Positions 1 to 64,000 of a stretch of DNA of 64,000 nt are shown one piece after another. Positions within the stretch are counted from its first letter, which is position 1. Every line of letters starts with the position of its first letter. The notes beneath the pieces are model-generated. The model ran no database searches. It had not been told where the DNA came from and saw only the letters and a program-made list of their open reading frames with translations. Source of the stretch: Candidatus Saccharimonadota bacterium (lineage in GTDB: Bacteria > Patescibacteriota > Saccharimonadia > Saccharimonadales > JACOTW01); the NCBI GenBank assembly GCA_016178135.1, contig JACOTW010000001.1:228-64227 (forward strand), given 5' to 3'. The translations under genes were made by a program, and so were the position numbers.

Positions 1-51
1 GGCATCCGCCGCATAAAAGCAGTCTTACAATAGGGCTTGACCAAAATCCTC

Positions 52-60
52 GGGGGGGGG
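52..60 (+). repeat. G9 homopolymer upstream of the tail-fibre-like/SGNH gene
   Basis: CGGGGGGGGG at 51-60, between a TTGACC (37-42) and AT-rich -10-like hexamers (71-76, 99-104). Confidence 0.8.
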
Positions 61-106
61 TAAACTCACATATAAAGGATAAGCATAAAAGAGGTGTATA
101 TATTCC

Positions 107-1768
107 ATGGCGAGACTTCCAACTCCTGGTTCAGATAATGGTACTTGGGGAGGCATCCTAAACGACTTCCTCTCCCAATCCCATAACAGTGACGGGTCAT
201 TAAAATTGAGTGCAGTCAGCGCAAGCGGTGGTGCGGCTACCGATGCTTCTGTTGTCCACAACACGGGCGCTGAAACCATTGCAGGAGTCAAAACATTCTC
301 CTCTGCACCTGTGGTACCATCTGCCTCATTCCCGGAAAGCGCTGTCACGAACCTGACGACTAACTTATCTTCCAAGATAGACAAGTCCACAGCCACGACA
401 AAGGGAGACTTGTTTGCTGCTACTACAGCCAGTACCATTGTCCGTGTGGGTGTCGGGACGGATGGACAGATCCTGACGGCAGACAACGCTTCAAGCCCTG
501 GTGTGAAGTGGGCAGCAGCACCGACACCCCCGGTAACGAGTGTTGTTGGCCAGACGGGTGTGATTACGGGGGCGCAGATCGCGGGGGATGGAGCGCTTAC
601 CGGTACGTATGTGCCAAAAGCACGCGCAACATTTCCATCGGGGCGTATTGTCGGATGGGCTGGTGCCTCAACCACCAACGGATCGTCCTCATCTAATACA
701 ACCGTATATTCTTTCCGTGTGGCAGTAAATAAAATTTCTGGATCAGCACGAGTTGCAGGTAACAGTATTAATGGCGGCGTACCGAGTGAGACTTCAACGC
801 AGATCACCGCACGCATTGGAGGTATCATAACCTCTGGTGCGCAGATAGTAGTGATTTGCCCCGACTTTGGTACAAACAGCGCGGGCTCAAGTATTACCCT
901 GGCTCAATTTCAAACCGACATAATTACCTGTGTCACTACTGCCCGGGCAAGTGGCGTACCGGTTATTATTTGCACTACTTTACCACGGGGATCAAGCGCT
1001 GCAGCATCAATACACATCCTCCTGCAAACCTATAATCTCTGGCTACGCGCATGGGCACCGGTAAATGGCGTACCACTGGCTGATACCTTCGGTGCGGTAG
1101 TAGACCGCACGACTGGTTATCTGGCGGCAGCATATGACTCCGGCGATGGTACGCATCCGAATGATGCAGGACACTTAGCAATAGCACAGGCTATCGCGCC
1201 TCAGATCAACGCACTCTATACACTGCCGCCGTGGCCAGTACAATCTCCTGAGCCAGGTATCGGGCTGATCGCCAACCCGCTCATCGACGGGGCGGGCCCA
1301 AATACGTGGACAAACCTCAACGGCTCCTTCGCTAGCCCTACCTTCAGCATCGTGAATTCATCCGGGTCGGACGGGCTGCCGGCTGGACGCTGGCAGGCGA
1401 TGCAACTCGACGGCGTCGGCACTGGCGGCAGTGGCTACCGAAATATGACCAAAGGGATCAGCTCCTCCGGCTGGGCCGTGGGTGACACGTTGCTCTGCTG
1501 CTCATACGTCAAATGCTCAGACGCGAACGGGGTAGGACTCAAACTTCAGTGGCTCAACTCCAGCACCGCCGGTATTGGCATAATACTCGAGACATCTCTG
1601 ACAGGGACACCCGGTCCGATCATGTCGAAATTTGTCATCCCGGCGGGGACGACGGGCCTTTATCTCGCGCTGTCTGGCAGCGCCACCAGCGCCCAGAACG
1701 TCACCTTTTATATCGGCGCTACGCAGGTTTATAATTTGACGACACTTGGCCTTGCCTCGGCATTTTAA
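107..1768 (+). CDS. Tail-fibre-like N-terminal region fused to an SGNH/GDSL-type hydrolase and a beta-rich C-terminal (binding-like) domain; compositionally foreign
   Basis: 553-aa ORF. The N-terminal strings LPTPGSDNGTWGGILNDFL, GAETIAGVKTF and KGDLFAATTASTIVRVGVGTDGQILTAD resemble actinobacterial/actinophage tail-fibre proteins. Central AGNSI, GTN and DGTHPNDAGH blocks fit SGNH hydrolases. The region is visibly far more GC-rich than the rest of the window. Confidence 0.6.
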   Translation: MARLPTPGSDNGTWGGILNDFLSQSHNSDGSLKLSAVSASGGAATDASVVHNTGAETIAGVKTFSSAPVVPSASFPESAVTNLTTNLSSKIDKSTATTKGDLFAATTASTIVRVGVGTDGQILTADNASSPGVKWAAAPTPPVTSVVGQTGVITGAQIAGDGALTGTYVPKARATFPSGRIVGWAGASTTNGSSSSNTTVYSFRVAVNKISGSARVAGNSINGGVPSETSTQITARIGGIITSGAQIVVICPDFGTNSAGSSITLAQFQTDIITCVTTARASGVPVIICTTLPRGSSAAASIHILLQTYNLWLRAWAPVNGVPLADTFGAVVDRTTGYLAAAYDSGDGTHPNDAGHLAIAQAIAPQINALYTLPPWPVQSPEPGIGLIANPLIDGAGPNTWTNLNGSFASPTFSIVNSSGSDGLPAGRWQAMQLDGVGTGGSGYRNMTKGISSSGWAVGDTLLCCSYVKCSDANGVGLKLQWLNSSTAGIGIILETSLTGTPGPIMSKFVIPAGTTGLYLALSGSATSAQNVTFYIGATQVYNLTTLGLASAF

Positions 1769-1812
1769 CTAAGTATATGGTTCATTTGCCACGCTCAATT
1801 TGAAGTCAATTT

Positions 1813-2112
1813 GGAGGACGTTCCTCTAACAGAGAAAGATGATTGTTAGTTTCGCTGACTGTCCAGAGGTTTCTAGAGGACAGTCCTCTAACAGGGAGGG
1901 GATTATTGCGTACTAGTGATCAGTAAGTTCATATTTGATACTTGCAAGTAGGTTACGATGCTGTTCATAGTCGTGTAAGAATAACTTATAGTCCTCGGCA
2001 CCGCTGAATAATTCTAAAATTCTGGCCGGCTTTATCCATAATTCAACTATTTATCATCTGTTAGAAACCAGTCCTCTAGAACCCCTCTAGAACACTGTCC
2101 TCTAGAATCCCT
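1813..2112. repeat. Field of GTCCTCTA(G/A)A repeats (direct and inverted) at the boundary of the GC-rich segment
   Basis: TTCCTCTAACAG (~1821), TCTAGAGGAC (~1872), GTCCTCTAACAG (~1883), GTCCTCTAGAAC (~2071), CCCTCTAGAAC (~2083) and GTCCTCTAGAAT (~2097). Confidence 0.7.
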
Positions 2113-2171
2113 ATATCCTTAGATACGTCGACGGAGAGCAGACAGGTTTTGGACACTTTGGCGCGGAGTGA

Positions 2172-2197
2172 ATTGGTTATTTTGTTTTGGAATGGCT
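2172..2197 (+). repeat. PE-C right-end fragment
   Basis: TTGGTTATTTTGTTTTGGAATGGCTA. Confidence 0.6.
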
Positions 2198-2291
2198 ATA
2201 TAGTGACGCCGAGAAAATATAAACAGTTTGCAGTCAGTTAGACTACGATCTTTTACTGTATGAAAGTGCGAAAGTCCTATAAAGTAAACAT

Positions 2292-2597
2292 ATGACTCAA
2301 ACAATAGCTAATGGTGTAGTACATGACGTACCAGCTGATTTACTAAAAGCTCTGCTATCTGACGAATCTGCCCTGGAAAGGTGGGAAGATCTAACACCGT
2401 TGTCACGAAACGAGTGGATTTGTTGGACTATTACAGTTAAACAACCCAAAACACGCATAAATCACATCGAGAGAACCATCACGGAGCTACGGGAGGGCAA
2501 ACGTCGCCCTTGTTGCTGGGCTGGCTGCCCTCACCGTACAGACAAGCCAATAAACTCAACTCAAAAATGGGTATTTAGTAAGCAATCGAGCAAATAG
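2292..2597 (+). CDS. YdeI/OmpD-associated family protein
   Basis: LTPLSRNEWICWTITVKQPKTRINHIERTITELREGKRRPCCWAGCPHR matches the family signature. The promoter-like motif AAGTCCTATAAA lies 8 nt upstream of the ATG. Confidence 0.7.
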   Translation: MTQTIANGVVHDVPADLLKALLSDESALERWEDLTPLSRNEWICWTITVKQPKTRINHIERTITELREGKRRPCCWAGCPHRTDKPINSTQKWVFSKQSSK

Positions 2598-2616
2598 GGT
2601 CTGCTACAATAAAACT

Positions 2617-2823
2617 ATGCAAAAAATAGCTACAAAAGTTTTCATCTGTGCCTCTGTATTATTCGGTATCTTGGGAATATTTATGGCAATGTCCGGTATA
2701 GATCCAGATAATAATGGCAGCACACTACAGCAAATTGTTGGGAAGCTTTTTCTGAGCACTATTTTCGTTATTTTGCCATCGTTTGCACTTAGCATTGCAG
2801 GCAAATATTTAAAAAGTAAGTAG
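2617..2823 (+). CDS. Small membrane protein (two predicted TM helices)
   Basis: 68-aa hydrophobic ORF in the same orientation as, and tightly spaced with, its neighbours. No recognisable family. Confidence 0.4.
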   Translation: MQKIATKVFICASVLFGILGIFMAMSGIDPDNNGSTLQQIVGKLFLSTIFVILPSFALSIAGKYLKSK

Positions 2824-2830
2824 GACGACT

Positions 2831-3289
2831 ATGAAACGAATTACACCTAACCTATGGTTTGACGGCAATGCCAAAGAGGCAGTGGATTTTTATGTATCTG
2901 TTTTCCCTAAGAGTAAGATAACTTCGACAATTTATTATCCAAAAACCAAAGAAGAAGGCTTGGCTGATTTTCAACTAGAGTTGGCAGGCAAAGCTTTGAC
3001 TATTGAGTTTGAACTAAGCGGCAACCCCTTTGTGGCTATCAACGCTGGCCCAGAGTTTAAGTTCAATGAGTCCGTGTCTTTTTCTATACCATGTAAAGAC
3101 CAGGACGAGATTGACTACTACTGGGGGAAACTTTCAAAAGTACCAGAAAGCGAGCAATGTGGTTGGTGCAAAGACCAGTATGGGCTGAGCTGGCAAATAG
3201 TACCGGAAAACATGGAAGAGTTGATGAAGCGTCCAAATGCCTACGCCAAGATGATGGAAATGCATAAGCTCGTTATTGCCGACTTTTAA
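2831..3289 (+). CDS. VOC-superfamily PhnB-like protein (3-demethylubiquinone-9 3-methyltransferase-like domain)
   Basis: N-terminus MKRITPNLWFDGNAKEAVDFYVSVF and C-terminal CGWCKDQYGLSWQIVP are typical of this family. Confidence 0.75.
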   Translation: MKRITPNLWFDGNAKEAVDFYVSVFPKSKITSTIYYPKTKEEGLADFQLELAGKALTIEFELSGNPFVAINAGPEFKFNESVSFSIPCKDQDEIDYYWGKLSKVPESEQCGWCKDQYGLSWQIVPENMEELMKRPNAYAKMMEMHKLVIADF

Positions 3290-3493
3290 TATGATGTTTT
3301 GGTATACTGGATTTATGGAGAATAAGGTTCGACCTTGAAAGGTGTCAGTCGCTGCAATCTACCTTACGTCTGCTAGTTCGTACTTAATACTTTCCAACAT
3401 TGCTTTATGGTTCTCGTAGTCTTCCAGGGGTGCTTATAAATATACAAGGTTTACCGTATAATATTTCGCATGAGCGATGATCAATTCACTTTA

Positions 3494-3651
3494 CTGGACT
3501 TGCGCAAAGCTCCCCCATCCCCAGACCAACTAATCTCGGCTGGCGGCGGTTTGCCTTCTATCGATGTAGCTAAAGCTACCTTTCCTTCAGTCAAACCACT
3601 CTCAGCTCGAGCTGATTTGCCCTGGGAACGGGTGATTTCGCCTAAGTCCAG
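3494..3651 (+). mobile_element. PE-A palindromic MITE-like element, full copy (gamma subtype)
   Basis: TIRs CTGGACTTGCGCAAA and a mismatched right TIR TTTCGCCTAAGTCCAG flank a near-palindromic core. Flanks are TTTA/TAAA. Confidence 0.85.
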
Positions 3652-3702
3652 TAAAGTACCAGAAAAAAGCGGGCCCACCCTAGTTACTGTGAGCAAAGAC
3701 AC

Positions 3703-4266
3703 ATGAACTCGCAACAAGTTGTTGATCAGGCTAAGGCGAAATTTACCCAAGCCCAGAGTCATTTTCTGGAAGAGTTGAAGAAGCTACGTACCGGACGCGC
3801 TCATCCAAGCATGCTTGATGGAGTAATGATAGAAGCCTACGGCACGGAAATGCCCCTAATCCAGGTGGGGACAGTTAGCACGCCGGAGCCACAGCTACTG
3901 CAAATTACGCCGTTTGATCCAAACAACCTGCAAGCTATATCGACGGCCATTCGCAATACTCAAAATTTGGGTATGAACCCAATGGACGATGGGCGGGTAG
4001 TCCGCGTACCCATTCCGCCGTTGAACGAAGAACGTAGGCATGATTTCGTCAAGCTACTCGGAACCAGAGTAGAGGATTGCATGGTTAGTTTGCGTAATAT
4101 TCGCCACGATGCAATTAGAGATATTGACCAGGCCAAAAAAGCTAAACTAATTGGCGAAGATGACGCTAAACGTCTGGAAAAACAAATCGATGATGCTATG
4201 AGTCAGGCCAAAAAAGAAGTTGAGGTGCAGGCCAAAACCAAAGAACAAGAAATCACGACCCTATAA
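3703..4266 (+). CDS. frr: Ribosome recycling factor
   Basis: 187 aa with full-length RRF-like sequence (LRTGRAHPSMLDGVMIEAYG, RVPIPPLNEERR). Confidence 0.95.
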   Translation: MNSQQVVDQAKAKFTQAQSHFLEELKKLRTGRAHPSMLDGVMIEAYGTEMPLIQVGTVSTPEPQLLQITPFDPNNLQAISTAIRNTQNLGMNPMDDGRVVRVPIPPLNEERRHDFVKLLGTRVEDCMVSLRNIRHDAIRDIDQAKKAKLIGEDDAKRLEKQIDDAMSQAKKEVEVQAKTKEQEITTL

Positions 4267-4596
4267 CCTACAAAGTTTTCCCATCCACTGATCCCGCGCC
4301 AATCTTACTAAATTCGACATATGTAGAATTTACTAAGATTGGCTGGAATTACGTGAAATCGTTTGGGGTAAGCTAGTTACAACCGTTGATAGTTGTGGTC
4401 ATTGATAAGTTGCCCGTTGATAAGTTGTAGCTGTTGATAGCTTTATTCTTCCCATCTGAACAGTCTACCTTCTATCTGAACAGTCTATCTTTCCGGTAGT
4501 GTTCGGGTTCGGATTAGAGTTCAGAGTTGCAGCCTGTTGTGTTACCGCAGTCTATTGCCTACGAAAAATTATAAAAGTCCTATATAATGAATGAAC

Positions 4597-5292
4597 ATGT
4601 CAGAGACTAACACCGTTCCGGTTCACCTCGGATTGATACTCGATGGTAATCGCCGCTGGGCAAAGGCCAATGGTCTGCCGGCTTTTGAAGGTCATCGTAG
4701 AGGCTATGAAAACCTAAAAACCATAGGCAAGACCGCCATTAAACGTGGTGTTAAGTATATTTCAGCCTATGTATTTTCTACAGAAAATTGGCAGCGTAGT
4801 AAGGAAGAAGTGGACTATCTCATGAAACTTCTTTTGTGGGTTGCCAAACACGAAGTTGCGGAGATGAATAAAGACGGCATACGCGTAAGGTTCATGGGTA
4901 GTCGGGATAGATTGAGTGCCAAGATTTTAAGAGCCATAGACGAAGCTGAAATTAAAACCAAAGATAACGTCAACGGCACTCTAGCCTTATGTTTGAATTA
5001 TGGTGGTCGGCAGGAGATAGTCGAAGCTTTTCAGAAAATGGCTGCTAACGATATCGCCACTAATGCTATAAACGAACAAACGATAGCCGATAATTTATAC
5101 CAACCAGACATTCCTCCAGTCGATCTGATTATCAGAACTTCTGGCGAACAGCGTATTAGTAATTTTATGTTATGGCGGGCGGCTTATAGCGAACTTTATT
5201 TTACTGATGTTCACTGGCCAGATTTTAATGAAGCAGAACTAGATAAGGCGCTTGAGGAATACGCTGCGCGCCACAGAAGGTATGGTAAGTAG
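4597..5292 (+). CDS. uppS: Undecaprenyl-diphosphate synthase
   Basis: HLGLILDGNRRWAKANGL and IRTSGEQRISNFMLWRAAYSELYF motifs. The ORF opens at 4591, but a TATAAT at 4583-4588 favours a leaderless ATG at 4597. Confidence 0.9.
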   Translation: MSETNTVPVHLGLILDGNRRWAKANGLPAFEGHRRGYENLKTIGKTAIKRGVKYISAYVFSTENWQRSKEEVDYLMKLLLWVAKHEVAEMNKDGIRVRFMGSRDRLSAKILRAIDEAEIKTKDNVNGTLALCLNYGGRQEIVEAFQKMAANDIATNAINEQTIADNLYQPDIPPVDLIIRTSGEQRISNFMLWRAAYSELYFTDVHWPDFNEAELDKALEEYAARHRRYGK

Positions 5293-6429
5293 ATGCACAT
5301 ATTACTATTGATTTTGGGCTTAATATTATTTATCAGCTTGGTTGTCGTGCATGAACTGGGGCATTTTATTGTGGCGCGACGCAATGGGGTAGAGGTAGAA
5401 GAATTTGGGATTTTCTTCCCCCCTCGTATCTGGAAAAAACGTATCAAAAGCAAAAAGGGCGATTATGACTTCACGATCAACGCACTACCTTTGGGCGGCT
5501 TTGTAAAACTAAAGGGTGAGCTTGATTCTGATACGTCGCCAGGTAGTTTTGGGGCAGCAAAACTATGGCCAAAGGTAAAAATCATGCTAGCTGGTGTAAC
5601 TATGAATTTACTCGCGGCTTTTGTGATTCTGACTTTTACGGCTTTAGTGGGTATTCCGAAACTTATTGATAAGCAGTTTACGGTAAATAGTGATACTCGA
5701 CTAACGAAGCATGCGATACTGATTGGTTATGTTGATCCGCATTCTCCAGCCCAGCAGGCCGGCTTACGTGTTCGTGATCAATTAATTAGTATAGGACTTT
5801 CGGGACAGAGCCAAAATACGATCAATACTCCGGAAAGCTTGCCAAAACTTACTAGGCTATACGCAGGTAAAGACGTAGAGGTTAGGTATCAGCGCAACGA
5901 TAAAATATCAAGTGCCATTTTGCGCCTACGTTCTACACAAGAAGTTGATAATAGTAAAAATACTAACGAACCCAAGGGTTATTTAGGGGTTTCGCCGACA
6001 GAATACGCCCTAAGGCGATCTACTTGGTCGGCGCCAATTGTTGCCGGCGGGCTGATCGAGCAGCTTACCGAATTGACATTTCAAGGTCTCGGCACGATTA
6101 TTGCTAATCTGTTTAGGGGTAATGTTCATGAAGCATCGCAGCAAGTTTCTGGCCCGGTCGGTATTTACGTTATTTTAAGAGACGGCAGTTTGCTTGGCTA
6201 TCAATTTATATTGATGATTATTGCTATAATTTCACTCACGCTTGCGATTATGAACGTTCTGCCGATTCCAGCGCTTGACGGTGGTAGATTGTTTGTAACA
6301 CTTGCTTTTAGAATATCTAAAAAACCTCTTAGTCAGCGTACCGAAGAACTAATTCATGGCACTGGCTTTGTCTTGCTGCTGGCTTTGTTCGCGCTTATTA
6401 CATTTGTAGATGTCGGGCGATTTTTTTAA
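5293..6429 (+). CDS. rseP: Site-2 (M50) zinc metalloprotease RseP family
   Basis: HELGHF zinc motif in the first TM helix, a central PDZ-like segment and a C-terminal LPIPALDGG motif. Confidence 0.9.
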   Translation: MHILLLILGLILFISLVVVHELGHFIVARRNGVEVEEFGIFFPPRIWKKRIKSKKGDYDFTINALPLGGFVKLKGELDSDTSPGSFGAAKLWPKVKIMLAGVTMNLLAAFVILTFTALVGIPKLIDKQFTVNSDTRLTKHAILIGYVDPHSPAQQAGLRVRDQLISIGLSGQSQNTINTPESLPKLTRLYAGKDVEVRYQRNDKISSAILRLRSTQEVDNSKNTNEPKGYLGVSPTEYALRRSTWSAPIVAGGLIEQLTELTFQGLGTIIANLFRGNVHEASQQVSGPVGIYVILRDGSLLGYQFILMIIAIISLTLAIMNVLPIPALDGGRLFVTLAFRISKKPLSQRTEELIHGTGFVLLLALFALITFVDVGRFF

Positions 6430-6433
6430 TTGT

Positions 6434-7237
6434 ATGAAAAAAACTTTGAGAAAATTATATCTGCGTAAGTCGAGTTTATCCGACTTACGCAAAACTATCT
6501 CATTCCCAGATCAATTCAATCCAGCGCTGGTCATTTTAGTTACTATTGGCGTTTATTTCGCTGCTCAAATTATCGGCGGTACATTAATTTCGATTTACCC
6601 AATTGTTCGAAGATGGGATAGGGTTCAAACTATGGATTGGCTAAGCAATTCATTGGTAGCGCAATTTTTTACAGTGGTTTTTATTTACGGATCAATATTG
6701 TTTTTGCTCCGTGTTTTTTTCAAAAAATACGGTGGTGGATTTCGGACTATAGGATTCAAGAAACCAAAATGGACGGATATGGGTTTTGCTTTGGCGGGCT
6801 ACGCCGCTTACATCGTGGCTTACATTGTTATTATAATATTAATTGGCCTGTTTATACCCGAGCTTAATCTTAACCAAAAACAGCAACTTGGGTTTTCTAC
6901 CGCCACAACTGGACCTGGCCTAATACTGATATTTATTAGTCTGGTAGTATTGCCGCCACTGGTTGAAGAATTATTAATGCGTGGTTTTTTGTACACCGGG
7001 CTAAGGGCTAGACTTCATAAAATGCCGTCGGCCATAATAACCAGTATTGTGTTTGCTGTTGGTCATCTACAGTGGGGCTCGGGTAACGCATTGCTCTGGA
7101 CTGCCGCAATAGACACTTTTATTTTGTCTATGGTGCTTGTTTATTTACGCGAACGAACCGGTGGCCTAGGGGCTTCGATTGGCTTACATATGATTAAAAA
7201 CTGCGTAGCGTTCGCGAGTTTGTTTATTTTGCGGTAG
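6434..7237 (+). CDS. CPBP family intramembrane glutamic endopeptidase (CAAX protease-like)
   Basis: Polytopic membrane protein with the EELLMRGF motif and later conserved H residues (FAVGH, IGLHMIKN). Confidence 0.8.
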   Translation: MKKTLRKLYLRKSSLSDLRKTISFPDQFNPALVILVTIGVYFAAQIIGGTLISIYPIVRRWDRVQTMDWLSNSLVAQFFTVVFIYGSILFLLRVFFKKYGGGFRTIGFKKPKWTDMGFALAGYAAYIVAYIVIIILIGLFIPELNLNQKQQLGFSTATTGPGLILIFISLVVLPPLVEELLMRGFLYTGLRARLHKMPSAIITSIVFAVGHLQWGSGNALLWTAAIDTFILSMVLVYLRERTGGLGASIGLHMIKNCVAFASLFILR

Positions 7238-7246
7238 AATTACCCC

Positions 7247-8668
7247 ATGTCCGATAAAAAACAACTACCACCTAAAACTGGCGATTTATCTGATTGGTAT
7301 ACTACGATTATTCAGTTGGCCGATTTAGCCGATTATGGTCCAGCAAAAGGTACAATGATAATTAAGCCTTATGGCTATGCTATTTGGGAGATGGTACAAC
7401 AGGCCATGAATCCTATCATTAAAGCTCGCGGTGTTGGTAACGCCTATTTTCCTTTATTGATTCCAATGAGCTTGCTTGAGAAAGAGGCTAGTCATGTTGA
7501 GGGGTTCGCTCCGGAGTTGGCTGTGGTTACTCATGGGGGTGGAGAAAAATTACAAGAGCCACTCGCCGTACGCCCAACTAGTGAAACGATTATGTATAAC
7601 TCGTTTGCCAAATGGGTTCAGTCGTGGCGGGATTTACCGATTTTAATGAATCAATGGAACAACGTTGTGCGTTGGGAAAAACGAACAATGCCATTTTTGC
7701 GTACTAGTGAATTTCTATGGCAAGAGGGACACACGGCACACGCTACCCATAAAGAAGCGATTGAGATCCAGAAATGGGCCATGGACATGTACGCTAAAAT
7801 CTACCAAGACTATTTTGCTATTGATGGCTACGTTGGGCTTAAGTCATCAACCGAGCGGTTTGCTGGTGCCGATACAACCTTGACCTACGAGACACTTATG
7901 CCAAGTGGTAAAGCCTTGCAGTCATGTACTTCACATGATCTGGGGCAGAATTTTTCTAAACCTTTTGAAATAACATTTCAGGACAACCAAGGCAATGATA
8001 GTTTTGTTTGGCAGACAAGCTGGGGTTTTAGCACCAGATCAATTGGTGGGCTGATCCTGGCTCATGGCGATGATAATGGCCTGCGTCTACCTCCGAAATT
8101 AGCACCAGTACAGGTTGTCATTGTACCTGTAAGGGTAGAGCCAGAGATAATGACCCATTGCCAAGAATTATTAGACAAACTCACGAAAGTTGGCATGCGA
8201 GTAGTTATAGATGACAGAGATGATGAAAGTTTTGGTTTTAGACTTAATAAGTGGGAGGTTAAAGGCACACCAATCATCTTAAAAATAGGTCAAAAAGAAG
8301 TTTCAGAAAGTGTTATTACGGTCAAAAGGCGCTTTGATGGAAAAGAAGACCAAGTTTCTACTAAAGAAGCAGCCGAAAAACTTCAGCAGTTACTTGAATC
8401 AATTCAGGTCATGATGTTTAAGGCCTCCCAGGATTTCATAGCAAGTAATACCCGAGAAGCCAAGGACTACGAGGAGTTCAAAAAGATATTGGCCGAGCAC
8501 AAAGGGTTCATCAGGGTCAATTGGAGTGATAATCCAGAAGTTGAAAAGCGAATTAAAGACGAAACCAAGGCAACCAGCCGTTGTTTGATCGCGGAAGATC
8601 AGCCAGGGCGGAACTTTGTAACTGGGGAACCTACTTCGCAGGTTTGGCTTTTTGCACAAAGTTATTGA
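7247..8668 (+). CDS. proS: Prolyl-tRNA synthetase, archaeal/eukaryote-like type
   Basis: 473 aa with class II aaRS motifs (RPTSET, FLRTSEFLWQEGHTAH, SWGFSTR). TAGAAT lies 6 nt upstream of the ATG. Confidence 0.95.
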   Translation: MSDKKQLPPKTGDLSDWYTTIIQLADLADYGPAKGTMIIKPYGYAIWEMVQQAMNPIIKARGVGNAYFPLLIPMSLLEKEASHVEGFAPELAVVTHGGGEKLQEPLAVRPTSETIMYNSFAKWVQSWRDLPILMNQWNNVVRWEKRTMPFLRTSEFLWQEGHTAHATHKEAIEIQKWAMDMYAKIYQDYFAIDGYVGLKSSTERFAGADTTLTYETLMPSGKALQSCTSHDLGQNFSKPFEITFQDNQGNDSFVWQTSWGFSTRSIGGLILAHGDDNGLRLPPKLAPVQVVIVPVRVEPEIMTHCQELLDKLTKVGMRVVIDDRDDESFGFRLNKWEVKGTPIILKIGQKEVSESVITVKRRFDGKEDQVSTKEAAEKLQQLLESIQVMMFKASQDFIASNTREAKDYEEFKKILAEHKGFIRVNWSDNPEVEKRIKDETKATSRCLIAEDQPGRNFVTGEPTSQVWLFAQSY

Positions 8669-8732
8669 TAACTGTTTTCGCACGACTTGAAGCAAGCAAG
8701 ATATCAATGGTAAAGTGCGAAATTCGTGTATA

Positions 8733-8932
8733 CTGGACCTGTCGCAAAATCGTCCGTTCCCAGAGTGAATTATCTCGCGCGAAAACTGTTTTGTCTGAAG
8801 GAGAGGTAGCCTTAGCTACATTGAGAGAAGAAAAACCGTTTGTCTTCGACTCTGAGGTGAGCCCTCAGGCTCAGACTCGAAGAGTAGCCGATAGAATTCG
8901 ATCTGGGGATGGAGGAGTTTGCGTAAATCCAG
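8733..8932 (-). mobile_element. PE-A element (beta subtype), reverse orientation, carrying a nested PE-S hairpin
   Basis: TIRs CTGGACCTGTCGCAAA/TTTGCGTAAATCCAG with a perfect 4-bp TSD (TATA/TATA). It is the only full copy in reverse orientation. Confidence 0.85.
8843..8883. repeat. PE-S 41-42-bp hairpin element nested in PE-A
   Basis: TCTTCGACTCTGAG...CTCAGACTCGAAGA. The same insert recurs at 33971-34012 and at about 63970 to the window end, at the same position within PE-A. Confidence 0.7.
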
Positions 8933-8990
8933 TATACTAAAACGCAGGTTTTGAGAGACTAAAAGTTCTAAACGGAGTTAATCATAGATT

Positions 8991-9449
8991 ATGAAGAAAC
9001 AATTTTATCTAACCAAACAGGGCATAGAAGAGTTACGCAATGAACTTGACGAGCTACTAGCTCAACGTGGGTCAATTGCCGAACGCATTAAGACTGCCAG
9101 AGAATTTGGCGATCTTTCCGAAAACGCAGAATATAGTTCCGCGCGTCAGGAGCAGGAAAAAGCAGAAGGTCGGATAGCTGAAATTGAACACATTCTCCAA
9201 AACGTTGAGGTGATTGCTAGGCCTAAAGTTGATGGCAAAGTTCGACTTGGTTCACGCGTTATGCTAACCAATAATGGAAAAACCAAAGAGTTCCAGGTAG
9301 TTGGTACAGTAGAAGCCGATCCTTTAAACGGCAAAATATCAGATGAATCTCCAATCGGTCAAGCATTGATCGGTAAAAATATTGGGGATGAGGTTGAAAT
9401 TACCACCTCCGTTGAGACATCTATTTACAAGATTACAGAAATCGTTTAA
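8991..9449 (+). CDS. greA: Transcription elongation factor GreA
   Basis: 152 aa with the GDLSENAEYSSARQEQ signature. Confidence 0.9.
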   Translation: MKKQFYLTKQGIEELRNELDELLAQRGSIAERIKTAREFGDLSENAEYSSARQEQEKAEGRIAEIEHILQNVEVIARPKVDGKVRLGSRVMLTNNGKTKEFQVVGTVEADPLNGKISDESPIGQALIGKNIGDEVEITTSVETSIYKITEIV

Positions 9450-9472
9450 ACGAGGCTTTTGTATATATTGAT

Positions 9473-10975
9473 ATGGCTACATTGAAAGAGCTACGCGATG
9501 AGCGACTACGCAAGCTGGAGGAATTAAAAAAACTCGGTATTAACCCATACCCAGCCAGTTCAACACGTACTCATACCGCAAAAGAGGTAATTGACGGATT
9601 TGACGCATTACAAGGTCAAACCGTTAGTTTGACGGGACGGATAATTAATACGCGGAAATTTGGTAAAATAGCTTTTTTTGTGCTGAAAGATGCCAGTGGT
9701 GAGATCCAGCTTTTTTTAAAGCCTGATAATTTTTCACAATCAAGTTACGAAAATAGCGAGATCGGATTCGAGGAAATTAATCTTTTGGATCCTGGTGATT
9801 TCATCGAGGCCAGCGGCCCTGTTATAAAAACACAAACTGGTGAAATATCCATAGAAGTACATTCATTGCGCGTACTGACCAAAACGCTTAGACCGATGCC
9901 TTTGCCACAAGAAGGCTTTACTGACAAAGAACAGCGTATGCGTCGTCGCTATATAGATATTAATGTCAATAAAAATATTTATGAACGCTATGTTCGGCGC
10001 AGTAGGTTTTGGCAGGCTACCCGCGACTTCTTGTTGAAAGAAGGATTTCTTGAGATCAATGTACCAGTTTTGGAGCACACAACCGGTGGTGCTGATGCTA
10101 CGCCGTTTGTTACCCATATGAATGCCATTGATCAGGATTTTTATTTGCGCATTTCTCATGAACTTCCACTTAAACGTCTAATTGGCGGTGGCTATGAAAA
10201 AGTTTTTGACATTGGTCCGCGTTTCAGAAATGAAAATTACACAGATGAACATTTGCCGGAGCATATTGCTATGGAATGGTATTGGGCATATGCCGATTGG
10301 CAGGATGGTATGCGATTGATCCAAAACATGTTCAGATATGTTATGCAGGAAGTGTATGGCAAGTTGCAGTTCAAGATCGGTGATTTTGACGTGGATTTAG
10401 CTAAAGAATGGGAGCAGATTGACTACGCTAAAATTATCCAAAAACATTTCGGGTTGAATGTTTTCGATTGTTCGCTAGACGAGGTCAAAGAACAGCTTGC
10501 CAAACATAAGATTGAAGTTGAAAAAACCGAAAATAAGGCTCGTGGTATTGATAAACTCTGGAAAAGCATTCGTTCTAGTATTGCTGGACCGGCTTTTTTG
10601 GTTAATACGCCAACATTTATCTCGCCATTATCAAAAACCAGTCCGACTAATCCGGCCATGGTTGATCGATTTCAGCCAATCATTGCCGGAAGCGAGCTTG
10701 GCAATGGCTGGAGCGAACTCAACGATCCAATCGATCAATTAAATCGTTTCAAAGAACAACAGGCTATGCGTGATGCTGGTGATGATGAAGCTCAAATGCT
10801 TGATATTGATTACGTTGAAATGCTGGAATACGGTATGCCGCCAACCTGTGGATATGGTAATTCGGAGCGTGTGTTTTGGGTATTTGAAGGTGTAAGTGCG
10901 CGGGAAGGCGTTCCGTTTCCGCAGCTACGCCGAGAAATCGACACCACAACCAAATCAATCTACCAAATTGATTAG
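9473..10975 (+). CDS. lysS: Lysyl-tRNA synthetase, class II
   Basis: 500 aa with an OB-fold N-terminal domain and class II motifs (FRNENYTDEHLPEH, GGYGNSERV-like). Confidence 0.95.
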   Translation: MATLKELRDERLRKLEELKKLGINPYPASSTRTHTAKEVIDGFDALQGQTVSLTGRIINTRKFGKIAFFVLKDASGEIQLFLKPDNFSQSSYENSEIGFEEINLLDPGDFIEASGPVIKTQTGEISIEVHSLRVLTKTLRPMPLPQEGFTDKEQRMRRRYIDINVNKNIYERYVRRSRFWQATRDFLLKEGFLEINVPVLEHTTGGADATPFVTHMNAIDQDFYLRISHELPLKRLIGGGYEKVFDIGPRFRNENYTDEHLPEHIAMEWYWAYADWQDGMRLIQNMFRYVMQEVYGKLQFKIGDFDVDLAKEWEQIDYAKIIQKHFGLNVFDCSLDEVKEQLAKHKIEVEKTENKARGIDKLWKSIRSSIAGPAFLVNTPTFISPLSKTSPTNPAMVDRFQPIIAGSELGNGWSELNDPIDQLNRFKEQQAMRDAGDDEAQMLDIDYVEMLEYGMPPTCGYGNSERVFWVFEGVSAREGVPFPQLRREIDTTTKSIYQID

Positions 10976-12339
10976 CTTTCGCACAAGCTGATTTGCTCCG
11001 GTGACGAGCGATTTTTGATAACAGTAGAGCCTAGTTTAGCGATATCATTAATGATAAAGTTTCTTATGGTGTTTTGTTCTTCTGGTGTTATTATTCCACG
11101 GGCATTTGATAAAGTTAGCGTCCTGGAAATAGGTTGTGTAGTGGTTATTTGACTCCATTCTACACAATGTTCTACTTTTAAAGATTTGAGTAATAAATGC
11201 AACCATGTGCGATAGAAGGCGCGAGTGTTGGGTGGCGATTGGCTGGCTTTTTCTAGGTCGTCTTTGGATAACTGATTGGCAAAGTGGCCTTCTTCATGGA
11301 ATCGGTAGCCAACTCCTTGGCCAGTTTCTGTGTTCATGCCACGTAGACAATCATAATTTAGGTCTAGGGCAGCCAAATCCATGGGTTTTGTAAGGCCTTT
11401 TTGTTCGGCAATGTAGGTTTTGGTCACGTGGTCAATTTCTCTCCAGAGTAACATGGGGTCACGACGGTAACGCTGTACCTGATCTATGAGCTCCGGTAAC
11501 ATTTCTCGTTCATCGTCTGCCAGTAAATCTTGATGCTTCATAGCTTGGTTAAGCAAGTCCTCTATTACGTCTGTTGGATACAACATTCCGTTATTTGTTT
11601 GTAGCGCTACATTGCCAAACCTACTGTGAGATATTTTTTTGGCAGCTGGTATGACCTCTTGATAAAAATACTTTGGGTATATTCCATTTTCACATAGACG
11701 TAGTCCGATACTGAACAGGCCTAGTGTTGTGGCGGTGGCGCGTGGATTAATGTTCGGGTCGGCTGTAATTTGCAAACGAAATGTATCCTCGCTATCGCCA
11801 TTATGATTTTCGTCACGATCTATTATCCATGGCTTATGAGCTTGGTGAGCCAATTTTGTTATGACATCAGTGATGGCTGAGCCACGTTGACTAGTGCCAA
11901 ACATCACAGTATCTTCTAATAGTAAACCGGTTCTATCGGCCCAGCCGGCACCATTAATGATCATGCAGGCGGTTATAAAAGTACCTAACTGTTCCGCTAT
12001 TTTTGCCCGTGATGTAGTTGCTGTCACCTCAAGATTTATATGAAAACCCCTAATAGTTGGCTCACCGCCCTCACTGTGTCCACGGATACGCCGGTGTATT
12101 CGTTGCGAGTTGGTGCTTTTTGCTATTAGTAAATCACTGACATGAGTGTAGATTGTGGCTTCGGCTATGCCGGCTGTCTCCGGAGTAGCACATTCCAGGC
12201 CATACCCATCCGGATAAGTTAAACCTCCATTTAGCTCCCAGTAAGAGAACCCCCCTGTTTGCGTTAAGTTGTTTTTGACCATGTATTCCATCTCTGTGCC
12301 AAAGATACGACGCTCTGGATTTTCAATACGGTCTATCAT
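10972..12339 (-). CDS. Pup-ligase/deamidase family (PafA/Dop-like) carboxylate-amine ligase homolog
   Basis: N-terminus RIFGTEMEYMV (compare RIxGxETEYG) and NGGLTYPDGYGLECATPE. About 456 aa from the ATG at 12339; the ORF track extends to a TTG at 12444. No proteasome, Mpa or Pup gene nearby. Confidence 0.6.
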   Translation of the reverse strand: MIDRIENPERRIFGTEMEYMVKNNLTQTGGFSYWELNGGLTYPDGYGLECATPETAGIAEATIYTHVSDLLIAKSTNSQRIHRRIRGHSEGGEPTIRGFHINLEVTATTSRAKIAEQLGTFITACMIINGAGWADRTGLLLEDTVMFGTSQRGSAITDVITKLAHQAHKPWIIDRDENHNGDSEDTFRLQITADPNINPRATATTLGLFSIGLRLCENGIYPKYFYQEVIPAAKKISHSRFGNVALQTNNGMLYPTDVIEDLLNQAMKHQDLLADDEREMLPELIDQVQRYRRDPMLLWREIDHVTKTYIAEQKGLTKPMDLAALDLNYDCLRGMNTETGQGVGYRFHEEGHFANQLSKDDLEKASQSPPNTRAFYRTWLHLLLKSLKVEHCVEWSQITTTQPISRTLTLSNARGIITPEEQNTIRNFIINDIAKLGSTVIKNRSSPEQISLCES

Positions 12340-12627
12340 AAATAAATAAAAACACAGATTACACTTATAAACAAAAGCATTTCCCTGATTGATCCCAAGT
12401 ATTTGCAAATGTTGAAATATTATAAAATAATCGATTTGGAACAAAAATCATCACGTGCTGACTTTACGGTTTATTTGGCAAGAAGTCTTTAATTGTGCTA
12501 TGCTTAAGTTAAGCAAGTGGTTACTATACCTCTCCGTTGTCATAATTCGTCCAAAAGACTGAAGTATCATCACCGGTTAGACAATACTAGCGCGGGCGAT
12601 ATTAGTTAAAGAGAGGACAATATTAAA

Positions 12628-12924
12628 ATGGCGATGAAACTTTACGTAGGTGGTCTGGCTTATGCCGTTACCGATAAAGAATTAGAAGACTTTTTCGCGG
12701 GACAAGGAAAAGTAGTTAGTGCAGTAGTCATAAAAGATAGAGACAGCGGTCAATCAAAAGGCTTCGGTTTTGTAGAGATGGAAGATGACACAGAAGCACA
12801 AAACGCAATCAAAGAACTAAATGGTAAAGAACTAAGCGGCCGATCATTAACGGTCAACCAGGCTCGTCCCCAAGAGGATCGACGTCCTGGCGGTAATGGC
12901 GGTAGTTTCCGTAAATCTTACTAG
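12628..12924 (+). CDS. RRM-type RNA-binding protein
   Basis: RNP2 LYVGGL and RNP1 KGFGFVEM motifs with a Gly/Arg-rich tail. Shine-Dalgarno AGAGAGGA upstream. Confidence 0.9.
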   Translation: MAMKLYVGGLAYAVTDKELEDFFAGQGKVVSAVVIKDRDSGQSKGFGFVEMEDDTEAQNAIKELNGKELSGRSLTVNQARPQEDRRPGGNGGSFRKSY

Positions 12925-13035
12925 TTCCGAGTTTTACGTTTATAGACATCACACTCTGATGCCCCATAAAGTCCATGCTCACAAGTAGTGCAAGCCAGCT
13001 ATCCAGCGAACCTGTCAGGGTGAACTGTATCTATA

Positions 13036-13366
13036 CTGGACCTGTCGCAAAGCTCCCCCATCCCCAGACCAATTCATCTCGATTGGTAGCGGTCTGTCTT
13101 CTCTCGATGTAGCAAAGAGCTAATTAACATCTATCTGTCGGCTAAAATCTTCAGGTCTGTCACTTTTATTCTGTTTTTTGTTTTCGGTTCGTACCGATAG
13201 GTACGACCAAAAGCCAAGAAAACAGAATAAAAATCATGACAGCTGCTAAAGATTCGCTATCAACAGATAGATATTAATTAGCTCTAAGGCTACCTCTCCT
13301 TCAGCCAAACCACTCCCAACTCGAGCTGATTTAGCCTGGGAACGGGCGATTTTGCGACAGGTCCAG
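13036..13366 (+). mobile_element. PE-A element (gamma subtype) with nested PE-E
   Basis: TIRs CTGGACCTGTCGCAAA/TTTGCGACAGGTCCAG with flanks TATA/TGTA. Confidence 0.85.
13116..13285 (+). mobile_element. PE-E palindromic element nested in PE-A
   Basis: TIR AGAGCTAATTAACATCTATCTGT / ACAGATAGATATTAATTAGCTCT with a central hairpin GGTTCGTACC-GAT-AGGTACGACC. A second, truncated copy lies at 34046-34182. Confidence 0.8.
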
Positions 13367-13530
13367 TGTAGATACCGAGAACTGAACCAATTCGTCAGAT
13401 AGTCGGATGGTGCTGGTTGTGAGTGCGGAATGGGGGCTATATGTGTATAAAGTGTGAAAGTCGTGTTAGAGATAAATAATTTAAAATAAAGTCGAGCTTT
13501 TTGGTTTGGCTGAGATCGGTATTATTTTCT

Positions 13531-14574
13531 ATGAAAAAAATTGATAAACACATTGAGATAGTGCGCTCCTCTGTGGCTAGTTTTAATTCTATGAGCGGGG
13601 TATCCTGCCATGATGCCCAGGCAGTTTTGGCTAAACACTATGCCCATGTCGGTATTACTATGATTGACAATTTGTCGGACCTGGAAGCTTTAGTGGACCT
13701 AAAGCCGGATCTGGTTTTTTTAGGTATGAAATTTGTGCCCATTGCTCCCGATCTAGGACTAGAAGATCCAAACAAAATTTGGGTAACCAGCTATCTGGAT
13801 GAACACGGCATAGTCTATACGGGGTCAAGCCAGCTCGCACACGAACTGGAACTAAATAAGCATCTGGCAAAACAGCATGTCCATGATGCCGGTTTGGCTA
13901 CATCTGAATTTTTTGTAGTACCCCTAAATCAAGCCATACCTAGTCACAACCTACCTCTAACTTTTCCTTTATTTATAAAGCCAACCAATCGAGGTGGTGG
14001 TGTGGGCATTGATAGTAAATCAGTGGTGCATACGCCTTTTGAATTTGATGAAAAAGTGGCGTTTATTGCAAAAAACTTACAATCGGATTCATTGGTAGAA
14101 AAATATTTGGATGGCCGAGAATTTAGTGTGGCAATTTTGAAACAAGAATATTCCACTGAATATTCAATAATGCCACTAGAATTGATTGCTCCTAAGGATG
14201 AATATGGCGCACGTATTTTGAGCGCACGTATAAAAGCTGCCGATACGGAACGTTTCATGGAGGTTACTGACGAGGATATTAAGTATCGAATTTCAACACT
14301 GGCAATTGATGTTTTTCATGCTTTAGGCGCGCGCGATTATGGACGTATAGATATTAGAATGGACACATTTGGGGTTCCGTATTTTCTGGAGGCAAACCTT
14401 ATACCCAGTCTACTCAAAGGCTATGGCAACTTTCCTAAGGCCTGCCTACTTAACATAGATCTGGATTATGAATCCATGCTTCTTAGTATTGTGCGCCTAG
14501 CTTTCTGTCGTAGCCCAAATAGTACTACTTACGTGCCGTATCTGGCTACTTCGAACATAGCTTACGCAGTCTGA
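13531..14574 (+). CDS. D-alanine--D-alanine ligase family ATP-grasp enzyme
   Basis: ATP-grasp core LFIKPTNRGGGVGI and ARDYGRIDIRMDTFGVPYFLEANLIPSL. The start is taken at MKKIDKH. Confidence 0.8.
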   Translation: MKKIDKHIEIVRSSVASFNSMSGVSCHDAQAVLAKHYAHVGITMIDNLSDLEALVDLKPDLVFLGMKFVPIAPDLGLEDPNKIWVTSYLDEHGIVYTGSSQLAHELELNKHLAKQHVHDAGLATSEFFVVPLNQAIPSHNLPLTFPLFIKPTNRGGGVGIDSKSVVHTPFEFDEKVAFIAKNLQSDSLVEKYLDGREFSVAILKQEYSTEYSIMPLELIAPKDEYGARILSARIKAADTERFMEVTDEDIKYRISTLAIDVFHALGARDYGRIDIRMDTFGVPYFLEANLIPSLLKGYGNFPKACLLNIDLDYESMLLSIVRLAFCRSPNSTTYVPYLATSNIAYAV

Positions 14575-14578
14575 TATG

Positions 14579-14832
14579 CTAGACCAATCGCAAACTCTCT
14601 TTCGGACACGAGTTTCGCACTTTTCCATAGCCCCAGATGACACCTGACAAGCTACAGCCACTCACTCCTCACTCAACATAGGCTATAGCCCAAGCCTCCC
14701 TCGGATTGAACAACTGTAACCAGCCAGCTGCAACCTGGCATCAATGGCTAAGTGCGAAACTCGTGTCGGATAAAAACAGTTTTCGCTCGAACTGATTCGC
14801 CCTGGGAACGACGGATTTCGCGACAGGTCCAG
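14579..14832 (+). mobile_element. Internally deleted PE-A carrying a nested PE-B
   Basis: A degenerate left TIR CTAGACCAATCGCAAA joins directly to the right half ...CTGGGAACGACGGATTTCGCGACAGGTCCAG. It begins 4 nt after the stop of the Ddl-like gene. Confidence 0.75.
14606..14765 (+). mobile_element. PE-B element, full copy
   Basis: TIRs ACACGAGTTTCGCACTT/AAGTGCGAAACTCGTGT with a 3-bp TSD (CGG/CGG). Confidence 0.85.
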
Positions 14833-14876
14833 TATACCGTTACGACAGTTATGGCCATAGGGTGTATTATTAGTTT

Positions 14877-15521
14877 ATGCAAAAGGCGATGTTTGGGGCG
14901 GGGTGTTTTTGGGGAGTGCAGTATTATTTTGACCAAGTACCTGGGGTAAATAAAACTACCGTAGGCTATAGCGGCGGGCATACCAAAAATCCGTCTTATG
15001 AAGAAGTTTGTACGCATACTACTGGTCATGCGGAAGTGGTTGAAATTGAGTTTGACCCAAGTAAAGTCAGCTATGAAACACTTGTAAAACAATTTTTTCG
15101 GATGCACGACCCCACACAATTAAATAGGCAAGGTCCAGATGTAGGCGATAGCTATAGCCATCCCAAAACAAAATGACCATTTTTGTCTGCGCCTGATGAT
15201 CTAAAAACTACTTTTTTGTCTGCAGCATATCTACGGATATGCTTTAGCCAAAGAAAGCTAGTTTTTAGACTCATCATCCATCACTCAAAATTTGGTCATT
15301 TTGTTTTGGAATGGCTATATCGTTCGGCGATTTTTTATTTTGATGACGATCAAAAGCAAATTGCCGGAACAATTAAAGCGACCACGCAAAATAGTTCTGA
15401 AAAGCCCATCGTAACAGAAATAACTCAAGCTATGGAGTTTTACAAAGCTGAAGATTACCACCAAAAATACACCGAACGCACTGGTCGCGGCATGTGCCAC
15501 GTGCCATATAAAGAGGTATAG
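14877..15521 (+). pseudogene. msrA: Peptide methionine sulfoxide reductase MsrA interrupted by a PE-C insertion
   Basis: GCFWGV...[11 protein letters not shown] ends at 15155 and RSAIFYFDDDQKQ... resumes at 15321. The junction matches the conserved GxxYRSAIY. The 165-bp insert is in frame but contains a TGA at 15174-15176. Confidence 0.8.
15155..15317 (+). mobile_element. PE-C element, full copy, inside msrA
   Basis: TIRs TAGCCATCCCAAAACAAAATGACCA / TGGTCATTTTGTTTTGGAATGGCTA with a TA target-site duplication (15153-54 and 15318-19). Confidence 0.85.
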
Positions 15522-15537
15522 CATAGCAACATACAAA

Positions 15538-15559
15538 AAGTGCGAAACTCGTGTATACT
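15538..15559 (+). promoter_or_regulatory. Solo PE-B right end supplying a TATACT -10-like hexamer 7 nt upstream of an ATG
   Basis: The sequence reads AAGTGCGAAACTCGTGTATACT, then 7 nt, then the ATG at 15567. Confidence 0.5.
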
Positions 15560-15566
15560 TCTTTTT

Positions 15567-16454
15567 ATGGCGAAGAAAACTTCTAATAAGGCAAAGATAA
15601 AATCGAAGGTAACTAAGAAAACTAAGACCCGCAAATTAATTACTACTAGTCTGAAAATAACAAGAAAAACCAAACTTGGCTGGGTCAACACTATAGACCA
15701 CAAGCAACTTAGAATACTTCATATATTAAGTGGAGTGTTATTTGTGGTACTTGCCATAGCTGCCGGTACGATTATGAAAACCACTAACTACCAACTGTAT
15801 ACAAGCTACGTTACAAGAGATGAGCTTGCAAGTCGGACAACTACCGTACTAGTGCCAGCGGCGCATAATTTTTATGAACTTGATGTTAGATGGGCCGTGG
15901 TTGTTTTGATGGCTTCAGCTGCTATTATTCCGCTCCTGATGGTTACTAAATTAAAAGATCGTTATCATTCCTGGATAAAGGAAGGTGTTCACCCTTGGCG
16001 CTGGATTGATGTTGCCGTAACTATGGCGTTAACCGTGGGTCTGACAGCACTTGTAAGTGGCGTACAGGATATACTAACGCTGAAATTAGTGGTTGGGCTT
16101 ATTGTTTTGGTGGCTGTACTTGCCTGGCTTTCCGAACGGCAAAATAAAGGGTTAAATAAACCGGTATGGTCGCTGTTTGTAATAAGTTTTATCACTGGTC
16201 TGTTTGTTTGGGCGGTTATTGCGAGTTCGTTTATTAGTACCTATATATGGGGTATGGTGCGTTTTCCGTGGTTCGTGTACGCGGTGGTGACCATGACATT
16301 TATAGGTTTTGGCTTAGCGGCCATCAATCACTACAATTACCTTAGACGTTATGGTAATTGGAAAAATTATATGTTCGTTGAACGTAATTACCTAATCATT
16401 AATCTTGTATCCAAATTTGCTTTTGTCGCCATATTTATTATGGGCTTAAAGTAA
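15567..16454 (+). CDS. Polytopic membrane protein with a Lys-rich N-terminus, unknown function
   Basis: About 295 aa with multiple hydrophobic helices. No recognisable family. Confidence 0.5.
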   Translation: MAKKTSNKAKIKSKVTKKTKTRKLITTSLKITRKTKLGWVNTIDHKQLRILHILSGVLFVVLAIAAGTIMKTTNYQLYTSYVTRDELASRTTTVLVPAAHNFYELDVRWAVVVLMASAAIIPLLMVTKLKDRYHSWIKEGVHPWRWIDVAVTMALTVGLTALVSGVQDILTLKLVVGLIVLVAVLAWLSERQNKGLNKPVWSLFVISFITGLFVWAVIASSFISTYIWGMVRFPWFVYAVVTMTFIGFGLAAINHYNYLRRYGNWKNYMFVERNYLIINLVSKFAFVAIFIMGLK

Positions 16455-16541
16455 ACACGAGTTTTGCTTAGTTTTTTGAAACAATCTGGCATCGATGGCT
16501 AAGTGCACAATGCCTAACCATTACGAAAATCGTGCTTGTGT
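16455..16541 (+). mobile_element. PE-B short variant
   Basis: ACACGAGTTTTGC...GGCTAAGTGCAC...AAAATCGTGCTTGTGT. It begins directly after the stop codon of the upstream gene. Confidence 0.6.
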
Positions 16542-16597
16542 TTACTTGCAGGCCATGAGTATACTGGTAAGCAATATAACAATCTAAGGAAGCATTT

Positions 16598-17263
16598 ATG
16601 CCAGAAGAACATGATAATTCATTATTCCATGAAAGAAGTGCCAACACTTACTCTAGCGCTCCAACACCAGCAGTTTACCCAGAGCCCTTGGAGGGCATGG
16701 TTGCTCCAACGCCGGACTTTACTACTACTAAGCCGGTAACTCAAAGCGTGTCTGACGAGGCCCCTAAAACATTATCCATAACGGATACTCAATCAAACGG
16801 AGATCCCGTACCTGTAGTACGTGTGTTGAGTGTGCGTGGGGTAGAATATTTGATGATGTCATTTGCTCTGTGGCTAGGGGCAGGTTCATTAATCTGGGTG
16901 TTACTTGCCCTGATTAATGGTTACGGTAGCACAACCACACTAGCAATGCCTGGTGCGACAATGATTGTGAGCGTGCCAGTCTTCGCCTTTTTCTTTTTGC
17001 GACTAAGAAAACAGGAGCTGGTCAACTCATCTCTACGTTATGAGCCTTCAAAGCGGCGCCTTACTCAAATAACTCAATTTGTAGCATTTATTACTTGTAT
17101 GCTTAATACTGTTACATTTGTGTATCTCATGATTGCTAAAGTTAGCGGTCAAGATGGTATTGTTCTATGGAAAGCCTTCGCAAACCTATTGATTGTTCTC
17201 ATAGTGGTTGGCGGGATTTTGGCCTATTACTGGGCAGATGAACATCGCACGATAAGGGACTGA
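16598..17263 (+). CDS. Membrane protein, unknown function
   Basis: 221 aa with a Pro/Thr-rich N-terminus followed by about 4 TM helices. AAGGAAG Shine-Dalgarno upstream. Confidence 0.5.
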   Translation: MPEEHDNSLFHERSANTYSSAPTPAVYPEPLEGMVAPTPDFTTTKPVTQSVSDEAPKTLSITDTQSNGDPVPVVRVLSVRGVEYLMMSFALWLGAGSLIWVLLALINGYGSTTTLAMPGATMIVSVPVFAFFFLRLRKQELVNSSLRYEPSKRRLTQITQFVAFITCMLNTVTFVYLMIAKVSGQDGIVLWKAFANLLIVLIVVGGILAYYWADEHRTIRD

Positions 17264-17269
17264 ATATCT

Positions 17270-18121
17270 ATGAAAAAATACTATATAGGTGTTACGATTC
17301 TTATAGCAATAACCCTAGGGCTAACTGGCTACATCTTTGTGGGGGCTACTGCGGAAAAGCAAGATCGACAAACAGAGAAAAAAGCTCAAGAAATCGTTAC
17401 AAAATTAAATAGCCATATTAGAACTTCTCAAAAAATTCCGGAAAACCTTACGGAAGCGGGTATTAAAGACGTGCCATCAACCATTAGCTACTCTAAACAA
17501 TCATCAAGTGAATATGAGTTTTGCACGACCTATAAGTCGTCTAAAGGCTATGGATATAGTGATCCTAGCTCAATTCTAAGTGGCATGGCAACACGACAAT
17601 TGGGTGGTTATGATACAGAATCTTCGAATAGCGTCTATAAGTCCAGTGGTCTAAGTAGTCTATATGTAAACTACACTCATAAAAAAGGTAAAAATTGCCA
17701 AACGGTCAAGCCGTATCTATATAACTATGATTCAACGGATAATTTGTATTATAATAAGCCCAACAATTCCAGTTCCTCGTCCCTGTCATCATCTAGTCAG
17801 GATGTTGAACGAAAGACTGACATAATGGCACTGCAATCACAACTGGAAGATTATTATAATCAGAACGGAGTTTATCCTACGGTTAATGACATTAATAGTG
17901 CATCATGGCGTAGCATTAATATGAAAAACCTAAATAAAGAATATTTACGCGATCCGTTAAGTGGAAGTTATGCACTTACAAGTATTCCAATGAAAAATTA
18001 CTATTCCTATGAGGTATTGGGATCGAATGGAAAGGCTTGTATGTCTACAGACTGCGCATCCTACACTTTAAGTGCCAAATTAAGCGACGGCACTTCGTAT
18101 GTCAAGCAAAGCCTGATATGA
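17270..18121 (+). CDS. Membrane-anchored secreted protein with a pilin/PulG-like C-terminal fold
   Basis: An N-terminal TM anchor and a C-terminal DVERKTDIMALQSQLEDYYNQNGVYP pattern typical of type IV pilin-like domains. It lacks a canonical prepilin G/FTLxE site. Confidence 0.4.
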   Translation: MKKYYIGVTILIAITLGLTGYIFVGATAEKQDRQTEKKAQEIVTKLNSHIRTSQKIPENLTEAGIKDVPSTISYSKQSSSEYEFCTTYKSSKGYGYSDPSSILSGMATRQLGGYDTESSNSVYKSSGLSSLYVNYTHKKGKNCQTVKPYLYNYDSTDNLYYNKPNNSSSSSLSSSSQDVERKTDIMALQSQLEDYYNQNGVYPTVNDINSASWRSINMKNLNKEYLRDPLSGSYALTSIPMKNYYSYEVLGSNGKACMSTDCASYTLSAKLSDGTSYVKQSLI

Positions 18122-18921
18122 ACTATAGGGTGGAGCGTAGCCAACCCTATAAACCTGGGCAAAAAACGTCATTTAAAGTGAGCCGATCAAAAATTGAGCT
18201 ATTCACGCAGTGTCAGCGTTGTTTCTGGTTAGATGCTCGGCTTAAGATTAAGCGTCCCAACGGACCGCCATTTCAAATCAATAAAGCCGTTGATGAATTG
18301 TTGAAAAAAGAATTTGACGGTTATCGTTTGAAAGGCAAGGCTCACCCTGTAATGATCGAATTTGGGGTTGCCGCTATTCCATTCGCTCATGCCAGTCTGG
18401 ATGTTTGGCGAACCAATTTTACGGGAGTGGCTACCCTGTATGAACCTGCGAATTTGCAGGTTTTTGGTGCTGTTGATGATATTTGGGTAAATAGCAACGA
18501 CGAACTCATAGTAGTAGACTACAAAGCCACTGCCAAACAAAGCGATGTTACTCTAGATGCCGATTGGCAGATGAGCTATAAGCGGCAGATGGAAGTTTAC
18601 CAGTGGCTATTACGTCAAAATGGCTTTAAGGTGAGCGATACTGGCTACTTTGTTTACGCTAATGGTCGGCTGGATGTTGATGGGTTTTATAACAAAATAG
18701 AGTTTAGAACAAAAATCATTCCATACACCGGAAATGATGCCTGGATAGAGCCAACCCTGGGGAATATGAAAGATTGTCTAGAGGCTGATATGCCACAAGT
18801 CGGTAAGGCTGCCATGGGTGGCGATTGCGATTTTTGTACCTACGCCAGAGCCCGCTCGGAGCTGACAATAGCGGCACTTAACTGGACTTACGCAAAGCTC
18901 CCCCATCCCCAGACCGACTAA
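18118..18921 (+). CDS. PD-(D/E)XK nuclease, Cas4/RecB-like with a 4-Cys cluster; C-terminus and stop derived from PE-A
   Basis: CQRCFW near the N-terminus, DYKATAKQ core, EVYQW, and C-terminal CDFCTY. The last 13 codons (NWTYAKLPHPQTD*) lie inside the PE-A copy starting at 18882. Confidence 0.65.
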   Translation: MNYRVERSQPYKPGQKTSFKVSRSKIELFTQCQRCFWLDARLKIKRPNGPPFQINKAVDELLKKEFDGYRLKGKAHPVMIEFGVAAIPFAHASLDVWRTNFTGVATLYEPANLQVFGAVDDIWVNSNDELIVVDYKATAKQSDVTLDADWQMSYKRQMEVYQWLLRQNGFKVSDTGYFVYANGRLDVDGFYNKIEFRTKIIPYTGNDAWIEPTLGNMKDCLEADMPQVGKAAMGGDCDFCTYARARSELTIAALNWTYAKLPHPQTD

Positions 18922-19040
18922 TCTCGGCTGCAAACAGTTTTTTCTCTCTCGATGTACCTCCCTGGTACCTCTCCTTCAGACAAAACTGTTTTCGCTCGAG
19001 CTGATTCGTCCTGGGAACGAGGGATTTTGCGTAAGTCCAG
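18882..19040 (+). mobile_element. PE-A element (alpha subtype), full copy
   Basis: TIRs CTGGACTTACGCAAA/TTTGCGTAAGTCCAG with flanks TTAA/TTTT. Confidence 0.85.
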
Positions 19041-19067
19041 TTTTAAGCAAGCCAAAAAGCCATCTTG

Positions 19068-19146
19068 ACACGAGTTTCGCACTTTTCCGTTGCCCCTTGC
19101 AGTTGTGATTTGGCATCAACGGCTAAGTGCAACACAAAAATCGTGT
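19068..19146 (+). mobile_element. PE-B short variant
   Basis: ACACGAGTTTCGCACTTTTCC...GGCTAAGTGCAACACAAAAATCGTGT. Confidence 0.65.
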
Positions 19147-19192
19147 TATCCGTTGTCTACGAAAAAGTTCGAAATTCCTATATACTGTTCTT

Positions 19193-20491
19193 ATGCTAGA
19201 TATTCAGTTTATCCGTGAAAATAGAGAAATTGTTAGAGTAAAGGCAAAACAAAAAGGTTATGATATAGATATCGATCAGCTTTTGGGGTTTGATAGTAAG
19301 CGCCGTGAACTACTCACTGCGGCTGAAGAATTACGCAGAAAACGCAACGAGATTAACGAATCCACAAAAGGTCAGCGACCAAATGACGAACAAATATCCA
19401 AAGGTCGCGAATTAAAAGAGCAATTGGCTAATCTTGAGCACCAACTTAGTTCGGTAGATCAAGAATTCCAAATTCTGTTAAAACAAGTTCCTAATATGCC
19501 CGCAGAAGATGTGCCAATAGGGGATAGCGAAGAACAAAATGTTATAGCCAAAACAGTTGGCGAAGCACATAAATATGACTATGAAGTTAAGCCGCACTGG
19601 GAAATATTAAAAAATCTGGACATGATGGACAAAGAGCGCGCTGCCAAAATATCTGGTAGCCGCTTTGTTTATTTAAAAGGAGATATTGTACGTTTACAGT
19701 TTGCACTCATTCAATATGTTATGGATAAGCTCGGAGATCAAAAAGTTATACAAAAATTAATCGATGATAACGGTCTCAAAATAAGTTCTAAACCATTTTC
19801 GCCAGTAATACCACCAGCAATGTTACGTACTGAACCTTACGTAGCATCCGCCCGCTTAGATGCTGAAGCAGTAACATACAAATTAGAAAATGATGATTTA
19901 TGGCTTAATGCCAGTGCTGAACACACTTTATGTACCATGTATTGGAATGAAACTTTACAAGAAGATCAGTTACCAATCCGTTATCTTGGGTATAGTCCAA
20001 GTTTTAGACGTGAAGCCGGTACATACGGTAAAGACACAGAAGGTATCATCCGCTTACATCAGTTTGATAAACTTGAGATGGAAGTGTTTAGTACGACCGA
20101 AACAGGGTTGGACGAACACAAACTTCTTATTGCCATTCAAGAATATCTAGTTCAACAATTGAAGATTCAATATCAGTATATACAAAAATGTACTTTTGAT
20201 ATTGGTAAGCCGAATGCTCGTGGCGTGGATATAAACTGTTGGTTTCCAGGTCAAAAACGTTATATTGAAACACACACCGCCGATTATATGACTGATTATC
20301 AGGCTCGCGACCTTAATACTAGAGTTAAGAAAAAGGACGGTAGTATAGAATTTGTCCACACCAATGATGCCACGGCGTTTGCTTTGGGTAGAATCCTAGC
20401 TACGATTGTTGAAAATTATCAGGACAAAGATGGTTCTATCTGGATTCCGGAGATTTTAAAAAGCTACATGGGAGGAAAAGAAAAGTTATGA
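19193..20491 (+). CDS. serS: Seryl-tRNA synthetase
   Basis: N-terminal coiled coil MLDIQFIRENRE and class II core. CCTATATACT lies 6 nt upstream of the ATG at 19193; the upstream ORF extension is likely spurious. Confidence 0.93.
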   Translation: MLDIQFIRENREIVRVKAKQKGYDIDIDQLLGFDSKRRELLTAAEELRRKRNEINESTKGQRPNDEQISKGRELKEQLANLEHQLSSVDQEFQILLKQVPNMPAEDVPIGDSEEQNVIAKTVGEAHKYDYEVKPHWEILKNLDMMDKERAAKISGSRFVYLKGDIVRLQFALIQYVMDKLGDQKVIQKLIDDNGLKISSKPFSPVIPPAMLRTEPYVASARLDAEAVTYKLENDDLWLNASAEHTLCTMYWNETLQEDQLPIRYLGYSPSFRREAGTYGKDTEGIIRLHQFDKLEMEVFSTTETGLDEHKLLIAIQEYLVQQLKIQYQYIQKCTFDIGKPNARGVDINCWFPGQKRYIETHTADYMTDYQARDLNTRVKKKDGSIEFVHTNDATAFALGRILATIVENYQDKDGSIWIPEILKSYMGGKEKL

Positions 20492-20859
20492 TAGAAAAAT
20501 TAGAAATCAACGGTGTGCACACAACGGTAGACCAAAAACTTCAAGATTATGTCGCAAAAAAGATCGGTAAACTAGATCGATATATTCCAAAACATGCTCG
20601 TGAATCCGCACACGTCGAGATTTTTCTAAAAGAAACTACCACCAAAACCAAAAATAAATGCGTCTGTGAGGTTGTCATGTATTTGCCTCACGAGGCTATT
20701 ACTACCAAAGAATCTACAGTCAATATGTTCGCGGCCGTAGATATAGTAGAGGCCAAGTTAAAAAACCGACTCAAAAAATATAAAGAAACTCACAGTAGCC
20801 TAAAGCTACACCGCCGAATACTTGCCAGAATGCGTCGTAAGCAAAAAAGCAGTTTATAA
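20488..20859 (+). CDS. hpf: Ribosome hibernation promoting factor / RaiA family
   Basis: LQDYVAKKIGKLDRY...NMFAAVDIVEAKLKNRLKKYKE pattern. Its start overlaps the serS stop (ATGA). Confidence 0.85.
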   Translation: MIEKLEINGVHTTVDQKLQDYVAKKIGKLDRYIPKHARESAHVEIFLKETTTKTKNKCVCEVVMYLPHEAITTKESTVNMFAAVDIVEAKLKNRLKKYKETHSSLKLHRRILARMRRKQKSSL

Positions 20860-20878
20860 ACCACCTTTCTTTTATTAA

Positions 20879-21038
20879 CTGGACCTGTCGCAAAGCTCCC
20901 TCATCCCCAGACCGACTAACCTCGGTTACAAACAGTTTTTCCTCTCTCGATGTACCTCCTGGGTACCCCTCCTTCAGACAAAACTGTTTTCGTTCGAGCT
21001 GATTCGCCCTGGGAACGAAGGATTTTGCGTAAGTCCAG
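20879..21038 (+). mobile_element. PE-A element (alpha subtype), full copy
   Basis: TIRs CTGGACCTGTCGCAAA/TTTGCGTAAGTCCAG with a perfect 4-bp TSD (TTAA/TTAA). Confidence 0.9.
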
Positions 21039-21100
21039 TTAAAGCATATCCGTAGATATACTGCAGACAAAAATGGTCATTTTGTTTTGGGATGACCATA
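21039..21100 (-). repeat. PE-C left half, reverse orientation, abutting PE-A
   Basis: AAAGCATATCCGTAGATATACTGCAGACAAAAATGGTCATTTTGTTTTGGGATGACCA. The break is at the GCTTTA site, which also hosts PE-D at 37591. Confidence 0.7.
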
Positions 21101-21170
21101 TATATGAGGTACAATAGTCTCACACATAAAGACTGCGAAAACCAACTATTACAGGGAGTTAGGACTTAAA

Positions 21171-23774
21171 GTGAAAAAGATTTTCAAACGTGTTCTTGGA
21201 GATCCGCAGGCAAAAACCGTGAAGCGTTTGAGCCGACGTGTGCGTGAAATCAATGAACTATCAAACAAGTACAAGAAACTTACAGAAAAACAGTTAAAAG
21301 ATCAAACCGAAAAACTCAAAGAACGGTTAGGTAAAGAATCCCTAGATAAATTATTGCCGGACGCTTTTGCGGTCGTTCGTGAGGCTGCAACCCGTACTCT
21401 TGGTCAAAGGCATTTTGATGTTCAATTGATAGGCGGTATGGTGCTACATGAGGGTAATGTTGCCGAAATGAAAACTGGTGAGGGCAAGACACTGGTGGCA
21501 ACCGCGCCGGTTTATTTGAATGCCTTGACTGGTAAAGGAGTTCATGTGGTTACGGTCAACGATTATCTTGCTCAACGCGATGCTGGCTGGATGGGTCAGG
21601 TATATCACTTTTTGGGCATGAGTACTGGAGTTATAATTGCTGACCAGTCTTTTATATATGATCCTGAATTTACCAACAAGAATCATACTGACGAACGTAT
21701 GCGTCGCCTAAAACCTTGCACACGTCAAGAAGCCTACGCGGCCGATATTACTTATGGAACGAACAATGAATTTGGTTTTGATTACTTACGCGACAATATG
21801 GTTAGAGAGGTGGATCAACTGCGTCAGCGTAAACTGCATTTTGCTATTGTTGACGAAGTTGACTCAATTTTGATTGATGAAGCCAGGACACCGCTTATTA
21901 TTTCAGCACCGTCCGTTACGAGCGGTAGTGCTTACGCTCAATTTTCCAAAGTTGTTCGTCCTTTAGAGCGGGATAAGGATTATGAAGTAGACGAGAAGCG
22001 TAAATCAGTAATTCTGACAGATGCCGGTGTGGAACGCGTTGAAAAGATATTGGGTATAACGAGCCTATATGGCACCGAAAACATCCGAACCATTTATCAC
22101 CTAGAGCAAGCTCTTCGGGCACAGACTTTGTTCAAGCGTGATAAAGATTATGTTGTGACTGACAGCGGAGAGGTTGTTATAGTTGATGAATTTACTGGTC
22201 GTCTTCTCAAGGGTCGTCGCTATAACGAAGGCCTACATCAAGCTATAGAAGCCAAAGAAAGTGTTGAAGTTCAAGAAGAATCCACGACTCTGGCTACGAT
22301 TTCTTTCCAGAACTACTTTCGTTTGTATGAAAAATTATCCGGTATGACCGGTACGGCGGCGACTGAAAGCGAAGAATTTCACCAGATCTACAAACTCGAC
22401 GTAGTAGAAATACCGTCTAATAAACAAATTGTACGCGAAGACCGAATGGATCGTATATATAAGACGGAATCGGCAAAATTTCGAGCAATTGTTCAAGAAG
22501 TAAAATTATTGCACCAAAAAGGTCAGCCGGTACTTATTGGTAGTGCTTCAGTTGAAAAAAACGAATCCCTAAGCTTGGCGCTTGCTAAGGCGAAAGTTCC
22601 GCACGAAACACTTAATGCCAAAAATAATGAAAGAGAAGCGGCTATCGTAGCAAAGGCCGGTCAAAAAAGTGCGGTTACTTTGGCTACAAATATCGCTGGG
22701 CGTGGTACGGATATTGTACTTGGTGAGGACATTAAAGAACTTGGCGGATTATTTGTGCTTGGTTCGGAGCGACATGAATCTAGACGAATTGATAATCAGC
22801 TACGTGGACGTGCTGGTCGTCAGGGTGATCCTGGCGTAACGCAGTTTTTTGTTAGTACGGAAGATGATTTGATGCGTATTTTTGGTGGCGAGCGTATTGC
22901 TTCAATCATGGACCGCTTAGGTGTTGATGAAGATACTCCAATTGAAAACAGAGTTATCAGCAAAAGCTTAGAAGGTGCGCAAAAAAAGGTTGAAGGCTAC
23001 AACTTTGATGCTCGCAAGGACGTTGTGCAGTATGACGATGTTATGAATCGTCACCGCCGCGCCATATATACGATGCGTCGAGAAATACTGGAAGATATTG
23101 ATATCAAAAAGCGCATAAATGTATTCATAGAAGAAGAATCTAAGCAGCTTGAAGCGTCGCCACTAGCTACTAGCGATCAGTACCAAGACTTAATTACAGA
23201 AGTTGTGCCACTTGATGACGCAACGCTTGACCGTTTGTTTGATACTGAAGCCAGCAAATTCGGCAGTGTGTTATTGACCGAGATGATGGAGCTATATGAA
23301 GCGCGTGAAGTTGCTTTCACGCCAGAAATTATGCGCAAAGTCGAGCGTGATATTTATCTACAGATTTTGGATAATTTATGGATGCAGCACCTAGAGAATA
23401 TGCAGCATCTTCGCGAGGGTATTCACTGGATATCAGTTGGACAGCGCGATCCGCTTGTGGAATATCGCCGTCAGTCACAAATTTTGTTTGACGAGATGCA
23501 GGGGACATTGAGGCATGATGTCGTCAGGGCGTTATTCCATGCCGAGACGGTCAAAGCTGATGAGTTGGAGAGGCCAGTAGAAACAGAATTAACCAGAGCT
23601 GCTCGGCAGTCTGTCAGTAATGCTGACAAGATTATTAAAACAGAAGAATTTGAGGAATCTGATTTTGCCCCTCAAAAAGAAGCGTTACAGATTAAAAAAC
23701 AAGAAAATACCAAGCGTAAAAAGGCCCGCAAAGCTGAACGCAAGCGTCGTTCCGGCGGCAAGAAACGAAAATAG
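21171..23774 (+). CDS. secA: Preprotein translocase ATPase SecA
   Basis: 867 aa, GTG start, GEGKT Walker A motif and a lysine-rich C-terminal tail. Confidence 0.97.
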   Translation: MKKIFKRVLGDPQAKTVKRLSRRVREINELSNKYKKLTEKQLKDQTEKLKERLGKESLDKLLPDAFAVVREAATRTLGQRHFDVQLIGGMVLHEGNVAEMKTGEGKTLVATAPVYLNALTGKGVHVVTVNDYLAQRDAGWMGQVYHFLGMSTGVIIADQSFIYDPEFTNKNHTDERMRRLKPCTRQEAYAADITYGTNNEFGFDYLRDNMVREVDQLRQRKLHFAIVDEVDSILIDEARTPLIISAPSVTSGSAYAQFSKVVRPLERDKDYEVDEKRKSVILTDAGVERVEKILGITSLYGTENIRTIYHLEQALRAQTLFKRDKDYVVTDSGEVVIVDEFTGRLLKGRRYNEGLHQAIEAKESVEVQEESTTLATISFQNYFRLYEKLSGMTGTAATESEEFHQIYKLDVVEIPSNKQIVREDRMDRIYKTESAKFRAIVQEVKLLHQKGQPVLIGSASVEKNESLSLALAKAKVPHETLNAKNNEREAAIVAKAGQKSAVTLATNIAGRGTDIVLGEDIKELGGLFVLGSERHESRRIDNQLRGRAGRQGDPGVTQFFVSTEDDLMRIFGGERIASIMDRLGVDEDTPIENRVISKSLEGAQKKVEGYNFDARKDVVQYDDVMNRHRRAIYTMRREILEDIDIKKRINVFIEEESKQLEASPLATSDQYQDLITEVVPLDDATLDRLFDTEASKFGSVLLTEMMELYEAREVAFTPEIMRKVERDIYLQILDNLWMQHLENMQHLREGIHWISVGQRDPLVEYRRQSQILFDEMQGTLRHDVVRALFHAETVKADELERPVETELTRAARQSVSNADKIIKTEEFEESDFAPQKEALQIKKQENTKRKKARKAERKRRSGGKKRK

Positions 23775-23775
23775 C

Positions 23776-25062
23776 ATGAAACATAAGGTTAACGAAATAT
23801 CACTGGCAAATGGTGCTCGGGGACTTTTGATTGACGTGCCAGACGCTACTGTTATGACTTTTGAGCTGAATTTTAGGGCGGGTGAATACTTGGTAGAGCG
23901 GGAAAAATGGGAGACACCTCATCTCATGGAACATGTATTATTGGGTGCCAACGAGCTCATACCAAAAGCTAGTGCTTTCTACGCTGAATTTGAAAAAAAC
24001 GGTGCTTATAGCAATGCCAGCACGGGAACTTACGATATCAACTACGAGTCAGAATGTGCTGATTTTGAGTGGGATCGTATATTAAGCCTATTATTGGTAG
24101 CTATAGCCAAGCCAAAATTTCTCAAAGAAGAATTTACTGCTGAATTTAGTAATGTTCGAGAAGAGTTAACAGCACGTTCTAATAATCACTTCAGACATTT
24201 AAGTTTAAGCCTACGCGAGGCCTATGGATTCAAGGTCATGACCGATCAAGAACGCATAAAACTCATGACTAACGTCTATTTAGAAGATATTCGTACTCAC
24301 TATAAAAATACTCATACTACTAGCAACTTGCGTTTTGTCATTGCCGGAAAGTTGCCACTACAGCGTCGCAAACACATTGCGCAGGCTTTATCGGCAATGG
24401 AACTACCGAAAGGCGACGGCCGCTTGGAGTTGCCCGAAGAAACACCCAGCAAAATTACGCACCCGCTATATATTCATAATGCAACAGTTGATAATCTATA
24501 TTTTTACATAGATACATTCATGAATCGTCGAATGCGCGATCCGGAAATTGATGCCTTGGGACTCATCAACAGCATGTTAACCGAAACTTTATATTCAAGA
24601 ATTCTTGGTACAGCCCGTGAGCGTGGCCTAGTATATAGTATGAATTCTGGACTTGGACAAACCAAAAACGTTAGCAATTGGTGGTTTGGTACGCAAGTTT
24701 TGCCGGCTAATGCACCGGCTCTTTTTGATATTATCAACAAAGAACTTAAGTCAGTATTTGCTGGTAAGCTCAATGAGGAAGATATTACGGCCGCCAAACA
24801 ATACGCACTAGGACGCTATCAGCGTAGCGGTCAGACCGTGGGCGGCATGGCCTCGGGTTACACTTATCGTTATTTTTTTGACGAACACATTGATGATTAC
24901 TACAAGGTACCAGAACGCATTCGGGCTATTTCTCGTAACCGTATCATTGAAATTAGTAAAGAGTTATTTAGTGAAAATATATGGGGTTTGGGCTGTTTGG
25001 GCAATGCTGGCGAGGATGTAGTAAACCAGCTATATGACCGCATTAAACCTCTCTGGAAATGA
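23776..25062 (+). CDS. M16 (pitrilysin/insulinase) family zinc peptidase
   Basis: Inverted zinc motif HLMEH within WETPHLMEHVLLG. Start taken at MKHKVNEISL. Confidence 0.8.
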   Translation: MKHKVNEISLANGARGLLIDVPDATVMTFELNFRAGEYLVEREKWETPHLMEHVLLGANELIPKASAFYAEFEKNGAYSNASTGTYDINYESECADFEWDRILSLLLVAIAKPKFLKEEFTAEFSNVREELTARSNNHFRHLSLSLREAYGFKVMTDQERIKLMTNVYLEDIRTHYKNTHTTSNLRFVIAGKLPLQRRKHIAQALSAMELPKGDGRLELPEETPSKITHPLYIHNATVDNLYFYIDTFMNRRMRDPEIDALGLINSMLTETLYSRILGTARERGLVYSMNSGLGQTKNVSNWWFGTQVLPANAPALFDIINKELKSVFAGKLNEEDITAAKQYALGRYQRSGQTVGGMASGYTYRYFFDEHIDDYYKVPERIRAISRNRIIEISKELFSENIWGLGCLGNAGEDVVNQLYDRIKPLWK

Positions 25063-25072
25063 GCTATTGTCA

Positions 25073-25087
25073 AAAGTCCTATATAAT
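25073..25087 (+). promoter_or_regulatory. AAAGTCCTATATAAT promoter-like motif 8 nt upstream of the prfB ATG
   Basis: The same motif recurs at 2263-2283, 4574-4588, 26183-26196 and 36414-36436, and forms the PE-D right terminus at 37733-37750. Confidence 0.55.
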
Positions 25088-25095
25088 AAGTTTGT

Positions 25096-26184
25096 ATGCA
25101 GGAATTACTAAAAAAAGTAAGTGCTATTAGTGCCGATGTAGCAGACGCTTTTGAGAAATTAGCAATAAATTCGCTCAAAGATGAGCTCTTACATCTAAAG
25201 ACAGCCTCCCAGGAGGCTAATTTTTGGTCAGATAATATGCGTGCCCAGCAGACCATGAAACGTATTGCTGATTTAGGGGCTAGAGTGGATCCATGGATCA
25301 ATCTTGAAAAAAGTTTGCATGATATAAAGGAACTACTGGATACAGAAGATAGCAGCCTGTCTAGTGAGCTAACTGCGCAATTAAATTACTCGGAAAAAAC
25401 TTTTAATGAATTAAAAGCACAACTCAAATTTACCGGTAGGTATGATGATTTCGATGCCATTATGAGTATACATGCTGGTGCTGGTGGTACTGATGCCCAA
25501 GATTGGGCGCAAATGTTGATGCGTATGTACATCCGTTGGGCCGAGCGTTGCCATATGAGCGTAACGGTCATTGAGGAATCTGCAGGAGAGGAAGCGGGTA
25601 TAAAAAGCGTTACTCTGGAAGTTGACGGTAATTTTGCCTACGGCAAGCTCAAAGGCGAACACGGTGTACATCGTTTAGTACGGCTAAGTCCGTTCAATTC
25701 CGACAATCTAAGGCAGACTAGCTTTGCCAAGGTAGAAGTCTCGCCCAAGATAGATAAGCCAGATTTAATAGCTATTGATGATAAAGATCTTAAGATTGAT
25801 GTTTATCGCAGTGGCGGTCATGGTGGTCAATCAGTTAATACTACGGACTCCGCAGTTCGAATCACTCACTTGCCAACGGGGATAGTCGTAGCTATCCAAA
25901 ATGAACGTAGTCAATTGCAAAACAAAGAAACAGCTATGACAATTTTGCGTTCTCGTCTAGCTCAAATGCGGCAAGAACAGCACCTGGAAAATATTGCCGA
26001 ACTGAAGGGGCCAAATGAGCAAGCTGCTTGGGGAAATCAGATCCGTAGCTACGTCCTACACCCCTACAAACAGGTCAAAGATATTCGTACTCGCCATGAA
26101 ACAAGTGATGCGGACGGAGTTCTGGACGGCAATTTAGACCCTTTTATCGACGCTTATATCAAATACAGTTTTGGTCAGGAATAA
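25096..26184 (+). CDS. prfB: Peptide chain release factor 2, uninterrupted frame
   Basis: SPF tripeptide (LSPFNS) and GGQ (SGGHGGQSVN). A single 362-aa ORF with no +1 frameshift site. Confidence 0.95.
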   Translation: MQELLKKVSAISADVADAFEKLAINSLKDELLHLKTASQEANFWSDNMRAQQTMKRIADLGARVDPWINLEKSLHDIKELLDTEDSSLSSELTAQLNYSEKTFNELKAQLKFTGRYDDFDAIMSIHAGAGGTDAQDWAQMLMRMYIRWAERCHMSVTVIEESAGEEAGIKSVTLEVDGNFAYGKLKGEHGVHRLVRLSPFNSDNLRQTSFAKVEVSPKIDKPDLIAIDDKDLKIDVYRSGGHGGQSVNTTDSAVRITHLPTGIVVAIQNERSQLQNKETAMTILRSRLAQMRQEQHLENIAELKGPNEQAAWGNQIRSYVLHPYKQVKDIRTRHETSDADGVLDGNLDPFIDAYIKYSFGQE

Positions 26185-26195
26185 AGTCCTATATA

Positions 26196-26345
26196 ACACA
26201 AATTTCGCACTTTTCCATCGCCCCAGATGACACCTGACAGGCTACAGCGGCTCACTCCTCACTTAATGGCCCAAGACTCCCTCGGATTGAACAACTGTAA
26301 TCAGCCAGCTGCCACCTGGCATCCGGCTAAGTGCGAAACTCGTGT
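26196..26345 (+). mobile_element. PE-B element, full copy, with its right tip forming the ftsE -10 box
   Basis: TIRs ACACAAATTTCGCACTT/AAGTGCGAAACTCGTGT with a 3-bp TSD (ATA/ATA). The junction creates CGTGTATAAT 8 nt upstream of the ftsE ATG. Confidence 0.85.
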
Positions 26346-26358
26346 ATAATAGGAACGA

Positions 26359-27042
26359 ATGATTTTGCTAGACAGGGTAACCAAAGTTTATAATCGTACC
26401 AATACAGCATTGGACCGCGTGTCTATACATGTAGAAGCAAAAGAGTTTGTGATTATTATTGGTACATCCGGAGCCGGAAAATCTACTCTACTAAAGCTTT
26501 TAACCAAAGAAGAACGCCCAACCGGTGGCAAAATCGTGGTCGGCGGTCTTGACTATGACAAATTACAAGACAAAGATATCCCTTTAGTGCGCCGCAAAAT
26601 CGGCGTGGTTTTTCAGGACTTCAAGCTCCTACCCAATAGAAATGTCTTTGAAAACGTTGCTTTTGCTCTTGAGATTGTTGGTTATGGCAATGGCGAGATC
26701 AAGCATACCGTGCCGCGCGTTTTAGATATAGTAGGATTGAAGGGTAAAGAAAAAAGTATGCCACTTGAATTGTCTGGCGGTGAACGCCAACGAGTAGCTA
26801 TTGCTCGCGCCATTGTTCGTCAGCCAAAAATTCTGATTGCCGATGAGCCGACCGGCAATCTTGACCCTAAACATGCGTGGGATGTTATCAAGGTTCTGGA
26901 GAAAGTTAATCGCTACGGTACTACGGTATTATTAACCACGCACAACAAAGACATTGTTAATAAATTAAAACGTCGAGTAATAACCCTTAAAGATGGTAGG
27001 GTAGTTAGTGATCGTGCTAACGCGGAGTATAAACAGGTCTAG
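26359..27042 (+). CDS. ftsE: Cell division ATP-binding protein FtsE
   Basis: Walker A GTSGAGKST, ABC signature LSGGERQR and Walker B ILIADEP. Confidence 0.95.
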   Translation: MILLDRVTKVYNRTNTALDRVSIHVEAKEFVIIIGTSGAGKSTLLKLLTKEERPTGGKIVVGGLDYDKLQDKDIPLVRRKIGVVFQDFKLLPNRNVFENVAFALEIVGYGNGEIKHTVPRVLDIVGLKGKEKSMPLELSGGERQRVAIARAIVRQPKILIADEPTGNLDPKHAWDVIKVLEKVNRYGTTVLLTTHNKDIVNKLKRRVITLKDGRVVSDRANAEYKQV

Positions 27043-27043
27043 T

Positions 27044-27988
27044 ATGAACCATAAAATCATTACTTTTTGGCGGATTATTAAAGCTGGAACACAAAATTTT
27101 ATACGTAATGCCACGCTTGCCATTGCCGCCATGGCTGTCATGGTGGTTACGCTATCTATAATTCTGTTTTCGGTTATCGCTAATGCCACGCTTACCGATA
27201 CTATCCAAAAAATCACTGACAAGATAGATATTTCTATTTATTTGAAAGATGACGTAACCGAACAACGCCGTAATCAACTGGTTAGCGATCTAAATAAAAT
27301 AGACAATGTAAAATCCATAGACTTTGTTACAAAAGATCAGGCTCTTAGGGATTTTCAAGCTGCCAATAAGGATGATCCGGAGCTTCTGGGAGCAGTTTTG
27401 CAGACCGATAATTATCTGCCGGCCTCTTTACGTATTAAGCCCAAGAATGTCGATAAATTAGAAGAAATTAAAACTTATATAGAAAAACCAGAGATAAAAT
27501 CCCTGCAATCAGCCAAAACTTCTTATTCGGGCGATCAGAAAGAAGCCATTGATAATATATCCAAAGCTACGCAATTTTTACGCGAGGGAGGCATTGCTGG
27601 AGTTATTGTTTTTGCTATAGTTTCGATGTTAATAATTTTTAATACGATCAGGATGGCTATTTTCAACCGGCGCGACGAACTGAATATTATGCGTCTGCTA
27701 GGTGCTAGTTCTGGTTATATTCGCGGTCCATTTATAGTAGAGACGGTCATTTACGGGATTATTTCAGCTGTACTTTCAGTAACTCTGTGCAATACTTTGT
27801 TTGTTGTGTCTTCGTCAGCTTTTCAGGCCAACAGCTTTGGCTTTCTTGATATTCAATATGCTAGCGATTATTTTATAAAACACTTTTGGTTAATTTTGAC
27901 GTCGCAAGTTGCTGTTGGTATACTTATTGGTGCCGTATCGTCCATCATTGCCACGCGGCGTTATCTAAAATTCAAATCAAGCAAGTAG
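27044..27988 (+). CDS. ftsX: Cell division permease FtsX
   Basis: 4-TM FtsX topology with a large first extracellular loop. Lies directly downstream of ftsE. Confidence 0.9.
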   Translation: MNHKIITFWRIIKAGTQNFIRNATLAIAAMAVMVVTLSIILFSVIANATLTDTIQKITDKIDISIYLKDDVTEQRRNQLVSDLNKIDNVKSIDFVTKDQALRDFQAANKDDPELLGAVLQTDNYLPASLRIKPKNVDKLEEIKTYIEKPEIKSLQSAKTSYSGDQKEAIDNISKATQFLREGGIAGVIVFAIVSMLIIFNTIRMAIFNRRDELNIMRLLGASSGYIRGPFIVETVIYGIISAVLSVTLCNTLFVVSSSAFQANSFGFLDIQYASDYFIKHFWLILTSQVAVGILIGAVSSIIATRRYLKFKSSK

Positions 27989-28008
27989 AAATTCATTATT
28001 TTGATGCA

Positions 28009-28096
28009 CTGGAATCACGCAAAGTTCCTCCGCCCCCAGACCAAATAATCTCGGCTGGTAGCGGTCTGTCTTATCTCGATTTTGCGACAGGTCTAG
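28009..28096 (+). mobile_element. PE-A miniature (internally deleted) copy
   Basis: The left arm CTGGAATCACGCAAAGTTCCTCCGCCCCCAGACC... joins directly to the right TIR TTTTGCGACAGGTCTAG. Confidence 0.7.
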
Positions 28097-28168
28097 TGAA
28101 AGGGGGCGGGTATCTTGATAAACCAATATGGTTATGCTAGGATAATTATAGTTAAGCTAAAATCAAAA

Positions 28169-29278
28169 ATGAAAATCAACAAATATAATAGTAGATTCAG
28201 CGTCTTATCCTTGGCGGTAGCGGTTGCCATAACCTTTGGCTTGGTTGTTAGTCCAATGGTTCGGGCCGATCAATTTGATGAACAAATCCGTAATTTAAAA
28301 AAGCAGAATTCCCAAATAGCTGGTGCCGTTAACCAGCTTGAAGTGTCAGCTGTTGACTTTAATGACAAAATAAGCAAATTACAGCAACAAATTGATGCTT
28401 TGCAGGCACAAATCAATCAAAGTAATGTGGAAATTGAGCAAACCAAAACCAAAATTGCTGTTGCCGAAGAAGAACTGGCCAAACAGCGTAAATTACTGGG
28501 CGTCAATATTAAGGCGATGTATCTGGAAGGTCAAATCTCTACGGTGGAAATGCTGGCCTCCAGTAGCGATCTTAGCGACTTTTTTGACAAAGCCCAATAC
28601 AGGAGTAGTGTAAAAGATACAATCACGGGCACTATGGATAGAGTTACGGCGCTTAAGTTTGAGTTAAACGCTCAAAAAGAGCGTTTAGAACTACAAAAGA
28701 AAGATCAAGAAGCTCGTCAGGTCGATCTGGATGGTCAGCGTGCCGAACAAGCGAATTTGCTGGCATTGAACGAGGCAGACAGAAATCGCCTAAATACCGA
28801 TATAAAAAATAATTACGCCCAAATTGGCGAGCTCAAACGTCAGCAACTTATAGCAAACGCTCGTTTCATTGGCGGTACTGCAGGTACTGGACCGGCTTGT
28901 GGTGGTGGCTACCTCGCTAAATGGTGCGAAATTCCACAAGACAGCGTAGTTGACGATTGGGGTATGTATAACCGCGAGTGTGTAAGCTATGCAGCCTTCA
29001 AGGTTGCCGCTTCCGGTCGTCACATGCCTTACTGGGGCGGTTACGGTAATGCCAACCAGTGGGACGATAACGCAAGAAATGTTGGAATTGTTGTTGATGG
29101 TGAACCACGTGAAGGTGATGTGGCACAAACAGATGCAGGCGGACTAGGGCATGTGATGTATGTTGAACACGTGTATGGTGATGGTACAATTTATATCAGC
29201 CAATATAACGCCAGCTTCGATGGACGTTATAGCGAAAAACGGATTTCAGCCGCCGGTCTTAACTTTATCCACTTCTAG
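28169..29278 (+). CDS. Secreted coiled-coil + CHAP-domain peptidoglycan hydrolase (PcsB/CwlO-like)
   Basis: Signal/TM segment, a long Q/E/K-rich coiled coil, and a C-terminal CHAP domain (NRECVSYAAFKV...GHVMYVEHV). Confidence 0.8.
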   Translation: MKINKYNSRFSVLSLAVAVAITFGLVVSPMVRADQFDEQIRNLKKQNSQIAGAVNQLEVSAVDFNDKISKLQQQIDALQAQINQSNVEIEQTKTKIAVAEEELAKQRKLLGVNIKAMYLEGQISTVEMLASSSDLSDFFDKAQYRSSVKDTITGTMDRVTALKFELNAQKERLELQKKDQEARQVDLDGQRAEQANLLALNEADRNRLNTDIKNNYAQIGELKRQQLIANARFIGGTAGTGPACGGGYLAKWCEIPQDSVVDDWGMYNRECVSYAAFKVAASGRHMPYWGGYGNANQWDDNARNVGIVVDGEPREGDVAQTDAGGLGHVMYVEHVYGDGTIYISQYNASFDGRYSEKRISAAGLNFIHF

Positions 29279-29316
29279 TATAATAAGGTGAACTAAAAAA
29301 TATAAATGGGGGTTAC

Positions 29317-30549
29317 ATGGCGCAGAGGGATTCTGATCAAATTGTTAAAAAAGACCGTAAGTTTGGTATAAATTGGGTTAAATCGGCTGCTAATATTTTT
29401 GTAGCCCTTTTGATATTCGTGCTTGGTATTGGGGTGGGTAATGGACGGGTTGCCTTTGGTTCAGACGCCATTTTTCGTAAGAGCCTACAAAAAGGTCTAC
29501 CAAATAACCTTGACTATAGCTCCGTAGAGCAGGTGTACGATTTATTAAAGCTGGATTTTGACGGGCAGTTGGATCAGACAAAGTTGCTTGATGGTCTAAA
29601 GTCTGGCTTGACCCAAGCCAGCGGAGACAACTACACCGAGTATTTTAATCCAGAGCAAGCCAAAGCTTTAAATGATGACCTTAACGGTGCTTTTACGGGT
29701 ATTGGCGCCAAGTTAGGTAAAGAAAATGGCGCGATTATAATTATGTCGCCCCTGCCTGGCTATCCGGCAGAAAAGGTCGGACTGCGAGCCAAAGATATAA
29801 TTGCTAAAATCAATGATGAAACTACCCAGAACATGACTATTGATGAGGCGGTCAAAAAAATTCGTGGTAAAGTCGATACCGAAGTTAGTCTGACAATTAT
29901 TAGAAACGACAAAAAACTAGATTTTAAAATAACTAGACAACAAATTATCGTTCCAAGTGTCGAGTACCAGATACTTGACGGAAATATTGGCTACTTGCAA
30001 ATAACTCAATTCAACACCGATACCACGGAGCTAGCTCAAAAGGCGGCTAATGAATTCAAGCAAAAAAATGTTAAGGGCGTGATGCTTGATATGAGGGGTG
30101 ATCCGGGTGGCTATCTAGATGCTGCCGTGGATGTCGCCAGCCTGTGGTTGCCTGCCGGCAAAACCGTACTGTCAGAAAGACGGGGTGGGGTAGTCATAAA
30201 ATCATACGAAGCTAAAGGTTCATCAACACTCCTGGGGATTCCAACGGTAGTTTTGATTGACGGTGGTAGCGCCTCGGCTTCAGAAATAGTCGCTGGCGCA
30301 CTAAAAGACAACGGCGTGGCAACACTCATAGGCGAAAAGAGTTTTGGAAAGGGTAGTGTTCAGAATATAGAAAAACTTTTGGACGGTAGCGCGCTCAAAG
30401 TCACAATTGCTCGCTGGTACACCCCGAATGGTCAAAATATAGACAAGCAGGGTATTGAACCGGATCAAAAAGTCGAAAGAAGTGAAGATGATTTCAAAAA
30501 CAACCGTGATCCTCAAAAAGATGCGGCTATTAATTTCTTAAAGAAGTAG
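29317..30549 (+). CDS. ctpA: Carboxy-terminal processing protease, S41 family
   Basis: A PDZ segment followed by an S41 core (GGSASASEI, FGKGSVQ). Confidence 0.9.
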   Translation: MAQRDSDQIVKKDRKFGINWVKSAANIFVALLIFVLGIGVGNGRVAFGSDAIFRKSLQKGLPNNLDYSSVEQVYDLLKLDFDGQLDQTKLLDGLKSGLTQASGDNYTEYFNPEQAKALNDDLNGAFTGIGAKLGKENGAIIIMSPLPGYPAEKVGLRAKDIIAKINDETTQNMTIDEAVKKIRGKVDTEVSLTIIRNDKKLDFKITRQQIIVPSVEYQILDGNIGYLQITQFNTDTTELAQKAANEFKQKNVKGVMLDMRGDPGGYLDAAVDVASLWLPAGKTVLSERRGGVVIKSYEAKGSSTLLGIPTVVLIDGGSASASEIVAGALKDNGVATLIGEKSFGKGSVQNIEKLLDGSALKVTIARWYTPNGQNIDKQGIEPDQKVERSEDDFKNNRDPQKDAAINFLKK

Positions 30550-30559
30550 GATAGACGAC

Positions 30560-31741
30560 GTGCGACACTTTCTGCAAAGTGAGGCGTGGCAGCGATTTCA
30601 GCAAGCGCTTGGCAAAGAAGTAATTAGCCAGCGCGGACATGGCTGGTCGTTTATGGGTGTTATTGAGCAGCCTCGGAAACGTGGTGGTCGCTTGAATCGG
30701 CGGCTGTATTTGCCTTATGGGCCAACTTGTCAAGATGAAATTGCTCTTGGGGAGGCTCTCCAGGCAATCAGAAAAATAGCAAACCAAAAAAAAGTAGTAT
30801 ATGTTCGCCTGGAGCCTATTATTCTTTCCGGTCAAACAATTGATCTGAAAAAGTACGGCTGTCAACCAAATAAGCACCCCACGCAACCAGATAGAACTTG
30901 GGTACTGAATCTTGCAAAGGACGAGGAAAATCTGTTGGCAAATATGAGTGGGACCAACCGGAACCTTTGGAATACTCATAAAAATAAAGGACTGTCATTC
31001 CAGATTGATTACGATAAAACGGACTTAAAAGACTTTTTAGCGATGCTACACGCGATGGCTGGGCGTAAAGGTCTAAAAACACACGACGACAGTTATTTTA
31101 AGACGATGGCCAGAAGTTTATTTCCCGAAAAAGATGCCGGATTAGCTATTGCTTTGTTGCATGACAAACCAATTGTGGCGGCAATTTTCTTTGATGATCC
31201 AGTGGCTGGGATTAGATATTATGCCCATGCTGGGTCATTTGAAGAGGCTCGGAAAATCCAGGCCAACTCTCCACTTTTGACTTTTTTGATACTAGACGCC
31301 AAAAAACGCGGCTTCAAGGAGTTTGACTTCTATGGCGTCTCTCCGCCTGGTGACGAGTTACACCGCTGGGCTGGACATAGCAAGTTTAAACGCTCATTTG
31401 GTGGTGTAGACAAAGAATACCTAGGAACCTGGGAGTTACCGGTGAGACGCGATTTATTTATCTTGGCCCAAGTTGCTCGCAAATTCAGTAAACTGGACTT
31501 ACGCAAAGCTCCCTCATCCCCAGACCGACTAACCTCGGCTGCAAACAGCTTTTCCTCTCTCGATGTACCTCCTGGTACCTCTCCTTCAGACAAAACTGTT
31601 TTCGCTCGAGCTGATTCGTCCTGGGAACGAGGGATTTTGCGTAAGTCCAGTAAACCTCTTGCCAAAGCTTCAGGGAGTAAGGTAGTATTTAAAGGAATAA
31701 TAAAAAGAGGTGATACAAGAGGTGGCAAAGCAACCGACTAA
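30560..31741 (+). CDS. FemAB-family peptidoglycan bridge aminoacyltransferase with a C-terminus read through a complete PE-A copy
   Basis: N-terminus MRHFLQSEAWQRFQQALG and the FemAB pattern. From about codon 312 the ORF reads through all 158 bp of PE-A (LDLRKAPSSPDRL...ILRKSS) and on to 31741, overlapping pyrG. Confidence 0.7.
   Translation: MRHFLQSEAWQRFQQALGKEVISQRGHGWSFMGVIEQPRKRGGRLNRRLYLPYGPTCQDEIALGEALQAIRKIANQKKVVYVRLEPIILSGQTIDLKKYGCQPNKHPTQPDRTWVLNLAKDEENLLANMSGTNRNLWNTHKNKGLSFQIDYDKTDLKDFLAMLHAMAGRKGLKTHDDSYFKTMARSLFPEKDAGLAIALLHDKPIVAAIFFDDPVAGIRYYAHAGSFEEARKIQANSPLLTFLILDAKKRGFKEFDFYGVSPPGDELHRWAGHSKFKRSFGGVDKEYLGTWELPVRRDLFILAQVARKFSKLDLRKAPSSPDRLTSAANSFSSLDVPPGTSPSDKTVFARADSSWERGILRKSSKPLAKASGSKVVFKGIIKRGDTRGGKATD
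31493..31650 (+). mobile_element. PE-A element (alpha subtype), full copy, inside the femAB-like ORF
   Basis: Perfect TIRs CTGGACTTACGCAAA/TTTGCGTAAGTCCAG with a perfect 4-bp TSD (TAAA/TAAA). Confidence 0.9.
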
Positions 31742-33326
31742 GTTTGTATTTGTAACAGGTGGTGTACTTTCTGGACTAGGAAAGGGTATTACGGCCGCCT
31801 CCATTGGTAACCTCTTAAAAGCCCGTGGCTTAACAGTCAATCTGCAAAAATGTGATCCATACCTAAATGTTGATGCCGGATTATTGAATCCCCGCGAACA
31901 TGGCGAATGTTTTGTTACCAAAGATGGCGCGGAAACCGATCTAGACCTCGGGCATTATGAGCGTTTTGTGGACGAGGAAATGACTAGTGCCAGCAGCCTC
32001 ATGAGCGGTCGCGTACTACTCAAACTAATCCAGGACGAACGGGCTGGTAAATTTGACGGCGATGACGTTCAGATTATCCCGCATCTAACTGGTGCTATCC
32101 AGGATTGGATATTAAAAGCCGGTGAAGGTTTTGACGTACATGTCGTGGAAATTGGTGGTACGGTCGGTGATTATGAGTCCCTATCTTTTATAGAAGCTAT
32201 ACGAGAACTTGGCGTGCGTGTGGGGCCGGAAAATTGTGTTTATGTACATGTGGTTTACTTGCCATATCTTGGGGCTAGCAATGAAACAAAAACTAAGCCG
32301 GCTCAAAACTCCGTAAGAGAACTGCGCGGACTTGGTATTACGCCAGATATTTTAGTTGGTCGCAGTGAAAAATTAGCTAACGGCAGCGTTAAAAAGAAGC
32401 TTAGTTTGTTTGGTGGCGTAGCCGAAGAAGCCATCGCATTATTGCCAAATGCCCCAAGTATTTACCAGGTACCGTTAACACTGGAAGATACCGGTATTGC
32501 CGATGTCATCACTAGGCGTCTTGGTATAAAAACAAAAAATCCAGATTTAAAGGATTGGCGAGCAGTGGTCAAACAGGCTACTACTAATTACGATAAAACC
32601 GTTAAAATCGGTTTTATAGCCAAATATATGGATAATACCGATACTTATATGTCGGTCTTTGAGGCTCTTAAAGCGGCCGCTTGGTACAATGGCTGCAGTG
32701 TTGATATAAGCTGGGTTGATGCGTCGCAATTTGATGCCAAAGGATCTGATATAAGTAACGCAATGCAGGGCTTTGATGGCATATTGGTACCTGGCGGTTT
32801 TGGCCAGCGGGGACTTGAGGGCAAGATTAAAGCCGCTCAATACGCGATCAAAAGCCATGTGCCTTATTTAGGTCTTTGTTTGGGGTTGCAGGTGGCGGTT
32901 ATTGGCGCCGCTCGTAATAGTGGCATTGTTGACGCGACAACTTTCGAACTTGACCCAGAGGCTAAAAATATAGTAATCAACACTATGGAAGATCAAAAAG
33001 GAAAACACATGACAGGCGGCACAATGCGACTAGGCAACTACGATTGTGTTTTAGAAAAAAACAGCCTTGCCGCCAAGATTTATGGCAGTAAAAACATAAC
33101 AGAACGCCATCGTCATCGAGGTGAATGCAATAACGCCTATCGTGATCAATATAAGGATTGGGGAATCCGTGCCAGTGGCATCAATCCAGAAAATAATCTG
33201 GTAGAAGTAATAGAGGGCATAGATCACCCATTCTTTTTAGCTAGTCAGTTTCATCCAGAATTTAAATCACGCCCAAATCGCCCTCACCCTATGTTTAATG
33301 GCTTTATTCAAGCTTGCCTGAAATGA
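31710..33326 (+). CDS. pyrG: CTP synthase
   Basis: FVTGGVLSGLGKG N-terminus and a GATase domain (GLCLGLQ, HRHRGECN). The start is uncertain (GTG 31710 or GTG 31722). Confidence 0.95.
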   Translation: MIQEVAKQPTKFVFVTGGVLSGLGKGITAASIGNLLKARGLTVNLQKCDPYLNVDAGLLNPREHGECFVTKDGAETDLDLGHYERFVDEEMTSASSLMSGRVLLKLIQDERAGKFDGDDVQIIPHLTGAIQDWILKAGEGFDVHVVEIGGTVGDYESLSFIEAIRELGVRVGPENCVYVHVVYLPYLGASNETKTKPAQNSVRELRGLGITPDILVGRSEKLANGSVKKKLSLFGGVAEEAIALLPNAPSIYQVPLTLEDTGIADVITRRLGIKTKNPDLKDWRAVVKQATTNYDKTVKIGFIAKYMDNTDTYMSVFEALKAAAWYNGCSVDISWVDASQFDAKGSDISNAMQGFDGILVPGGFGQRGLEGKIKAAQYAIKSHVPYLGLCLGLQVAVIGAARNSGIVDATTFELDPEAKNIVINTMEDQKGKHMTGGTMRLGNYDCVLEKNSLAAKIYGSKNITERHRHRGECNNAYRDQYKDWGIRASGINPENNLVEVIEGIDHPFFLASQFHPEFKSRPNRPHPMFNGFIQACLK

Positions 33327-33340
33327 CTATATAGCGTAGC

Positions 33341-33811
33341 ATGAGCGATATAAGGAATAATTTTATGGACAACACTCAACAACCCCAACAGCCTGAACCA
33401 CCAACAGAAAAAATTCTTACTCCAGCGCCCGTAACAGACCCTAAACACCCCAAGAAAATTTTATTGGTTGAAGACGATGATGCGCTGGCCAGTGTTTATG
33501 AAACTCGTTTAACTTCCGAAGGTTTTGCTACGCGTCGTGTTCCAAACGGCGAAGACGCGTTAGCTATAGCATTAGAATACAAACCAGATCTGATTTTGCT
33601 TGACGTTATGATGCCAAAGGTGAGTGGTTTTGACGTTCTGGACATTTTGCGCAACACGCCCGAAACAATGAACATAAAAGTTATTATGTTGACGGCCCTA
33701 AGTCAAGATAGTGATAAACAACGGGCGGAAACACTGGGCGTTGATGAATATTTAGTAAAGTCGCAAGTAGTAATTGCCGACGTAATAGAACACATCAAAA
33801 AACATCTGTAA
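33341..33811 (+). CDS. Single-domain response regulator (canonical receiver)
   Basis: LLVEDDD, the phospho-acceptor context DLILLDVMMP, plus LTA and K (YLVKS). Confidence 0.85.
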   Translation: MSDIRNNFMDNTQQPQQPEPPTEKILTPAPVTDPKHPKKILLVEDDDALASVYETRLTSEGFATRRVPNGEDALAIALEYKPDLILLDVMMPKVSGFDVLDILRNTPETMNIKVIMLTALSQDSDKQRAETLGVDEYLVKSQVVIADVIEHIKKHL

Positions 33812-33819
33812 CAATTATA

Positions 33820-34182
33820 CTGGACATGTCGCAAAAGCCCCCATCTCCAGACCGACTAACCTTGGTTACAAACGGCTTTTCTTCTCTCGATGTATTCTTT
33901 AAGCTCTCCTTCGGATAAACTGGACCTGTCGCAAAACTCCTCCATCCCCAGATCGAATTCTATCGGCTACTCTTCGAGTCTGAGCCTGAGGGCTCACCTC
34001 AGAGTCGAAGACAAACGGTTTTTCTTCTCTCAATGTAGCCAAGAACTAATTAACATCTATCTGTCGGCTAAAATCTTTAGGTCTGTCACTTTTATTCTGT
34101 TTTTTGTTTTCGGTTCGTACCGATAGGTACGACCAAAAGCCAAGAAAACAGAATAAAAATCATGACAGCTGCTAAAGATTCG
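33820..34182 (+). mobile_element. Stack of truncated elements: PE-A left part, a second PE-A left part with PE-S, and a truncated PE-E
   Basis: PE-A #1 (33820-33919) is cut by PE-A #2 (from 33920). PE-A #2 contains PE-S (33971-34012) and then PE-E (34046-34182), which ends abruptly. No right halves are present. Confidence 0.75.
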
Positions 34183-34207
34183 TAAGCAGTAAATAGGAAC
34201 AACAAAC

Positions 34208-34576
34208 ATGACAAGCGAAATATCCCAACCAAAACCTCAACAAGAACTTATAACTGGCATACCCACGCCTGAAGATCATGAGCGTATGGCAAACGAACAA
34301 TCAATAGAAGAAGACACGCTTTCTCTTGGGGCCCTAGAGCGAGTTATAGCCGGTGAAGCGGAAGGGATGCATGCGGCAGACTTAAACAAGCGCCATCCTA
34401 TTAAGCCAAGTTCTATGGAATCACGACCAACAGTGCCGTTACCAGAAGCAGCGTATGAAACACGTGAACCGTATGTTCCTGGACCAGGAGAGGAGACGGT
34501 CTATGGTAAGGAAGCCGCCGATCTTAGAGCCCAAGCAAGAGCAATATACGAAGCTGGACAAGCTACTCAAGAATAA
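34208..34576 (+). CDS. Acidic, low-complexity hypothetical protein
   Basis: 122-aa ORF rich in E/P/A with no recognisable domain; it may be intrinsically disordered. Confidence 0.35.
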   Translation: MTSEISQPKPQQELITGIPTPEDHERMANEQSIEEDTLSLGALERVIAGEAEGMHAADLNKRHPIKPSSMESRPTVPLPEAAYETREPYVPGPGEETVYGKEAADLRAQARAIYEAGQATQE

Positions 34577-34586
34577 ACTTAAGTTT

Positions 34587-34859
34587 TTATTCGACTGTAA
34601 CTTCGCTGCGTTTTACGGATTTACCACTGAAGAGTCGGACTTTTCGGGTGCTGAAGTTAACTATGCCATCTTTGGCAGCGTGAATGGTGAAATTGCGACT
34701 CAAAGTTGTACCAGCTCCGGCGCGCTTAGTCATACCAACCTGCCGAACGATAACCTGACCGGTTTTAACTTTTTGGCCACCATATAGCTTTACCCCGAGC
34801 CTTTGCCCGGGTGAATCATGAATATTTTTGGATGTACCACCAGCTTTAACGTGTGACAT
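34587..34859 (-). CDS. rpmA: 50S ribosomal protein L27
   Basis: MSHVKAGGTSKN...GQRLGVK...G.IIVRQ pattern. Shine-Dalgarno AGAGG upstream. Confidence 0.95.
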   Translation of the reverse strand: MSHVKAGGTSKNIHDSPGQRLGVKLYGGQKVKTGQVIVRQVGMTKRAGAGTTLSRNFTIHAAKDGIVNFSTRKVRLFSGKSVKRSEVTVE

Positions 34860-34875
34860 TACCAGCCTCTAGTTA

Positions 34876-36087
34876 TTATTTTCTTATTAATACTATTAGT
34901 TCACGGGCTACAACTTGATCCGGTCTATGATAAACAAGATCTGCATTACTCACATGAACAAAACTTGTCCGAGTATACCCCAATTCCTCAATAAGTTCAA
35001 GTACGGGGAGGTGCTTGAAGTTTTTTTCTGTGTTCCAGGCTGGCACCGCGATGCATAAACGGGTTCCAGGGCTAAGTTGCCGGGCTAGATTTTTGAGGAA
35101 TTTTTTGATTATGGTGTTCACATCGTGTATGACTCCGCTAAGCACATCAGCGGTTGGTTGGGCAGAGAAGGGGCGGCCAAGATATGTTTCGCAAGCTACA
35201 GTGTCGATTGGTTTAACCCATTCGTTTTGTGTCGCGTCGCCTATAGAAACACGAAATTCTTTCTGGGTAGGCTGAAGCTTATCCATAAGCCACTCCAGAT
35301 TGGTTTGAGAATATTCAAACATACGCCTGTCAATATCCGTGCCGTAGGCTCGGTAGCCCATTATAAGAGCCTCCTGTAAGATCACGCCTGTTCCACAAAA
35401 AGGATCCAGTATAGTGGAATCGTGGGTGGTTTTTGGGCTACAAGCAGGATCGACGGGCTCGATTAGGCCAACAGCTAGGTTGATGATAATTTGGGCTAGT
35501 TTGGGCGGTAACATGCCGACTTTGGCGTCACGTTTTGGTCGGCCACGGTCGCGCAGAGTGTATGATTCAATATCCTGAACAGCTATGCTTTGGGCGATCA
35601 AGGTTTTGGAACCATGTTTGACGAATATTAGCTCCCAGCCCAGCGGACCAGTGAGTTGATTATGCAGGACCTGGGCGCTACTAAGGGCCGTTTCAACGTT
35701 TGGTATAACTCGAACCGAACGACCACTGGCTCTGATTACTTTTTTGAGAGTCAGACCAGTTGCGGCAATCTGCTGCGGTCTCATTGAAAATCCATAGACA
35801 CTTAATCCAAGCCGCATTTTGCCTTCAGGCATATAGTCCAGATGTTGAGGCGTGGTTTCTGCTAGAAATTTTTCAACATGGCGCCAGTTAACGGTGTCTA
35901 AAATGGTTAGTAGTTTGCAAAACTTTACTGTACCGCCTAGGCGAGTGAAATCAATTTGCGCCGGCTCAATATTAAGTAACGCGCCATGTTCGCCAATAGG
36001 TTGAATATTATCACCACCAAAAAGGCTTTCAAGCTCGGCTATTCCAAGTGCTGGCTGCCTTCCCAAAATACAAAATGCCTGATTCAT
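34876..36087 (-). CDS. THUMP-like/class I SAM-dependent RNA (guanine-N2-type) methyltransferase
   Basis: DPFCGTGVILQEA motif and the UPF0020-type layout. The true start is MNQAFCILG at 36087; the 70-aa upstream extension in the ORF track is a PE-A translation. Confidence 0.7.
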   Translation of the reverse strand: MNQAFCILGRQPALGIAELESLFGGDNIQPIGEHGALLNIEPAQIDFTRLGGTVKFCKLLTILDTVNWRHVEKFLAETTPQHLDYMPEGKMRLGLSVYGFSMRPQQIAATGLTLKKVIRASGRSVRVIPNVETALSSAQVLHNQLTGPLGWELIFVKHGSKTLIAQSIAVQDIESYTLRDRGRPKRDAKVGMLPPKLAQIIINLAVGLIEPVDPACSPKTTHDSTILDPFCGTGVILQEALIMGYRAYGTDIDRRMFEYSQTNLEWLMDKLQPTQKEFRVSIGDATQNEWVKPIDTVACETYLGRPFSAQPTADVLSGVIHDVNTIIKKFLKNLARQLSPGTRLCIAVPAWNTEKNFKHLPVLELIEELGYTRTSFVHVSNADLVYHRPDQVVARELIVLIRK

Positions 36088-36100
36088 ACTATCTAGTATA

Positions 36101-36260
36101 CTGGACTTACGCAAAGCTCCCTCATCCCCAGACCGACTAACCTCGGCTACAAACAGTTTTTCCTCTCTCGATGTACCTCCTGGGTACTTCTCCTTCAGAC
36201 AAAACTGTTTTCGCTCGAGCTGATTCGCCCTGGGAACGAGGGATTTTGCGACAGGTCCAG
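36101..36260 (+). mobile_element. PE-A element (alpha subtype), full copy
   Basis: Perfect 4-bp TSD (TATA/TATA). On the minus strand its tip reads GTCCAGTATACT, then 7 nt, then the methyltransferase ATG. Confidence 0.9.
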
Positions 36261-36268
36261 TATAGCTA

Positions 36269-36312
36269 TAGCCATCCCAGAACAAAATGCCCATTGTGTT
36301 TTAGCATAGCTA
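36269..36312 (+). mobile_element. PE-C miniature copy (44 bp)
   Basis: TAGCCATCCCAGAACAAAATG...CATTGTGTTTTAGCATAGCTA with a TA/TA duplication. Confidence 0.6.
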
Positions 36313-36445
36313 TAGCCAGAGTTTTCTCATCCACTCATCCCGCGCCACTCTTACATAATTTTTCACCACCCCAGACCAATCCTGTAAAGCAGGATTACTC
36401 TGGAATTGGTGAAAAAGTACGAAAGTCCTATATAATAAATGTTTA

Positions 36446-37504
36446 ATGGTAGACAAAATCAAGCAAGGTCGCTGGAAACTAGCTCTCAATCTTTTTACTA
36501 TTGGGGCGCTTGTGATTCTTGCCTATGCGCTTAGGCATCAGATATCTGAAACAATTCAAAAACTTGGCGAGGTTAACACCTACGCTCTATTGCTAATGAT
36601 ACCCCTGGAGATTTTTAACTATCATTCACAAGCTAAGCTATACCAGAGTATGTTTAGAATTTTAGGCGACAGGATACGCTATCGTTCACTGTATCGTCTT
36701 TCTTTGGAACTAAACTTTGTTAATAATATCTTTCCGAGTGGTGGAGTTTCCGGATTTTCTTATTTTGGCGTTCGTATGAAAAACGGGGCCAACATAGCCC
36801 CAACCAAGGCAACGCTAGTTCAACTCATGAAATTTATTATGATGTTTGTTTCTTTTCAGGTTATGCTTGCCATTGGACTGCTTATGTTGGCGATTGGTGG
36901 CAACGTCAACAACCTAGTCATTTTAGTTGCCGGATCAATTACTACCTTGTTATTCGTAAGTACTTTTGGACTGGCTTATATTATTGGTAGCAAGCAAAGG
37001 ATTAGGAGTTTTTTTACAATCCTAACACGTGTTGCTAACAGAATAATTCATGTGTTTCGCCGCAGGCATCCTGAAACCATTAATATTGATAAGGCTCAAG
37101 AAAAATTTACCGAGATACATGAAAACTACATGTTGCTCAAACAAGACCTTAACGCACTCAAACAGCCACTGCTTTATTCGCTGATGGCAAACGTGTCAGA
37201 GATACTTACTATCTATATGGTTTATGTTGCTTTTGGTCACTGGGTTAACCCTGGCGCTGTTATTTTGGGTTACGCAATCGCTAATTTTGCTGGTTTCTTT
37301 TCGGTTTTGCCTGGCGGGATTGGGCTTTATGAAGCATTGATGACTGCAACGTTGGCCACTGCCGGTGTGTCAGCCGGACTAAGCCTGCCTGTAACTATTA
37401 TGTATCGAGTACTCAATATGTTAATCCAGCTACCGCCAGGTTACTTTTTTTATTATCGAACAATCCACAAGGGGTCAAATAATCAGTCACGGGCTGTCAG
37501 CTGA
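36446..37504 (+). CDS. Flippase-like / lysylphosphatidylglycerol-synthase TM-region family membrane protein
   Basis: 352 aa, about 8 TM helices, with the typical N-terminal pattern KxxLxLxxxxxLxxLAYxLR and FPSGGVSGF. Confidence 0.65.
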   Translation: MVDKIKQGRWKLALNLFTIGALVILAYALRHQISETIQKLGEVNTYALLLMIPLEIFNYHSQAKLYQSMFRILGDRIRYRSLYRLSLELNFVNNIFPSGGVSGFSYFGVRMKNGANIAPTKATLVQLMKFIMMFVSFQVMLAIGLLMLAIGGNVNNLVILVAGSITTLLFVSTFGLAYIIGSKQRIRSFFTILTRVANRIIHVFRRRHPETINIDKAQEKFTEIHENYMLLKQDLNALKQPLLYSLMANVSEILTIYMVYVAFGHWVNPGAVILGYAIANFAGFFSVLPGGIGLYEALMTATLATAGVSAGLSLPVTIMYRVLNMLIQLPPGYFFYYRTIHKGSNNQSRAVS

Positions 37505-37544
37505 TCTTCTTTCCAAGAAACAACGTGTAGCTACTTTTGCTTGG

Positions 37545-37822
37545 CCTAAAAACTACTTTTTTGTCTGCAGCATATCTACGGATATGCTTTATAGGACTTT
37601 CGCACTTTGTTGCCAATGCCAGAGTGTAGCTGGGTGAGCGAAAACGGTTCAGGTTCTGGAGGGGTAGCCATAGCTACACCGAGAGAACATGGGCCGCTTG
37701 TAGCCACACAGGTTAAGTCTGGTGTGGTAAGAAAGTGCGAAAGTCCTATATAGCCAAAGAAAGCTAGTTTTTAGACTCATCATCCATCACTCAAAATTTG
37801 GTCATTTTGTTTTGGAATGGCT
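37545..37822 (+). mobile_element. PE-C (left TIR missing) carrying a nested full PE-D
   Basis: Colinear with the msrA copy on both sides of the insert. The right TIR TGGTCATTTTGTTTTGGAATGGCT is intact. Confidence 0.8.
37591..37750 (+). mobile_element. PE-D element, full copy
   Basis: TIRs ATAGGACTTTCGCACTTT/AAAGTGCGAAAGTCCTATA, inserted at the GCTT-TA-GCC site of PE-C with TA flanks. It shares the TTTCGCACTTT core with the PE-B TIR. Confidence 0.8.
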
Positions 37823-37851
37823 CTAGGAACGAGGGATTTCGCATAAGTCCA
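37823..37851 (+). repeat. Solo PE-A right-end fragment
   Basis: CTAGGAACGAGGGATTTCGCATAAGTCCAG. Confidence 0.7.
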
Positions 37852-37872
37852 GGTAATGTTACAGTTATTCTT

Positions 37873-38976
37873 ATGCAGGAGTTAGTTTTTTCGCCGAGTG
37901 ATTTTGTTGCTGTTTTGAATCAGACGCTGGAATCTGCCTATCCCGGCGTTATGATTCAGGGGGAGTTGGCTAATTTTCGTGTGAGTAAAAATAAATGGGT
38001 GTATTTTGATCTCAAGGACGAATATTCTTCAGTTAAATTCTTTGGAACGATCTATCAATTAACGGGGCCACTGGAAGATGGACTTATGCTACAAGTCAGG
38101 GGAATACCACGGCTACATCAAGCCTATGGTTTTAGTATTAATGTGCAATCTATACGACCAGTAGGTGAGGGATCGTTACGCAAGGCTGCGGCGTTGCTGG
38201 AGGCTAAACTGACTGCGGAGGGCTTGTTTGAGTCTTATCGTAAGCGAGCGCTACCATATCCGCCGGAGTGCATCGGGCTTATTGCGTCCAGTGAGTCTGC
38301 TGCTTATCATGATTTTATCAAGATTTTAAATAGTCGGTGGGGTGGGGTGATGATAGAGCTTGCCGACGTACAGGTTCAAGGTGATGCTGCTATTGGGCAA
38401 ATTGTTCGGGCTATAGATTACTTTAATCAACATGCCAAAATGCCCGAAATTTTAGTAATAACCAGAGGTGGTGGCAGTACTGAAGATCTGGCAGTTTTTA
38501 GTACCGAACAAGTTACGCGAGCTATAGCCGGCAGTCGTGTTCCGACCATGGTTGCCATCGGCCATGAAGTAGATTTGAGTCTGGCTGAACTAGTGGCTGA
38601 TCGGCGCGCCAGTACACCCAGCAACGCTGCCGAACTACTTGTACCAGATAAAAAACATGAACGCCAGAGGGTTATTACGCAACAAAGAAGTCTAGATGAT
38701 TATCTATCCTACCTTATGAAAAATGCTCGCGAAGCCGTGAAAAATTATCAAAAAGAACTACAAGTTGGCTGGAAAGAATATATTACTAATGCAAAACGTA
38801 CACTTAGCTTGCATCGTCAGGTACTTGCGGTTTTAGACCCTGACACCGTGCTCAAGCGCGGTTATGCGATTGTTCGTAGTAGTAATGGTGTCGTACTACG
38901 CTCAATTAAGCAAGTAGAAGCCGGTGATACACTTAATGTAGTGATTAGCGATGGTAGTTTTGAAGCTAGAGTATGA
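37873..38976 (+). CDS. xseA: Exodeoxyribonuclease VII large subunit
   Basis: An OB-fold N-terminus (GELANFRVSKNKWVYFDLKD) and a catalytic core (ITRGGGSTEDL, IGHEVD). Confidence 0.9.
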   Translation: MQELVFSPSDFVAVLNQTLESAYPGVMIQGELANFRVSKNKWVYFDLKDEYSSVKFFGTIYQLTGPLEDGLMLQVRGIPRLHQAYGFSINVQSIRPVGEGSLRKAAALLEAKLTAEGLFESYRKRALPYPPECIGLIASSESAAYHDFIKILNSRWGGVMIELADVQVQGDAAIGQIVRAIDYFNQHAKMPEILVITRGGGSTEDLAVFSTEQVTRAIAGSRVPTMVAIGHEVDLSLAELVADRRASTPSNAAELLVPDKKHERQRVITQQRSLDDYLSYLMKNAREAVKNYQKELQVGWKEYITNAKRTLSLHRQVLAVLDPDTVLKRGYAIVRSSNGVVLRSIKQVEAGDTLNVVISDGSFEARV

Positions 38977-39051
38977 CACGAGTTTAGCACTTTTCCATTG
39001 CCCCTTGGTCACACCTGAACGGCTGCAAACTTCTACTCCTCACTCAACATA
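38976..39051 (+). repeat. PE-B left portion (right portion missing)
   Basis: ACACGAGTTTAGCACTTTTCCATTGCCCC...CTCACTCAACATA is colinear with PE-B up to the TA where PE-G sits. Confidence 0.7.
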
Positions 39052-39214
39052 TAGCCCCCGCAAAACAAATTCCCGACTTTTCGAATCACCCTCTTTGGCC
39101 CAAAACCGCCTTTCCTCGTTCAACGTATCTAAGGATATGTCTCTCTCGGAAAAATCAGTTTTTGACTCAAAGATCATTGCTTCAAAAACCCACGAATTTG
39201 TTTTGCGGGGACTA
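39052..39214 (+). mobile_element. PE-G element, full copy
   Basis: TIRs TAGCCCCCGCAAAACAAATTC/GAATTTGTTTTGCGGGGACTA with TA/TA duplication. The TIR is related to PE-C (TAGCC..CAAAACAAA). A fragment recurs at about 46840-46866. Confidence 0.75.
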
Positions 39215-39397
39215 TAACGTTATCAGGAATTAAATAGCGAACTGGAGGATATTTTAGTAAAACTACAGTCTGACAGCTTGGATATAGATGAGGCCGTTAA
39301 GTTGCATGAGAGGGGTACGATTATTGTTAAAGAACTTGAGGCGTATCTGAAAAATGCCGAAAACAAGGTTGCCAAGATTAAAGCGAGCTTTGAGTAA

Positions 39398-39889
39398 GTG
39401 ACGCTTGTTTTGCTGGTATTGAGTTTTATTATTGTAACTTTTGGTTTCGTTATAGCATTTGGCGCACCATTTTTACCGACTCTTAAGCCTCAAATTGCGA
39501 TAGCGTTGGATCTTATCGATCTAAAGCCAGAACAGACACTACTAGAGCTCGGAAGTGGAGATGGGCGAGTTCTGGTTGCAGCAGCTGAACGTGGGCTCAA
39601 AGTAGTGGGCTATGAAATTAACCCGCTACTTGTCCTATATTCATGGCTTCGTACCCGTAAATATGGCAGGAACGTTAGGATTATATGGGGTAATTATTGG
39701 AATAAAAAATGGCCCCCAGTTGACGGTATATTTGTATTTTTATTAAATAGATATATGCCCAAACTGGATAAAAAAATTATTCAAGAATCTGATAATAATG
39801 TTAAGCTTGTGAGCTTTGCCTTTATAGTTCCAGGCCGAAAACCAGTCAAAATACGGCACGGTGTTTATTTATATATATACAATGATTGA
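39398..39889 (+). CDS. Class I SAM-dependent methyltransferase with an N-terminal TM helix
   Basis: LELGSGDGRVLVAAAERGLKVVGYEINP motif I/II. GTG start directly after the xseB stop. Confidence 0.7.
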   Translation: MTLVLLVLSFIIVTFGFVIAFGAPFLPTLKPQIAIALDLIDLKPEQTLLELGSGDGRVLVAAAERGLKVVGYEINPLLVLYSWLRTRKYGRNVRIIWGNYWNKKWPPVDGIFVFLLNRYMPKLDKKIIQESDNNVKLVSFAFIVPGRKPVKIRHGVYLYIYND

Positions 39890-39921
39890 AAAAAAACGAT
39901 AAATTAGCTACCATTAGCAGT

Positions 39922-40662
39922 ATGCAACCGAATAATCCACAATCGCCATACCCGCAAGGGCCACAGATGCCAGCGCCAAACTATCCAGGCTTCCAGCCCG
40001 TAGCAGCATCTCAACAGAAGCCTCATTCGCGCGTAATAGTGGCTATTCTTATTATTACTGTATTACTGCTGTTGATGGCCACTGGTTTTGGGCTTTGGGC
40101 ATTTTCCAGAAGTCTGGATTACAAAAATAACTCTGATAAAAAATCTGCCGTGGCAGTATCTAAAGCCGAAGATATACTGACAAAAAAGAAGGATGCTGAA
40201 TTTGCAGAAGCCGAGAAGCAGCCTTTTAAAACCTACATTAGCCCTTCTACGGCTGGAACAATCAATATAACTTATCCTCGTACATGGAGTGCTTTCGTAA
40301 CCGAATCAGACAAGAGTTCTACGCCGGTAGAAGGTTACTTCCATCCTAATTTTGTACCTGGTGTCCAGTCTGGAGTCTCATTTGCTTTGAGATTGCAGGT
40401 ACTAGATCAGAAGTATGACCAGGTTATGAAGCAGTTTGATAGTGCGGCAAAGACTGGCAAGGTCAAAATTGGGCCATTTCGAGCGGTTAAAGTGCAAGAA
40501 ATACTGGGTTCTCGGTTAGACGGTGAAATTGCCCAAAATCAGCAGGGAAGTATGATTGTCCTGCCTTTGCGAGATAAGACTATAAAAATTTTCACTGAAG
40601 CAGGAACATTTACTAACGACTTCAACAACACCGTGTTGCCCAGCCTAACATTCTCTCCGTAG
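39922..40662 (+). CDS. Membrane-anchored hypothetical protein (Pro/Gln-rich N-terminus, single TM, extracytoplasmic domain)
   Basis: MQPNNPQSPYPQGPQMPAPNYPGF is followed by a TM helix. No recognisable domain. Confidence 0.45.
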   Translation: MQPNNPQSPYPQGPQMPAPNYPGFQPVAASQQKPHSRVIVAILIITVLLLLMATGFGLWAFSRSLDYKNNSDKKSAVAVSKAEDILTKKKDAEFAEAEKQPFKTYISPSTAGTINITYPRTWSAFVTESDKSSTPVEGYFHPNFVPGVQSGVSFALRLQVLDQKYDQVMKQFDSAAKTGKVKIGPFRAVKVQEILGSRLDGEIAQNQQGSMIVLPLRDKTIKIFTEAGTFTNDFNNTVLPSLTFSP

Positions 40663-40756
40663 CTCGTACATCGGAGTTGTCCAGTATACTCTGTTGTCTG
40701 CGAAAAAATGCCTAAATCCTGTACACTAATACTGGACTTACGTACAAGAGAGGGTA

Positions 40757-41482
40757 TTGAACGCCGTGGAAGTGCATCGGGAACAAATCGATAAACTATC
40801 TGAAAATACACGTCTTTTGAGGGCACTAGCTGAACAGTTAAAGATTCCTCTTCTTCAAATTGCCCGCCAGACTGAATTGCCAAAGACTACCGAATACATG
40901 TTACAAGATGTCAATGAACAGGCGAGTATGGCACTTAGACTACTTGATGGATATTTATTGAGTACGCAACAGATATCACGTGGCGATCTTGAGCTTCAAC
41001 CGACAACAGTTTCATCCGTGCTTTATGATGCGGCTCATAATCTGGCCGGAATCGCTAAACAGTATAGTTGTGATTTGGAATTAGAGACTCCATACAAACT
41101 TCAACCTGTTTTGGTTCATCGGGAAAGTTTTGAAGCGGCTATTTTGGCACTTGGCTATAGTTTTATAGAAGCACAAGCAACCCAAGATGATAATCAAAAA
41201 AAAGTTATTACACTTGCAGCTCACCGAAGTCGCTATGGTGTTGCTGCTGGTGTTTATGGCCGCCAGGAAGGTCTTAGTACTGATATGTATCGTCGCGCTC
41301 GTTCCTTGTATGGTCGCGCTCGACAGCCATTACCATCACTAACATCGACATCTGGTGCTGGAATATTTTTGGCTGATTCTTTACTGGAGGTCATGAATAC
41401 TCGTTTGCACGTCTCCCACCACCATAAACTGAATGGCTTGGCGGCTATATTATTGTCGAGTAGGCAACTGTCTCTGATATGA
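40757..41482 (+). CDS. Soluble histidine-kinase-like protein with Glu in place of the phospho-acceptor His (pseudokinase candidate)
   Basis: LAEQLKIPLLQI aligns by eye to the H-box SHELRTPL. The downstream layout resembles DHp plus a degenerate HATPase (SGAGIFLADSLLE for the G2 box). Start uncertain. Confidence 0.45.
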   Translation: MNAVEVHREQIDKLSENTRLLRALAEQLKIPLLQIARQTELPKTTEYMLQDVNEQASMALRLLDGYLLSTQQISRGDLELQPTTVSSVLYDAAHNLAGIAKQYSCDLELETPYKLQPVLVHRESFEAAILALGYSFIEAQATQDDNQKKVITLAAHRSRYGVAAGVYGRQEGLSTDMYRRARSLYGRARQPLPSLTSTSGAGIFLADSLLEVMNTRLHVSHHHKLNGLAAILLSSRQLSLI

Positions 41483-41871
41483 ATATTTTACTTATTGAAC
41501 CACATCAATTACTTGCCAGTACATATAAACAAGCTCTGGAAGGTGCCGATCACAGCGTGGCATGGTGCCAAAAGGCTCAAAAAGCACTTCATCTTGCCGA
41601 TAACCATGTACCTGATCTAGTGATCATGGAATTACAGCTTCAACAGCATAATGGGATCGCTTTTTTACATGAATTTCGTTCCTACGCTGAATGGCAAGCT
41701 ATTCCAGTGATTGTACATAGCTTGGTGCCATTTAATCATTATCGAGCTGATAAAAAAAATCTGGAGAGTTTAGGTATTGTTGCGTACCTCTATAAGCCAG
41801 TAACTTCTATTAAACGTTTACTGGATGCCGTTGATCAAATTTCTACCTCGGACTTACGCGCAGTTGCATGA
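41479..41871 (+). CDS. Receiver-domain protein with Glu at the phospho-acceptor position (pseudo-receiver candidate)
   Basis: PDLVIMELQLQQHNG replaces the usual DLxxxDxxMP. The N-terminal acidic pair reads IEPH. Ser (VHSLV) and Lys (YKPV) are retained. ATGA overlaps on both sides. Confidence 0.6.
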   Translation: MNILLIEPHQLLASTYKQALEGADHSVAWCQKAQKALHLADNHVPDLVIMELQLQQHNGIAFLHEFRSYAEWQAIPVIVHSLVPFNHYRADKKNLESLGIVAYLYKPVTSIKRLLDAVDQISTSDLRAVA

Positions 41872-42563
41872 AGTCTCAAATTATTACTACGGGTATAATG
41901 TTGGCTAGAACTGATTTTCAGGAGGCTGATCGGATTATTACGGTACTTACGTCAGATCATGGAAAAATCAGGGCTATCGCCAAAGGTGTTCGCCGCCCAA
42001 AATCTAGGTTGGCTGGTGGCATTGAGCTTTTTAGTGTTAGTAATCTGACCTTTTTGCCTGGTCGCGGTGAAATGCAGACTTTGATTTCCAGTCGGCTAGG
42101 CATCCATTACGGCAACATAGTTAATGATATCAATAAAACCATGTTGGGGTACGAACTACTGAAGATCATGAATCGGCTTACTGAAGATGCAGCCGGTGGG
42201 GAATACTTTTACCTGTTGCAAACCGCTTTAGATGGGTTGAACAACCAAGAACTTTTGGCGGGCACGCTAGAGCTTTGGTTTGATATGCATTTATTGAAGA
42301 TTACTGGCCACGCTCCAAATTTACAGACAGACAAAGAGGGAAATAAACTCAAAGATAATCAACGATACGTCTTTAGTTTTGACGATATGCTATTTGTACC
42401 GATTCAAAATGGACTCCATGACACCAGCGTAATTAAGTTGTTACGGTTAGCTTATGCCGCCAAAGAGCCCAGTTTGCTTGCCAGGGTTAACGGAGTAGAG
42501 GCATTACTGCCAAAATGCCAACAGCTTACAAAGACTATGCTGAACCGCTTTGTTCGGATATAA
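41868..42563 (+). CDS. recO: DNA repair protein RecO
   Basis: An OB-fold N-terminus GIMLARTDFQEADRIITVLTSDHGKIRAIAKGVRRPKSR. Confidence 0.85.
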   Translation: MKSQIITTGIMLARTDFQEADRIITVLTSDHGKIRAIAKGVRRPKSRLAGGIELFSVSNLTFLPGRGEMQTLISSRLGIHYGNIVNDINKTMLGYELLKIMNRLTEDAAGGEYFYLLQTALDGLNNQELLAGTLELWFDMHLLKITGHAPNLQTDKEGNKLKDNQRYVFSFDDMLFVPIQNGLHDTSVIKLLRLAYAAKEPSLLARVNGVEALLPKCQQLTKTMLNRFVRI

Positions 42564-42574
42564 TCACATCCAAT

Positions 42575-43915
42575 ATGAGTAAAAAAGTAAAGATGGAAGA
42601 TATTGTCAGCCTTTGCAAGCGGCGTGGATTTATTTATCAGGGTTCGGAAATTTATGGTGGGCTGGCGGGGACGTGGGATTATGGTCCTCTGGGTGTTGCG
42701 CTAAAGCGTAATATTATGAATTTGTGGTGGAAGATGTTCGTAGAAGACCGCGACGATATGTATGGAGTAGATGCGGCGATTTTAATGAACCAAAAAGTCT
42801 GGCAGGCCAGTGGTCATGTCGATACCTTTACTGACCCATTGGTGGAATGTAGTAATTGCCACGAAAGATTTAGGCATGATCAAGTTCCGGATATTATGGA
42901 ACGAGGTTTGCAGGATGCCCAAACTAGATGCCCAAACTGTGGTAAGCCTGGAGTTCTGTCGGAACCCCGTCAGTTTAATATGATGTTTAAGACCAATATT
43001 GGGCCGGTGACAGATGATTCATCCACGAGCTATTTACGGCCGGAGACAGCACAGGGGATTTTTACTAATTTTAAGAACGTGGTGGATAGTTTTTATCCGG
43101 ATATACCGTTTGGTGTGGCACAAATGGGCAAGGCGTTTAGGAACGAGATAAGTCCGCGTGATTTTGTGTTCCGTAGTCGTGAGTTTGAGCAAATGGAGAT
43201 TGAATATTTTGTTGCGCCAGATAAGTGGGAAGTTGCTTTTGATAAATGGGTGAAAGATATTCAGGTGTTTTTGGAAGCGGTGGGGGTACCAAAAGAAAAT
43301 GTACATCAAGTAGAAGTTCCACCAGCTGATCGTGCTCACTACAGCAAACGTACCGTTGATTTTGAGTTTGATTTTCCGCACAAACGCGACGAGTTGTTGG
43401 GGCTGGCATACCGCACGGATTTTGATCTTCAAAACATCCAGCGGGTAAGTGGCAGGAGTATGGAATATCGTCCAAAAGAGGGCGGAGATGCGTTCATACC
43501 GCATGTCATAGAGCCGTCCTTTGGGGTGGAGCGTGCCATCATGGCAGTACTGGTAAGTGCCTTTACAGAAGACGAGGTAAACGGCGAAAAGCGTGTTTAT
43601 TTGAAACTCCCTGCACATTTAGCCCCAGTCAAAGTGGCTGTTAGCCCATTGCTCAAAAACAAGCCGGAATTGGTAGAGAAGGCTAGAGAAGTGTATGGCA
43701 TGCTGAAGAAAGAACTTGGCAACGTCATGTGGGATGACAACGGCAACATTGGCAAACGCTATCGTCGTCAAGACGAAATTGGTACCCCATACTGCGTTGT
43801 TATAGATTTCCAAACTCTAGAAGACAACACCGTAACAGTCAGAAACCGAGACACCACCAAACAAGATCGTGTTCCCTCCGAAGAGTTAATCGATAAACTT
43901 GGCTATAGGCATTAA
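42575..43915 (+). CDS. glyQS: Glycyl-tRNA synthetase (dimeric class II type)
   Basis: RRGFIYQGSEIYGGLAGTWDYGPLG N-terminus. TATAAT lies 10 nt upstream of the ATG at 42575. Confidence 0.95.
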   Translation: MSKKVKMEDIVSLCKRRGFIYQGSEIYGGLAGTWDYGPLGVALKRNIMNLWWKMFVEDRDDMYGVDAAILMNQKVWQASGHVDTFTDPLVECSNCHERFRHDQVPDIMERGLQDAQTRCPNCGKPGVLSEPRQFNMMFKTNIGPVTDDSSTSYLRPETAQGIFTNFKNVVDSFYPDIPFGVAQMGKAFRNEISPRDFVFRSREFEQMEIEYFVAPDKWEVAFDKWVKDIQVFLEAVGVPKENVHQVEVPPADRAHYSKRTVDFEFDFPHKRDELLGLAYRTDFDLQNIQRVSGRSMEYRPKEGGDAFIPHVIEPSFGVERAIMAVLVSAFTEDEVNGEKRVYLKLPAHLAPVKVAVSPLLKNKPELVEKAREVYGMLKKELGNVMWDDNGNIGKRYRRQDEIGTPYCVVIDFQTLEDNTVTVRNRDTTKQDRVPSEELIDKLGYRH

Positions 43916-43916
43916 A

Positions 43917-43990
43917 CTGGACCCCTTGCAAAATAACTCCGTAACCCACCCAGCAGGTGCCCTTTTTGCCTCAAACCGAGCCAAAGCCTT
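43917..43990 (+). repeat. Degenerate PE-A-like fragment abutting the glyQS stop
   Basis: CTGGACCCCTTGCAAAATAACTCC... follows TAAA, which contains the stop codon. Only the left end is recognisable. Confidence 0.3.
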
Positions 43991-44028
43991 CGCCCCGTAA
44001 CAGATGTTATGCTACGATCGGCAAGAAT

Positions 44029-44598
44029 CTATTTTGATCTGGGTGATGAGCTTTTGGGTCGACTATGATTACGATACGTTAATTCGCCCCGATGTTGATC
44101 CAGCCTTTCGATATATTTTTCAAATCTATTAAACAGGTTGGAATAGTGTCCGCTTGGTGCCAGTAGCTTCAGAAGTTTGCCTTTTTCTTCCAGATACTCA
44201 ACAAGGGTATAGAAATCGCCATCGCCCGAAATAATAACGGCTTTATCATAATTTGGAAGCTCTTTCATTGCCCACAAAACCAAATCAGCATCAATGTTGC
44301 CTTTTACTGGTTTTTTGTCTTCATCAGGGTTATTTACATCTTTGGTTTCTGGTTGCGGTTTGGTGATATCGAAAGTTGGCTTCAATACCACGGCATAGCC
44401 AGCCTCATTAAGTTGTCTGTACATATCTTCAAACTCCGGTACGTAACCGATGAACATGAACGCCTTGGTAACCCCATATTTATCGGCCAGAAATTCCCGA
44501 AATTTTTTCCAGTCCATCTTCCAGCCAAGTTTTCGCGTACTGATATTCAGATTTTGACTGTCAATGAACGCGTAAATTTTTCTATCACTAATATTCAT
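44029..44598 (-). CDS. NYN-domain (LabA/DUF88-like) putative RNase
   Basis: YAFIDSQNL...GNIDADLVLWAM...VIISGDGDFYTLVEYL acidic motifs. Confidence 0.8.
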   Translation of the reverse strand: MNISDRKIYAFIDSQNLNISTRKLGWKMDWKKFREFLADKYGVTKAFMFIGYVPEFEDMYRQLNEAGYAVVLKPTFDITKPQPETKDVNNPDEDKKPVKGNIDADLVLWAMKELPNYDKAVIISGDGDFYTLVEYLEEKGKLLKLLAPSGHYSNLFNRFEKYIERLDQHRGELTYRNHSRPKSSSPRSK

Positions 44599-44635
44599 AC
44601 ACAACAATCATAGCATTATTTCTTTGTGGAATAGA

Positions 44636-44794
44636 CTCGACCTACCCAAAACTCCTCCATCCCCAGATCGAATTCTATCGGCTACAAACAGTTTTTCTTC
44701 TCTCGATGTAGCTAAGGCTACCTCTCCTTCAGACAAAACAGTTTTCGCTCGAGATAATTCACTCTGGGAACGGACGATTTTGCGACAGGTCCAG
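44636..44794 (+). mobile_element. PE-A element (beta subtype) with a degenerate left TIR, abutting the typA stop codon
   Basis: CTCGACCTACCCAAAA...TTTTGCGACAGGTCCAG. The right flank TTTA contains the complement of the typA TAA stop. Confidence 0.8.
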
Positions 44795-44795
44795 T

Positions 44796-46622
44796 TTATT
44801 TGACGCGTTTGCGTTTATTGGGGTCGAGTTCTTTTTTACGTAGCCGTAGAGATTTTGGGGTCACTTCAAGTAACTCGTCATTTTCTATAAAATCCAGACA
44901 TTCTTCAAGGCTAAAAATAGTTGGCGGTGTTAGCTGAACCACGCCGTCAGATGATGAACTACGCATATTAGTCAAGTGTTTGGCCTTGCAGACGTTTATT
45001 TCCATATCTTCCTGACGCTTATTGAGCCCAATTATTTGTCCAGCATAAACTTTTATAGCTGGTCCTACAAATACATTGCCCCGATCTTCGGCGGTCTGTA
45101 GGGAGTAGGGAGTTGTTATGCCAGTTTCAAAAGCAATCAAAACCCCATTTCGCAATTGCCCCAACGGTGGTGCTAATGGGTGCGACCCAATAGCAAGGCT
45201 GTTCATGATTATGGTGCCTTTGGTGTTGGTTAGTAAAATGTTGCGCAATCCCAAAAGGGCTCGGGTAGGTAGTTCGTAAACGAGTTTAGTAACTCCTTTG
45301 GGGCTGGCGAATTGTTCCTTTAGAGTTGCACGGCGCATCCCAAGTTCCATCTGAACAGTCCCGACGTGTTCAGCGGGTACTTCTATAATTAGTTCTTCCA
45401 ACGGTTCCATCGTAATGCCGTTTTCCTGGTGTGTTACTACCTGCGGTCGGCCAACTTCAAATTCAAAACCTTCACGGCGCATGGTTTCTATTAGTACGCT
45501 CAAATGTAGTTCTCCTCGACCAGAAACCAAAAAGCCAATACCATCTTCTTCTACCCGCAATCCAACATTTGTTTCCAGCTCTTTTTGTAAACGTTCGCTA
45601 ATCTGGCGGCTGGTTGTAAACTCGCCCTCTGTGCCCTTGAAGGGGCTGGTGTTGGGGCCGAGATAGATTTTAAGAGTGGGGGCTTCTACCTCTAATACTG
45701 GTAACGCCTCTGGACTTGTCGCATCGGCAACAGTATCGCCAATTTGCGCTTCAGTGATCCCCGTAAGTTGCACAATATCTCCGGCGACTCCACCTGGAAC
45801 TTCGAATTTACTTAGCCCATGACTCATGTAGACATTGTCAACCCTAACCTTAACCATTGTGTTGTCTTTTTTGCACAGCGTAACTTGATCTCCAGGCTTA
45901 ACTTGACCGCGTGTTATGCGCCCGATGGCATATTTGCCTCTAAAACTGTCCCATGCCAGAGCCGTAACTAACATTTGAAATGGTTTGTTAGATTCAATTT
46001 GCGGTGCTGGGATATGACTGATAATAGCATCAAAAATAACTTCTAAATTTGCATCTTCATCTGGATTGACGGGTGGTGTTACCCAGGCTTTACCGCTACG
46101 ACCAACAGCATAATAAACAGGGTAGTGTAGTTGATCTTCATGGACTGCCAGCTCTAGGAATAAATCTGCCAATTCGTCTTCTACTTCCTTGATACGGGCA
46201 GCAGACTTGTCTATTTTATTGATAATAACGATTGGTTTGAGCTCGCTAGCCAACGCTTTGCTAAGCACGAATTTGGTTTGTGGCATAGGACCTTCCTGGG
46301 CATCAACAATCAAAATACAGCCATCAGCCATATTGAGTGTACGTTCTACCTCGCCAGAAAAGTCAGCATGACCAGGCGTATCAATGATATTTATTCGGTA
46401 ATCGTTGTGTTGCACGGCCGTAACTTTGGCGGTGATAGTTATGCCTCGTTCACGTTCCTGATCACCACTATCCATTATAAGTTCCTGGCTCATCTCGGCT
46501 TGATTATCACGGAAGGTTTGCGATTGCTTAAGTAGGCCATCTACCAGCGTTGTTTTGCCATGGTCAACGTGGGCAATGATAGCAATATTTCGGATTTTGG
46601 TGGGGTCTTGTGTTTGGGTCAT
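44796..46622 (-). CDS. typA: Translational GTPase TypA/BipA
   Basis: AHVDHGKTT, DTPGH and NKID G-motifs. 608 aa. Confidence 0.95.
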   Translation of the reverse strand: MTQTQDPTKIRNIAIIAHVDHGKTTLVDGLLKQSQTFRDNQAEMSQELIMDSGDQERERGITITAKVTAVQHNDYRINIIDTPGHADFSGEVERTLNMADGCILIVDAQEGPMPQTKFVLSKALASELKPIVIINKIDKSAARIKEVEDELADLFLELAVHEDQLHYPVYYAVGRSGKAWVTPPVNPDEDANLEVIFDAIISHIPAPQIESNKPFQMLVTALAWDSFRGKYAIGRITRGQVKPGDQVTLCKKDNTMVKVRVDNVYMSHGLSKFEVPGGVAGDIVQLTGITEAQIGDTVADATSPEALPVLEVEAPTLKIYLGPNTSPFKGTEGEFTTSRQISERLQKELETNVGLRVEEDGIGFLVSGRGELHLSVLIETMRREGFEFEVGRPQVVTHQENGITMEPLEELIIEVPAEHVGTVQMELGMRRATLKEQFASPKGVTKLVYELPTRALLGLRNILLTNTKGTIIMNSLAIGSHPLAPPLGQLRNGVLIAFETGITTPYSLQTAEDRGNVFVGPAIKVYAGQIIGLNKRQEDMEINVCKAKHLTNMRSSSSDGVVQLTPPTIFSLEECLDFIENDELLEVTPKSLRLRKKELDPNKRKRVK

Positions 46623-46630
46623 AAAAATTC

Positions 46631-46678
46631 AAAAAGCGCTCTATATGCGAGCGCCCTCACATTCACGTAACATTATAA
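46631..46678 (-). promoter_or_regulatory. typA leader: a TATAAT followed by a terminator-like hairpin and U-run just upstream of the ATG
   Basis: The minus strand reads TTATAAT...GGCGCTCGCATATAGAGCGCTTTTTGAATTTTTATG (6-bp GC stem GCGCTC/GAGCGC, 7-nt loop, T5). Confidence 0.35.
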
Positions 46679-46685
46679 CATAAGC

Positions 46686-46903
46686 GTCAAATATCCTCAA
46701 ACAGTTTCACGAATATGGGGGCTATAGCTGTGGCTACATCGAGGACAGAAAAACTGTTTGCAGCCCCGCATATGCGGGATGAACTGGGGTGATGAAAAAG
46801 TCCGAAACTCGTGTTAAAGATCATCGGCTCCAAAACCCCCGAATTTGTTTTGCGGTGGCTATAATTCACTCTGGGAACGGGCGATTTTGCGATAGGTCCA
46901 GTA
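46686..46903. repeat. Mosaic of element fragments (reverse PE-A part, a PE-B/D-like end, a PE-G end, a forward PE-A right end)
   Basis: GCTACATCGAGGACAGAAAAACTGTTTGCAGCC...; AAAAAGTCCGAAACTCGTGT; CCCCCGAATTTGTTTTGCGG; CACTCTGGGAACGGGCGATTTTGCGATAGGTCCAG. Confidence 0.6.
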
Positions 46904-46958
46904 AAGATTTTTAGGGTGAAGGGTGTATTATAAAACGGTTATGAGCTTTTTCATTTTA

Positions 46959-47153
46959 CTGGACTTACGCAAAGCTCCTCCATCCCCAGATCGAATTCTA
47001 TCGGCTACAAACAGTTTTTCTTCTCTCAATGTAGCTACTGCTACCTCGCCTTCAGATAAAACAGTTTTCGCTCGAAATAATTCACTCTGGGAACGGACGA
47101 TTTTGCGTAAGTCCAGTTTAGCCTGGGGACGGGCGATTTTGCGACAGGTCCAG
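46959..47153 (+). mobile_element. PE-A (beta subtype) full copy plus the trailing right-end piece of a host PE-A
   Basis: The full copy spans 46959-47116 with TSD TTTA/TTTA. It is followed by GCCTGGGGACGGGCGATTTTGCGACAGGTCCAG. The arrangement is paralogous to 62101-62295. Confidence 0.85.
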
Positions 47154-47179
47154 TTTAGTATGTTTACGGGCGGTTTAAG

Positions 47180-48472
47180 ATGAATTTTGATCACTCGATT
47201 TTTCCAAAAGATTTTATGTGGGGCGCTAGTGTATCTGCTCATCAAATTGAGGGAGGCAATGTCAATAATTGGACAGAATGGGAATTGTCGCATGCTAGCG
47301 AATTAGCCAAAGCGGCCGCGAATCGAAACGGCCGAACCCTTACTGGCGATGAAATTCCAAACTGGAAAGAGGTCAAGAATGATGCCACCGACCCCAGTAA
47401 CTATGTTTCAGGCAAGGGTGTAGATCACTACAACAGATACAAGGAAGACTTTAAACTTCTACACCAATTACGGCTTAATTCTTTTCGATTTGGTATTGAA
47501 TGGGCCAGAATTGAGCCAGAGGAGGGCAAGTGGGATGAGTTGGCTATAGAGCATTATCGCGATTATATAGCCGAACTTAACAAATTAGGCATTGAGCCAA
47601 TCCTGAACATTTGGCACTACACAATGCCAACTTGGTTTGCTCAAAAAGGTGGTCTTGTGAGGCATGGCAATTTGCGTTATTGGAGACGTTATGTCCAAAA
47701 AATCGCCGAAGAATTCGGCAAAAACATCAAGTATATCATCACCATTAATGAGCCTAATGTCTACGCTTCATTTTCATATATATTGGGTTTATGGCCACCT
47801 CAAGAAAAAAAACCTGTCCAGGCGGCACGAGTTGTCTACAACCAAATATCGGCTCACAAACAGGCTTACCGCATCCTTAAGCGTGGCAACCCGCAGCTAC
47901 AAATTGGCATAGCGAGCCAGTTAGCTAATATACAGGCCAAGCGCCCACATAATATATTTGATGGATTTTCTACTAAAATTATGCGTTATGTTTGGAATTG
48001 GTTTTTTTTCAAGCGTATTCGTAAATATCAGGATTTTGTTGGGTTCAATTACTATTTTAGTGATTACTACACCGGTATTATGAAGCGTGATAATCCTAAA
48101 GTGCCATATAGCGATGTTGGTTGGTATATGGAGCCGGAAGGTTTGTACCCACTGTTAATCAGGGCGTGGGCACGTTACAAAAAACCAATTATCATAACCG
48201 AAAGTGGTGTGGCCGACAGAGAAGATAAATATCGGCGTTGGTGGCTAGAGGAATGTATTGTGGCTATGGAGCGGGCAATTAGCGAAGGTGTAGATTTACG
48301 CGGATTTCTTTACTGGAGTTTATTGGATAATTTTGAGTGGGCTGAAGGTTGGTGGCCTAAATTTGGGCTGGTGGCCGTTGATCGGGACGATGACATGAAG
48401 CGCACCATCCGTTCTAGTGCCAGGTGGTTTGCTGGAAAAATAAAATCATTCCAGTATATTGACAAACCATAA
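47180..48472 (+). CDS. Glycoside hydrolase family 1 (beta-glucosidase-type)
   Basis: FMWGASVSAHQIEGG, acid/base TINEPN and nucleophile ITESG motifs. Confidence 0.9.
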   Translation: MNFDHSIFPKDFMWGASVSAHQIEGGNVNNWTEWELSHASELAKAAANRNGRTLTGDEIPNWKEVKNDATDPSNYVSGKGVDHYNRYKEDFKLLHQLRLNSFRFGIEWARIEPEEGKWDELAIEHYRDYIAELNKLGIEPILNIWHYTMPTWFAQKGGLVRHGNLRYWRRYVQKIAEEFGKNIKYIITINEPNVYASFSYILGLWPPQEKKPVQAARVVYNQISAHKQAYRILKRGNPQLQIGIASQLANIQAKRPHNIFDGFSTKIMRYVWNWFFFKRIRKYQDFVGFNYYFSDYYTGIMKRDNPKVPYSDVGWYMEPEGLYPLLIRAWARYKKPIIITESGVADREDKYRRWWLEECIVAMERAISEGVDLRGFLYWSLLDNFEWAEGWWPKFGLVAVDRDDDMKRTIRSSARWFAGKIKSFQYIDKP

Positions 48473-48493
48473 ACAATTTAGTATAATACAAAC

Positions 48494-48961
48494 ATGAGTA
48501 AAAGACCTCAAAACGCAACATTAGGACAAAAAGCATTATATAACTCTGGCGCCAAACAACTGGGACCTGACCTTACGGCCGTTTTATCCGATACAGAAGT
48601 CCGCAAAGCAGGCGCGGAACGTTATAGTAGAAGGGTGCTTGGTCTTGTAGCTGTGACGGCCCTAACCGCTATGGGTTCGTATGCTGTGAATAGTAAAAGT
48701 AATGAACAGCAGGGAGACATAGTGAACAATCGGCTTAAAAACATAGGAGTAGTAGCCGAAACTACACCCCAGACGTTGCCAACCATTGTTCATGAAGTCA
48801 AGCCGGGCGAGAATCCTCGAAGTATAGCTGATCAATATAACGCTGATCCTGTTGATGCCGATAACATGGCGAACAGCATTCAGGCACGAGATGGTGTTGA
48901 GGCTCCAAACGGTCAGACATATATACATCCTGGTCAAGAAATCAAAATCACTGGGCGATAG
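48494..48961 (+). CDS. Membrane-anchored protein with a LysM-like C-terminal domain; its stop codon lies in a PE-C terminus
   Basis: HEVKPGENPRSIADQYNA...IHPGQEIKI. TATAAT lies 6 nt upstream of the ATG. The stop TAG is the first 3 nt of TAGCCATTCC. Confidence 0.5.
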   Translation: MSKRPQNATLGQKALYNSGAKQLGPDLTAVLSDTEVRKAGAERYSRRVLGLVAVTALTAMGSYAVNSKSNEQQGDIVNNRLKNIGVVAETTPQTLPTIVHEVKPGENPRSIADQYNADPVDADNMANSIQARDGVEAPNGQTYIHPGQEIKITGR

Positions 48962-49030
48962 CCATTCCAAAATGAAATGACTGGTTTTTGAGTGAGTGAT
49001 GGACGACGATAAGTCTAAAAAACTGTTTAG
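48959..49030 (-). repeat. PE-C right half, reverse orientation
   Basis: TAGCCATTCCAAAATGAAATGACTGGTTTTTGAGTGAGTGATGGACGACGATAAGTCTAAAAAAC is colinear with the reverse complement of 15250-15317. Confidence 0.7.
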
Positions 49031-49054
49031 GTAAGTCGAGTATAGCGTGCATAG

Positions 49055-49114
49055 ATATCCACAACCCACCACATGTTGTGGTAGGTTGTTTATTATTGAT
49101 AAATCTGTGGATAA
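49055..49114. promoter_or_regulatory. DnaA-box cluster
   Basis: ATATCCACA (49055-63, 8/9 match) and TGTGGATAA (49106-14, perfect complement of TTATCCACA), with a CCACA-TGT-TGTGG inverted pair between them. Confidence 0.5.
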
Positions 49115-49150
49115 AGTGTTGTAAAACACGAAGTAGCATAAATAAAAGAC

Positions 49151-49193
49151 TTGCTAGTGGGTGAGTGTGGGTTGTATACTCAAATTAGTGGGT
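49151..49193 (+). promoter_or_regulatory. mraZ promoter (TTGCTA-N18-TATACT) overlapped by three GTGGGT MraZ-box-like direct repeats
   Basis: GTGGGT occurs at 49157, 49167 and 49188 (10- and 21-bp spacing), resembling the GTGGG/TGGGN repeat operators known for MraZ. Confidence 0.6.
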
Positions 49194-49271
49194 AATCGTA
49201 GGTAGACCAAAACGATCAACCTAGACGAAAAAAATAAAAAACCACTACATTAAAAAAATACAGGAGACGCG

Positions 49272-49646
49272 GTGGACTACTTTGAACGTAAGCTTGACGA
49301 TAAGCGGCGGTTAACTATACCGACCGAACTTCGTGCTAAGTTTGCGAGCGGAGCAGTGGTAACTCGCGGGTTTGGCCAGTACTTACATCTTTATCCAAAA
49401 GATGTCTGGGACAATCTTGTCGAGCCAAGGCTTGACGGAGATATCCTAGATGAGCGTATTGCTGATCTGAACGTTCAATTCCGGATGGGAAAAACGGATG
49501 CCGAGCCAGATGGCAAACAGGGTAGGATAACTCTGGAACAGCATCTTCTGGACTATGCCAATATTGACCGAGATGTTGTCGCTGTTGGTGTTGGACGTTA
49601 CTGGCGCGTTATGGCCCCCGAAAGCAAGGACGCCAAAGTTCTTTAA
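49272..49646 (+). CDS. mraZ: Transcriptional regulator MraZ
   Basis: Two DXXXR-type SpoVT/AbrB half-sites (LDDKRRLTIP, DGKQGRITL). GTG start with AGGAG 5 nt upstream. Confidence 0.8.
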   Translation: MDYFERKLDDKRRLTIPTELRAKFASGAVVTRGFGQYLHLYPKDVWDNLVEPRLDGDILDERIADLNVQFRMGKTDAEPDGKQGRITLEQHLLDYANIDRDVVAVGVGRYWRVMAPESKDAKVL

Positions 49647-49938
49647 AAATTTAATCAATAAACCAAACGGCTCGAGATTAGCTATTTGGCAGTCAACAAG
49701 TGGATTTAAGGCAACCACTCAAAAAACCTTTGTACCTTATCTAAAAACACCTCCCAAAACTCCACCTCACACATAAGTCTCTCAAACTTTTGCCCTAACC
49801 AGTGAAGGAAATCCTATGGACTCACCTCCCTAGACTTCTCTCACACACACGGATAGGGCATACAAAAACAAAAACTTACAATAAAAACAAAAAGTTGGCT
49901 GCTGAATAGGTGACCTTGCAAAAAAAAACAAAAATTGC

Positions 49939-50847
49939 ATGAAAAACACAAACAAAAATAACCAAAATGTTCATATACCAGTTCTGCTGGACGCGGTACT
50001 GACATATTTAGATCCGAAGGAAGGTGAAACATACCTTGACCTGACGGCTGGATATGGCGGTCACGCTCACGCGGTACTGGAACGTACGGGTTCGCACAAT
50101 AAGGCGACTCTAATAGATCGTGATCAGACCGCTGTAGATTATCTTAGTAAACGATTCAGCGGTGTTAATGTTTTGCATCAGGACTTCTTGAGCGCTAGCC
50201 AGGGGTTACTGAAGGCTGGCAAGAAATATGATCTTATTTTGGCGGATTTGGGCGTGTCGTCACAGCACCTTGACGAAGCGAGCCGAGGTTTTAGTTTAAA
50301 GTCGAGTGGCCCACTGGATATGCGCATGGATCCACGACAAGGTCTAACTGCTTACGATATAGTTAATAGCTATAGCGAAACGAAATTAGCTGAACTACTA
50401 AAGCGTTATGGTGAAGAACCAAAAGCGCGTACTATAGCACGGTTAATAGTAGCTCGTCGACCAATTAAAACTACAGAAGAGCTCGCACAAATCGTTAGCT
50501 CTGCCTGGCCAGGACATAGTAGGGTTCATCCGGCAACCAGAACTTTCCAGGCATTAAGGCTGGTAGTCAATAATGAACTGGAATTACTCCAGCAAGCCTT
50601 GCCGATCTGGATAGACCTTCTAGCTTCGGGCGGGCGTATAGCGAGTATTAGCTTTCATAGTTTAGAGGATCGGCTTGTCAAGCAAGCCTTTGCTGAAGCT
50701 AGCGGTAAGCGTTATGATGCCATCCTTAACCTTTTGACAAAAAGACCGGTGATGGGTGACAAAGCAGAAATTGTTTATAATCCGCGAGCTCGAAGTGCTA
50801 AACTTCGTGCCGCAGTTAAAATAAAAACAAATGAAAGGAGAAATTAA
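49939..50847 (+). CDS. rsmH: 16S rRNA (cytosine1402-N4)-methyltransferase
   Basis: HIPVLL...DLTAGYGGH...DLGVSS...SFHSLEDR motifs. Confidence 0.95.
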   Translation: MKNTNKNNQNVHIPVLLDAVLTYLDPKEGETYLDLTAGYGGHAHAVLERTGSHNKATLIDRDQTAVDYLSKRFSGVNVLHQDFLSASQGLLKAGKKYDLILADLGVSSQHLDEASRGFSLKSSGPLDMRMDPRQGLTAYDIVNSYSETKLAELLKRYGEEPKARTIARLIVARRPIKTTEELAQIVSSAWPGHSRVHPATRTFQALRLVVNNELELLQQALPIWIDLLASGGRIASISFHSLEDRLVKQAFAEASGKRYDAILNLLTKRPVMGDKAEIVYNPRARSAKLRAAVKIKTNERRN

Positions 50848-50998
50848 TGCCAATTCAGGTAAAAAATCTCTCCAGATCATATAAGGTGAAAGTGCGCGTA
50901 GCGTAAACGATCTTTATATAAAAACCCCCGCATTAACTATTAGCTAATGCGGGGGACAAAGAACCAAACAATAAACATAAACAAAAAACATAAAAATT

Positions 50999-51346
50999 AT
51001 GACATACTCAAATTCAATTGCCATGGGCCGTCAGCGATTTGCTGGCAAAGGTCGTAATACAACTAGTTTCAAGAATAAAGAACGGACTATTGGTCCGGTA
51101 AGTAATACAATCGCACTTATTATATTGGCGTGTTTACTGGGTCTGATGTATCTTACTCAAGTAACTAAAACTAATTCATATGGTTATAAAATTGATGAGC
51201 TACAGACAAAGCATGATTCACTCAAAACCGAACACGATGAACTTGAGGCTACTTCGGCACGTCTCCAGGCCATGGAACGTGTAAGGAGTAGTGAAGTGGC
51301 TAAAAATTTGGCCTCAATCACTCCGACCACTACTGTTTCGAACTAA
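50999..51346 (+). CDS. ftsL: FtsL-like bitopic division protein
   Basis: 115 aa with a single TM helix followed by a coiled coil. The position between rsmH and ftsI fits FtsL. Confidence 0.55.
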   Translation: MTYSNSIAMGRQRFAGKGRNTTSFKNKERTIGPVSNTIALIILACLLGLMYLTQVTKTNSYGYKIDELQTKHDSLKTEHDELEATSARLQAMERVRSSEVAKNLASITPTTTVSN

Positions 51347-51362
51347 TACGCAAGGAGTGTCT

Positions 51363-53159
51363 GTGCAGACCGAAAAACCAAGCACGGTAATAAATATACT
51401 AGGGCGTATACGTGTTTTGTATGCGTTGCTTGTTTTTATCGCGGCCATATTCGTGGTTCGCGCCTTTTATTTACAGGTAATCAAGCATGATTATTATCAA
51501 AAAGCCGCACTTAGTGGACAACTTAAACAGTACGAAATACCCGCAGAGCGCGGAATAATTAAGGTCCATTCTGGTAGCGGGATTGTTCCTATTGTGCTGA
51601 ATGAACCGCGCTATACTTTATTTGCTGATCCTAAATATATTAAAGATCCCAAGGCAACCGCGCTAGTGATTGCCGATACTTTGGGCACTAATGTCAGTGA
51701 GTATGAGGCAAAATTGCAGATGGTTGGTACTCGCTACACCGTACTTGCTAAAAAATTAACTAAAGAGCAGAAACTTAAGATTGATCGTGCGGCCAAAGAT
51801 CGCAATAAAGCTGGTTCGTTATGGAAGGGGATTGGAACGCGAGAGACAGAATATCGTACTTATCCACAGGGCACATTAGCCGCCCAATTATTGGGTTTTG
51901 TCAATGATGCGGGTGAGGGCAAATACGGTATTGAACAATTCATGCATGATGAATTAAAAGGGAAGTCCGGAGAGCTAAAAGCCATAACTGATGCTAGGGG
52001 CGTTCCGTTGGCTGCTAATAAAGATAATCTGGTCAAGGAGCCAATTGCGGGTAAAGATGTGTTGCTAACTATAGATATTGGTATGCAACAACAACTTGAA
52101 GATATCCTAAAAGCCGGATTAGATCAGGCAAAGTCTACATCTGGTGGTGCGCTTATTTTGGAGGCAAACACCGGGGCTATTAAGGCTATGGCAAATTATC
52201 CGACGTATAATCCTGCCGAATTTTTTAAAATTGAAGATGCGAATTTATTTACCAATGGTATTGTCAGCGCACCTCTGGAAGTTGGTTCAATCATGAAGCC
52301 GTTAACTGCGGCTGCGGCAATAGATTTAGGAAAGATCAACAAAGATACCGTATATTTTGATCCGGCGATTTTTAGAATCGATAATGAAGTTGTGAAAAAT
52401 GTTGAAGAAGATGGTGGGCCAGGCAACAGGAGTATCCGGGACATACTACAACTGTCACTTAATACGGGAGCTACCTGGATGCTTATGCAAATGGGCGGTG
52501 GAGAGGTTAATCAGCAGGCAAGAATTGCTTGGCACGACTATATGGTAAATCATTTCCAGTTTGGCAAAAAAACAGGCGTGGAACAGGGTTATGAATCCGC
52601 AGGTTCGGTACCTGATCCATTAAATGGCTATGGGTTGAATATACAATATGCTAACACGGCATTTGGACAGGGCGTAAATATATCGGTACTTCAGACGGCA
52701 GCTGCTTACGCGGCCGTTTTAAACGGCGGAACTTATTATAAACCGTACTTAGTTGATAGGACTATTGACTCAAGTGGCAGGGAAACAGTTAAGCGACCGG
52801 AAATTGTAAAACAAGCTGTCGTCAAGCCAGAGACAAGCAAGGCTATTCAAGAGCTTATGGAATATGTTGTGACGCGTAATTACAGCGGATATAAAATTAC
52901 TAAACCACGTCCTGAATTTATGATTGGCGGCAAAACGGGAACAGCACAAATTACCAAGTCTAATGGTGGCTACTACGACGACCGTTATACGGGTACATTC
53001 GTAGGATTTTTGGGGGGTGATAGTGTGCAGTATATTGTTTTGATTCGGGTTGATAATCCACGAATCGGCGGTTATGCTGGTGCCGGTGCGGCCGCACCCA
53101 TTTTTGGCAAAATGTCCGATATGTTAATAAATAATTCCTACGTAACACCGAAGTTTTGA
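51363..53159 (+). CDS. ftsI: Penicillin-binding protein 2/FtsI-type transpeptidase
   Basis: A TM anchor, a dimerisation domain, and SxxK-type (GSIMKP), SLN and KTGTA motifs. GTG start 6 nt after AAGGAG. Confidence 0.9.
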   Translation: MQTEKPSTVINILGRIRVLYALLVFIAAIFVVRAFYLQVIKHDYYQKAALSGQLKQYEIPAERGIIKVHSGSGIVPIVLNEPRYTLFADPKYIKDPKATALVIADTLGTNVSEYEAKLQMVGTRYTVLAKKLTKEQKLKIDRAAKDRNKAGSLWKGIGTRETEYRTYPQGTLAAQLLGFVNDAGEGKYGIEQFMHDELKGKSGELKAITDARGVPLAANKDNLVKEPIAGKDVLLTIDIGMQQQLEDILKAGLDQAKSTSGGALILEANTGAIKAMANYPTYNPAEFFKIEDANLFTNGIVSAPLEVGSIMKPLTAAAAIDLGKINKDTVYFDPAIFRIDNEVVKNVEEDGGPGNRSIRDILQLSLNTGATWMLMQMGGGEVNQQARIAWHDYMVNHFQFGKKTGVEQGYESAGSVPDPLNGYGLNIQYANTAFGQGVNISVLQTAAAYAAVLNGGTYYKPYLVDRTIDSSGRETVKRPEIVKQAVVKPETSKAIQELMEYVVTRNYSGYKITKPRPEFMIGGKTGTAQITKSNGGYYDDRYTGTFVGFLGGDSVQYIVLIRVDNPRIGGYAGAGAAAPIFGKMSDMLINNSYVTPKF

Positions 53160-53218
53160 CTTACATATATGAGGGCTCTTAACAGAACAAATACTTAAAA
53201 TAAGGTATAATTAGCTAT

Positions 53219-54259
53219 ATGTCGCAAACATTAAATATTGCAATTCAAACAAATACTCTAACTCGGATTTTAATTTTGGCCTGTGCCAGTTTTGCATTAA
53301 GCATGGTTATTACTCCGGTATACACGACATTAGCTTATCGCTATAAATGGTGGAAGCGACAACGTACAGAAAGTTGGAGTGGCGGTTTGGCCACTGTTTA
53401 TCATAAACTACACGAAAAAAAACATCGACGTAACATACCAACTATGGCGGGTACGATATTTGTTGCCAGTATTGCTTTTGTAACTTTGGCAGGTAATTTA
53501 AGTCGCAGTGAAACTTGGTTGCCACTGGCCGGCATGGTTGGGGCGGGAGCTATTGGGTTAATTGATGACTGGCTAAATATTCGCGGTAAAAATAGCAATA
53601 TAGCTGGCATGCGGGCAAAAATTAAGTTTTCATTGCACACGGTTGTAGCTCTAATTGGTGGCTTGTGGTTTTATTACAAATTGGATGTTTCCAGTGTGAA
53701 TGTGCCAGGTATGGGCGATTGGCATATCGGTCTACTGATTATTCCACTTTTTATGTTAGTAGTTATTGCTACGGCTAATGCCGTCAATATTACGGATGGT
53801 CTAGATGGTCTTGCCGGCGGATTACTGACATCATCTTTTGCTACCTATGCAATGATTGCCACACTCCAGGGAAAATATTTTTTGGCAGGTTTTTGCCTGA
53901 CAGTAGTCGGCGCGTTGCTTAGTTACACGTGGTTTAACATTTTTCCGGCACGGTTTTTTATGGGTGACGTAGGATCATTCGCGCTTGGTACGGCACTGGG
54001 CATCATTGCTATGCAAACTGATACGATTTTCTTATTACCAATAATCGGTATAATATATGTTGCTGAAACAGGTTCGGTGATTATTAACAGGCTTTCCAAA
54101 AAACTGCGTCATGGCAAAAAAGTATTCTTATCTTCACCGATTCATCATCATTTTGAAGCTATTGGTTGGCCCGAACCAAAAATAACAATGCGCTTTTGGG
54201 TTATGGGTCAAGTGGCAGCTGTACTGGGTCTTATTCTATTCGTTCTAGGGAGGCTCTAA
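53219..54259 (+). CDS. mraY: Phospho-N-acetylmuramoyl-pentapeptide transferase
   Basis: NAVNITDGLDGLA and the HHHFE motif. TATAAT lies 7 nt upstream of the ATG. Confidence 0.95.
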   Translation: MSQTLNIAIQTNTLTRILILACASFALSMVITPVYTTLAYRYKWWKRQRTESWSGGLATVYHKLHEKKHRRNIPTMAGTIFVASIAFVTLAGNLSRSETWLPLAGMVGAGAIGLIDDWLNIRGKNSNIAGMRAKIKFSLHTVVALIGGLWFYYKLDVSSVNVPGMGDWHIGLLIIPLFMLVVIATANAVNITDGLDGLAGGLLTSSFATYAMIATLQGKYFLAGFCLTVVGALLSYTWFNIFPARFFMGDVGSFALGTALGIIAMQTDTIFLLPIIGIIYVAETGSVIINRLSKKLRHGKKVFLSSPIHHHFEAIGWPEPKITMRFWVMGQVAAVLGLILFVLGRL

Positions 54260-55494
54260 TGGCTTGGAGTGATAGGGGCCGTCGTCAGCCCGCGGTTCTT
54301 TCGCGCGGTATGGTCAATCAACGCCGTCACAAACCTGATTATCAGATACTCTTACTAAGCTCAATACTGCTGTCTATTGGACTTATTGTCGTATATGCTA
54401 TTAGCCCTGGGCTGGCCTCTCAAAAACAAGTAAGTGATAACTACTATATCGGTAAACAAGTGATGGCCATTTTACTGGGTGTTGTGGCTTTTTTGATTAT
54501 GGCTAATGTTCCTGTCAGGACATGGCAACGCTTGCAGCGACCCTTAATAATAGTAGCTACAGCTATTACTATCATGGCTTTAGTGTTGCCGGCAAGTATT
54601 GATTATCCGGCACATCGTTGGATACGATTCGCTGGATTCTCTCTACAGTCTGTAGAGTTTATTAAATTTACGCTTTTAATTTGTTTGGCGAGCTTTTTGT
54701 CTAATAAGGCTCAAAACGGACAAATGGCTGATAAAAATACCATGAAACCTTTGCTTGTAGTTCTAGGGTTACTGGGAGCAGTGGTGGGACTAGCGCAGAA
54801 AGATTTTGGGTCAGCTGCCGTAATAGTTGCTATTGTAGCAACTATGAGTTTTATAGCTGGACTTCCAATCAAGCGCGTATTACTTACGGCCGTATTGATA
54901 GTTGTCGCTTCAATGTTACTAATTTTGCCGTTTTCTTATCGGAGAGACAGAGTCCTAAATTTCATACACCCTGAACAAAATTGCCTGACTAGCGGTTATC
55001 AGGCTTGTCAGGCATTGATAGCGGTTGGTTCCGGGGGTTTATTCGGTAAAGGCCTAGCTCATAGTGTTCAGGCTTATGGCTATCTGCCAGAGGCAGCCAA
55101 CGACTCTATTTTTGCTATCTTTGCCGAAAAATTTGGTTTTGTAGGGGTAACAATCTTGATAGTATTTTTTATGGCACTTTTTACCAGGCTCAAGAATATT
55201 ATGGAGCGCACCTCTGATACGTTCAGTCGTTTAATAGTTACTGGAATTATGGCATGGATAAGCGTACAGGTAATTATTAACATTGGGGCGATGATGGGAC
55301 TTTTACCGCTAAAAGGCATTACATTACCCTTTGTTAGTTATGGTGGCACAAGTGTTCTTTTTGTAATGGCGGTTATTGGCCTGGCATTTAATATTTCACG
55401 CTACACGAACTACACGTCCTTATCTGAAGTATCGCCATCACGCAAAAAAGAAACAGGCTACGCGCTTAATTACTCTACCAGGAGACCATCATGA
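54259..55494 (+). CDS. ftsW: SEDS-family peptidoglycan glycosyltransferase FtsW
   Basis: A 10-TM SEDS pattern (PEAANDSIFA, LPLKGITLPFVSYGGTS). Its start overlaps the mraY stop (TAATG). Confidence 0.9.
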   Translation: MAWSDRGRRQPAVLSRGMVNQRRHKPDYQILLLSSILLSIGLIVVYAISPGLASQKQVSDNYYIGKQVMAILLGVVAFLIMANVPVRTWQRLQRPLIIVATAITIMALVLPASIDYPAHRWIRFAGFSLQSVEFIKFTLLICLASFLSNKAQNGQMADKNTMKPLLVVLGLLGAVVGLAQKDFGSAAVIVAIVATMSFIAGLPIKRVLLTAVLIVVASMLLILPFSYRRDRVLNFIHPEQNCLTSGYQACQALIAVGSGGLFGKGLAHSVQAYGYLPEAANDSIFAIFAEKFGFVGVTILIVFFMALFTRLKNIMERTSDTFSRLIVTGIMAWISVQVIINIGAMMGLLPLKGITLPFVSYGGTSVLFVMAVIGLAFNISRYTNYTSLSEVSPSRKKETGYALNYSTRRPS

Positions 55495-56678
55495 CAATAT
55501 TGCTCACTGGTGGTGGATCGGGTGGTCATATTACGCCAATTCTGGCCGTTGCTGAAGAGCTTAAAGCCATCAAGCCCGACTGCAAGATTGTGTATATTGG
55601 AGAGCGTAGTGGTAAATTTGCATCCTTAACGAAGGAACATACTGCGATCGATGAGATATATACGATTTTTGCTGGTAAGTTTCGTCGATATCACGGTCAG
55701 TCATGGATTGATCGATTATTTGACGTAAAAACCAACGCATTAAACATGCGCGATGCTATCTATGTTGTTCTTGGCTTGGTTCAGAGTCTTCGATTACTTA
55801 GGCAGATAAAACCCAACGTCATTTTACTTAAAGGCGGCTTCGTAGGGGTACCAATAGGCTTAGCTGCTGCATGTGGACGCAGACCCTTTATGACACACGA
55901 TTCAGATGCTCTGCCTGGACTTGCTAATCGTTTGGTAAGTCGATGGGCAAGCTTACATGCTACAGCCCTATCGGCAGAATATTATCCTTATACTGTGACA
56001 AAAATTCGCCCAGTTGGTGTTCTGGTTGAGCCTAATTATCAGCCCGTTACGCCAGAGTTGCAGAAGCAATACAAACACGCGCTAGGTATACCAGAAGATG
56101 CCCCGATGCTTTTGATTACGGGTGGCAGTTCGGGGGCGGAGCGAATCAATCAAGCAATAACGAAGCTAATAGACAGCTTGCTTTCTGAACAGTCTAAACT
56201 TTACGTTTTTCATCAGGTAGGGAAGGGTAAAATGAGTGTATACAGCAATTATACTCATGAGCGTCTACGCGTAGTTGAGTTTCTAAAGCCAATGTATCAA
56301 TATATGGGTGCGGCTGACTTGGTAGTTTGCCGAGCAAGTGGCAATACACTGGCTGAACTGGGCATACAGGGCAAGGCAGTGATCGCCATACCGAACCCCG
56401 ATCTTACGGGCGGACATCAGCTTAAAAATGCGCAGCGACTGCAAGAACAACAAGCCGCAGTCGTTATTTATGAAAAAGAGTTGAATAATTCACAACAACA
56501 TCTATTTGATGCTATTGTTGAGTTACTTGGCGATCGGAGCGCTCGCAAGAAGCTTGGATTAACATTGCAATCAATCACTAAAAAGGGTGCCGCTAAAAAG
56601 CTGGCTTTGCTATTATTAGAGATAGCAAACAAAAAACAAGATGTTCAAACACAAGACTTCACAACAACCGCGTCGTAA
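55491..56678 (+). CDS. murG: Lipid II synthase MurG
   Basis: N-terminal GGGSGGHITP and the C-terminal GT28 domain. Confidence 0.9.
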   Translation: MTILLTGGGSGGHITPILAVAEELKAIKPDCKIVYIGERSGKFASLTKEHTAIDEIYTIFAGKFRRYHGQSWIDRLFDVKTNALNMRDAIYVVLGLVQSLRLLRQIKPNVILLKGGFVGVPIGLAAACGRRPFMTHDSDALPGLANRLVSRWASLHATALSAEYYPYTVTKIRPVGVLVEPNYQPVTPELQKQYKHALGIPEDAPMLLITGGSSGAERINQAITKLIDSLLSEQSKLYVFHQVGKGKMSVYSNYTHERLRVVEFLKPMYQYMGAADLVVCRASGNTLAELGIQGKAVIAIPNPDLTGGHQLKNAQRLQEQQAAVVIYEKELNNSQQHLFDAIVELLGDRSARKKLGLTLQSITKKGAAKKLALLLLEIANKKQDVQTQDFTTTAS

Positions 56679-57537
56679 GCCTGTTGAAGGCCAATCTGCC
56701 AGTGCGTTTACATATTATGCTAGTCGTTCTCGTACGGAAGTACCTACTGGCCGACAGGTCGGACAGTCTATCAACCCAAAAAAACACCAATGGTGGCATC
56801 ATCTACCTACTTTTTTGGCTGCTTTGATTATGATTGTTTGTGCTGGCTATGTATTGACCCTTAATACGAGTCCGCGAGTGGTCTTGTTCTCTGACGCGGA
56901 TGGACGGTATTTGCTTAGGAGTCTCAACACCTATCAAAAAGCCACGAATCAAATTATCAAAAAATCAATATTTAATCGTACAAAACTTACCATTAACACT
57001 AATCGGCTTGCAAAGGAGTTAAAAAATCAATTTCCAGAACTGGGCGAAGTATCTGTAACTATTCCGTTAACTGCCAGACGGCTTGTTTTGGAAATCGAAC
57101 CAACTAGACCTGCCTTAAATCTTAATACTAAGAATGGTGTTTTTGTAATTGATCAGACTGGCAGGGCAGTCATTGGACTAATGGATGTGCCAAAAAAGAG
57201 TAATTTGTCAGTCCAGACCGTAAATGATGACAGTGGTTTAAAAATTGAGGTCGGAGACGTTGCTTTATCGGCTAAAACAGTCAGATTCATCCAAGAGGTT
57301 GCAGTTCAGCTACAGGATAAGAAGCTAACCGTATCATCTATGACGCTACCGGTCATTGCCAATGAGTTGCACGTTCGCATAGGCACTCAACCGTATTTTA
57401 TAAAGTTTAATCTTGAGGCACCACCAAGAGGGCAGGCGGGTACTTATTTAGCAGTCAAGCAACGACTCGAAGCTGATGGTATAATTCCGGCCGAATATAT
57501 TGATGTTCGCATCGAAGAGCGAGCCTATTATAGATAG
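56641..57537 (+). CDS. ftsQ: FtsQ/DivIB-like division protein
   Basis: A single TM helix followed by POTRA-like and beta domains. Its position after murG fits FtsQ. Confidence 0.6.
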   Translation: MFKHKTSQQPRRKPVEGQSASAFTYYASRSRTEVPTGRQVGQSINPKKHQWWHHLPTFLAALIMIVCAGYVLTLNTSPRVVLFSDADGRYLLRSLNTYQKATNQIIKKSIFNRTKLTINTNRLAKELKNQFPELGEVSVTIPLTARRLVLEIEPTRPALNLNTKNGVFVIDQTGRAVIGLMDVPKKSNLSVQTVNDDSGLKIEVGDVALSAKTVRFIQEVAVQLQDKKLTVSSMTLPVIANELHVRIGTQPYFIKFNLEAPPRGQAGTYLAVKQRLEADGIIPAEYIDVRIEERAYYR

Positions 57538-58147
57538 GACTCTCCTATCACTCTCTCCATGTTCGTATTTTGTACGGGTACGCTAAACCCCTAATATTTT
57601 GCAAAAAAACTATACAAACATACAAAAAAGGGCAAAAGTCAAAAAAGGTATAGTAGAGGCTGCAGGGCAGGATATATACAAATAATATAAAATGCTCAAA
57701 AAAGCAAATGTTTTCACGGTTAAGTTGTGGAAAAGTCAAGCGCGCCGAATATCACAACGACAAGCACAATACTTTGGTCTGGGGATGAGAGAGCTTTGTA
57801 TAAGTTCAGTAGAAAACCGCAAGCATAACGACAGTGTAGGATTCGTAATTTTCATGACCAACGGTTCAATAGTCCCCTACAGAAGATGTATAGGCGCCAC
57901 TCTTTAATCGTCCATGATAATATATAGCGAGTCGTAAAATATACATTGTACGACATCTAATGCGTGTCTGCGTTTGATGCCCTGCCGCCATGCTTATGTC
58001 TGGGTTTTTTGTAGATTATTAGTTGCAAACTTTAAATATTGGCTTGCTTACCCTACTAGCCAGGTCAAATGACTTGAATTTTCAAGTTTAGCTGTAACCA
58101 GCTGTTTGTTCCATGGCTGGTTATCTAATGTTCGTATTTTGTACAGT

Positions 58148-59188
58148 TTAGGCTTCAGCAAGAGCGTATGTGGCTTTGGCGACGCGCTTGAATTGGGGTT
58201 TGCCCTGCAAGTTCAGTAGAATTGTGGTTTCTTTAACGTGGCGGCTTTTTAGGACCTGCTTAACGATTTCATCGCGGTGCAAAGGCTTGTTGGCGTTTTT
58301 TAGGACTTCTACAATAACATCAGACACGGTTCCTTTATCGTATCCCCATTCTTTTAGAGCGTATATACCGCGACCAATCAGCACAAATCGCTTGTCTTTG
58401 ATAAGTTCATTATGGATAGCTTGAGTGGTGACATCTTTGCGCTTAAAACTAGAATCTTTTATGGCCTCGGCAATTTCGTTGAAATGCATGTGTTTTCCTT
58501 GCTCGTGCAAAATGACATAAATTTTATCACGAATATTTTTTGGATTGACCATAGGCCATTTTATGAGTCCCCAGCGTTTGTTGAGATTAGCCAGATGTTT
58601 TGATGTGCTAGCTAGCGCTGCTGTATGTTCAGTATCATTATGGCCAACGGCTTCTGCTACTTTCTCTATGTAAGCCGGTTCTCCGAGTTTTTCTATAGCG
58701 GCGATAATTTTATCTACCATATCTTTAATACTTTTTTCACCGTTATTTTTATTAATGGAAATTGCCTGATGATAGTGATCATTATCCTCAATAACCACTA
58801 GGTCGGGGCAAAGTTGAGCGAGAAAAGATATCCTAGATTGTACTAAACGGTTGTTTTCGGTAGATAAATGACTAGCCAAGTTTGTTACTCGAGCCACTTT
58901 TCCCATTTTTTCAATTTCTTTAATAAATAACTCTTGTACCTCTGTAATGTGAGGGATATTCCCTTGTTCTGCTTGGGCTTTCAGTTTTGTTATAACTGCT
59001 TTTTCGAGCTGGCGGACACGTTCACGGGTGATGCCTAAGAGCTCCCCTATTTGCTCGAGGGTTTCCTTGCGATCAAACAGACCAAAGCGACGTGAAATAA
59101 TTTCCCGTTCCCGTTCCTGGTCGATGGTATTTAATACGTCGGTTACAACCTTTGTAATGTTGAGGTTTGTAGTGTTATCTGTAGTCAT
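58148..59188 (-). CDS. DNA-binding protein with sigma-70 region-4 HTH plus two HARE-HTH-like domains
   Basis: REREIISRRFGLFDRKETLEQIGELLGITRERVRQLEKAV is sigma region 4. The C-terminal FVLIGRGIYALKEWGY and PLHRDEIVKQVL patterns fit HARE-HTH. Confidence 0.6.
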   Translation of the reverse strand: MTTDNTTNLNITKVVTDVLNTIDQEREREIISRRFGLFDRKETLEQIGELLGITRERVRQLEKAVITKLKAQAEQGNIPHITEVQELFIKEIEKMGKVARVTNLASHLSTENNRLVQSRISFLAQLCPDLVVIEDNDHYHQAISINKNNGEKSIKDMVDKIIAAIEKLGEPAYIEKVAEAVGHNDTEHTAALASTSKHLANLNKRWGLIKWPMVNPKNIRDKIYVILHEQGKHMHFNEIAEAIKDSSFKRKDVTTQAIHNELIKDKRFVLIGRGIYALKEWGYDKGTVSDVIVEVLKNANKPLHRDEIVKQVLKSRHVKETTILLNLQGKPQFKRVAKATYALAEA

Positions 59189-59381
59189 AATATTTTACTT
59201 TCCTATCTGTTAGTACAGAAGGATTTGTATTATTGTATAACAATAATTTTTAAAAGTCAATCCCTCTTTCAATCTATCGAATGTATGTATTGTAGCATGA
59301 AATAGACATTAATACCCCTAAATGCGATGGTAATATTACTACAAAACACCCTTGCTATGAGGGCAAATTGTGGAAAACCCT

Positions 59382-61670
59382 TTATTTTTTTGTGCGACGA
59401 ACGAAACGTTTTTTGCTTTTTGAGGGAGCTTTTTCTAGCATGGTTTTGGCCTCTGCCTCTGTTAATTTGGTAGGGTCTATGGTTTTATCCAGACGAGCAT
59501 TTTTTTTGCCGTCTGTTATGTAGGGACCGTAAGGACCGTTTACTATATTGATGCCACTCGTAAACCGTTGTATGTACTTATTGGCTTCTTGTTGGAGTTT
59601 TTCATCGTATAATTCCAGAGCTTCTTCCAGCGAGATTTTCATCGGATTATGAGGCTTAATTGATATAAATAGTTTATCGATTACAATATATGGGCCAAAT
59701 CTACCGATGTTGGCTTTTATATCTTTGCCGTCTTTAGTCTGTCCTACTAGCCTAGGTAACTTAAACATTTCGAGTGCTTGCTCAAGAGTAACGTCTTCAA
59801 TAGTCGCGCCATCTGGCATTGCGGCGAAGTCTGGTTTTTCTTCTGATTCGGTTTCGCCACGTTGTAGCATAGGACCATAGCGACCATAACGCGCCATAAT
59901 TGGTTTTTTGGAAGAAGGGTCGTTGCCTAGATGGCGGGTTTGGGTGCTTTCTTCTCTGGAGACATTTTCAGATTCTTTTACCAAAGGATGAAAATCATTA
60001 TAAAATTTTTTGATCATTCCTTGCCACTGTATTGTGCCTTCAGCGATTTCATCAAAACTTCTCTCCACGGTGGCAGTAAAATCATAATCGATCACGCCAC
60101 CAAAGTTTTTAACTAAAAAGTCTGTGGTAACATCTGCCAGGGGTGTAGGTATAAGCTTGCCTTTGTCGGCACCAAAATTTTGGGTCTCTTGGCTAGATTT
60201 AATTGTTTGATCTGTAGTGCGTAAGTCCAGAACGGTGATTTTGCGTTGTTCGCCCTCTAAATCAGCACGCTCAACATAACCACGAGCCTGAATGGTAGAT
60301 ATTGTTGGAGCATAAGTGCTAGGGCGTCCAATACCGAGTTCTTCGAGTTTACGAACTAAGCTGGCTTCAGAATAACGAGCTGGCGGCTTGTTGAAGGTTT
60401 CTGTGGCTTGAATTAGGTCATATGTGAGTTCTTGACCACTCTGTAGATTAGGCAAGATTACATCATCTTTTCCGCCACCGTATACTTTTAGAAAGCCGTC
60501 AAATCTTAATACTTCACCCTTGGCTTCAAATGTTTCCTGGCGATTGGAGATGTTGATAATAACATCCGTTCGATCTAATTCTGCGGCTGCCATTTGACTA
60601 GCCAAAGCCCGACGCCAAATAAGAGCATAGAGCTTTTTTTGTTGATCATCGGAGCCAGCTGATTGTTGGCTAAAATTAGTTGGTCGAATTGCTTCATGTG
60701 CTTCCTGGGCACTACTGTTTTTTGTTTTGTATTGGCGTATTTTATGGTATTTTGGACCATATTCTTTTTGAATAAAGTCTTCGGCAGCCTTAATGGCCTG
60801 ACCGCTCAAAATAGTACTGTCGGTACGCATATAAGTGATGTTACCGCTTTCATAAAGTTTTTGGGCAAGAGTCATGGTTTGTTTGACGCTAAAGCCAAGT
60901 TTACGTGATGCTTCTTGCTGTAAGGTGCTGGTTGTAAATGGCGCTGACGGGTTACGTATTCCTGGTTTTTGGTCGATACTTGCTATTTTGAATATAGCTA
61001 TTTTGCAGTCTTCAAGGAATTTTTCAGCCTCTTTTAAGTTGTCCATGCGTTTAGAAAGTTCTGCCGATAGGCTACCTGCTATAAATTGGGCCGTAATTTT
61101 GTAGTTTGATTTACTGGCGTGGTTTTTGATTTGACGTTCACGTTCAACGATTAAGCGTACGGCAACTGATTGTACGCGACCGGCACTTAGACCAGGACGA
61201 ACCTTTTTCCATAGGACGGGGCTTAGTTCGTATCCCACCAAGCGATCTAGAATACGACGGGCTTGCTGGGCATCAACTAGTTTTATATCGACTGTTCGCG
61301 GTTTTTTAATAGCTGTTTCGATGGCTGTTTTGGTGATCTCATGAAAAACAATACGTTTGGTTTGCTCGGGCTTAATACCAAGAGCGCTACAAAGATGCCA
61401 AGCAATGGCTTCTCCTTCGCGGTCTTCATCGGATGCTAACCAGACTTCTTTGTCCTTGGCGGCGGTCTTTAGTTCTCGCACAACTTTCTTTTTATCGGCG
61501 AGAATGTCATAGGTCGGAGCAAAGTTATTTTCTACATCAATGTTAAGGCCTTTTTTTGGTAAATCTCTAATATGACCAAAACTGCTTTTGACCATAAAAT
61601 CTTTACCCAGATATTTTTGTATAGTCTTGGCCTTAGCCGGAGACTCAACAATAACTAAATTTTTCGTCAT
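59382..61670 (-). CDS. topA: DNA topoisomerase I
   Basis: A TOPRIM N-terminus (LVIVESPAKAKTI), the active-site region and a Lys-rich tail. TATACT lies 8 nt upstream of the ATG on the minus strand. Confidence 0.97.
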   Translation of the reverse strand: MTKNLVIVESPAKAKTIQKYLGKDFMVKSSFGHIRDLPKKGLNIDVENNFAPTYDILADKKKVVRELKTAAKDKEVWLASDEDREGEAIAWHLCSALGIKPEQTKRIVFHEITKTAIETAIKKPRTVDIKLVDAQQARRILDRLVGYELSPVLWKKVRPGLSAGRVQSVAVRLIVERERQIKNHASKSNYKITAQFIAGSLSAELSKRMDNLKEAEKFLEDCKIAIFKIASIDQKPGIRNPSAPFTTSTLQQEASRKLGFSVKQTMTLAQKLYESGNITYMRTDSTILSGQAIKAAEDFIQKEYGPKYHKIRQYKTKNSSAQEAHEAIRPTNFSQQSAGSDDQQKKLYALIWRRALASQMAAAELDRTDVIINISNRQETFEAKGEVLRFDGFLKVYGGGKDDVILPNLQSGQELTYDLIQATETFNKPPARYSEASLVRKLEELGIGRPSTYAPTISTIQARGYVERADLEGEQRKITVLDLRTTDQTIKSSQETQNFGADKGKLIPTPLADVTTDFLVKNFGGVIDYDFTATVERSFDEIAEGTIQWQGMIKKFYNDFHPLVKESENVSREESTQTRHLGNDPSSKKPIMARYGRYGPMLQRGETESEEKPDFAAMPDGATIEDVTLEQALEMFKLPRLVGQTKDGKDIKANIGRFGPYIVIDKLFISIKPHNPMKISLEEALELYDEKLQQEANKYIQRFTSGINIVNGPYGPYITDGKKNARLDKTIDPTKLTEAEAKTMLEKAPSKSKKRFVRRTKK

Positions 61671-61691
61671 ATCGCCTAAGTATACACTCTA

Positions 61692-61736
61692 CTGGACTTA
61701 CGCAAAATCACTCGTTTCCAGACCGAATCAGCTTCA
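61692..61736 (-). repeat. PE-A fragment (reverse orientation, truncated)
   Basis: CTGGACTTACGCAAAATCACTCGTTTCCAGACCGAATCAGCTTC. Confidence 0.65.
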
Positions 61737-61738
61737 GT

Positions 61739-61909
61739 CTAGTCACTGACTATCTTATAGCCAACCCAAATACCGGCAATAGCACCTATAGTACCTAGTA
61801 ATATTCCCCAAAGACCAAAAAAATTACCGTGATCCAGTAAGCTTCCCAGCCAGCTACCAACGCTGGAGCCAACAAAAACCCCCAGATAGATCATAAATTT
61901 ATCGCTCAT
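61739..61909 (-). CDS. Small two-helix membrane protein
   Basis: MSDKFMIYLGVFVGSSVGSWLGSLL...GILLGTIGAIAGIWVGY. On the minus strand GTCCAGTATACT is followed by 7 nt and then the ATG at 61909. Confidence 0.45.
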   Translation of the reverse strand: MSDKFMIYLGVFVGSSVGSWLGSLLDHGNFFGLWGILLGTIGAIAGIWVGYKIVSD

Positions 61910-61973
61910 AACCATAAGTATACTGGACCTATAGTAAAATCCCTTGAGAGTATACAACACAGTTCGAACTAGA

Positions 61974-62295
61974 CTGGACCTGTCGCAAAGCTCCCCCATC
62001 CCCAGACCAATTCATCTTGGCTGGTAGCGGTCTGTCTTCTGTCGATGTAGCTATGGCTACCTCTCCTTCAGCCAAACCACTCCCAACTCGAGCTGATTAA
62101 CTGGACTTACCCAAAACTCCTCCATCCCCAGATCGAATTCTATCGGCTACAAACGGTTTTTCTTCTCTCAATGTAGCTATGGCTACCTCTCCTTCAGACA
62201 AAACAGTTTTCGCTCGAGATAATTCACTCTGGGAACGGACGATTTTGGGTAAGTCCAGTTTAGCCTGGGAACGGGCGATTTTGCGACAGGTCCAG
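61974..62295 (+). mobile_element. PE-A (gamma subtype) host copy interrupted by a second PE-A
   Basis: The left part ends ...ACTCGAGCTGATTAA and the right part resumes TTTAGCCTGGGAACGGGCGATTTTGCGACAGGTCCAG. It is colinear with the uninterrupted copy at 13036-13366. Confidence 0.85.
62101..62258 (+). mobile_element. PE-A (beta subtype) nested inside PE-A
   Basis: TIRs CTGGACTTACCCAAAA/TTTTGGGTAAGTCCAG (a compensated G/C change in both TIRs) with flanks TTAA/TTTA. Confidence 0.85.
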
Positions 62296-62473
62296 TATAA
62301 AGACCTCTTGTTTGCGACGTCAGGTGCCAACCAGAGCATGTCGTACAGCGATAAACGCGGATCGGTTTTTTTAATCTTCTCAAGGGGTTAATTTTTTTTA
62401 GAGTTGCTTGAGCGGCCACATCGCTAGTGAAGCGTACTTTCTGTTTGCAGACATTTCTAGAGTTATTATTCAT
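62183..62473 (-). CDS. Small CxxC (zinc-ribbon-like) protein whose C-terminal ~37 codons and stop come from PE-A
   Basis: The native part is MNNNSRNVCKQKVRFTSDVAAQATLKKINPLRRLKKPIRVYRCTTCSGWHLTSQ. The ORF enters PE-A at 62295 and runs on to 62183. Confidence 0.4.
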   Translation of the reverse strand: MNNNSRNVCKQKVRFTSDVAAQATLKKINPLRRLKKPIRVYRCTTCSGWHLTSQTRGLYTGPVAKSPVPRLNWTYPKSSVPRVNYLERKLFCLKER

Positions 62474-62475
62474 AA

Positions 62476-63351
62476 TTAGCGTAATTGCCAGTGACCGGCC
62501 CCAAGTGGCATAATTTTGCCAGTTATTTCTAGCATGGTTAGTGTTTGATTGAAAATGACGATGTTTAAAGCACTCAAAGCAAGAATTTCGTTACTATCGG
62601 TGATCCCCTGCTTCATGAGATCCAAAATAACCGATTCTTCTTTATTGGCGGCAAATAATTCGGTAGATAGAGGTGATATATCGATATCTAGAGCGTGCAT
62701 AATATCACGAAATTCAGTTACTGGAATGGCTCCAGACTTGATTAGATTATTGGTGCCAGCACTAAGTGGACTGGTGATATTACCTGGTACAGCCATTACC
62801 GACTTCCCTTGTTCAAGTGCAAAGTTTGCGGTGTGCAGGGTGCCACTTTTGACCGCGGCTTCAGTTATGAGTACGCCATCAGATAGTCCGGATACTAATC
62901 GATTCCTTGTGATGAATGAAAATCTTAATGGCGGTGATCCAGCTGAATGTTCGCTGATCAATACTCCCCCACTTTTTAATATACGCTTAGCAAGCTGAAC
63001 GTGGTTCTTAGGGTAAATTTCCGTAACGTGAGATGGCAGAACCGCAATGGTTATGCCATCTGCGTCCAGGGTAGCTTGGTGAGCAAGTGCGTCAACGCCA
63101 AAAGCCAGCCCACTGATAACTACTACTCCCCTACTCGCCACTTCATATACCAACTGGTTGGTGATTTGTTTACCGTACGGTGATACTTTGCGACTGCCAA
63201 CAACGGCTAGCCGTGGCATTTTCAGCAACGGAGCTAAGTCGCCCAGAACATACAGCTCTGATGGCGGACTGGGAATTGTTCGCAATATTTCAGGGAAATT
63301 ACTCTGGTTGTATCTAATTTTTTTGACTATCATGCTAAAAAGTATTGACAT
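62476..63351 (-). CDS. dprA: DNA processing protein DprA
   Basis: A Rossmann-like DprA core (VVGSRKVSPYG, ISGLAFGVDA, TEAAVKSGTLHTA). The start may instead be 63333. Confidence 0.9.
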   Translation of the reverse strand: MSILFSMIVKKIRYNQSNFPEILRTIPSPPSELYVLGDLAPLLKMPRLAVVGSRKVSPYGKQITNQLVYEVASRGVVVISGLAFGVDALAHQATLDADGITIAVLPSHVTEIYPKNHVQLAKRILKSGGVLISEHSAGSPPLRFSFITRNRLVSGLSDGVLITEAAVKSGTLHTANFALEQGKSVMAVPGNITSPLSAGTNNLIKSGAIPVTEFRDIMHALDIDISPLSTELFAANKEESVILDLMKQGITDSNEILALSALNIVIFNQTLTMLEITGKIMPLGAGHWQLR

Positions 63352-63421
63352 TTATAATAATTTTGCTAAAATGGCAATTTGTAAGTTCCGCATAAGCGGA
63401 TTTACGTACCTTACACCCTAT

Positions 63422-63439
63422 TCTAACAAATTTGTTAGA
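63422..63439. promoter_or_regulatory. Perfect 18-bp palindrome TCTAACAAATTTGTTAGA upstream of dprA
   Basis: Read directly from the sequence. Operator-like dyad about 70-90 bp upstream of the dprA start. Confidence 0.35.
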
Positions 63440-63562
63440 TTGTTTTAGAGCTAGAACCTATCTTATGGACTATATTAAAATGATCTGTCAGATAGGTTCT
63501 GTGGATAAAGTTGTTACCCTCCACTTTTTCTTTTTCGCCATAAGGCGGAGGCTCTAAAACAA
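63440..63562. repeat. 123-bp nested inverted-repeat unit (outer 12-bp IR, inner 11-bp IR) containing a perfect DnaA box
   Basis: The outer IR is TTGTTTTAGAGC...GCTCTAAAACAA and the inner IR is AGAACCTATCT...AGATAGGTTCT. TGTGGATAA lies at 63500-63508. Confidence 0.5.
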
Positions 63563-63594
63563 ACTAATCCCTTTAACTAATTCTCTTGTCTATT

Positions 63595-63643
63595 TCATGA
63601 GTTTCGCACTTTTCCATCAACGGCTAAATGTGAAACTCATGTA
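63595..63643 (+). mobile_element. PE-B miniature copy
   Basis: TCATGAGTTTCGCACTTTTCCATCAACGGCTAAATGTGAAACTCATGTA. Confidence 0.6.
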
Positions 63644-63831
63644 TTTTTAGATAAGAGTCCCGAATCAAGGCGAGTTTCCACGATTCCACCTGTCAATTGA
63701 CAAGTGGAGGCACATGTCTTTATGGAGTTTTGGACTATGATGCTTCGCCCCGGGTGGGTTGAAGGGTGTTTCTCTGGCGCGTCCATTTTTTTACGAAATT
63801 CGTAGCAAAAATGGAGGTGCCAAAAAATCGG

Positions 63832-63870
63832 CCTACAGCGGTGCCCACCCCCTCTGTAGGTCGTTTTTTT
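63832..63870 (+). terminator. Rho-independent terminator (usable in both directions)
   Basis: (CGG)CCTACAG-15 nt loop-CTGTAGG(TCG) followed by T7. An A6 run on the 5' side gives a U-run on the opposite strand. Confidence 0.65.
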
Positions 63871-63872
63871 GT

Positions 63873-63923
63873 ACACGCATTTCGCACTTTTCCATCGCCC
63901 CAGATGACACCTGACAGGCTCTA
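63873..63923 (+). repeat. PE-B left portion interrupted by PE-A
   Basis: ACACGCATTTCGCACTTTTCCATCGCCCCAGATGACACCTGACAGGCT. Confidence 0.7.
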
Positions 63924-64000
63924 CTGGACCTGTCGCAAAACTCCTCTATCCCCAGATCGAATTCTATCGGCTACTCTTCGAGTCTGAGCCTGAGGGCTCA
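63924..64000 (+). mobile_element. PE-A (beta subtype) with PE-S, running off the window end
   Basis: CTGGACCTGTCGCAAAACTCCTCTATCCCCAGATCGAATTCTATCGGCTAC followed by TCTTCGAGTCTGAGCCTGAGGGCTCA. Confidence 0.8.

Follow-up and report, generated by a model that had tools for sequence, protein, structure and literature searches.

The prfB locus raises the question of how close to the start codon transcription may begin in Saccharibacteria. We analyzed a 64,000-nt stretch of DNA (hereafter the window) from a Candidatus Saccharibacteria (Patescibacteria/CPR) MAG; the genome is small, with ~43% G+C, and the ribosome is reduced. Over the 5.1 kb that we compared, the window was identical to GCA_016196105.1, and it was 99.4–99.7% identical to a second MAG of the same species (L099); Rfam and tRNA scans of the whole window gave no matches. 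The M16 peptidase gene upstream of prfB ends with a TGA at 25060–25062, followed by AAAGTCC at 25073–25079. The putative promoter and start of prfB (25082–25098, plus strand) consist of a -10 hexamer TATAAT (25082–25087), an 8-nt spacer AAGTTTGT (25088–25095) and the ATG at 25096, which is also the ATG of public gene calls; the N-terminus of the protein is conserved from residue 1 in ~45 species. According to the original prediction, many genes in the window carry such a hexamer 6–10 nt before the ATG with no Shine-Dalgarno (SD) sequence in between, which would place the transcription start (TSS) at or next to the A of ATG. We found no SD between hexamer and ATG of prfB, and its TSS is predicted at G25094 (7th nt after the hexamer, leaving a 2-nt leader) or at A25096. 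Among prfB orthologues, 25 of 53 had a -10 motif 6–9 nt before ATG, and 10 others had an SD instead.

All 17 hexamer/spacing pairs cited in that prediction were present in the sequence as described, and the expected enrichment of -10 motifs 6–9 nt before ATG, relative to control offsets taken from the same sequences, was found both in the window and in related genomes. Starts were assigned by a crude rule, the first ATG of the longest ORF. In the window, TANNNT ended 6–9 nt before ATG in 15 of 61 ORFs versus 5.0 at control offsets (p=9e-5), and a strict -10 pattern under the same rule gave 10 versus 1.0 (p=6e-8); these within-window counts overstate the independence of sites, since about half of the examples have upstream sequence that is MITE-derived and common to them. 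The strict pattern followed at 6–9 nt by ATG occurred at 34 sites, and in 18 of them the ATG begins an ORF with 50 or more codons, compared with a baseline of 23.5% of all ATGs in the window. The comparison set comprised the loci of the best 53 prfB relatives, every one a Saccharibacteria or Patescibacteria MAG. In these loci TANNNT preceded 269 of 959 ORFs versus 91.8 in controls (p=3e-59) and the strict pattern 175 versus 26.8 (p=8e-86), a net excess of leaderless-type genes of ~18% of ORFs, with few distinct gene families sampled because all 53 loci surround prfB. The 343 ORFs that were non-homologous to 31 tested window genes were still enriched (94 versus 41, p=7e-15). In contrast, the peak was absent from non-CPR outgroup loci, mostly Chloroflexi (19 of 408 versus 21.6 in controls). 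The spacing peak was at 6–8 nt in the window, where 8 nt was commonest, and at 6–7 nt in the 53 other loci. Over 59 curated window genes, ~20 (about one third) were of the leaderless type and ~18 were led by an SD. The latter are as common as the former and are not a small minority. A conventional two-hexamer sigma-70 scan was rejected as uninformative for promoters of this kind: its 29 matches were barely more than the 20.9±4.1 in shuffles, and, as the serS, prfB and ftsE sites have no -35, it misses all three.

Similar sites preceded genes of diverse function. On the plus strand, TATAAT was located 8 nt before the ATG at 4597 of uppS (4583–4599, with AAAGTCC before the hexamer) and 8 nt before the ATG at 26359 of ftsE (26345–26361), 7 nt before that at 53219 of mraY (53206–53221), and 9 nt before that at 36446 of an LPG-synthase-TM gene (36431–36448), which lies behind a complete family-3 TIR. 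In glyQS (42559–42577; TATAAT, 10 nt, ATG 42575) a leader of ~3 nt is likely; a protein look-up for glyQS returned no record. serS (19181–19195) showed TATACT, 6 nt (GTTCTT) and ATG 19193, with T at -1 and the A of ATG as the 7th nt after the hexamer. The heliorhodopsin gene (15554–15569) had TATACT 7 nt before ATG 15567; msrA (14865–14879), which is interrupted downstream, had TATTAT 6 nt before ATG 14877; and ydeI/OmdA (2280–2294) had TAAAGT 6 nt before ATG 2292, with TATAAA at 8 nt as an alternative reading. In proS (7235–7249; TAGAAT, TACCCC as the 6-nt spacer, ATG 7247), there is no adjacent full repeat end, and the upstream ATTTTGCGG resembles a family-1 TIR. One gene absent from the original list, xseA (37860–37875; TACAGT, 7 nt, ATG 37873), lies behind a family-1 TIR fragment, and its OB-fold Pfam profile begins at residue 12. 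On the minus strand were a methyltransferase gene (36085–36100; TATACT, 7 nt, ATG 36087), an NYN-domain gene (44596–44612; TATGAT, 8 nt, ATG 44598) and topA (61668–61684; TATACT, 8 nt, ATG 61670). Several other assignments stood only in part. Pfam bore out the proposed gene names except for the 155-aa plus-strand gene at 48482–48496 (TATAAT, 6 nt, ATG 48494), thought to encode a LysM protein, which had no Pfam match. For the plus-strand response regulator with ATG 33341 the 7-nt spacing was confirmed, but its hexamer, TATATA, is without the conserved final T and the public call is ATG 33365 behind AAGGA. Similarly, the minus-strand ORF with ATG 61909 does have TATACT and 7 nt, but this 56-codon ORF is without support as a gene. 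For rpmA, said to have a clear AGGAG-type site, a motif search gave no match, and the gene was located through public gene calls at 34587–34859 on the minus strand with GAGG upstream.

We found that the leaderless-type layout is conserved gene by gene across species with proteins only 36–66% identical. It was present in 33 of 38 species for serS, 49 of 51 for ftsE and 33 of 53 for prfB, as well as in 14 of 17 orthologues of the methyltransferase (-10 at 5–10 nt) and 13 of 16 of the LPG-synthase-TM gene. Other families were conserved as SD-type, with leaderless-type counts of 2/51 for ftsX, 1/27 for pyrG, 1/42 for hpf and 3/43 for secA. The spacing was also maintained: the best hexamer peaked at 6 nt in serS (19 of 38 species, with 11 of 38 at 7 nt) and at 7 nt in prfB and ftsE, the latter having its -10 at 6–10 nt in 47 of 51 species. 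SD 4-mers were found before 21% of all genes versus 4.5–6% in controls, and the two signals were mutually exclusive, with SD 4-mers in 5.2% of leaderless-type genes versus 26.9% of others. By their upstream sequences, the genes of these loci fall into two distinct classes, leaderless-type and SD.

The aligned hexamers had invariant T1, A2 and T6. Many were of the extended -10 (TGn) form, with G at -2 in 59% and T at -3 in 45% of sites, and a weak TTG was observed at -23 to -21, corresponding to a 17-nt spacer; these would be features of promoters, not of ribosome-binding sites. The signal also depended on the start candidate, being found before 12.5% of ATG, 2.9% of GTG and 0.4% of TTG codons, the last value being background. 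With a 6-nt spacing, the base at -1 was a pyrimidine in 50 of 55 sites versus 63% of other genes (p=7e-6), as expected if the A of ATG is +1. With spacings of 7 or 8 nt, the 7th position past the hexamer was enriched in A (44% and 55%, respectively). The -1 pyrimidine signal was visible only once sites were split by spacing; a pooled test over 6–8 nt spacings was not significant (67% versus 63%). A GTCC/AAGTCC motif upstream of the -10 was also considered as a general lineage-specific promoter element and rejected, because it was absent from the matrix of 333 sites in other Saccharibacteria and matched TIR ends of repeats seen only in the window species. The sole TSS set found for a Saccharibacterium, 188 TSSs from RNA-seq of TM7x, counts against a leaderless explanation in that its -10-to-TSS distance is described as variable (PMC12641261).

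These repeats form four related families in the window, and the -10 boxes of about half of the examples abut or overlap their termini. Family 1 has a ~170-bp consensus with imperfect TIRs of ~35 nt. The 64 kb contain 8 full and ~15 partial copies of it, and its consensus folds as a hairpin (-73.5 kcal/mol, z = -9.4). Being short, non-coding, TIR-bearing and present in many copies, the repeats are MITEs. Target duplications differ among the four families: one type is TWWA, which is TTAA where an empty site confirms the copy, and the others are 3 bp long, TATA or TA. Three of the four families are mobile, as two copies are absent from the second MAG and a third is nested in another repeat with its own target duplication. 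The first is a 161-bp family-1 element (18882–19042, plus strand) flanked by TTAA at 18878–18881 and 19043–19046, in place of which L099 has the empty site GGCACTTAAGCAAGCC. The second, a 163-bp family-4 element (15155–15317, plus strand) with TA duplications at 15153–15154 and 15318–15319, splits msrA between ...GDSY and RSAIFY...; msrA is intact, at 159 aa, in L099, which lacks this copy. The nested one is a family-2 copy (14606–14766) within a family-1 element, with the 3-bp duplication CGG. Its sister, a 150-bp family-2 element (26196–26345, plus strand), sits inside the ftsE -10 box with a 3-bp duplication ATA at 26346–26348, such that the first T of the ftsE hexamer is the last base of the element; removing it in silico restored AAAGTCCTATATAAT-AGGAACGA-ATG. 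In the heliorhodopsin gene, a family-2 TIR end (AAGTGCGAAACTCGTGT) likewise contributes its last base as the first of the hexamer. The methyltransferase gene and gene 36446 are divergent, and a full family-1 MITE (36094–36267, plus strand) with TATA on both sides lies between them; the TATA of the methyltransferase hexamer is the target-site copy at the left end of this element. The TAAAGT of ydeI/OmdA comes straight after a family-3 TIR end (GTGCGAAAGTCCTA). In four cases (genes 36087, 15567 and 36446 and ftsE) TIR end plus target duplication make up TATACT or TATAAT 7–9 nt before ATG, and target duplications appear to rebuild the -10 box after insertion, which would fit promoters needing nothing upstream of it. 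Repeat-like sequence is also found at prfB. Its upstream element AAAGTCCTA (25073–25081, plus strand), which adjoins and overlaps the -10, is identical to the outer end of a family-3 TIR (...GTGCGAAAGTCC, followed by TATA), and the 15-mer AAGTCCTATATAAT upstream of prfB is also found at uppS and gene 36446 and is restored at ftsE on removal of the inserted MITE. We saw the elements in no other species: the repeats and TIR patterns had no match in 80 related loci, and in metagenomes a TIR 20-mer matched 14 times, about as often as chance would predict, none of the matches extending in similarity past the 20-mer. No autonomous element or transposase with the same TIRs was found in the window, nor was a parent transposon.

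The abundance of these elements raises the possibility that the window pattern is mainly a by-product of repeats whose termini (…TGCGnAAGTCC(AG)), together with TA-rich target duplications, mimic a -10 box, no function being needed. AAGTCCWNTA has 17 matches in the window versus 1.06 expected, ~25 full or partial copies of the ~170-bp repeat occur in 64 kb, the families are mobile, and about 10 of 20 leaderless-type sites (ydeI, uppS, 15567, serS, prfB, ftsE, 36087, 36446, xseA and 61909) adjoin or resemble a TIR end, while the topA hexamer is found 7 nt past the end of a family-1 TIR (TGCGTAAGTCCAG, then TAGAGTG). Yet orthologues in related loci carry the -10 at the same distance although the repeats are absent from 80 of 80 of them, and at least 8 window sites (proS, msrA, glyQS, NYN, 48494, mraY, gene 816 and gene 28169) are without any repeat. 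Moreover, the majority of TIR ends have no gene at leaderless distance, and the ftsE insertion left the spacing unchanged, as a box under selection would require. We therefore consider a repeat by-product very improbable as the main source of the pattern. Even less probable in our view is that start codons have been mis-assigned and that the true starts lie downstream or upstream, with the hexamers inside leaders or coding sequence. It is true that several of the originally proposed starts are internal to the longest ORF, and that public MAG annotation gives serS 454 aa (GTG 19127), the methyltransferase 472 aa (ATG 36294) and the response regulator a start at ATG 33365. However, the first position of the Pfam Seryl_tRNA_N profile falls on the first residue of SerRS in its 432-aa version, the Toprim profile of topA begins at residue 5, and for nearly every species the orthologue alignment runs from the first residue of the short version. 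The start of the methyltransferase at ATG 36087 is backed by orthologue N-termini, and the 5' extension of its ORF cannot be ancestral coding sequence because it is made of the MITE copy 36094–36267. For prfB, ftsE and a CHAP gene the public annotation uses the same ATGs. Mis-assignment is thus very unlikely.

A TA-rich hexamer close to the ATG might alternatively act in translation, as an A/U-rich ribosome- or S1-binding signal of the GeneMarkS-2 'group B' kind within the leaders of longer transcripts. CPR ribosomes are unusual and have a short bS1 (PMC9297842), window genes 49939, 50999 and 56641 have A-rich leaders without SD, and the -10 motif precedes 54% of genes starting 5–39 nt behind a same-strand stop, where co-transcription with the upstream gene is possible. 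Such a signal would not be expected to have the exact -10 anatomy seen here, including the invariant hexamer positions, TGn and the weak TTG at a 17-nt spacer. In addition, in genes overlapping the upstream gene the motif is at background (11%) and SD is found in 49%, whereas group B motifs are also operon-internal (PMC6028130); it is absent before TTG start candidates; and the pyrimidine at -1 with 6-nt spacing fits a rule of TSS choice, not ribosome binding. These observations make a translation signal very improbable.

We consider leaderless or near-leaderless transcription, with leaders of 0–3 nt in a genome with two modes of initiation, to be the best explanation of the data, with a probability of about 0.8. 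The original proposal, in which the A of ATG or a base beside it is the TSS, is supported to the extent that all available sequence-level tests fit it. About a third of genes, and roughly half of transcription units, would use sigma-70-type promoters that are in essence a -10 box (TAnnnT, in many cases TATAAT, TATACT or TACAAT) whose -35 is minimal or lacking. The box ends 6–10 nt before ATG and is often extended by TGn in other Saccharibacteria. RNA polymerase would start ~7 nt past the hexamer. With a 6-nt spacing, or a 7-nt spacing and a pyrimidine at -1, the mRNA would begin with AUG itself; with 8–10 nt, as in prfB, a leader of 1–3 nt is more likely than a strictly leaderless mRNA, and since 8 nt is the commonest spacing in the window, several genes, prfB among them, would carry such leaders. 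We infer a leaderless route of translation because these mRNAs would have no room for an SD and because the signal favours ATG and GTG over TTG. The remaining genes would rely on SD sites or on stop/start coupling. A more far-reaching reading, which includes the phylum-wide layout of serS, ftsE and prfB, is that Saccharibacteria, and perhaps other CPR, are a third major lineage with ancient gene-specific leaderless initiation, and that active MITEs preferentially land in its TA-rich -10 boxes, possibly spreading promoters. If the target duplication rebuilds the box, mobile DNA could occupy and possibly spread promoters without cost, and near-identical 'AAGTCC-TATAAT' promoters before unrelated genes would result from such a spread. 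We regard this reading as tentative and rather doubtful.

The leaderless-type layout has several consequences. Gene callers that assume an SD or the longest ORF misplace starts in such genomes; for example, public annotation is overlong by 22 codons in serS and by 69 codons, running through a mobile repeat, in the methyltransferase. Saccharibacteria are newly genetically tractable, and a bare -10 box 6–7 nt from the ATG of many housekeeping genes matters for the design of expression cassettes. A CPR lineage with reduced ribosomes among leaderless-rich bacteria would bear on whether leaderless initiation is ancestral, and the MITE sites provide a specific example, open to testing, in which mobile DNA coexists with minimal promoters or supplies them.

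The closest known system is GeneMarkS-2 'group C', in which a Pribnow box lies 6–8 nt from gene starts, other genes have an SD, and ~25–50% of operons are concerned (PMC6028130). As in group C (Mycobacterium tuberculosis, M. smegmatis, Corynebacterium, Streptomyces and Deinococcus deserti), TANNNT precedes genes that are probably the first of their operons, with a faint -35 or none; such genes have no SD while others do, and the mRNA would begin with ATG or GTG. Unlike group C, which is mainly reported from Actinobacteria and Deinococcus-Thermus, the lineage here is Saccharibacteria/CPR; the commonest window spacing is 8 nt, and some mRNAs would have 1–3 nt leaders. A literature search gave no report of a leaderless pattern in Saccharibacteria, Patescibacteria, CPR or TM7, only mentions in reference lists. 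The layout itself is thus known from Actinobacteria and Deinococcus, and Saccharibacteria are a lineage for which no report was found. The sites also resemble the non-SD sites of 'group B' (e.g. Bacteroidetes) in having an A/T-rich motif a few nt before starts without SD, but differ in their -10, extended -10 and -35 anatomy and in the avoidance of overlapping genes and TTG starts. With regard to the repeats, promoter-bearing MITEs such as Neisseria Correia elements, MITEAba12 and QMITE1 (PMC10969869) are likewise 150–170 bp long and non-coding, with TIRs and many copies before genes. Such elements also have ends with a sigma-70-like -10 that can read outward, and they disrupt genes as well (PMC10969869); the outward promoters here are candidates proposed from sequence. 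In contrast to these known elements, the MITEs described here comprise four related families with differing target duplications, were found without a parent transposase and in one species only, and have a -10 that is partly formed by the target duplication and lies at leaderless distance from the ATG.

The site ahead of prfB illustrates the arrangement. On the + strand, the TGA stop of an M16-peptidase gene (25060-25062) is followed by AAAGTCC (25073-25079) and by the -10 hexamer TATAAT (25082-25087), which the spacer AAGTTTGT separates from the ATG at 25096. The gap separating hexamer and ATG leaves no room for a purine-rich Shine-Dalgarno (SD) sequence, and a search 16-18 nt upstream of the -10 showed nothing like TTGACA; a TTGTCA at 25067-25072 is just 9 nt from it. 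The prfB gene (25096-26184) is a single unbroken 362-codon ORF, as it also is in Saccharibacteria orthologues aligning from residue 1, so the programmed +1 frameshift of many bacterial prfB genes seems to be absent here. According to the original prediction, TATAAT-like hexamers ending 6-10 nt before ATG imply leaderless mRNAs; on inspection of the sequence, 17 of 17 listed examples were present in the window with the hexamer and spacing claimed. Gene names were upheld by Pfam for OmdA/YdeI, uppS, proS, serS, prfB, ftsE, the response regulator, the methyltransferase, the LPG-synthase-TM protein, glyQS, NYN, mraY and topA. The + strand membrane gene at 15567 is indeed there and can now be identified as a heliorhodopsin (15567-16454; Pfam PF18761, 6e-33), preceded by a leaderless-type site in which the end of a terminal inverted repeat (TIR) adjoins TATACT. 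The name LysM for gene 48494 found no Pfam match and was not sustained. Two other examples are weaker. The response regulator has TATATA as listed but lacks the key final T, which makes it doubtful; its public call starts at ATG 33365 with AAGGA upstream. The small gene at 61909 (61739-61909, - strand) is a 56-codon ORF without a Pfam match, beside repeat fragments, and may not be a gene, since the TATACT ahead of it forms the tail of a partial TIR (ATAGGTCCAG followed directly by TATACT).

The hexamers were more frequent than expected by chance. ORFs were called mechanically, each taken to begin at its first ATG, and five offsets within the same upstream sequences served as controls. Of 61 window ORFs, 15 had a TANNNT that ended 6-9 nt upstream of the start (control mean 5.0, p=9e-5), and 10 had the strict pattern TA[TCA][AG][AC]T there, vs 1.0 at controls (p=6e-8). 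A motif-first scan of the window yielded 34 sites with a strict -10, 6-9 nt and ATG, of which 18 opened an ORF of at least 50 codons, vs 23.5% for all ATGs; most of these 18 coincided with gene N-termini.

The window was identical to GCA_016196105.1 across the 5.1 kb compared and 99.4-99.96% identical to a 654-kb contig of GCA_040960765.1. The best 53 genomic prfB relatives (50-69% identity) were all from Candidatus Saccharibacteria, Saccharimonadales or Patescibacteria MAGs. In these 53 loci (~960 ORFs) hexamer spacing showed a sharp peak at 6-7 nt, with TANNNT in 269 ORFs vs 91.8 at control offsets (p=3e-59) and the strict pattern in 175 vs 26.8 (p=8e-86). Enrichment at the predicted spacing, relative to offset controls, was seen in both the window and its relatives. 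In 25 outgroup loci, mostly Chloroflexi, no hexamer excess was detected (19 vs 21.6). Because all 53 loci surround prfB, the test was repeated on 343 ORFs without homology to the 31 window genes tested, and the excess persisted (94 vs 41, p=7e-15).

The position of the hexamer was also retained gene by gene. Orthologous starts were anchored on protein alignments beginning at residue 1, and TANNNT was sought 5-10 nt before the start codon. It was present for serS in 33 of 38 species, ftsE in 49 of 51, the methyltransferase in 14 of 17, the LPG-synthase-TM gene in 13 of 16 and prfB in 33 of 53, with SD in 10 others. SD-type families showed the reverse: ftsX had the hexamer in 2 of 51 species (SD in 24), pyrG in 1 of 27 (SD in 23), hpf in 1 of 42 (SD in 33) and secA in 3 of 43 (SD in 26), with no hexamer-position peak. 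The best-scoring hexamer was at 6 nt in 19 species and at 7 nt in 11 for serS, and at 7 nt in 28 of 51 for ftsE and 16 of 53 for prfB. Flanking upstream sequence of the orthologues was not conserved. Retention of the position without the flanks, among proteins 36-66% identical, argues strongly for function.

When 333 sites from other Saccharibacteria were aligned on the hexamer, position -2 was G in 59% of them and position -3 was T in 45%, which amounts to an extended -10, and a weak TTG stood at the 17-nt spacer position (T 44%, G 35%); this profile has the anatomy of sigma-70 promoters. A strict hexamer at 6-8 nt preceded 12.5% of ATG candidates, 2.9% of GTG and 0.4% of TTG (equal to background), a preference that would follow if transcription began on a purine supplied by the first codon position. 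SD 4-mers at -4 to -17 were found in 21% of genes vs 4.5-6% at control positions, and in 5.2% of leaderless-type genes vs 26.9% of others. Genes overlapping an upstream gene had SD in 49% and the hexamer in 11% (background); those 5-39 nt behind a same-strand neighbour had the hexamer in 54%. At 6-nt spacing a pyrimidine preceded ATG in 50 of 55 cases, vs 63% elsewhere (p=7e-6), and at 7- and 8-nt spacing A was enriched at the seventh base past the hexamer (44% and 55%), which suggests a preferred start site tied to the hexamer. A 6-nt spacing would then give a true 5'-AUG, and longer spacings are predicted to leave 0-3 nt ahead of the AUG. Almost all 6- and 7-nt sites of the window had a pyrimidine at -1, and the 8-nt sites (uppS, prfB, ftsE, topA, NYN) had a purine at the seventh position.

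Profile starts bear on the start codons themselves: in the 432-aa version of SerRS the N-terminal Pfam profile covers the protein from residue 1 on, and the profiles begin at residue 5 for Toprim in TopA, residue 8 for NYN and residue 12 for the XseA OB-fold. Public calls share the ATGs of prfB, ftsE and, in one assembly, the CHAP gene. They use the longest ORF for serS (454 aa) and the methyltransferase (472 aa); since the N-terminal extension of the latter is a copy of a miniature inverted-repeat element (MITE), the shorter starts of both are better.

Among ~59 curated window genes, ~20 were leaderless-type, including gene 816 (-), ddl 13531, the CHAP gene 28169 and xseA 37873, none of them listed originally. 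Another ~18 were SD-type (the RRM gene, hpf, secA, pyrG, rpmA, mraZ, ftsI, murD, murG and others). Thus "widespread" held for leaderless-type genes, and the description of SD genes as a minority did not, the two classes being about equal. The ~18 genes with neither signal often overlap or abut an upstream stop codon. Within the division/cell-wall cluster, genes 49939, 50999 and 56641 (+) lack both -10 and SD and follow A-rich runs such as aaaaaaaaacaaaaattgcATG, which may represent a third way of starting translation. Besides, in the region 46622-46680 (-), typA has TATAAT ~50 nt upstream and a leader with a GC-rich inverted repeat (gagggcgctcgcatatagagcgctt), and is clearly a leadered gene in the same genome.

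Repeated sequences were considered as a source of the signal. Many window -10 boxes are preceded by GTGCGAAAGTCC, TGCGTAAGTCCAG or GTGCGAAACTCGTG, and AAGTCCWNTA occurs 17 times vs 1.06 expected. These sequences come from the outer ends of elements in four related MITE families, so about half of the window examples are not independent. In the TATACT of the methyltransferase gene, TATA is the target copy that flanks a family-1 element. The repeats were absent from 80 related loci, and metagenome contigs yielded no copies of them; given their absence from the related loci, they cannot account for the phylum-wide signal. The -10 boxes tolerate insertions within them or directly before them, which fits promoters needing only a -10. 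For example, a family-2 copy lies inside the ftsE -10 box (ATA duplication); its removal restores AAAGTCCTATATAAT-AGGAACGA-ATG, a promoter of the same type as those of prfB, uppS and gene 36446, and with the insertion TATAAT is still at exactly 8 nt.

Family 1 (~170 bp; hairpin -73.5 kcal/mol, z = -9.4) has ~15 partial and 8 full copies in the 64 kb. The full copies (3486-3657, 18875-19045, 20872-21044, 31485-31656, 36094-36267, 44629-44800, 46952-47122 and 62096-62264) share one orientation, scoring 172-194 bits on the + strand vs 45-64 on the -, even in places where the genes on either side both run on the minus strand. As GC skew is positive over nearly the whole window, this orientation may follow the replication strand, not transcription. 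The copy at 18882-19042, with TTAA on both sides, is absent from a second MAG of the species (empty site GGCACTTAAGCAAGCC). A family-4 copy (15155-15317, 163 bp, TA duplication), also absent there, splits msrA (14877-15521), which is intact in the second MAG (159 aa, 112-591 of its locus L099); the insertion seems to have inactivated the gene recently and to be polymorphic in the population. Family 2 makes 3-bp duplications, and one copy is inside a family-1 element (CGG). Other effects of repeats were observed: the family-1 insertion at 18882 replaced the last ~7 codons of a PDDEXK nuclease gene (18118-18921), and a FemAB-like ORF (30560-31741) reads through the element at 31485-31656. Between the response regulator and the gene that follows it, a cluster of repeats (33894-34170) is rearranged relative to L099 18798-19080: the repeat fragments differ, and stretches of 276 and 282 bp do not align. 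Family-1 TIR ends with TATAAT or TAAAAT at 33805-33836 (-) and 46953-46989 (-) have no gene start near (only a 17-codon ORF at 33805; at 46965 the typA ATG is ~330 nt off) and could be antisense promoters, long-leader promoters or nothing.

Taken together, the original observation was confirmed, and its leaderless interpretation is probably correct on sequence evidence (we estimate a probability of about 0.8). No report of a leaderless pattern for Saccharibacteria, TM7, Patescibacteria or CPR was found in the literature searched. An RNA-seq-derived set of transcription start sites reportedly exists for TM7x. The pattern, with Pribnow boxes near starts and SD at other genes, matches GeneMarkS-2 group C, in which a Pribnow box lies 6-8 nt from operon-first starts, SD is used elsewhere and 25-50% of operons are leaderless; most reports of this group concern Actinobacteria and Deinococcus-Thermus (PMC6028130). 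We read the pattern as a new lineage for this known type, not a new mechanism. The interplay of MITEs and -10 boxes is the most interesting remaining lead: the ends of Neisseria Correia elements act as portable promoters (PMC10969869), and by analogy the window MITEs are candidates for the same role.

Follow-up and report, generated by a model that had tools for sequence, protein, structure and literature searches.

The 64,000-nt stretch of Candidatus Saccharibacteria DNA analyzed here (the window) carries many copies of a short repeat, PE-A, which is most probably (probability about 0.85) a mobile MITE that inserts on or after stop codons, where the position of its target duplication sets the outcome and tails may be added to, or swapped in, the encoded proteins. 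The anatomy and mobility of the element, pairs of alleles with and without it, and the ends of orthologous proteins were all observed directly. The preliminary description of this DNA had proposed that elements alter protein C-termini, and this was borne out by empty and filled alleles for two genes and by ortholog ends for three. When C-termini were compared with those of element-free orthologs, the ends of FemAB, the Cas4-like nuclease and the small CxxC protein all differed from the window forms.

Saccharibacteria and other CPR bacteria are regarded as streamlined, gene-dense episymbionts. According to gene calls and Pfam, the window is a dense housekeeping region, mostly on the plus strand, with genes including SecA, RF1, FtsEX, CHAP, S41 protease, FemAB, PyrG, GlyRS, TypA and the mraZ-murG cluster. 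It comes from a metagenome-assembled genome and is about 100% identical to GCA_016196105.1 and 99.2-99.85% identical to GCA_040960765.1 (654-kb contig), which we used as the sister strain. Repeats of all families occupy 6.5-7.3% of the window.

Full PE-A copies are 156-161 nt long, most often 158 nt, and have inverted termini (CTGGAC...GTCCAG) with terminal inverted repeats of 15-16 nt; CTGGACTTACGCAAA or its variant CTGGACCTGTCGCAAA is found at both ends. Allowing up to 3 mismatches, the 15-nt terminus CTGGACTTACGCAAA gave 26 matches in the 64-kb window, versus 1.9 expected. With a profile HMM made from eight full copies, we detected about 25 copies or fragments in the window, one per ~2.5 kb, and 34 further matches in 63 kb at three loci (L006-L008) from both strains, with one locus overlapping the window region in part. 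PE-A forms an imperfect palindrome over its whole length, and its RNA is predicted to fold into a hairpin of -71.5 kcal/mol (z=-9.2). An apparent orientation bias in the window (~14 plus versus 5 minus) was discarded, as both orientations occurred at three further regions of this genome.

Copies in the window are flanked by 4-bp duplications (TAAA/TAAA, TATA/TATA, TTAA/TTAA, TTTA/TTTA and TAGA/TAGA). The same architecture, with duplications of TAAA, TCTA, TTTA and TATA, was found in further Saccharibacteria MAGs and at two sites of a CPR2 genome. The target is TNNA, mostly TWWA, and some duplication pairs are degraded. A TWWA-type 4-bp duplication had been suggested from the window before, and it holds both there and in other CPR genomes. 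Being short, with inverted ends, a target duplication, dispersed copies, and filled and empty sites, PE-A has the structural hallmarks of a MITE. Six-frame translation yielded short peptides only, so that the element contains no transposase gene, and no transposase with PE-A-like ends was detected in the window or the other loci examined. The PE-A ends may resemble those of IS6/IS26, a family whose 8-bp duplication does not fit the 4 bp of PE-A.

We also searched for PE-A beyond these strains. A scan of a genome collection with the 15-nt terminus gave at least nine useful CPR loci; most of the matches listed were chance hits in unrelated phyla, and the source genome was absent among them. Phage and plasmid collections contained no PE-A match, and no Rfam family matched at the PE-A copy in FemAB. 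Sub-threshold Rfam matches occurred only at 34072-34180, a hairpin-like segment inside a different element cluster.

PE-A is recently mobile in this Candidatus Saccharibacteria genome. Among strains about 99.2-99.9% identical, its presence or absence differs at three loci, namely the Cas4-like, CxxC and pseudouridine-synthase genes, and one such difference between strains was also seen for another element family. The pseudouridine-synthase gene, which is outside the window, has one in-frame PE-A copy common to both strains and a second in-frame copy of 165 nt in the sister strain only. A canonical filled site is longer than the empty site by the element plus 4 nt; the difference was the element plus 6 nt for CxxC and the element plus 7 nt for the pseudouridine-synthase gene. 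This implies either that integration is not always canonical or that some of the empty alleles are deletions.

The allele pairs provide the strongest evidence for C-terminal change. In the Cas4-like PD-(D/E)XK nuclease gene (18118-18921), a plus-strand PE-A copy (18882-19042) occupies the 3' end between TTAA duplications (18878-81 and 19043-46); the TGA that natively ends the gene is at 19066-68. The final 13 codons (NWTYAKLPHPQTD) and the stop codon come from the element, as the preliminary description had read them. Deleting the element and one TTAA in silico predicted an empty allele ending in ...AALKQAKKPS*. The sister-strain protein P0104 (261 aa, 99% identical) lacks the element, and its end matches this predicted AALKQAKKPS exactly. 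The translation and the sister strain agree that in the window allele 13 element-coded residues stand in place of 7 native ones.

The small CxxC gene (62183-62473, minus strand) was interrupted in its TAG stop by a nested PE-A pair (61974-62295, plus strand; inner copy 62101-62258), which added 37 codons. In the sister allele (L008), the PE-A pair is absent and the gene ends GGT CTT TAG, encoding 59 aa. The window allele reads GGT CTT TAT A followed directly by CTGGACC of the element, with the TA of the stop at the insertion point. An HMMER search recovered 193 members of this family, the best of which, at 58 aa, extend 1-3 residues past query position 56-57. Since family members are about 58 aa, the short allele appears to be the ancestral form. 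The ~37 PE-A-derived codons reported earlier for this gene thus agree with both the empty site in the sister strain and the family length.

The FemAB-family ORF (393 aa, 30560-31741, plus strand) had been described as reading through an entire PE-A copy and gaining about 82 codons that overlap pyrG. The coordinates confirmed the first part: a complete 158-nt copy (31493-31650, plus strand; HMM score 176.9; CTGGACTTACGCAAA inverted repeats at both ends) lies within the ORF between plus-strand TAAA duplications at 31489-31492 and 31651-31654. The TAA of the left duplication is out of frame and is read as AG-T AAA. This copy has no stops in frames +0, -0 and -1, and it is translated in frame +0 (LDLRKAPSSPDRL...ILRKS). 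Downstream, DNA between the element and pyrG contributes 28 codons and a TAA (31655-31741, plus strand), a segment absent from all orthologs that overlaps pyrG by 20 nt. The stop (31739-41) is inside pyrG, the start of which is called at 31722, and the tail region includes the pyrG ribosome-binding site. The gain of 82 codons is upheld by the orthologs and the pyrG overlap, but only 54 of the codons come from the element and its duplication (162 nt, in frame), the other 28 being downstream DNA.

Further, the native core of FemAB corresponds to residues 1-311. The Pfam match (PF02388, E=8e-24) reaches the last position of the profile at residue 308, and the alignments of the 90 homologs extend over only ~79% of the query, counted from its start. 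The protein has 393 aa here versus 303-345 aa in orthologs. In the alignment, 16/16 ortholog ends fell within 0-6 residues past K311, the residue just before the element, and several of the closest orthologs (50-62% identity) end exactly at codon 312. With every aligned ortholog ending so close to the junction, all 82 extra residues are lineage-specific. AlphaFold gave pLDDT >85 for residues 1-313 and <35 for residues 316-393, a tail without aligned sequences, which is consistent with a disordered appendage outside the fold.

How the FemAB stop was lost is less direct. After in-silico removal of the element and one TAAA, no stop was recreated and the frame ran on to the same downstream TAA. 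It follows that either the stop was removed by an extra change, or the 28-aa tail was already present in the ancestor. In the latter case the ancestral ORF would have extended to 31741, and PE-A would be an in-frame internal insertion in the manner of Rickettsia RPEs, with no read-through. We regard this as a serious possibility, though not the favored one. The uninterrupted ORF left by removal is what it predicts, as is a unit of 162 nt, a multiple of three; FemAB homologs do vary in length over the range given above, in-frame internal PE-A insertions are known in other genes. Against it, every one of the 16 orthologs, including the closest, terminates near the junction, and the supposed ancestral tail would hold the pyrG ribosome-binding site and overlap pyrG. 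In addition, a chance open frame of 28 codons in the spacer would not be rare (~0.2-0.25 by a rough estimate). The nearest element-free relative is only 62% identical, and in the relatives the FtsX-CHAP-S41-FemAB synteny is kept and pyrG is not downstream. An extra change may have removed the FemAB stop, with the ORF then reading through PE-A. Routes by which target choice or slippage would give a stop at the junction were also considered and set aside, each needing an extra change of 1 or 4 nt.

In other genes the stop was kept. A plus-strand PE-A copy (44636-44794) has its flank at 44795-98, so that the feature spans 44636-44798, and TAA-A of this flank on the minus strand is the typA stop; the junction reads AAA TAA A followed by CTGGACC. 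The BipA_C domain extends to residue 600/608, a native end. On the plus strand at 43913-44064, the glyQS stop TAA plus A (43913-16) precedes a diverged PE-A relative (43917-44064), and the junction reads CAT TAA A followed by CTGGACC; the element assignment is weaker here, as the copy is diverged. The Pfam domains of both typA and glyQS reach the protein ends, and both stops do lie inside T(A/T)(A/T)A flanks, as first noticed. The diverged element beside glyQS also covers the stop and last ~11 codons of the convergent NYN gene (44029-44598, minus strand), whose domain match ends at residue 151/189.

The LysM gene had been said to use the TAG of a PE-C terminus as its stop. The element is an 80-nt PE-C/PE-A chimera (48961-49040), which with its GATA and TATA flanks spans 48957-49044 on the plus strand. 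The TAG was located at 48959-61 as described, across the junction: the flank contributes its TA and the element its G. TAG is likewise what the reconstructed empty site reads, so the stop is regenerated at the junction and the protein is unaltered; the LysM profile ends at residue 152/155. A 46-nt mini PE-A (61692-61737, minus strand) with a perfect TAGA/TAGA duplication (whole feature 61688-61741) supplies TAG at 61739-41, where a gene (61739-61909) for a putative membrane protein of 56 aa has its stop. On the plus strand at 14572-14832, the Ddl stop TGA (14572-74) is followed by TATG and then by a cluster of PE-A type (14579-14832) that contains a nested PE-B; the insertion abuts the stop. 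Just beyond the window, we noticed that the last 11 codons of a peptidyl-tRNA hydrolase gene are PE-A-derived.

To assess whether gene ends are preferred landing sites, as had been suggested, we used 21 hand-curated element clusters of all families that lie downstream of a gene. Of these clusters, 13/21 began in the first 10% of the reconstructed spacer. For PE-A, a duplication within 4 nt of the stop was found in 5/10 clusters versus 2.2 expected under a uniform model (P=0.015). When all TWWA/TNNA sites in the spacers were taken as equally likely, 3 duplications overlapped the stop versus 2.0-2.1 expected (P=0.1-0.25). The clustering at gene ends therefore exceeds the uniform model, but an excess over motif availability, or an enrichment beyond composition, was not demonstrated for the window PE-A clusters, and purifying selection would account for the pattern equally well. 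Proximity to stops is real, and it is accounted for by the target motif and the tiny spacers. Because the excess at stops is not above what the target motif and short spacers predict, targeting and purifying selection are not separated in this sample.

Our proposed explanation is as follows. PE-A would be a non-autonomous DNA transposon of ~158 nt that duplicates a 4-bp TNNA. Since the spacers are very short and gene ends offer target sites in the form of TAA-A and TAG-A, the copies that survive would accumulate on or just after stops. Where the duplication starts with the stop (TAAA, TAGA), the stop would be kept and the protein unchanged, as for typA, glyQS, the 56-aa gene and LysM. Where the element inserts within the stop or a few codons before it, the ORF would enter the element, and as most copies are stop-free in 2/6 frames, a tail would be added or swapped up to the next stop. 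The putative outcomes are a change from 7 aa to 13 in the Cas4-like nuclease, +37 aa in CxxC and +82 aa, predicted disordered, in FemAB. The extended proteins, as predicted, are presumably made and tolerated.

Alternatively, the pile-up at stops may reflect purifying selection or a useful 3' hairpin, such as an mRNA stabilizer, a terminator or an RNase III site, with no targeting of stops. Such functions of 3' hairpins have been proposed for REP/BIME and Correia elements. We consider this rather unlikely, although several observations fit it: the PE-A hairpin is very stable, the pre-insertion spacers are only ~20-90 nt with promoter-like motifs near the downstream gene, PE-B and PE-C, which have different ends, likewise abut stops (XseA, ProRS, heliorhodopsin, LysM), and stop overlap does not exceed motif availability. 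However, the stop is part of the duplication (TAAA, TAGA, or the TA of TAG) for no fewer than five PE-A insertions, which fits a sequence preference. Also, PE-A copies occur in divergent promoter regions and inside genes, and no T-run follows the PE-A hairpin.

We further surveyed the reading frames of 29 full PE-A copies from five or more genomes. Frame +0 was free of stops in 18/29 copies and frame -0 in 17/29, and two open frames were present in 19/29 copies versus 6.6% of shuffles. Because the palindrome couples +0 with -0 and the copies are young, these open frames are weak evidence for selection. The 158 nt of PE-A plus 4 nt give 162 nt, and the reading frame is preserved. The +0 peptide was found in 11 unrelated proteins, including MiaA, prepilin peptidase, RluB-like, Fmt, CofD-like, response regulator and TatC, at N-terminal (3), internal (5) and C-terminal (3) positions. 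The N-terminal cases may be artefacts of the start codon chosen, as with the N6 methyltransferase in the window. When proteins were searched with the 55-aa element peptide as query, the only matches were five small ORFs of this organism, all spurious.

One may go further and suppose that PE-A is a CPR-wide, coding-compatible selfish element, with the 162-nt unit and the two stop-free frames being adaptations of the family; we put this forward tentatively and hold it doubtful. If true, it would explain the survival of PE-A in genomes with almost no non-coding DNA, where insertions would add disordered linkers or tails rich in Ser/Pro/Lys/Arg and genes would not be destroyed. PE-A would then be a convergent counterpart of Rickettsia RPEs, with measurable protein-length variation among near-identical Saccharibacteria strains.

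Domestication of the element peptide as a selected protein module, as opposed to its toleration as junk, is improbable. The peptide frame is open in most copies, intergenic ones included, and the peptide recurs in proteins of several metagenomes. Nevertheless, it is predicted to be unstructured, it occupies all three kinds of position in unrelated proteins, the insertions are polymorphic among near-identical strains, and the openness of +0 and -0 is coupled through the palindrome in young copies. Finally, that the read-throughs are artefacts of assembly or longest-ORF annotation around repeats is very improbable: an older assembly does have a contig break within an element cluster (window ~34213), several small 'genes' are spurious ORFs within elements and N-terminal 'extensions' of the N6 methyltransferase type are probably a matter of start-codon choice, but start choice is irrelevant to the C-terminal and internal cases, the FemAB protein (P0001) is identical in GCA_040960765.1, GCA_016196105.1 and the window, and for the Cas4-like and CxxC junctions the alternative alleles are clean and read as expected.

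Taken together, the region carries a high load of recently mobile MITEs, more than 6% of the window, and the elements change protein lengths between strains less than 1% apart. The affected proteins include a cell-wall FemAB enzyme, a Cas4-like nuclease, a pseudouridine synthase and a peptidyl-tRNA hydrolase. For annotation, this means that many 'hypothetical proteins' and odd N- or C-termini in CPR MAGs will be element-derived. Element clusters also break contigs in assembly, and insertion polymorphisms can be used as markers for strain typing. The allele pairs offer a natural system in which to ask whether the tails are translated and tolerated.

Among known systems, REPs are ~35 nt long, have neither terminal inverted repeats nor target duplications, and are moved by RAYT tyrosine transposases. 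Like REP/BIME, PE-A clusters just past stops and forms RNA hairpins at 3' ends; its 158 nt, terminal repeats and 4-bp duplication do not fit REP/BIME. Enterobacterial ERIC or the 127-bp MITE, RU-3 and the 107-bp Correia/NEMIS carry open frames fused to host ORFs (Delihas 2007/2008, PMC2229807), RU-3 in LivJ being a C-terminal MITE fusion (PMC2229807), and the hairpin transcripts of ERIC, RU-3 and Correia can be RNase III targets (PMC2229807). PE-A resembles these elements as a hairpin-forming MITE with open frames fused to host ORFs. However, Correia duplicates TA and PE-A duplicates 4 bp (TNNA), and their sequences and hosts differ; a TA duplication of the Correia/IS630 type leaves TAAA/TAAA and TTAA/TTAA beside CTGGAC unexplained. 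Our literature search on MITEs or repetitive elements in Saccharibacteria/CPR found no relevant paper. In-frame MITE fusions are known from RPEs, ERIC and Correia, and PE-A is apparently a new element, undescribed for Saccharibacteria/CPR.

The closest parallel is with the Rickettsia RPEs, which are described as ~150-nt palindromes located in frame in protein genes as well as in spacers (Ogata et al. 2000; PMC10969869, PMC2229807). PE-A shares with them a palindrome of ~150 nt, a small reduced genome, stop-free frames and the occurrence of one peptide in unrelated proteins. Unlike RPEs, PE-A resides in a Saccharibacteria/CPR host, is bounded by clear terminal inverted repeats, duplicates 4 bp and is polymorphic between near-identical strains; many of its copies are exactly on stops, and what they alter is C-termini, not internal loops. 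We therefore treat PE-A as analogous to RPEs, likened to them by its architecture and behavior, and do not count it as a member of that family.

Comparing the window with the sister strain (GCA_040960765.1), we found an additional MITE of 162 nt with the ends TAGCCCCCGCAAAACAAATTC...GAATTTGTTTTGCGGGGGCTA, which does not belong to the palindromic PE-A family (sister-strain locus L001, 17196-17358). The corresponding TATATA site, at about 37750 in the window, is empty. Recent mobility therefore extends to a second family. A further difference was observed at 39217: some 107 nt found there in the two public assemblies (L001 18827-18933; L004 17406-17514) are absent from the window. The missing piece covers the start of xseB, with its ATG and the codons that follow (MVKARYQELN...), and the gap represents a deletion allele or, alternatively, a collapse of the assembly beside an element.

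The two strains also differ in a gene for an RluB/RsuA-like pseudouridine synthase, located about 2-3 kb past the window end (L005 4687-5472 in the older assembly, GCA_016196105.1, versus L008 10001-10987 in the sister strain). One in-frame PE-A is common to both, while a second in-frame PE-A of 165 nt, in the opposite orientation, is found only in the sister strain. Counted from the shared ATG, the protein is 279 aa in L005 versus 328 aa in L008; the older assembly's own call is shorter, at 261 aa.

PE-A sequence was also found to supply gene ends. At L008 13051-13096, about 100 nt past the window end, a peptidyl-tRNA hydrolase gene finishes inside a PE-A copy, which holds its stop and its final 11 codons, with a junction reading TTTA|CTGGACTTACG...; the Pfam domain of this protein ends at residue 200 of 222. 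On the minus strand of the window, the stop and last 11 or so codons (44029-44064; RPKSSSPRSK*) of an NYN-domain gene lie within a diverged PE-A relative, which also adjoins the glyQS stop.

Elements were further observed inside genes and at gene starts. msrA (14877-15521) is broken by an in-frame element of the PE-C type, a family with other ends, at about 15146-15322. This insert carries an internal TGA, and the halves on either side share a common frame, yet are called as two ORFs; msrA is possibly a pseudogene, or else split. In an N6/N4 DNA methyltransferase gene on the minus strand, the annotated N-terminal 68 residues (36088-36294) cross a copy of PE-A as well as a fragment of PE-C, and the true start is likely the ATG directly after the element (MNQAFCILG...). 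A pair of PE-A-like termini points inward from both sides of a TTTA at 6460-6493, just within the 5' end of an Rce1-like gene (called 6434-7237) and about 30 nt beyond the stop of an M50 protease gene (6429). This pair resembles a copy that is fragmentary or has lost its interior.

The motif AAGTGCGAAA(G/C)TC(C/G)T(A/G)T is repeated just upstream of genes, in many cases with ATAAT after it, including those for OmdA, heliorhodopsin and FtsE. Its sites are at 2266, 15540, 26331 and 37735 on the plus strand, and at 37605, 19082 and 14620 on the minus strand. The same motif serves the PE-B family as its terminal repeat. The ends of PE-B may contain a promoter that faces outward, or imitate one.

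Within PE-A copies at 13090-13270 and 34016-34196, we noticed a hairpin-forming insert of 181 nt, the two copies being 93% identical, which points to composite or nested elements with cargo. Its weak miRNA-like Rfam matches are due to the hairpin alone. A contig of the older assembly ends at about 34213 in window coordinates, within the element cluster 33820-34182, and this cluster has a different arrangement in the sister strain. MAG assemblies appear to be fragmented by element clusters.

Beyond Saccharibacteria, the candidate division CPR2 genome GW2011_GWC2_39_10 contains two full PE-A-type copies (L078 2957-3116 and 7524-7684), whose 15-nt termini are identical and whose flanks are of the TTTA type. 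The PE-A family therefore occurs in more than one CPR lineage.

Follow-up and report, generated by a model that had tools for sequence, protein, structure and literature searches.

The 64-kb window, that is, the whole stretch of Candidatus Saccharibacteria DNA analysed here, has a G+C content of 43% and carries the gene for the large subunit of exonuclease VII (ExoVII), xseA, followed on the same strand by a remnant of the small-subunit gene xseB and by a methyltransferase-like gene (Table 1). Comparison of XseA with protein profiles gave matches to PF02601 (3e-71) and TIGR00237 (326.7 bits, cutoff 180) and a further one above the cutoff of PF13742, in agreement with the original prediction that this gene is intact. 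Its sequence is identical to that of the gene of 367 aa called in the assembly GCA_016196105.1, while the identity to the nearest species-level relatives is about 64%. The xseB frame of 59 codons covers positions 1–52 of the 52 positions of PF02609 (43.9 bits, cutoff 24) and scores 51.2 bits against TIGR01280 (cutoff 35), so that the whole domain is present above cutoff, directly 3' of xseA and in the same orientation. What the window does not hold is a complete open reading frame with an initiation codon before helix 1 of the protein: the earliest ATG, GTG or TTG is the TTG at 39278, codon 21 of the remnant, exactly as had been predicted for the XseB-like body. A second xseB copy, which it had been suggested to look for, was not found by tblastn in the 64-kb window. 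The 241 bp separating xseA from the xseB remnant consist of repeat DNA.

Table 1. Features of the xseA–xseB region, in positions of the window
Feature	Position	Strand	Description
xseA (exonuclease VII large subunit)	37873..38976	+	367 aa, intact; TGA stop 38974-38976
PE-B left arm	38977..39049		Miniature inverted-repeat element, terminus ACACGAGTTT(A/C)GCACTTTTCC; right arm absent from the window
PE-G	39050..39216		163-bp element 39052-39214 with TA at 39050-51 and 39215-16; nested in the centre of PE-B
In-frame TAA	39215..39217	+	Abuts the xseB remnant; TA flanking PE-G plus last base of what was codon 4 (GCA, Ala4)
Deletion junction	39216..39217		107 bp lost: PE-B right arm, spacer and xseB 5' end
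xseB remnant	39218..39397	+	Ancestral codons 5-63 (of 63) and the TAA stop
Methyltransferase-like gene	39398..39889	+	Weak Methyltransf_25/23 matches; unaffected; begins directly after the xseB stop

The repeat DNA is a composite of two elements, designated PE-B and PE-G. The sequence 38977-39051 matches the window at 14607-14680 and 26197-26266, among others, and the PE-B left arm aligns to full-length copies of about 160 bp at 14605-14766 (76% identity) and 26196-26352 (71%). At positions 4663-4739 of the sister contig L081, in which the right arm comes after PE-G, this left arm recurs with 100% identity. PE-G itself has arms of 39 nt that are 82% complementary, and the PE-B copies without PE-G contain a single TA, in the sequence CAACATAGG, at the point of PE-G insertion. 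Terminal inverted repeats, small size, the absence of coding capacity (the open reading frames across PE-G have no Pfam match), a target-site duplication and the existence of both filled and empty sites are all found for PE-G, as for a miniature inverted-repeat transposable element. Furthermore, a second copy of 163 bp with 84% identity, likewise flanked by TA, is found in GCA_040960765.1 only (L084:3274-3440), upstream of xseA, whereas the corresponding site of the window, CTATATAGCC near 37750, is empty, which makes PE-G a separate unit whose presence differs from strain to strain. The only Rfam match of the PE-G hairpin was to a plant miRNA family (32 bits, gathering score 140) and was judged to be due to chance. 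As a side observation, full PE-B copies seem to be flanked by direct repeats of 3 bp, CGG/CGG for the copy at 14607-14765 and ATA/ATA for that at 26196-26345, and PE-G by TA; judging from these flanks, the two families may use different transposases. The flanks of the PE-B copy between xseA and xseB, ATG and ACA, do not match.

Relatives of the locus were collected by a protein search with the 59-aa xseB body, which yielded 13 matches. Among them are proteins of 63 aa with identities of 100% and 98%, both of which begin with MVKA followed by RYQELN..., and the contigs encoding them carry xseA, a spacer of 336 bp and xseB in the same order as in the window. The flanks of the locus in GCA_016196105.1 match the window at 100% over 4904 bp on the left and 5181 bp on the right, and only 2 SNPs distinguish the two across a further 20.8 kb. 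The intact xseA–xseB layout is also present on a 654-kb contig of GCA_040960765.1, which is about 99.5% identical to the window strain, and the intact xseB allele on 7 further contigs from independent assemblies, on which it is adjoined by the same downstream gene of 163 aa. In both GCA_016196105.1 and GCA_040960765.1 the gene starts ATG GTA AAA GCA CGT TAT..., the true start being ATGGTAAAAGCA, and the whole composite lies 5' of this ATG. The xseB remnant is 100% identical to residues 5–63 of the intact sister protein (P0001).

Alignment of the two alleles demonstrated that the 241 bp of the window correspond to the first 241 bp of the sister spacer, after which the window has a gap of 107 bp. 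The lost segment comprises the right arm of PE-B (85 bp, ending ...AAGTGCGAAACTCGTGT), an 11-bp spacer ACAATAGTACT and ATGGTAAAAGC, the latter being xseB codons 1–3 and two bases of codon 4 (ATG plus 8 bases). The junction in the window reads GGGGACTATA followed by ACGTTATC, whereas the intact allele reads GGGGACTATA followed by GCTACGG at the left end and GGTAAAAGC followed by ACGTTATC at the right end; the junction of the window is also spanned by GCGGGGACTATAACGTTATCAGG, and may likewise be written as GCGGGGACTATA followed by ACGTTATCAGG, as against GCGGGGACTATA followed by GCTACGG in the intact allele. The left end is exactly the outer edge of PE-G, after the TA, and the two ends share no microhomology. 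Removal in silico of L081:4905-5011 from the sister contig regenerates the window sequence exactly. For the intact composite, folding predicts a nested hairpin with pairing between the arms of PE-B (-58.7 kcal/mol, z = -6.4), and the deleted part therefore completes PE-B. Direct comparison thus establishes the ancestral state as well as the deletion and the exact position of both its ends. With regard to polarity, sequence comparison identifies the intact xseB allele as ancestral and that of the window as a derived deletion allele, because the near-clonal GCA_016196105.1, the 99.5% identical strain and the 7 further contigs all carry the intact form, because the missing piece completes the PE-B palindrome, and because more distant loci have a short XseB leader and an xseB gene that starts 0–9 nt after the xseA stop. 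The order xseA–xseB is kept in 75 of 80 such Saccharibacteria loci, and the same proportion (75 of 80) have an xseB with a short M-x(2-10) leader before a conserved tyrosine; in all 13 junctions examined among these 75 loci, the xseB start follows the xseA stop by 0–9 nt and never falls inside xseA.

Two causes of the deletion were considered and discarded. Slippage is opposed by the ends without microhomology, and the nearby similarity between ACGGTTAT and ACGTTAT predicts a different junction. A TA-targeted adjacent deletion by PE-G is opposed by the intact allele, which has GC and not TA before ACGTTATC.

The original prediction had explained the headless gene by insertion, the composite having entered between an xseB start at ATG 38951 or ATG 38973 and the body of the gene, so that excision would restore it; a variant of this explanation is that the composite is translated in frame, as with the palindromic elements of Rickettsia. 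The features on which it was built do exist: ATG 38973 overlaps the xseA TGA as ATGA, and ATG 38951 opens an 88-codon frame that is in phase with the xseB body, runs across all 241 bp of repeats and stops at the TAA 39215-39217, which indeed uses the TA flanking PE-G, its third base being left over from the former codon 4. It was also right that the lesion lies at the PE-B/PE-G composite, which it abuts; its cause, however, is a deletion of 107 bp and not the insertion of repeats, as the alignment with GCA_016196105.1 demonstrates. In the sister genomes the same composite is situated wholly upstream of the true start, not between start and body, and the N-terminus is MVKAR... rather than MRYQELN or MVVLKLEYQELN, neither of which occurs in the 13 protein matches or in 75 xseB frames of related loci. 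Moreover, in none of the 13 related junctions examined does the xseB start fall within xseA; it follows the xseA stop in each of them. Taking out PE-G together with one TA (165 bp) would not remove the TAA. There is no extra DNA of some 245 bp in the window, which is instead shorter than the intact allele by 107 bp, and precise excision of the repeats would not restore xseB. The comparison of junctions in related genomes that had been proposed as a check thus returned an intact 63-aa XseB with the composite and the additional 107 bp in GCA_016196105.1. Insertion, or translation in frame, is refuted by the start in the sister genomes, the alignment gap, the 13 related junctions and the exact reconstruction, and has practically no probability left.

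A more serious alternative is that the 107 bp were dropped by a local error during assembly or curation of the metagenome-assembled genome (MAG) of the window, the real genome having the 336-bp spacer and an intact xseB. The deletion allele is known from a single deposited assembly, which is otherwise near-identical to the sister assembly across about 31 kb, and the gap is located among palindromic repeats that are nested and multi-copy, a setting in which short-read contigs end and local assembly errors concentrate; the right arm of PE-B is where four contigs (L082, L083, L085 and L088) begin. Both SNPs between the two assemblies (window 47048 and 62291) are inside repeat copies as well and may represent consensus noise from multi-copy sequence. 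On the other hand, the ends of the deletion share no sequence able to cause a mis-join in an assembly graph, and the right end reaches 11 nt into unique coding DNA and thereby lies 89 nt beyond the site where independent short-read contigs break (inside the repeat, 78 nt 5' of the xseB ATG). The contig has no Ns at the site, and a de Bruijn contig requires reads that hold the junction k-mers, which also counts against an artefact. Exact-protein look-ups of the deletion-specific products (the 51-aa P0003, the 39-aa product with a TTG start and the 88-aa open reading frame 38951-39217) retrieved no other contig, and a scan of JGI metagenomes with the first 30 nt of the xseB remnant gave 0 matches for either allele. 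Exact look-ups of XseA and of the 156-aa version of the downstream gene retrieved two contigs only, one of which is presumably the window's own. Taken together, an assembly error appears unlikely, though it retains appreciable weight, and the allele is considered likely to be a real, very recent deletion that most likely abolishes xseB function.

The sequence of events leading to this allele was most likely the following. In an ancestor of the species-level lineage, PE-B of about 160 bp would have landed in the very short spacer between the xseA stop and the xseB ATG (0–9 nt in other Saccharibacteria), and the 163-bp PE-G would subsequently have inserted at the central TA of PE-B, extending the spacer to 336 bp and leaving both genes whole; both insertions would predate the split of the window strain and the sister strain. 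From then on xseB, with 326 bp of hairpin-forming DNA between it and xseA, would probably have been transcribed from TGTACAAT. In the intact allele this sequence is formed by the outer end of PE-B together with its flank (L081:4990-5003), is located 6 nt 5' of the xseB ATG and has, at the level of the motif, the appearance of an extended -10 box; it is therefore a probable promoter of intact xseB. A consensus scan of the intact spacer for sigma-70 promoters and terminators, which requires a -35 box, gave 0 sites. Finally, a blunt deletion of 107 bp, very recent and confined to the population of the window, would have removed the PE-B right arm, the 11-bp spacer with the -10-like box, the ATG and the next 8 bases, and would have fused the TA flanking PE-G to the third base of codon 4 to create the in-frame TAA. 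With regard to these steps, we infer that the deletion is of biological origin and that it cost xseB both its promoter and its function.

The consequences for the protein were considered on the basis of an AlphaFold model of the intact 63-aa XseB, which has helices at residues 3–20 and 27–62 (pLDDT 92.3), so that the ancestral protein is predicted to form the two-helix hairpin. The hairpins of XseB, to which helix 1 belongs, grip XseA and assemble into three-helix bundles along its stalk; XseA purified on its own has no activity (PMC10835039). The allele is most likely null because its 59 unchanged codons have neither a promoter, a start codon nor an upstream frame to join, because XseB hairpins bundle with XseA and because XseA alone is inactive; it is probably null also because the products that could start at CTG 39242 or TTG 39278 have lost most or all of helix 1. 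The former keeps 8 of the 18 helix 1 residues, without the invariant Y6 and E12, and in the latter helix 1 is wholly gone. ExoVII in the window strain is accordingly most likely inactive.

It has to be weighed against this that the deletion may be real and a shortened XseB nevertheless be made, from CTG 39242 (51 aa), ATT 39251 or TTG 39278, and that ExoVII works. The NCBI entry MBI1856684.1 (P0003), a protein of 51 aa beginning MEDILVK... that corresponds to window 39242-39394 read from the CTG, is named exonuclease VII small subunit, the Pfam domain is covered in full by the 59 codons left, which carry no damage, and an AGGA is present 13 nt 5' of CTG 39242. However, the NCBI annotation is a prediction only, the spacing of the AGGA is poor in a window where just 10 of 40 genes have a Shine-Dalgarno-like core, and 10 of the 18 helix 1 residues, including invariant Y6 and E12, would be missing. 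Many genes here look leaderless; this mode of translation requires a promoter and an AUG at the 5' end, both of which are deleted. A functional short XseB is thus very improbable, and the 51-aa annotation is probably a call of a truncated pseudogene. The remnant has not decayed at all, which fits the very recent event preferred here and would equally fit an artefact or a gene that is still used.

What is seen at xseB in this one MAG is therefore either an assembly error or an ordinary, very recent loss of function at the strain level. Even in the latter case, no more than a single population of uncultivated Saccharibacteria would lately have lost ExoVII, which processes the ends of single-stranded DNA as well as DNA–protein crosslinks. 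The lesson is that, for a beheaded gene beside repeats, sister genomes should be compared before an insertion is blamed. The more promising lead is offered by the repeat landscape, with its nested, strain-variable elements that end at gene starts.

The window is crowded with nested elements of the PE-B/PE-G kind. A nested repeat composite of about 326 bp at 61972-62297 is shared with GCA_016196105.1 and absent from the 99.5% identical GCA_040960765.1, where the empty site (L091:18758) reads CGAACTAAAGACC; the filled site has a TA duplication. Comparison of the two sites indicates recent mobility of this composite. At 37546-37825, a palindrome of about 159 bp (37592-37750) with the ends ATAGGACTTTCGCACTT...AAGTGCGAAAGTCCTAT, inserted at TA, divides a repeat unit whose copy at 15201-15319 is uninterrupted; the flanking segments are 99–100% identical to that intact copy. 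A difference in repeat length is seen between window 47052-47166 (about 113 bp) and L091:3907-3948 of the 99.5% strain (about 40 bp). In a 3.8-kb contig of GCA_040960095.1 (L087:1-860), the sequence left of the PE-B/PE-G composite is unrelated to xseA and the PE-B left arm is just 88% identical to that of the window; this left part reflects either a rearrangement or a chimera formed at the repeat. A literature search for Saccharibacteria together with miniature inverted-repeat elements found no papers.

With regard to gene starts, two repeat families end in ...GCGAAACTCGTGT and ...CGAAAGTCCTATA at 6–13 nt 5' of the ATG of long open reading frames. Such ends are found in the window at 15554, 26345, 4584, 19182, 25083, 36432 and 2281, as well as at L081:4990-5003; element end and flank together read TGTATAAT (e.g. 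at 26345), TATATAAT or TATACT, and TGTATACT at 15554. PE-B and another family form TGnTATAAT-like boxes at this distance from the start of several genes. There are two options: insertion of the elements into -10 boxes, which the TA duplication then regenerates, or supply of the promoters by the elements themselves. Among the 48 open reading frames of the window with at least 150 aa, 17 of the 26 matches of TATAAT-like hexamers lie 2–9 nt 5' of the ATG. Leaderless transcripts seem to be common because -10-like hexamers cluster at the ATG and Shine-Dalgarno-like cores are few, which suggests that leaderless or near-leaderless mRNAs are widespread here. A broader and tentative reading, which on balance is doubtful, would be that TA-targeting miniature elements are moving at present and accumulate where leaderless genes have their -10 boxes, that their ends regenerate or create TGnTATAAT, that the end of PE-B became the xseB promoter after the gene was uncoupled from xseA, and that the loss of 107 bp at the edge of PE-G was an adjacent deletion driven by the element or by the palindrome. 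If this were true, such elements would be a source of rapid on/off variation of genes in the reduced genome of an episymbiont.

Among known systems, XseA of E. coli is longer than the 367-aa XseA found here. The E. coli exonuclease VII is an XseA4·XseB24 complex (PDB 8TXR), and the intact 63-aa XseB aligns to residues 9–61 of the E. coli small subunit (E = 4e-5) with the same two-helix hairpin predicted; the allele of the window differs in that its XseB has no start. The small non-coding Correia repeat enclosed elements (CREE) of Neisseria are about 100–160 bp long with inverted-repeat ends, insert at TA, vary between strains and are situated mostly 5' of genes, where their ends can create promoter sequences (PMC2649163). 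PE-G resembles them in its TA duplication and strain polymorphism, as do PE-B and another family in ending 6–13 nt before ATGs; the likeness concerns the TA target and the promoter-like ends only and is an analogy that claims neither membership nor a sequence relationship, while the host here is a member of Saccharibacteria and PE-B copies seem to have flanking repeats of 3 bp rather than TA. The palindromic elements of Rickettsia are in-frame insertions in coding genes. The locus shares with them the palindromic repeats at gene borders and one frame that is open through the whole composite; unlike in Rickettsia, the composite lies outside both open reading frames, 5' of the ATG, in the intact allele, and in the window the in-frame TAA at 39215 separates it from the xseB body, so that it does not qualify as a translated insertion of that type. 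Finally, the window allele is like other strain-specific inactivations by a small 5' deletion, in that one event removed both the putative promoter and the start, the rest of the gene is undecayed and a near-clonal sister is intact. Unlike a typical case, the deletion in the window, seen in one MAG only, begins exactly at the outer border of a nested mobile repeat and takes away one of the two arms of a palindrome.
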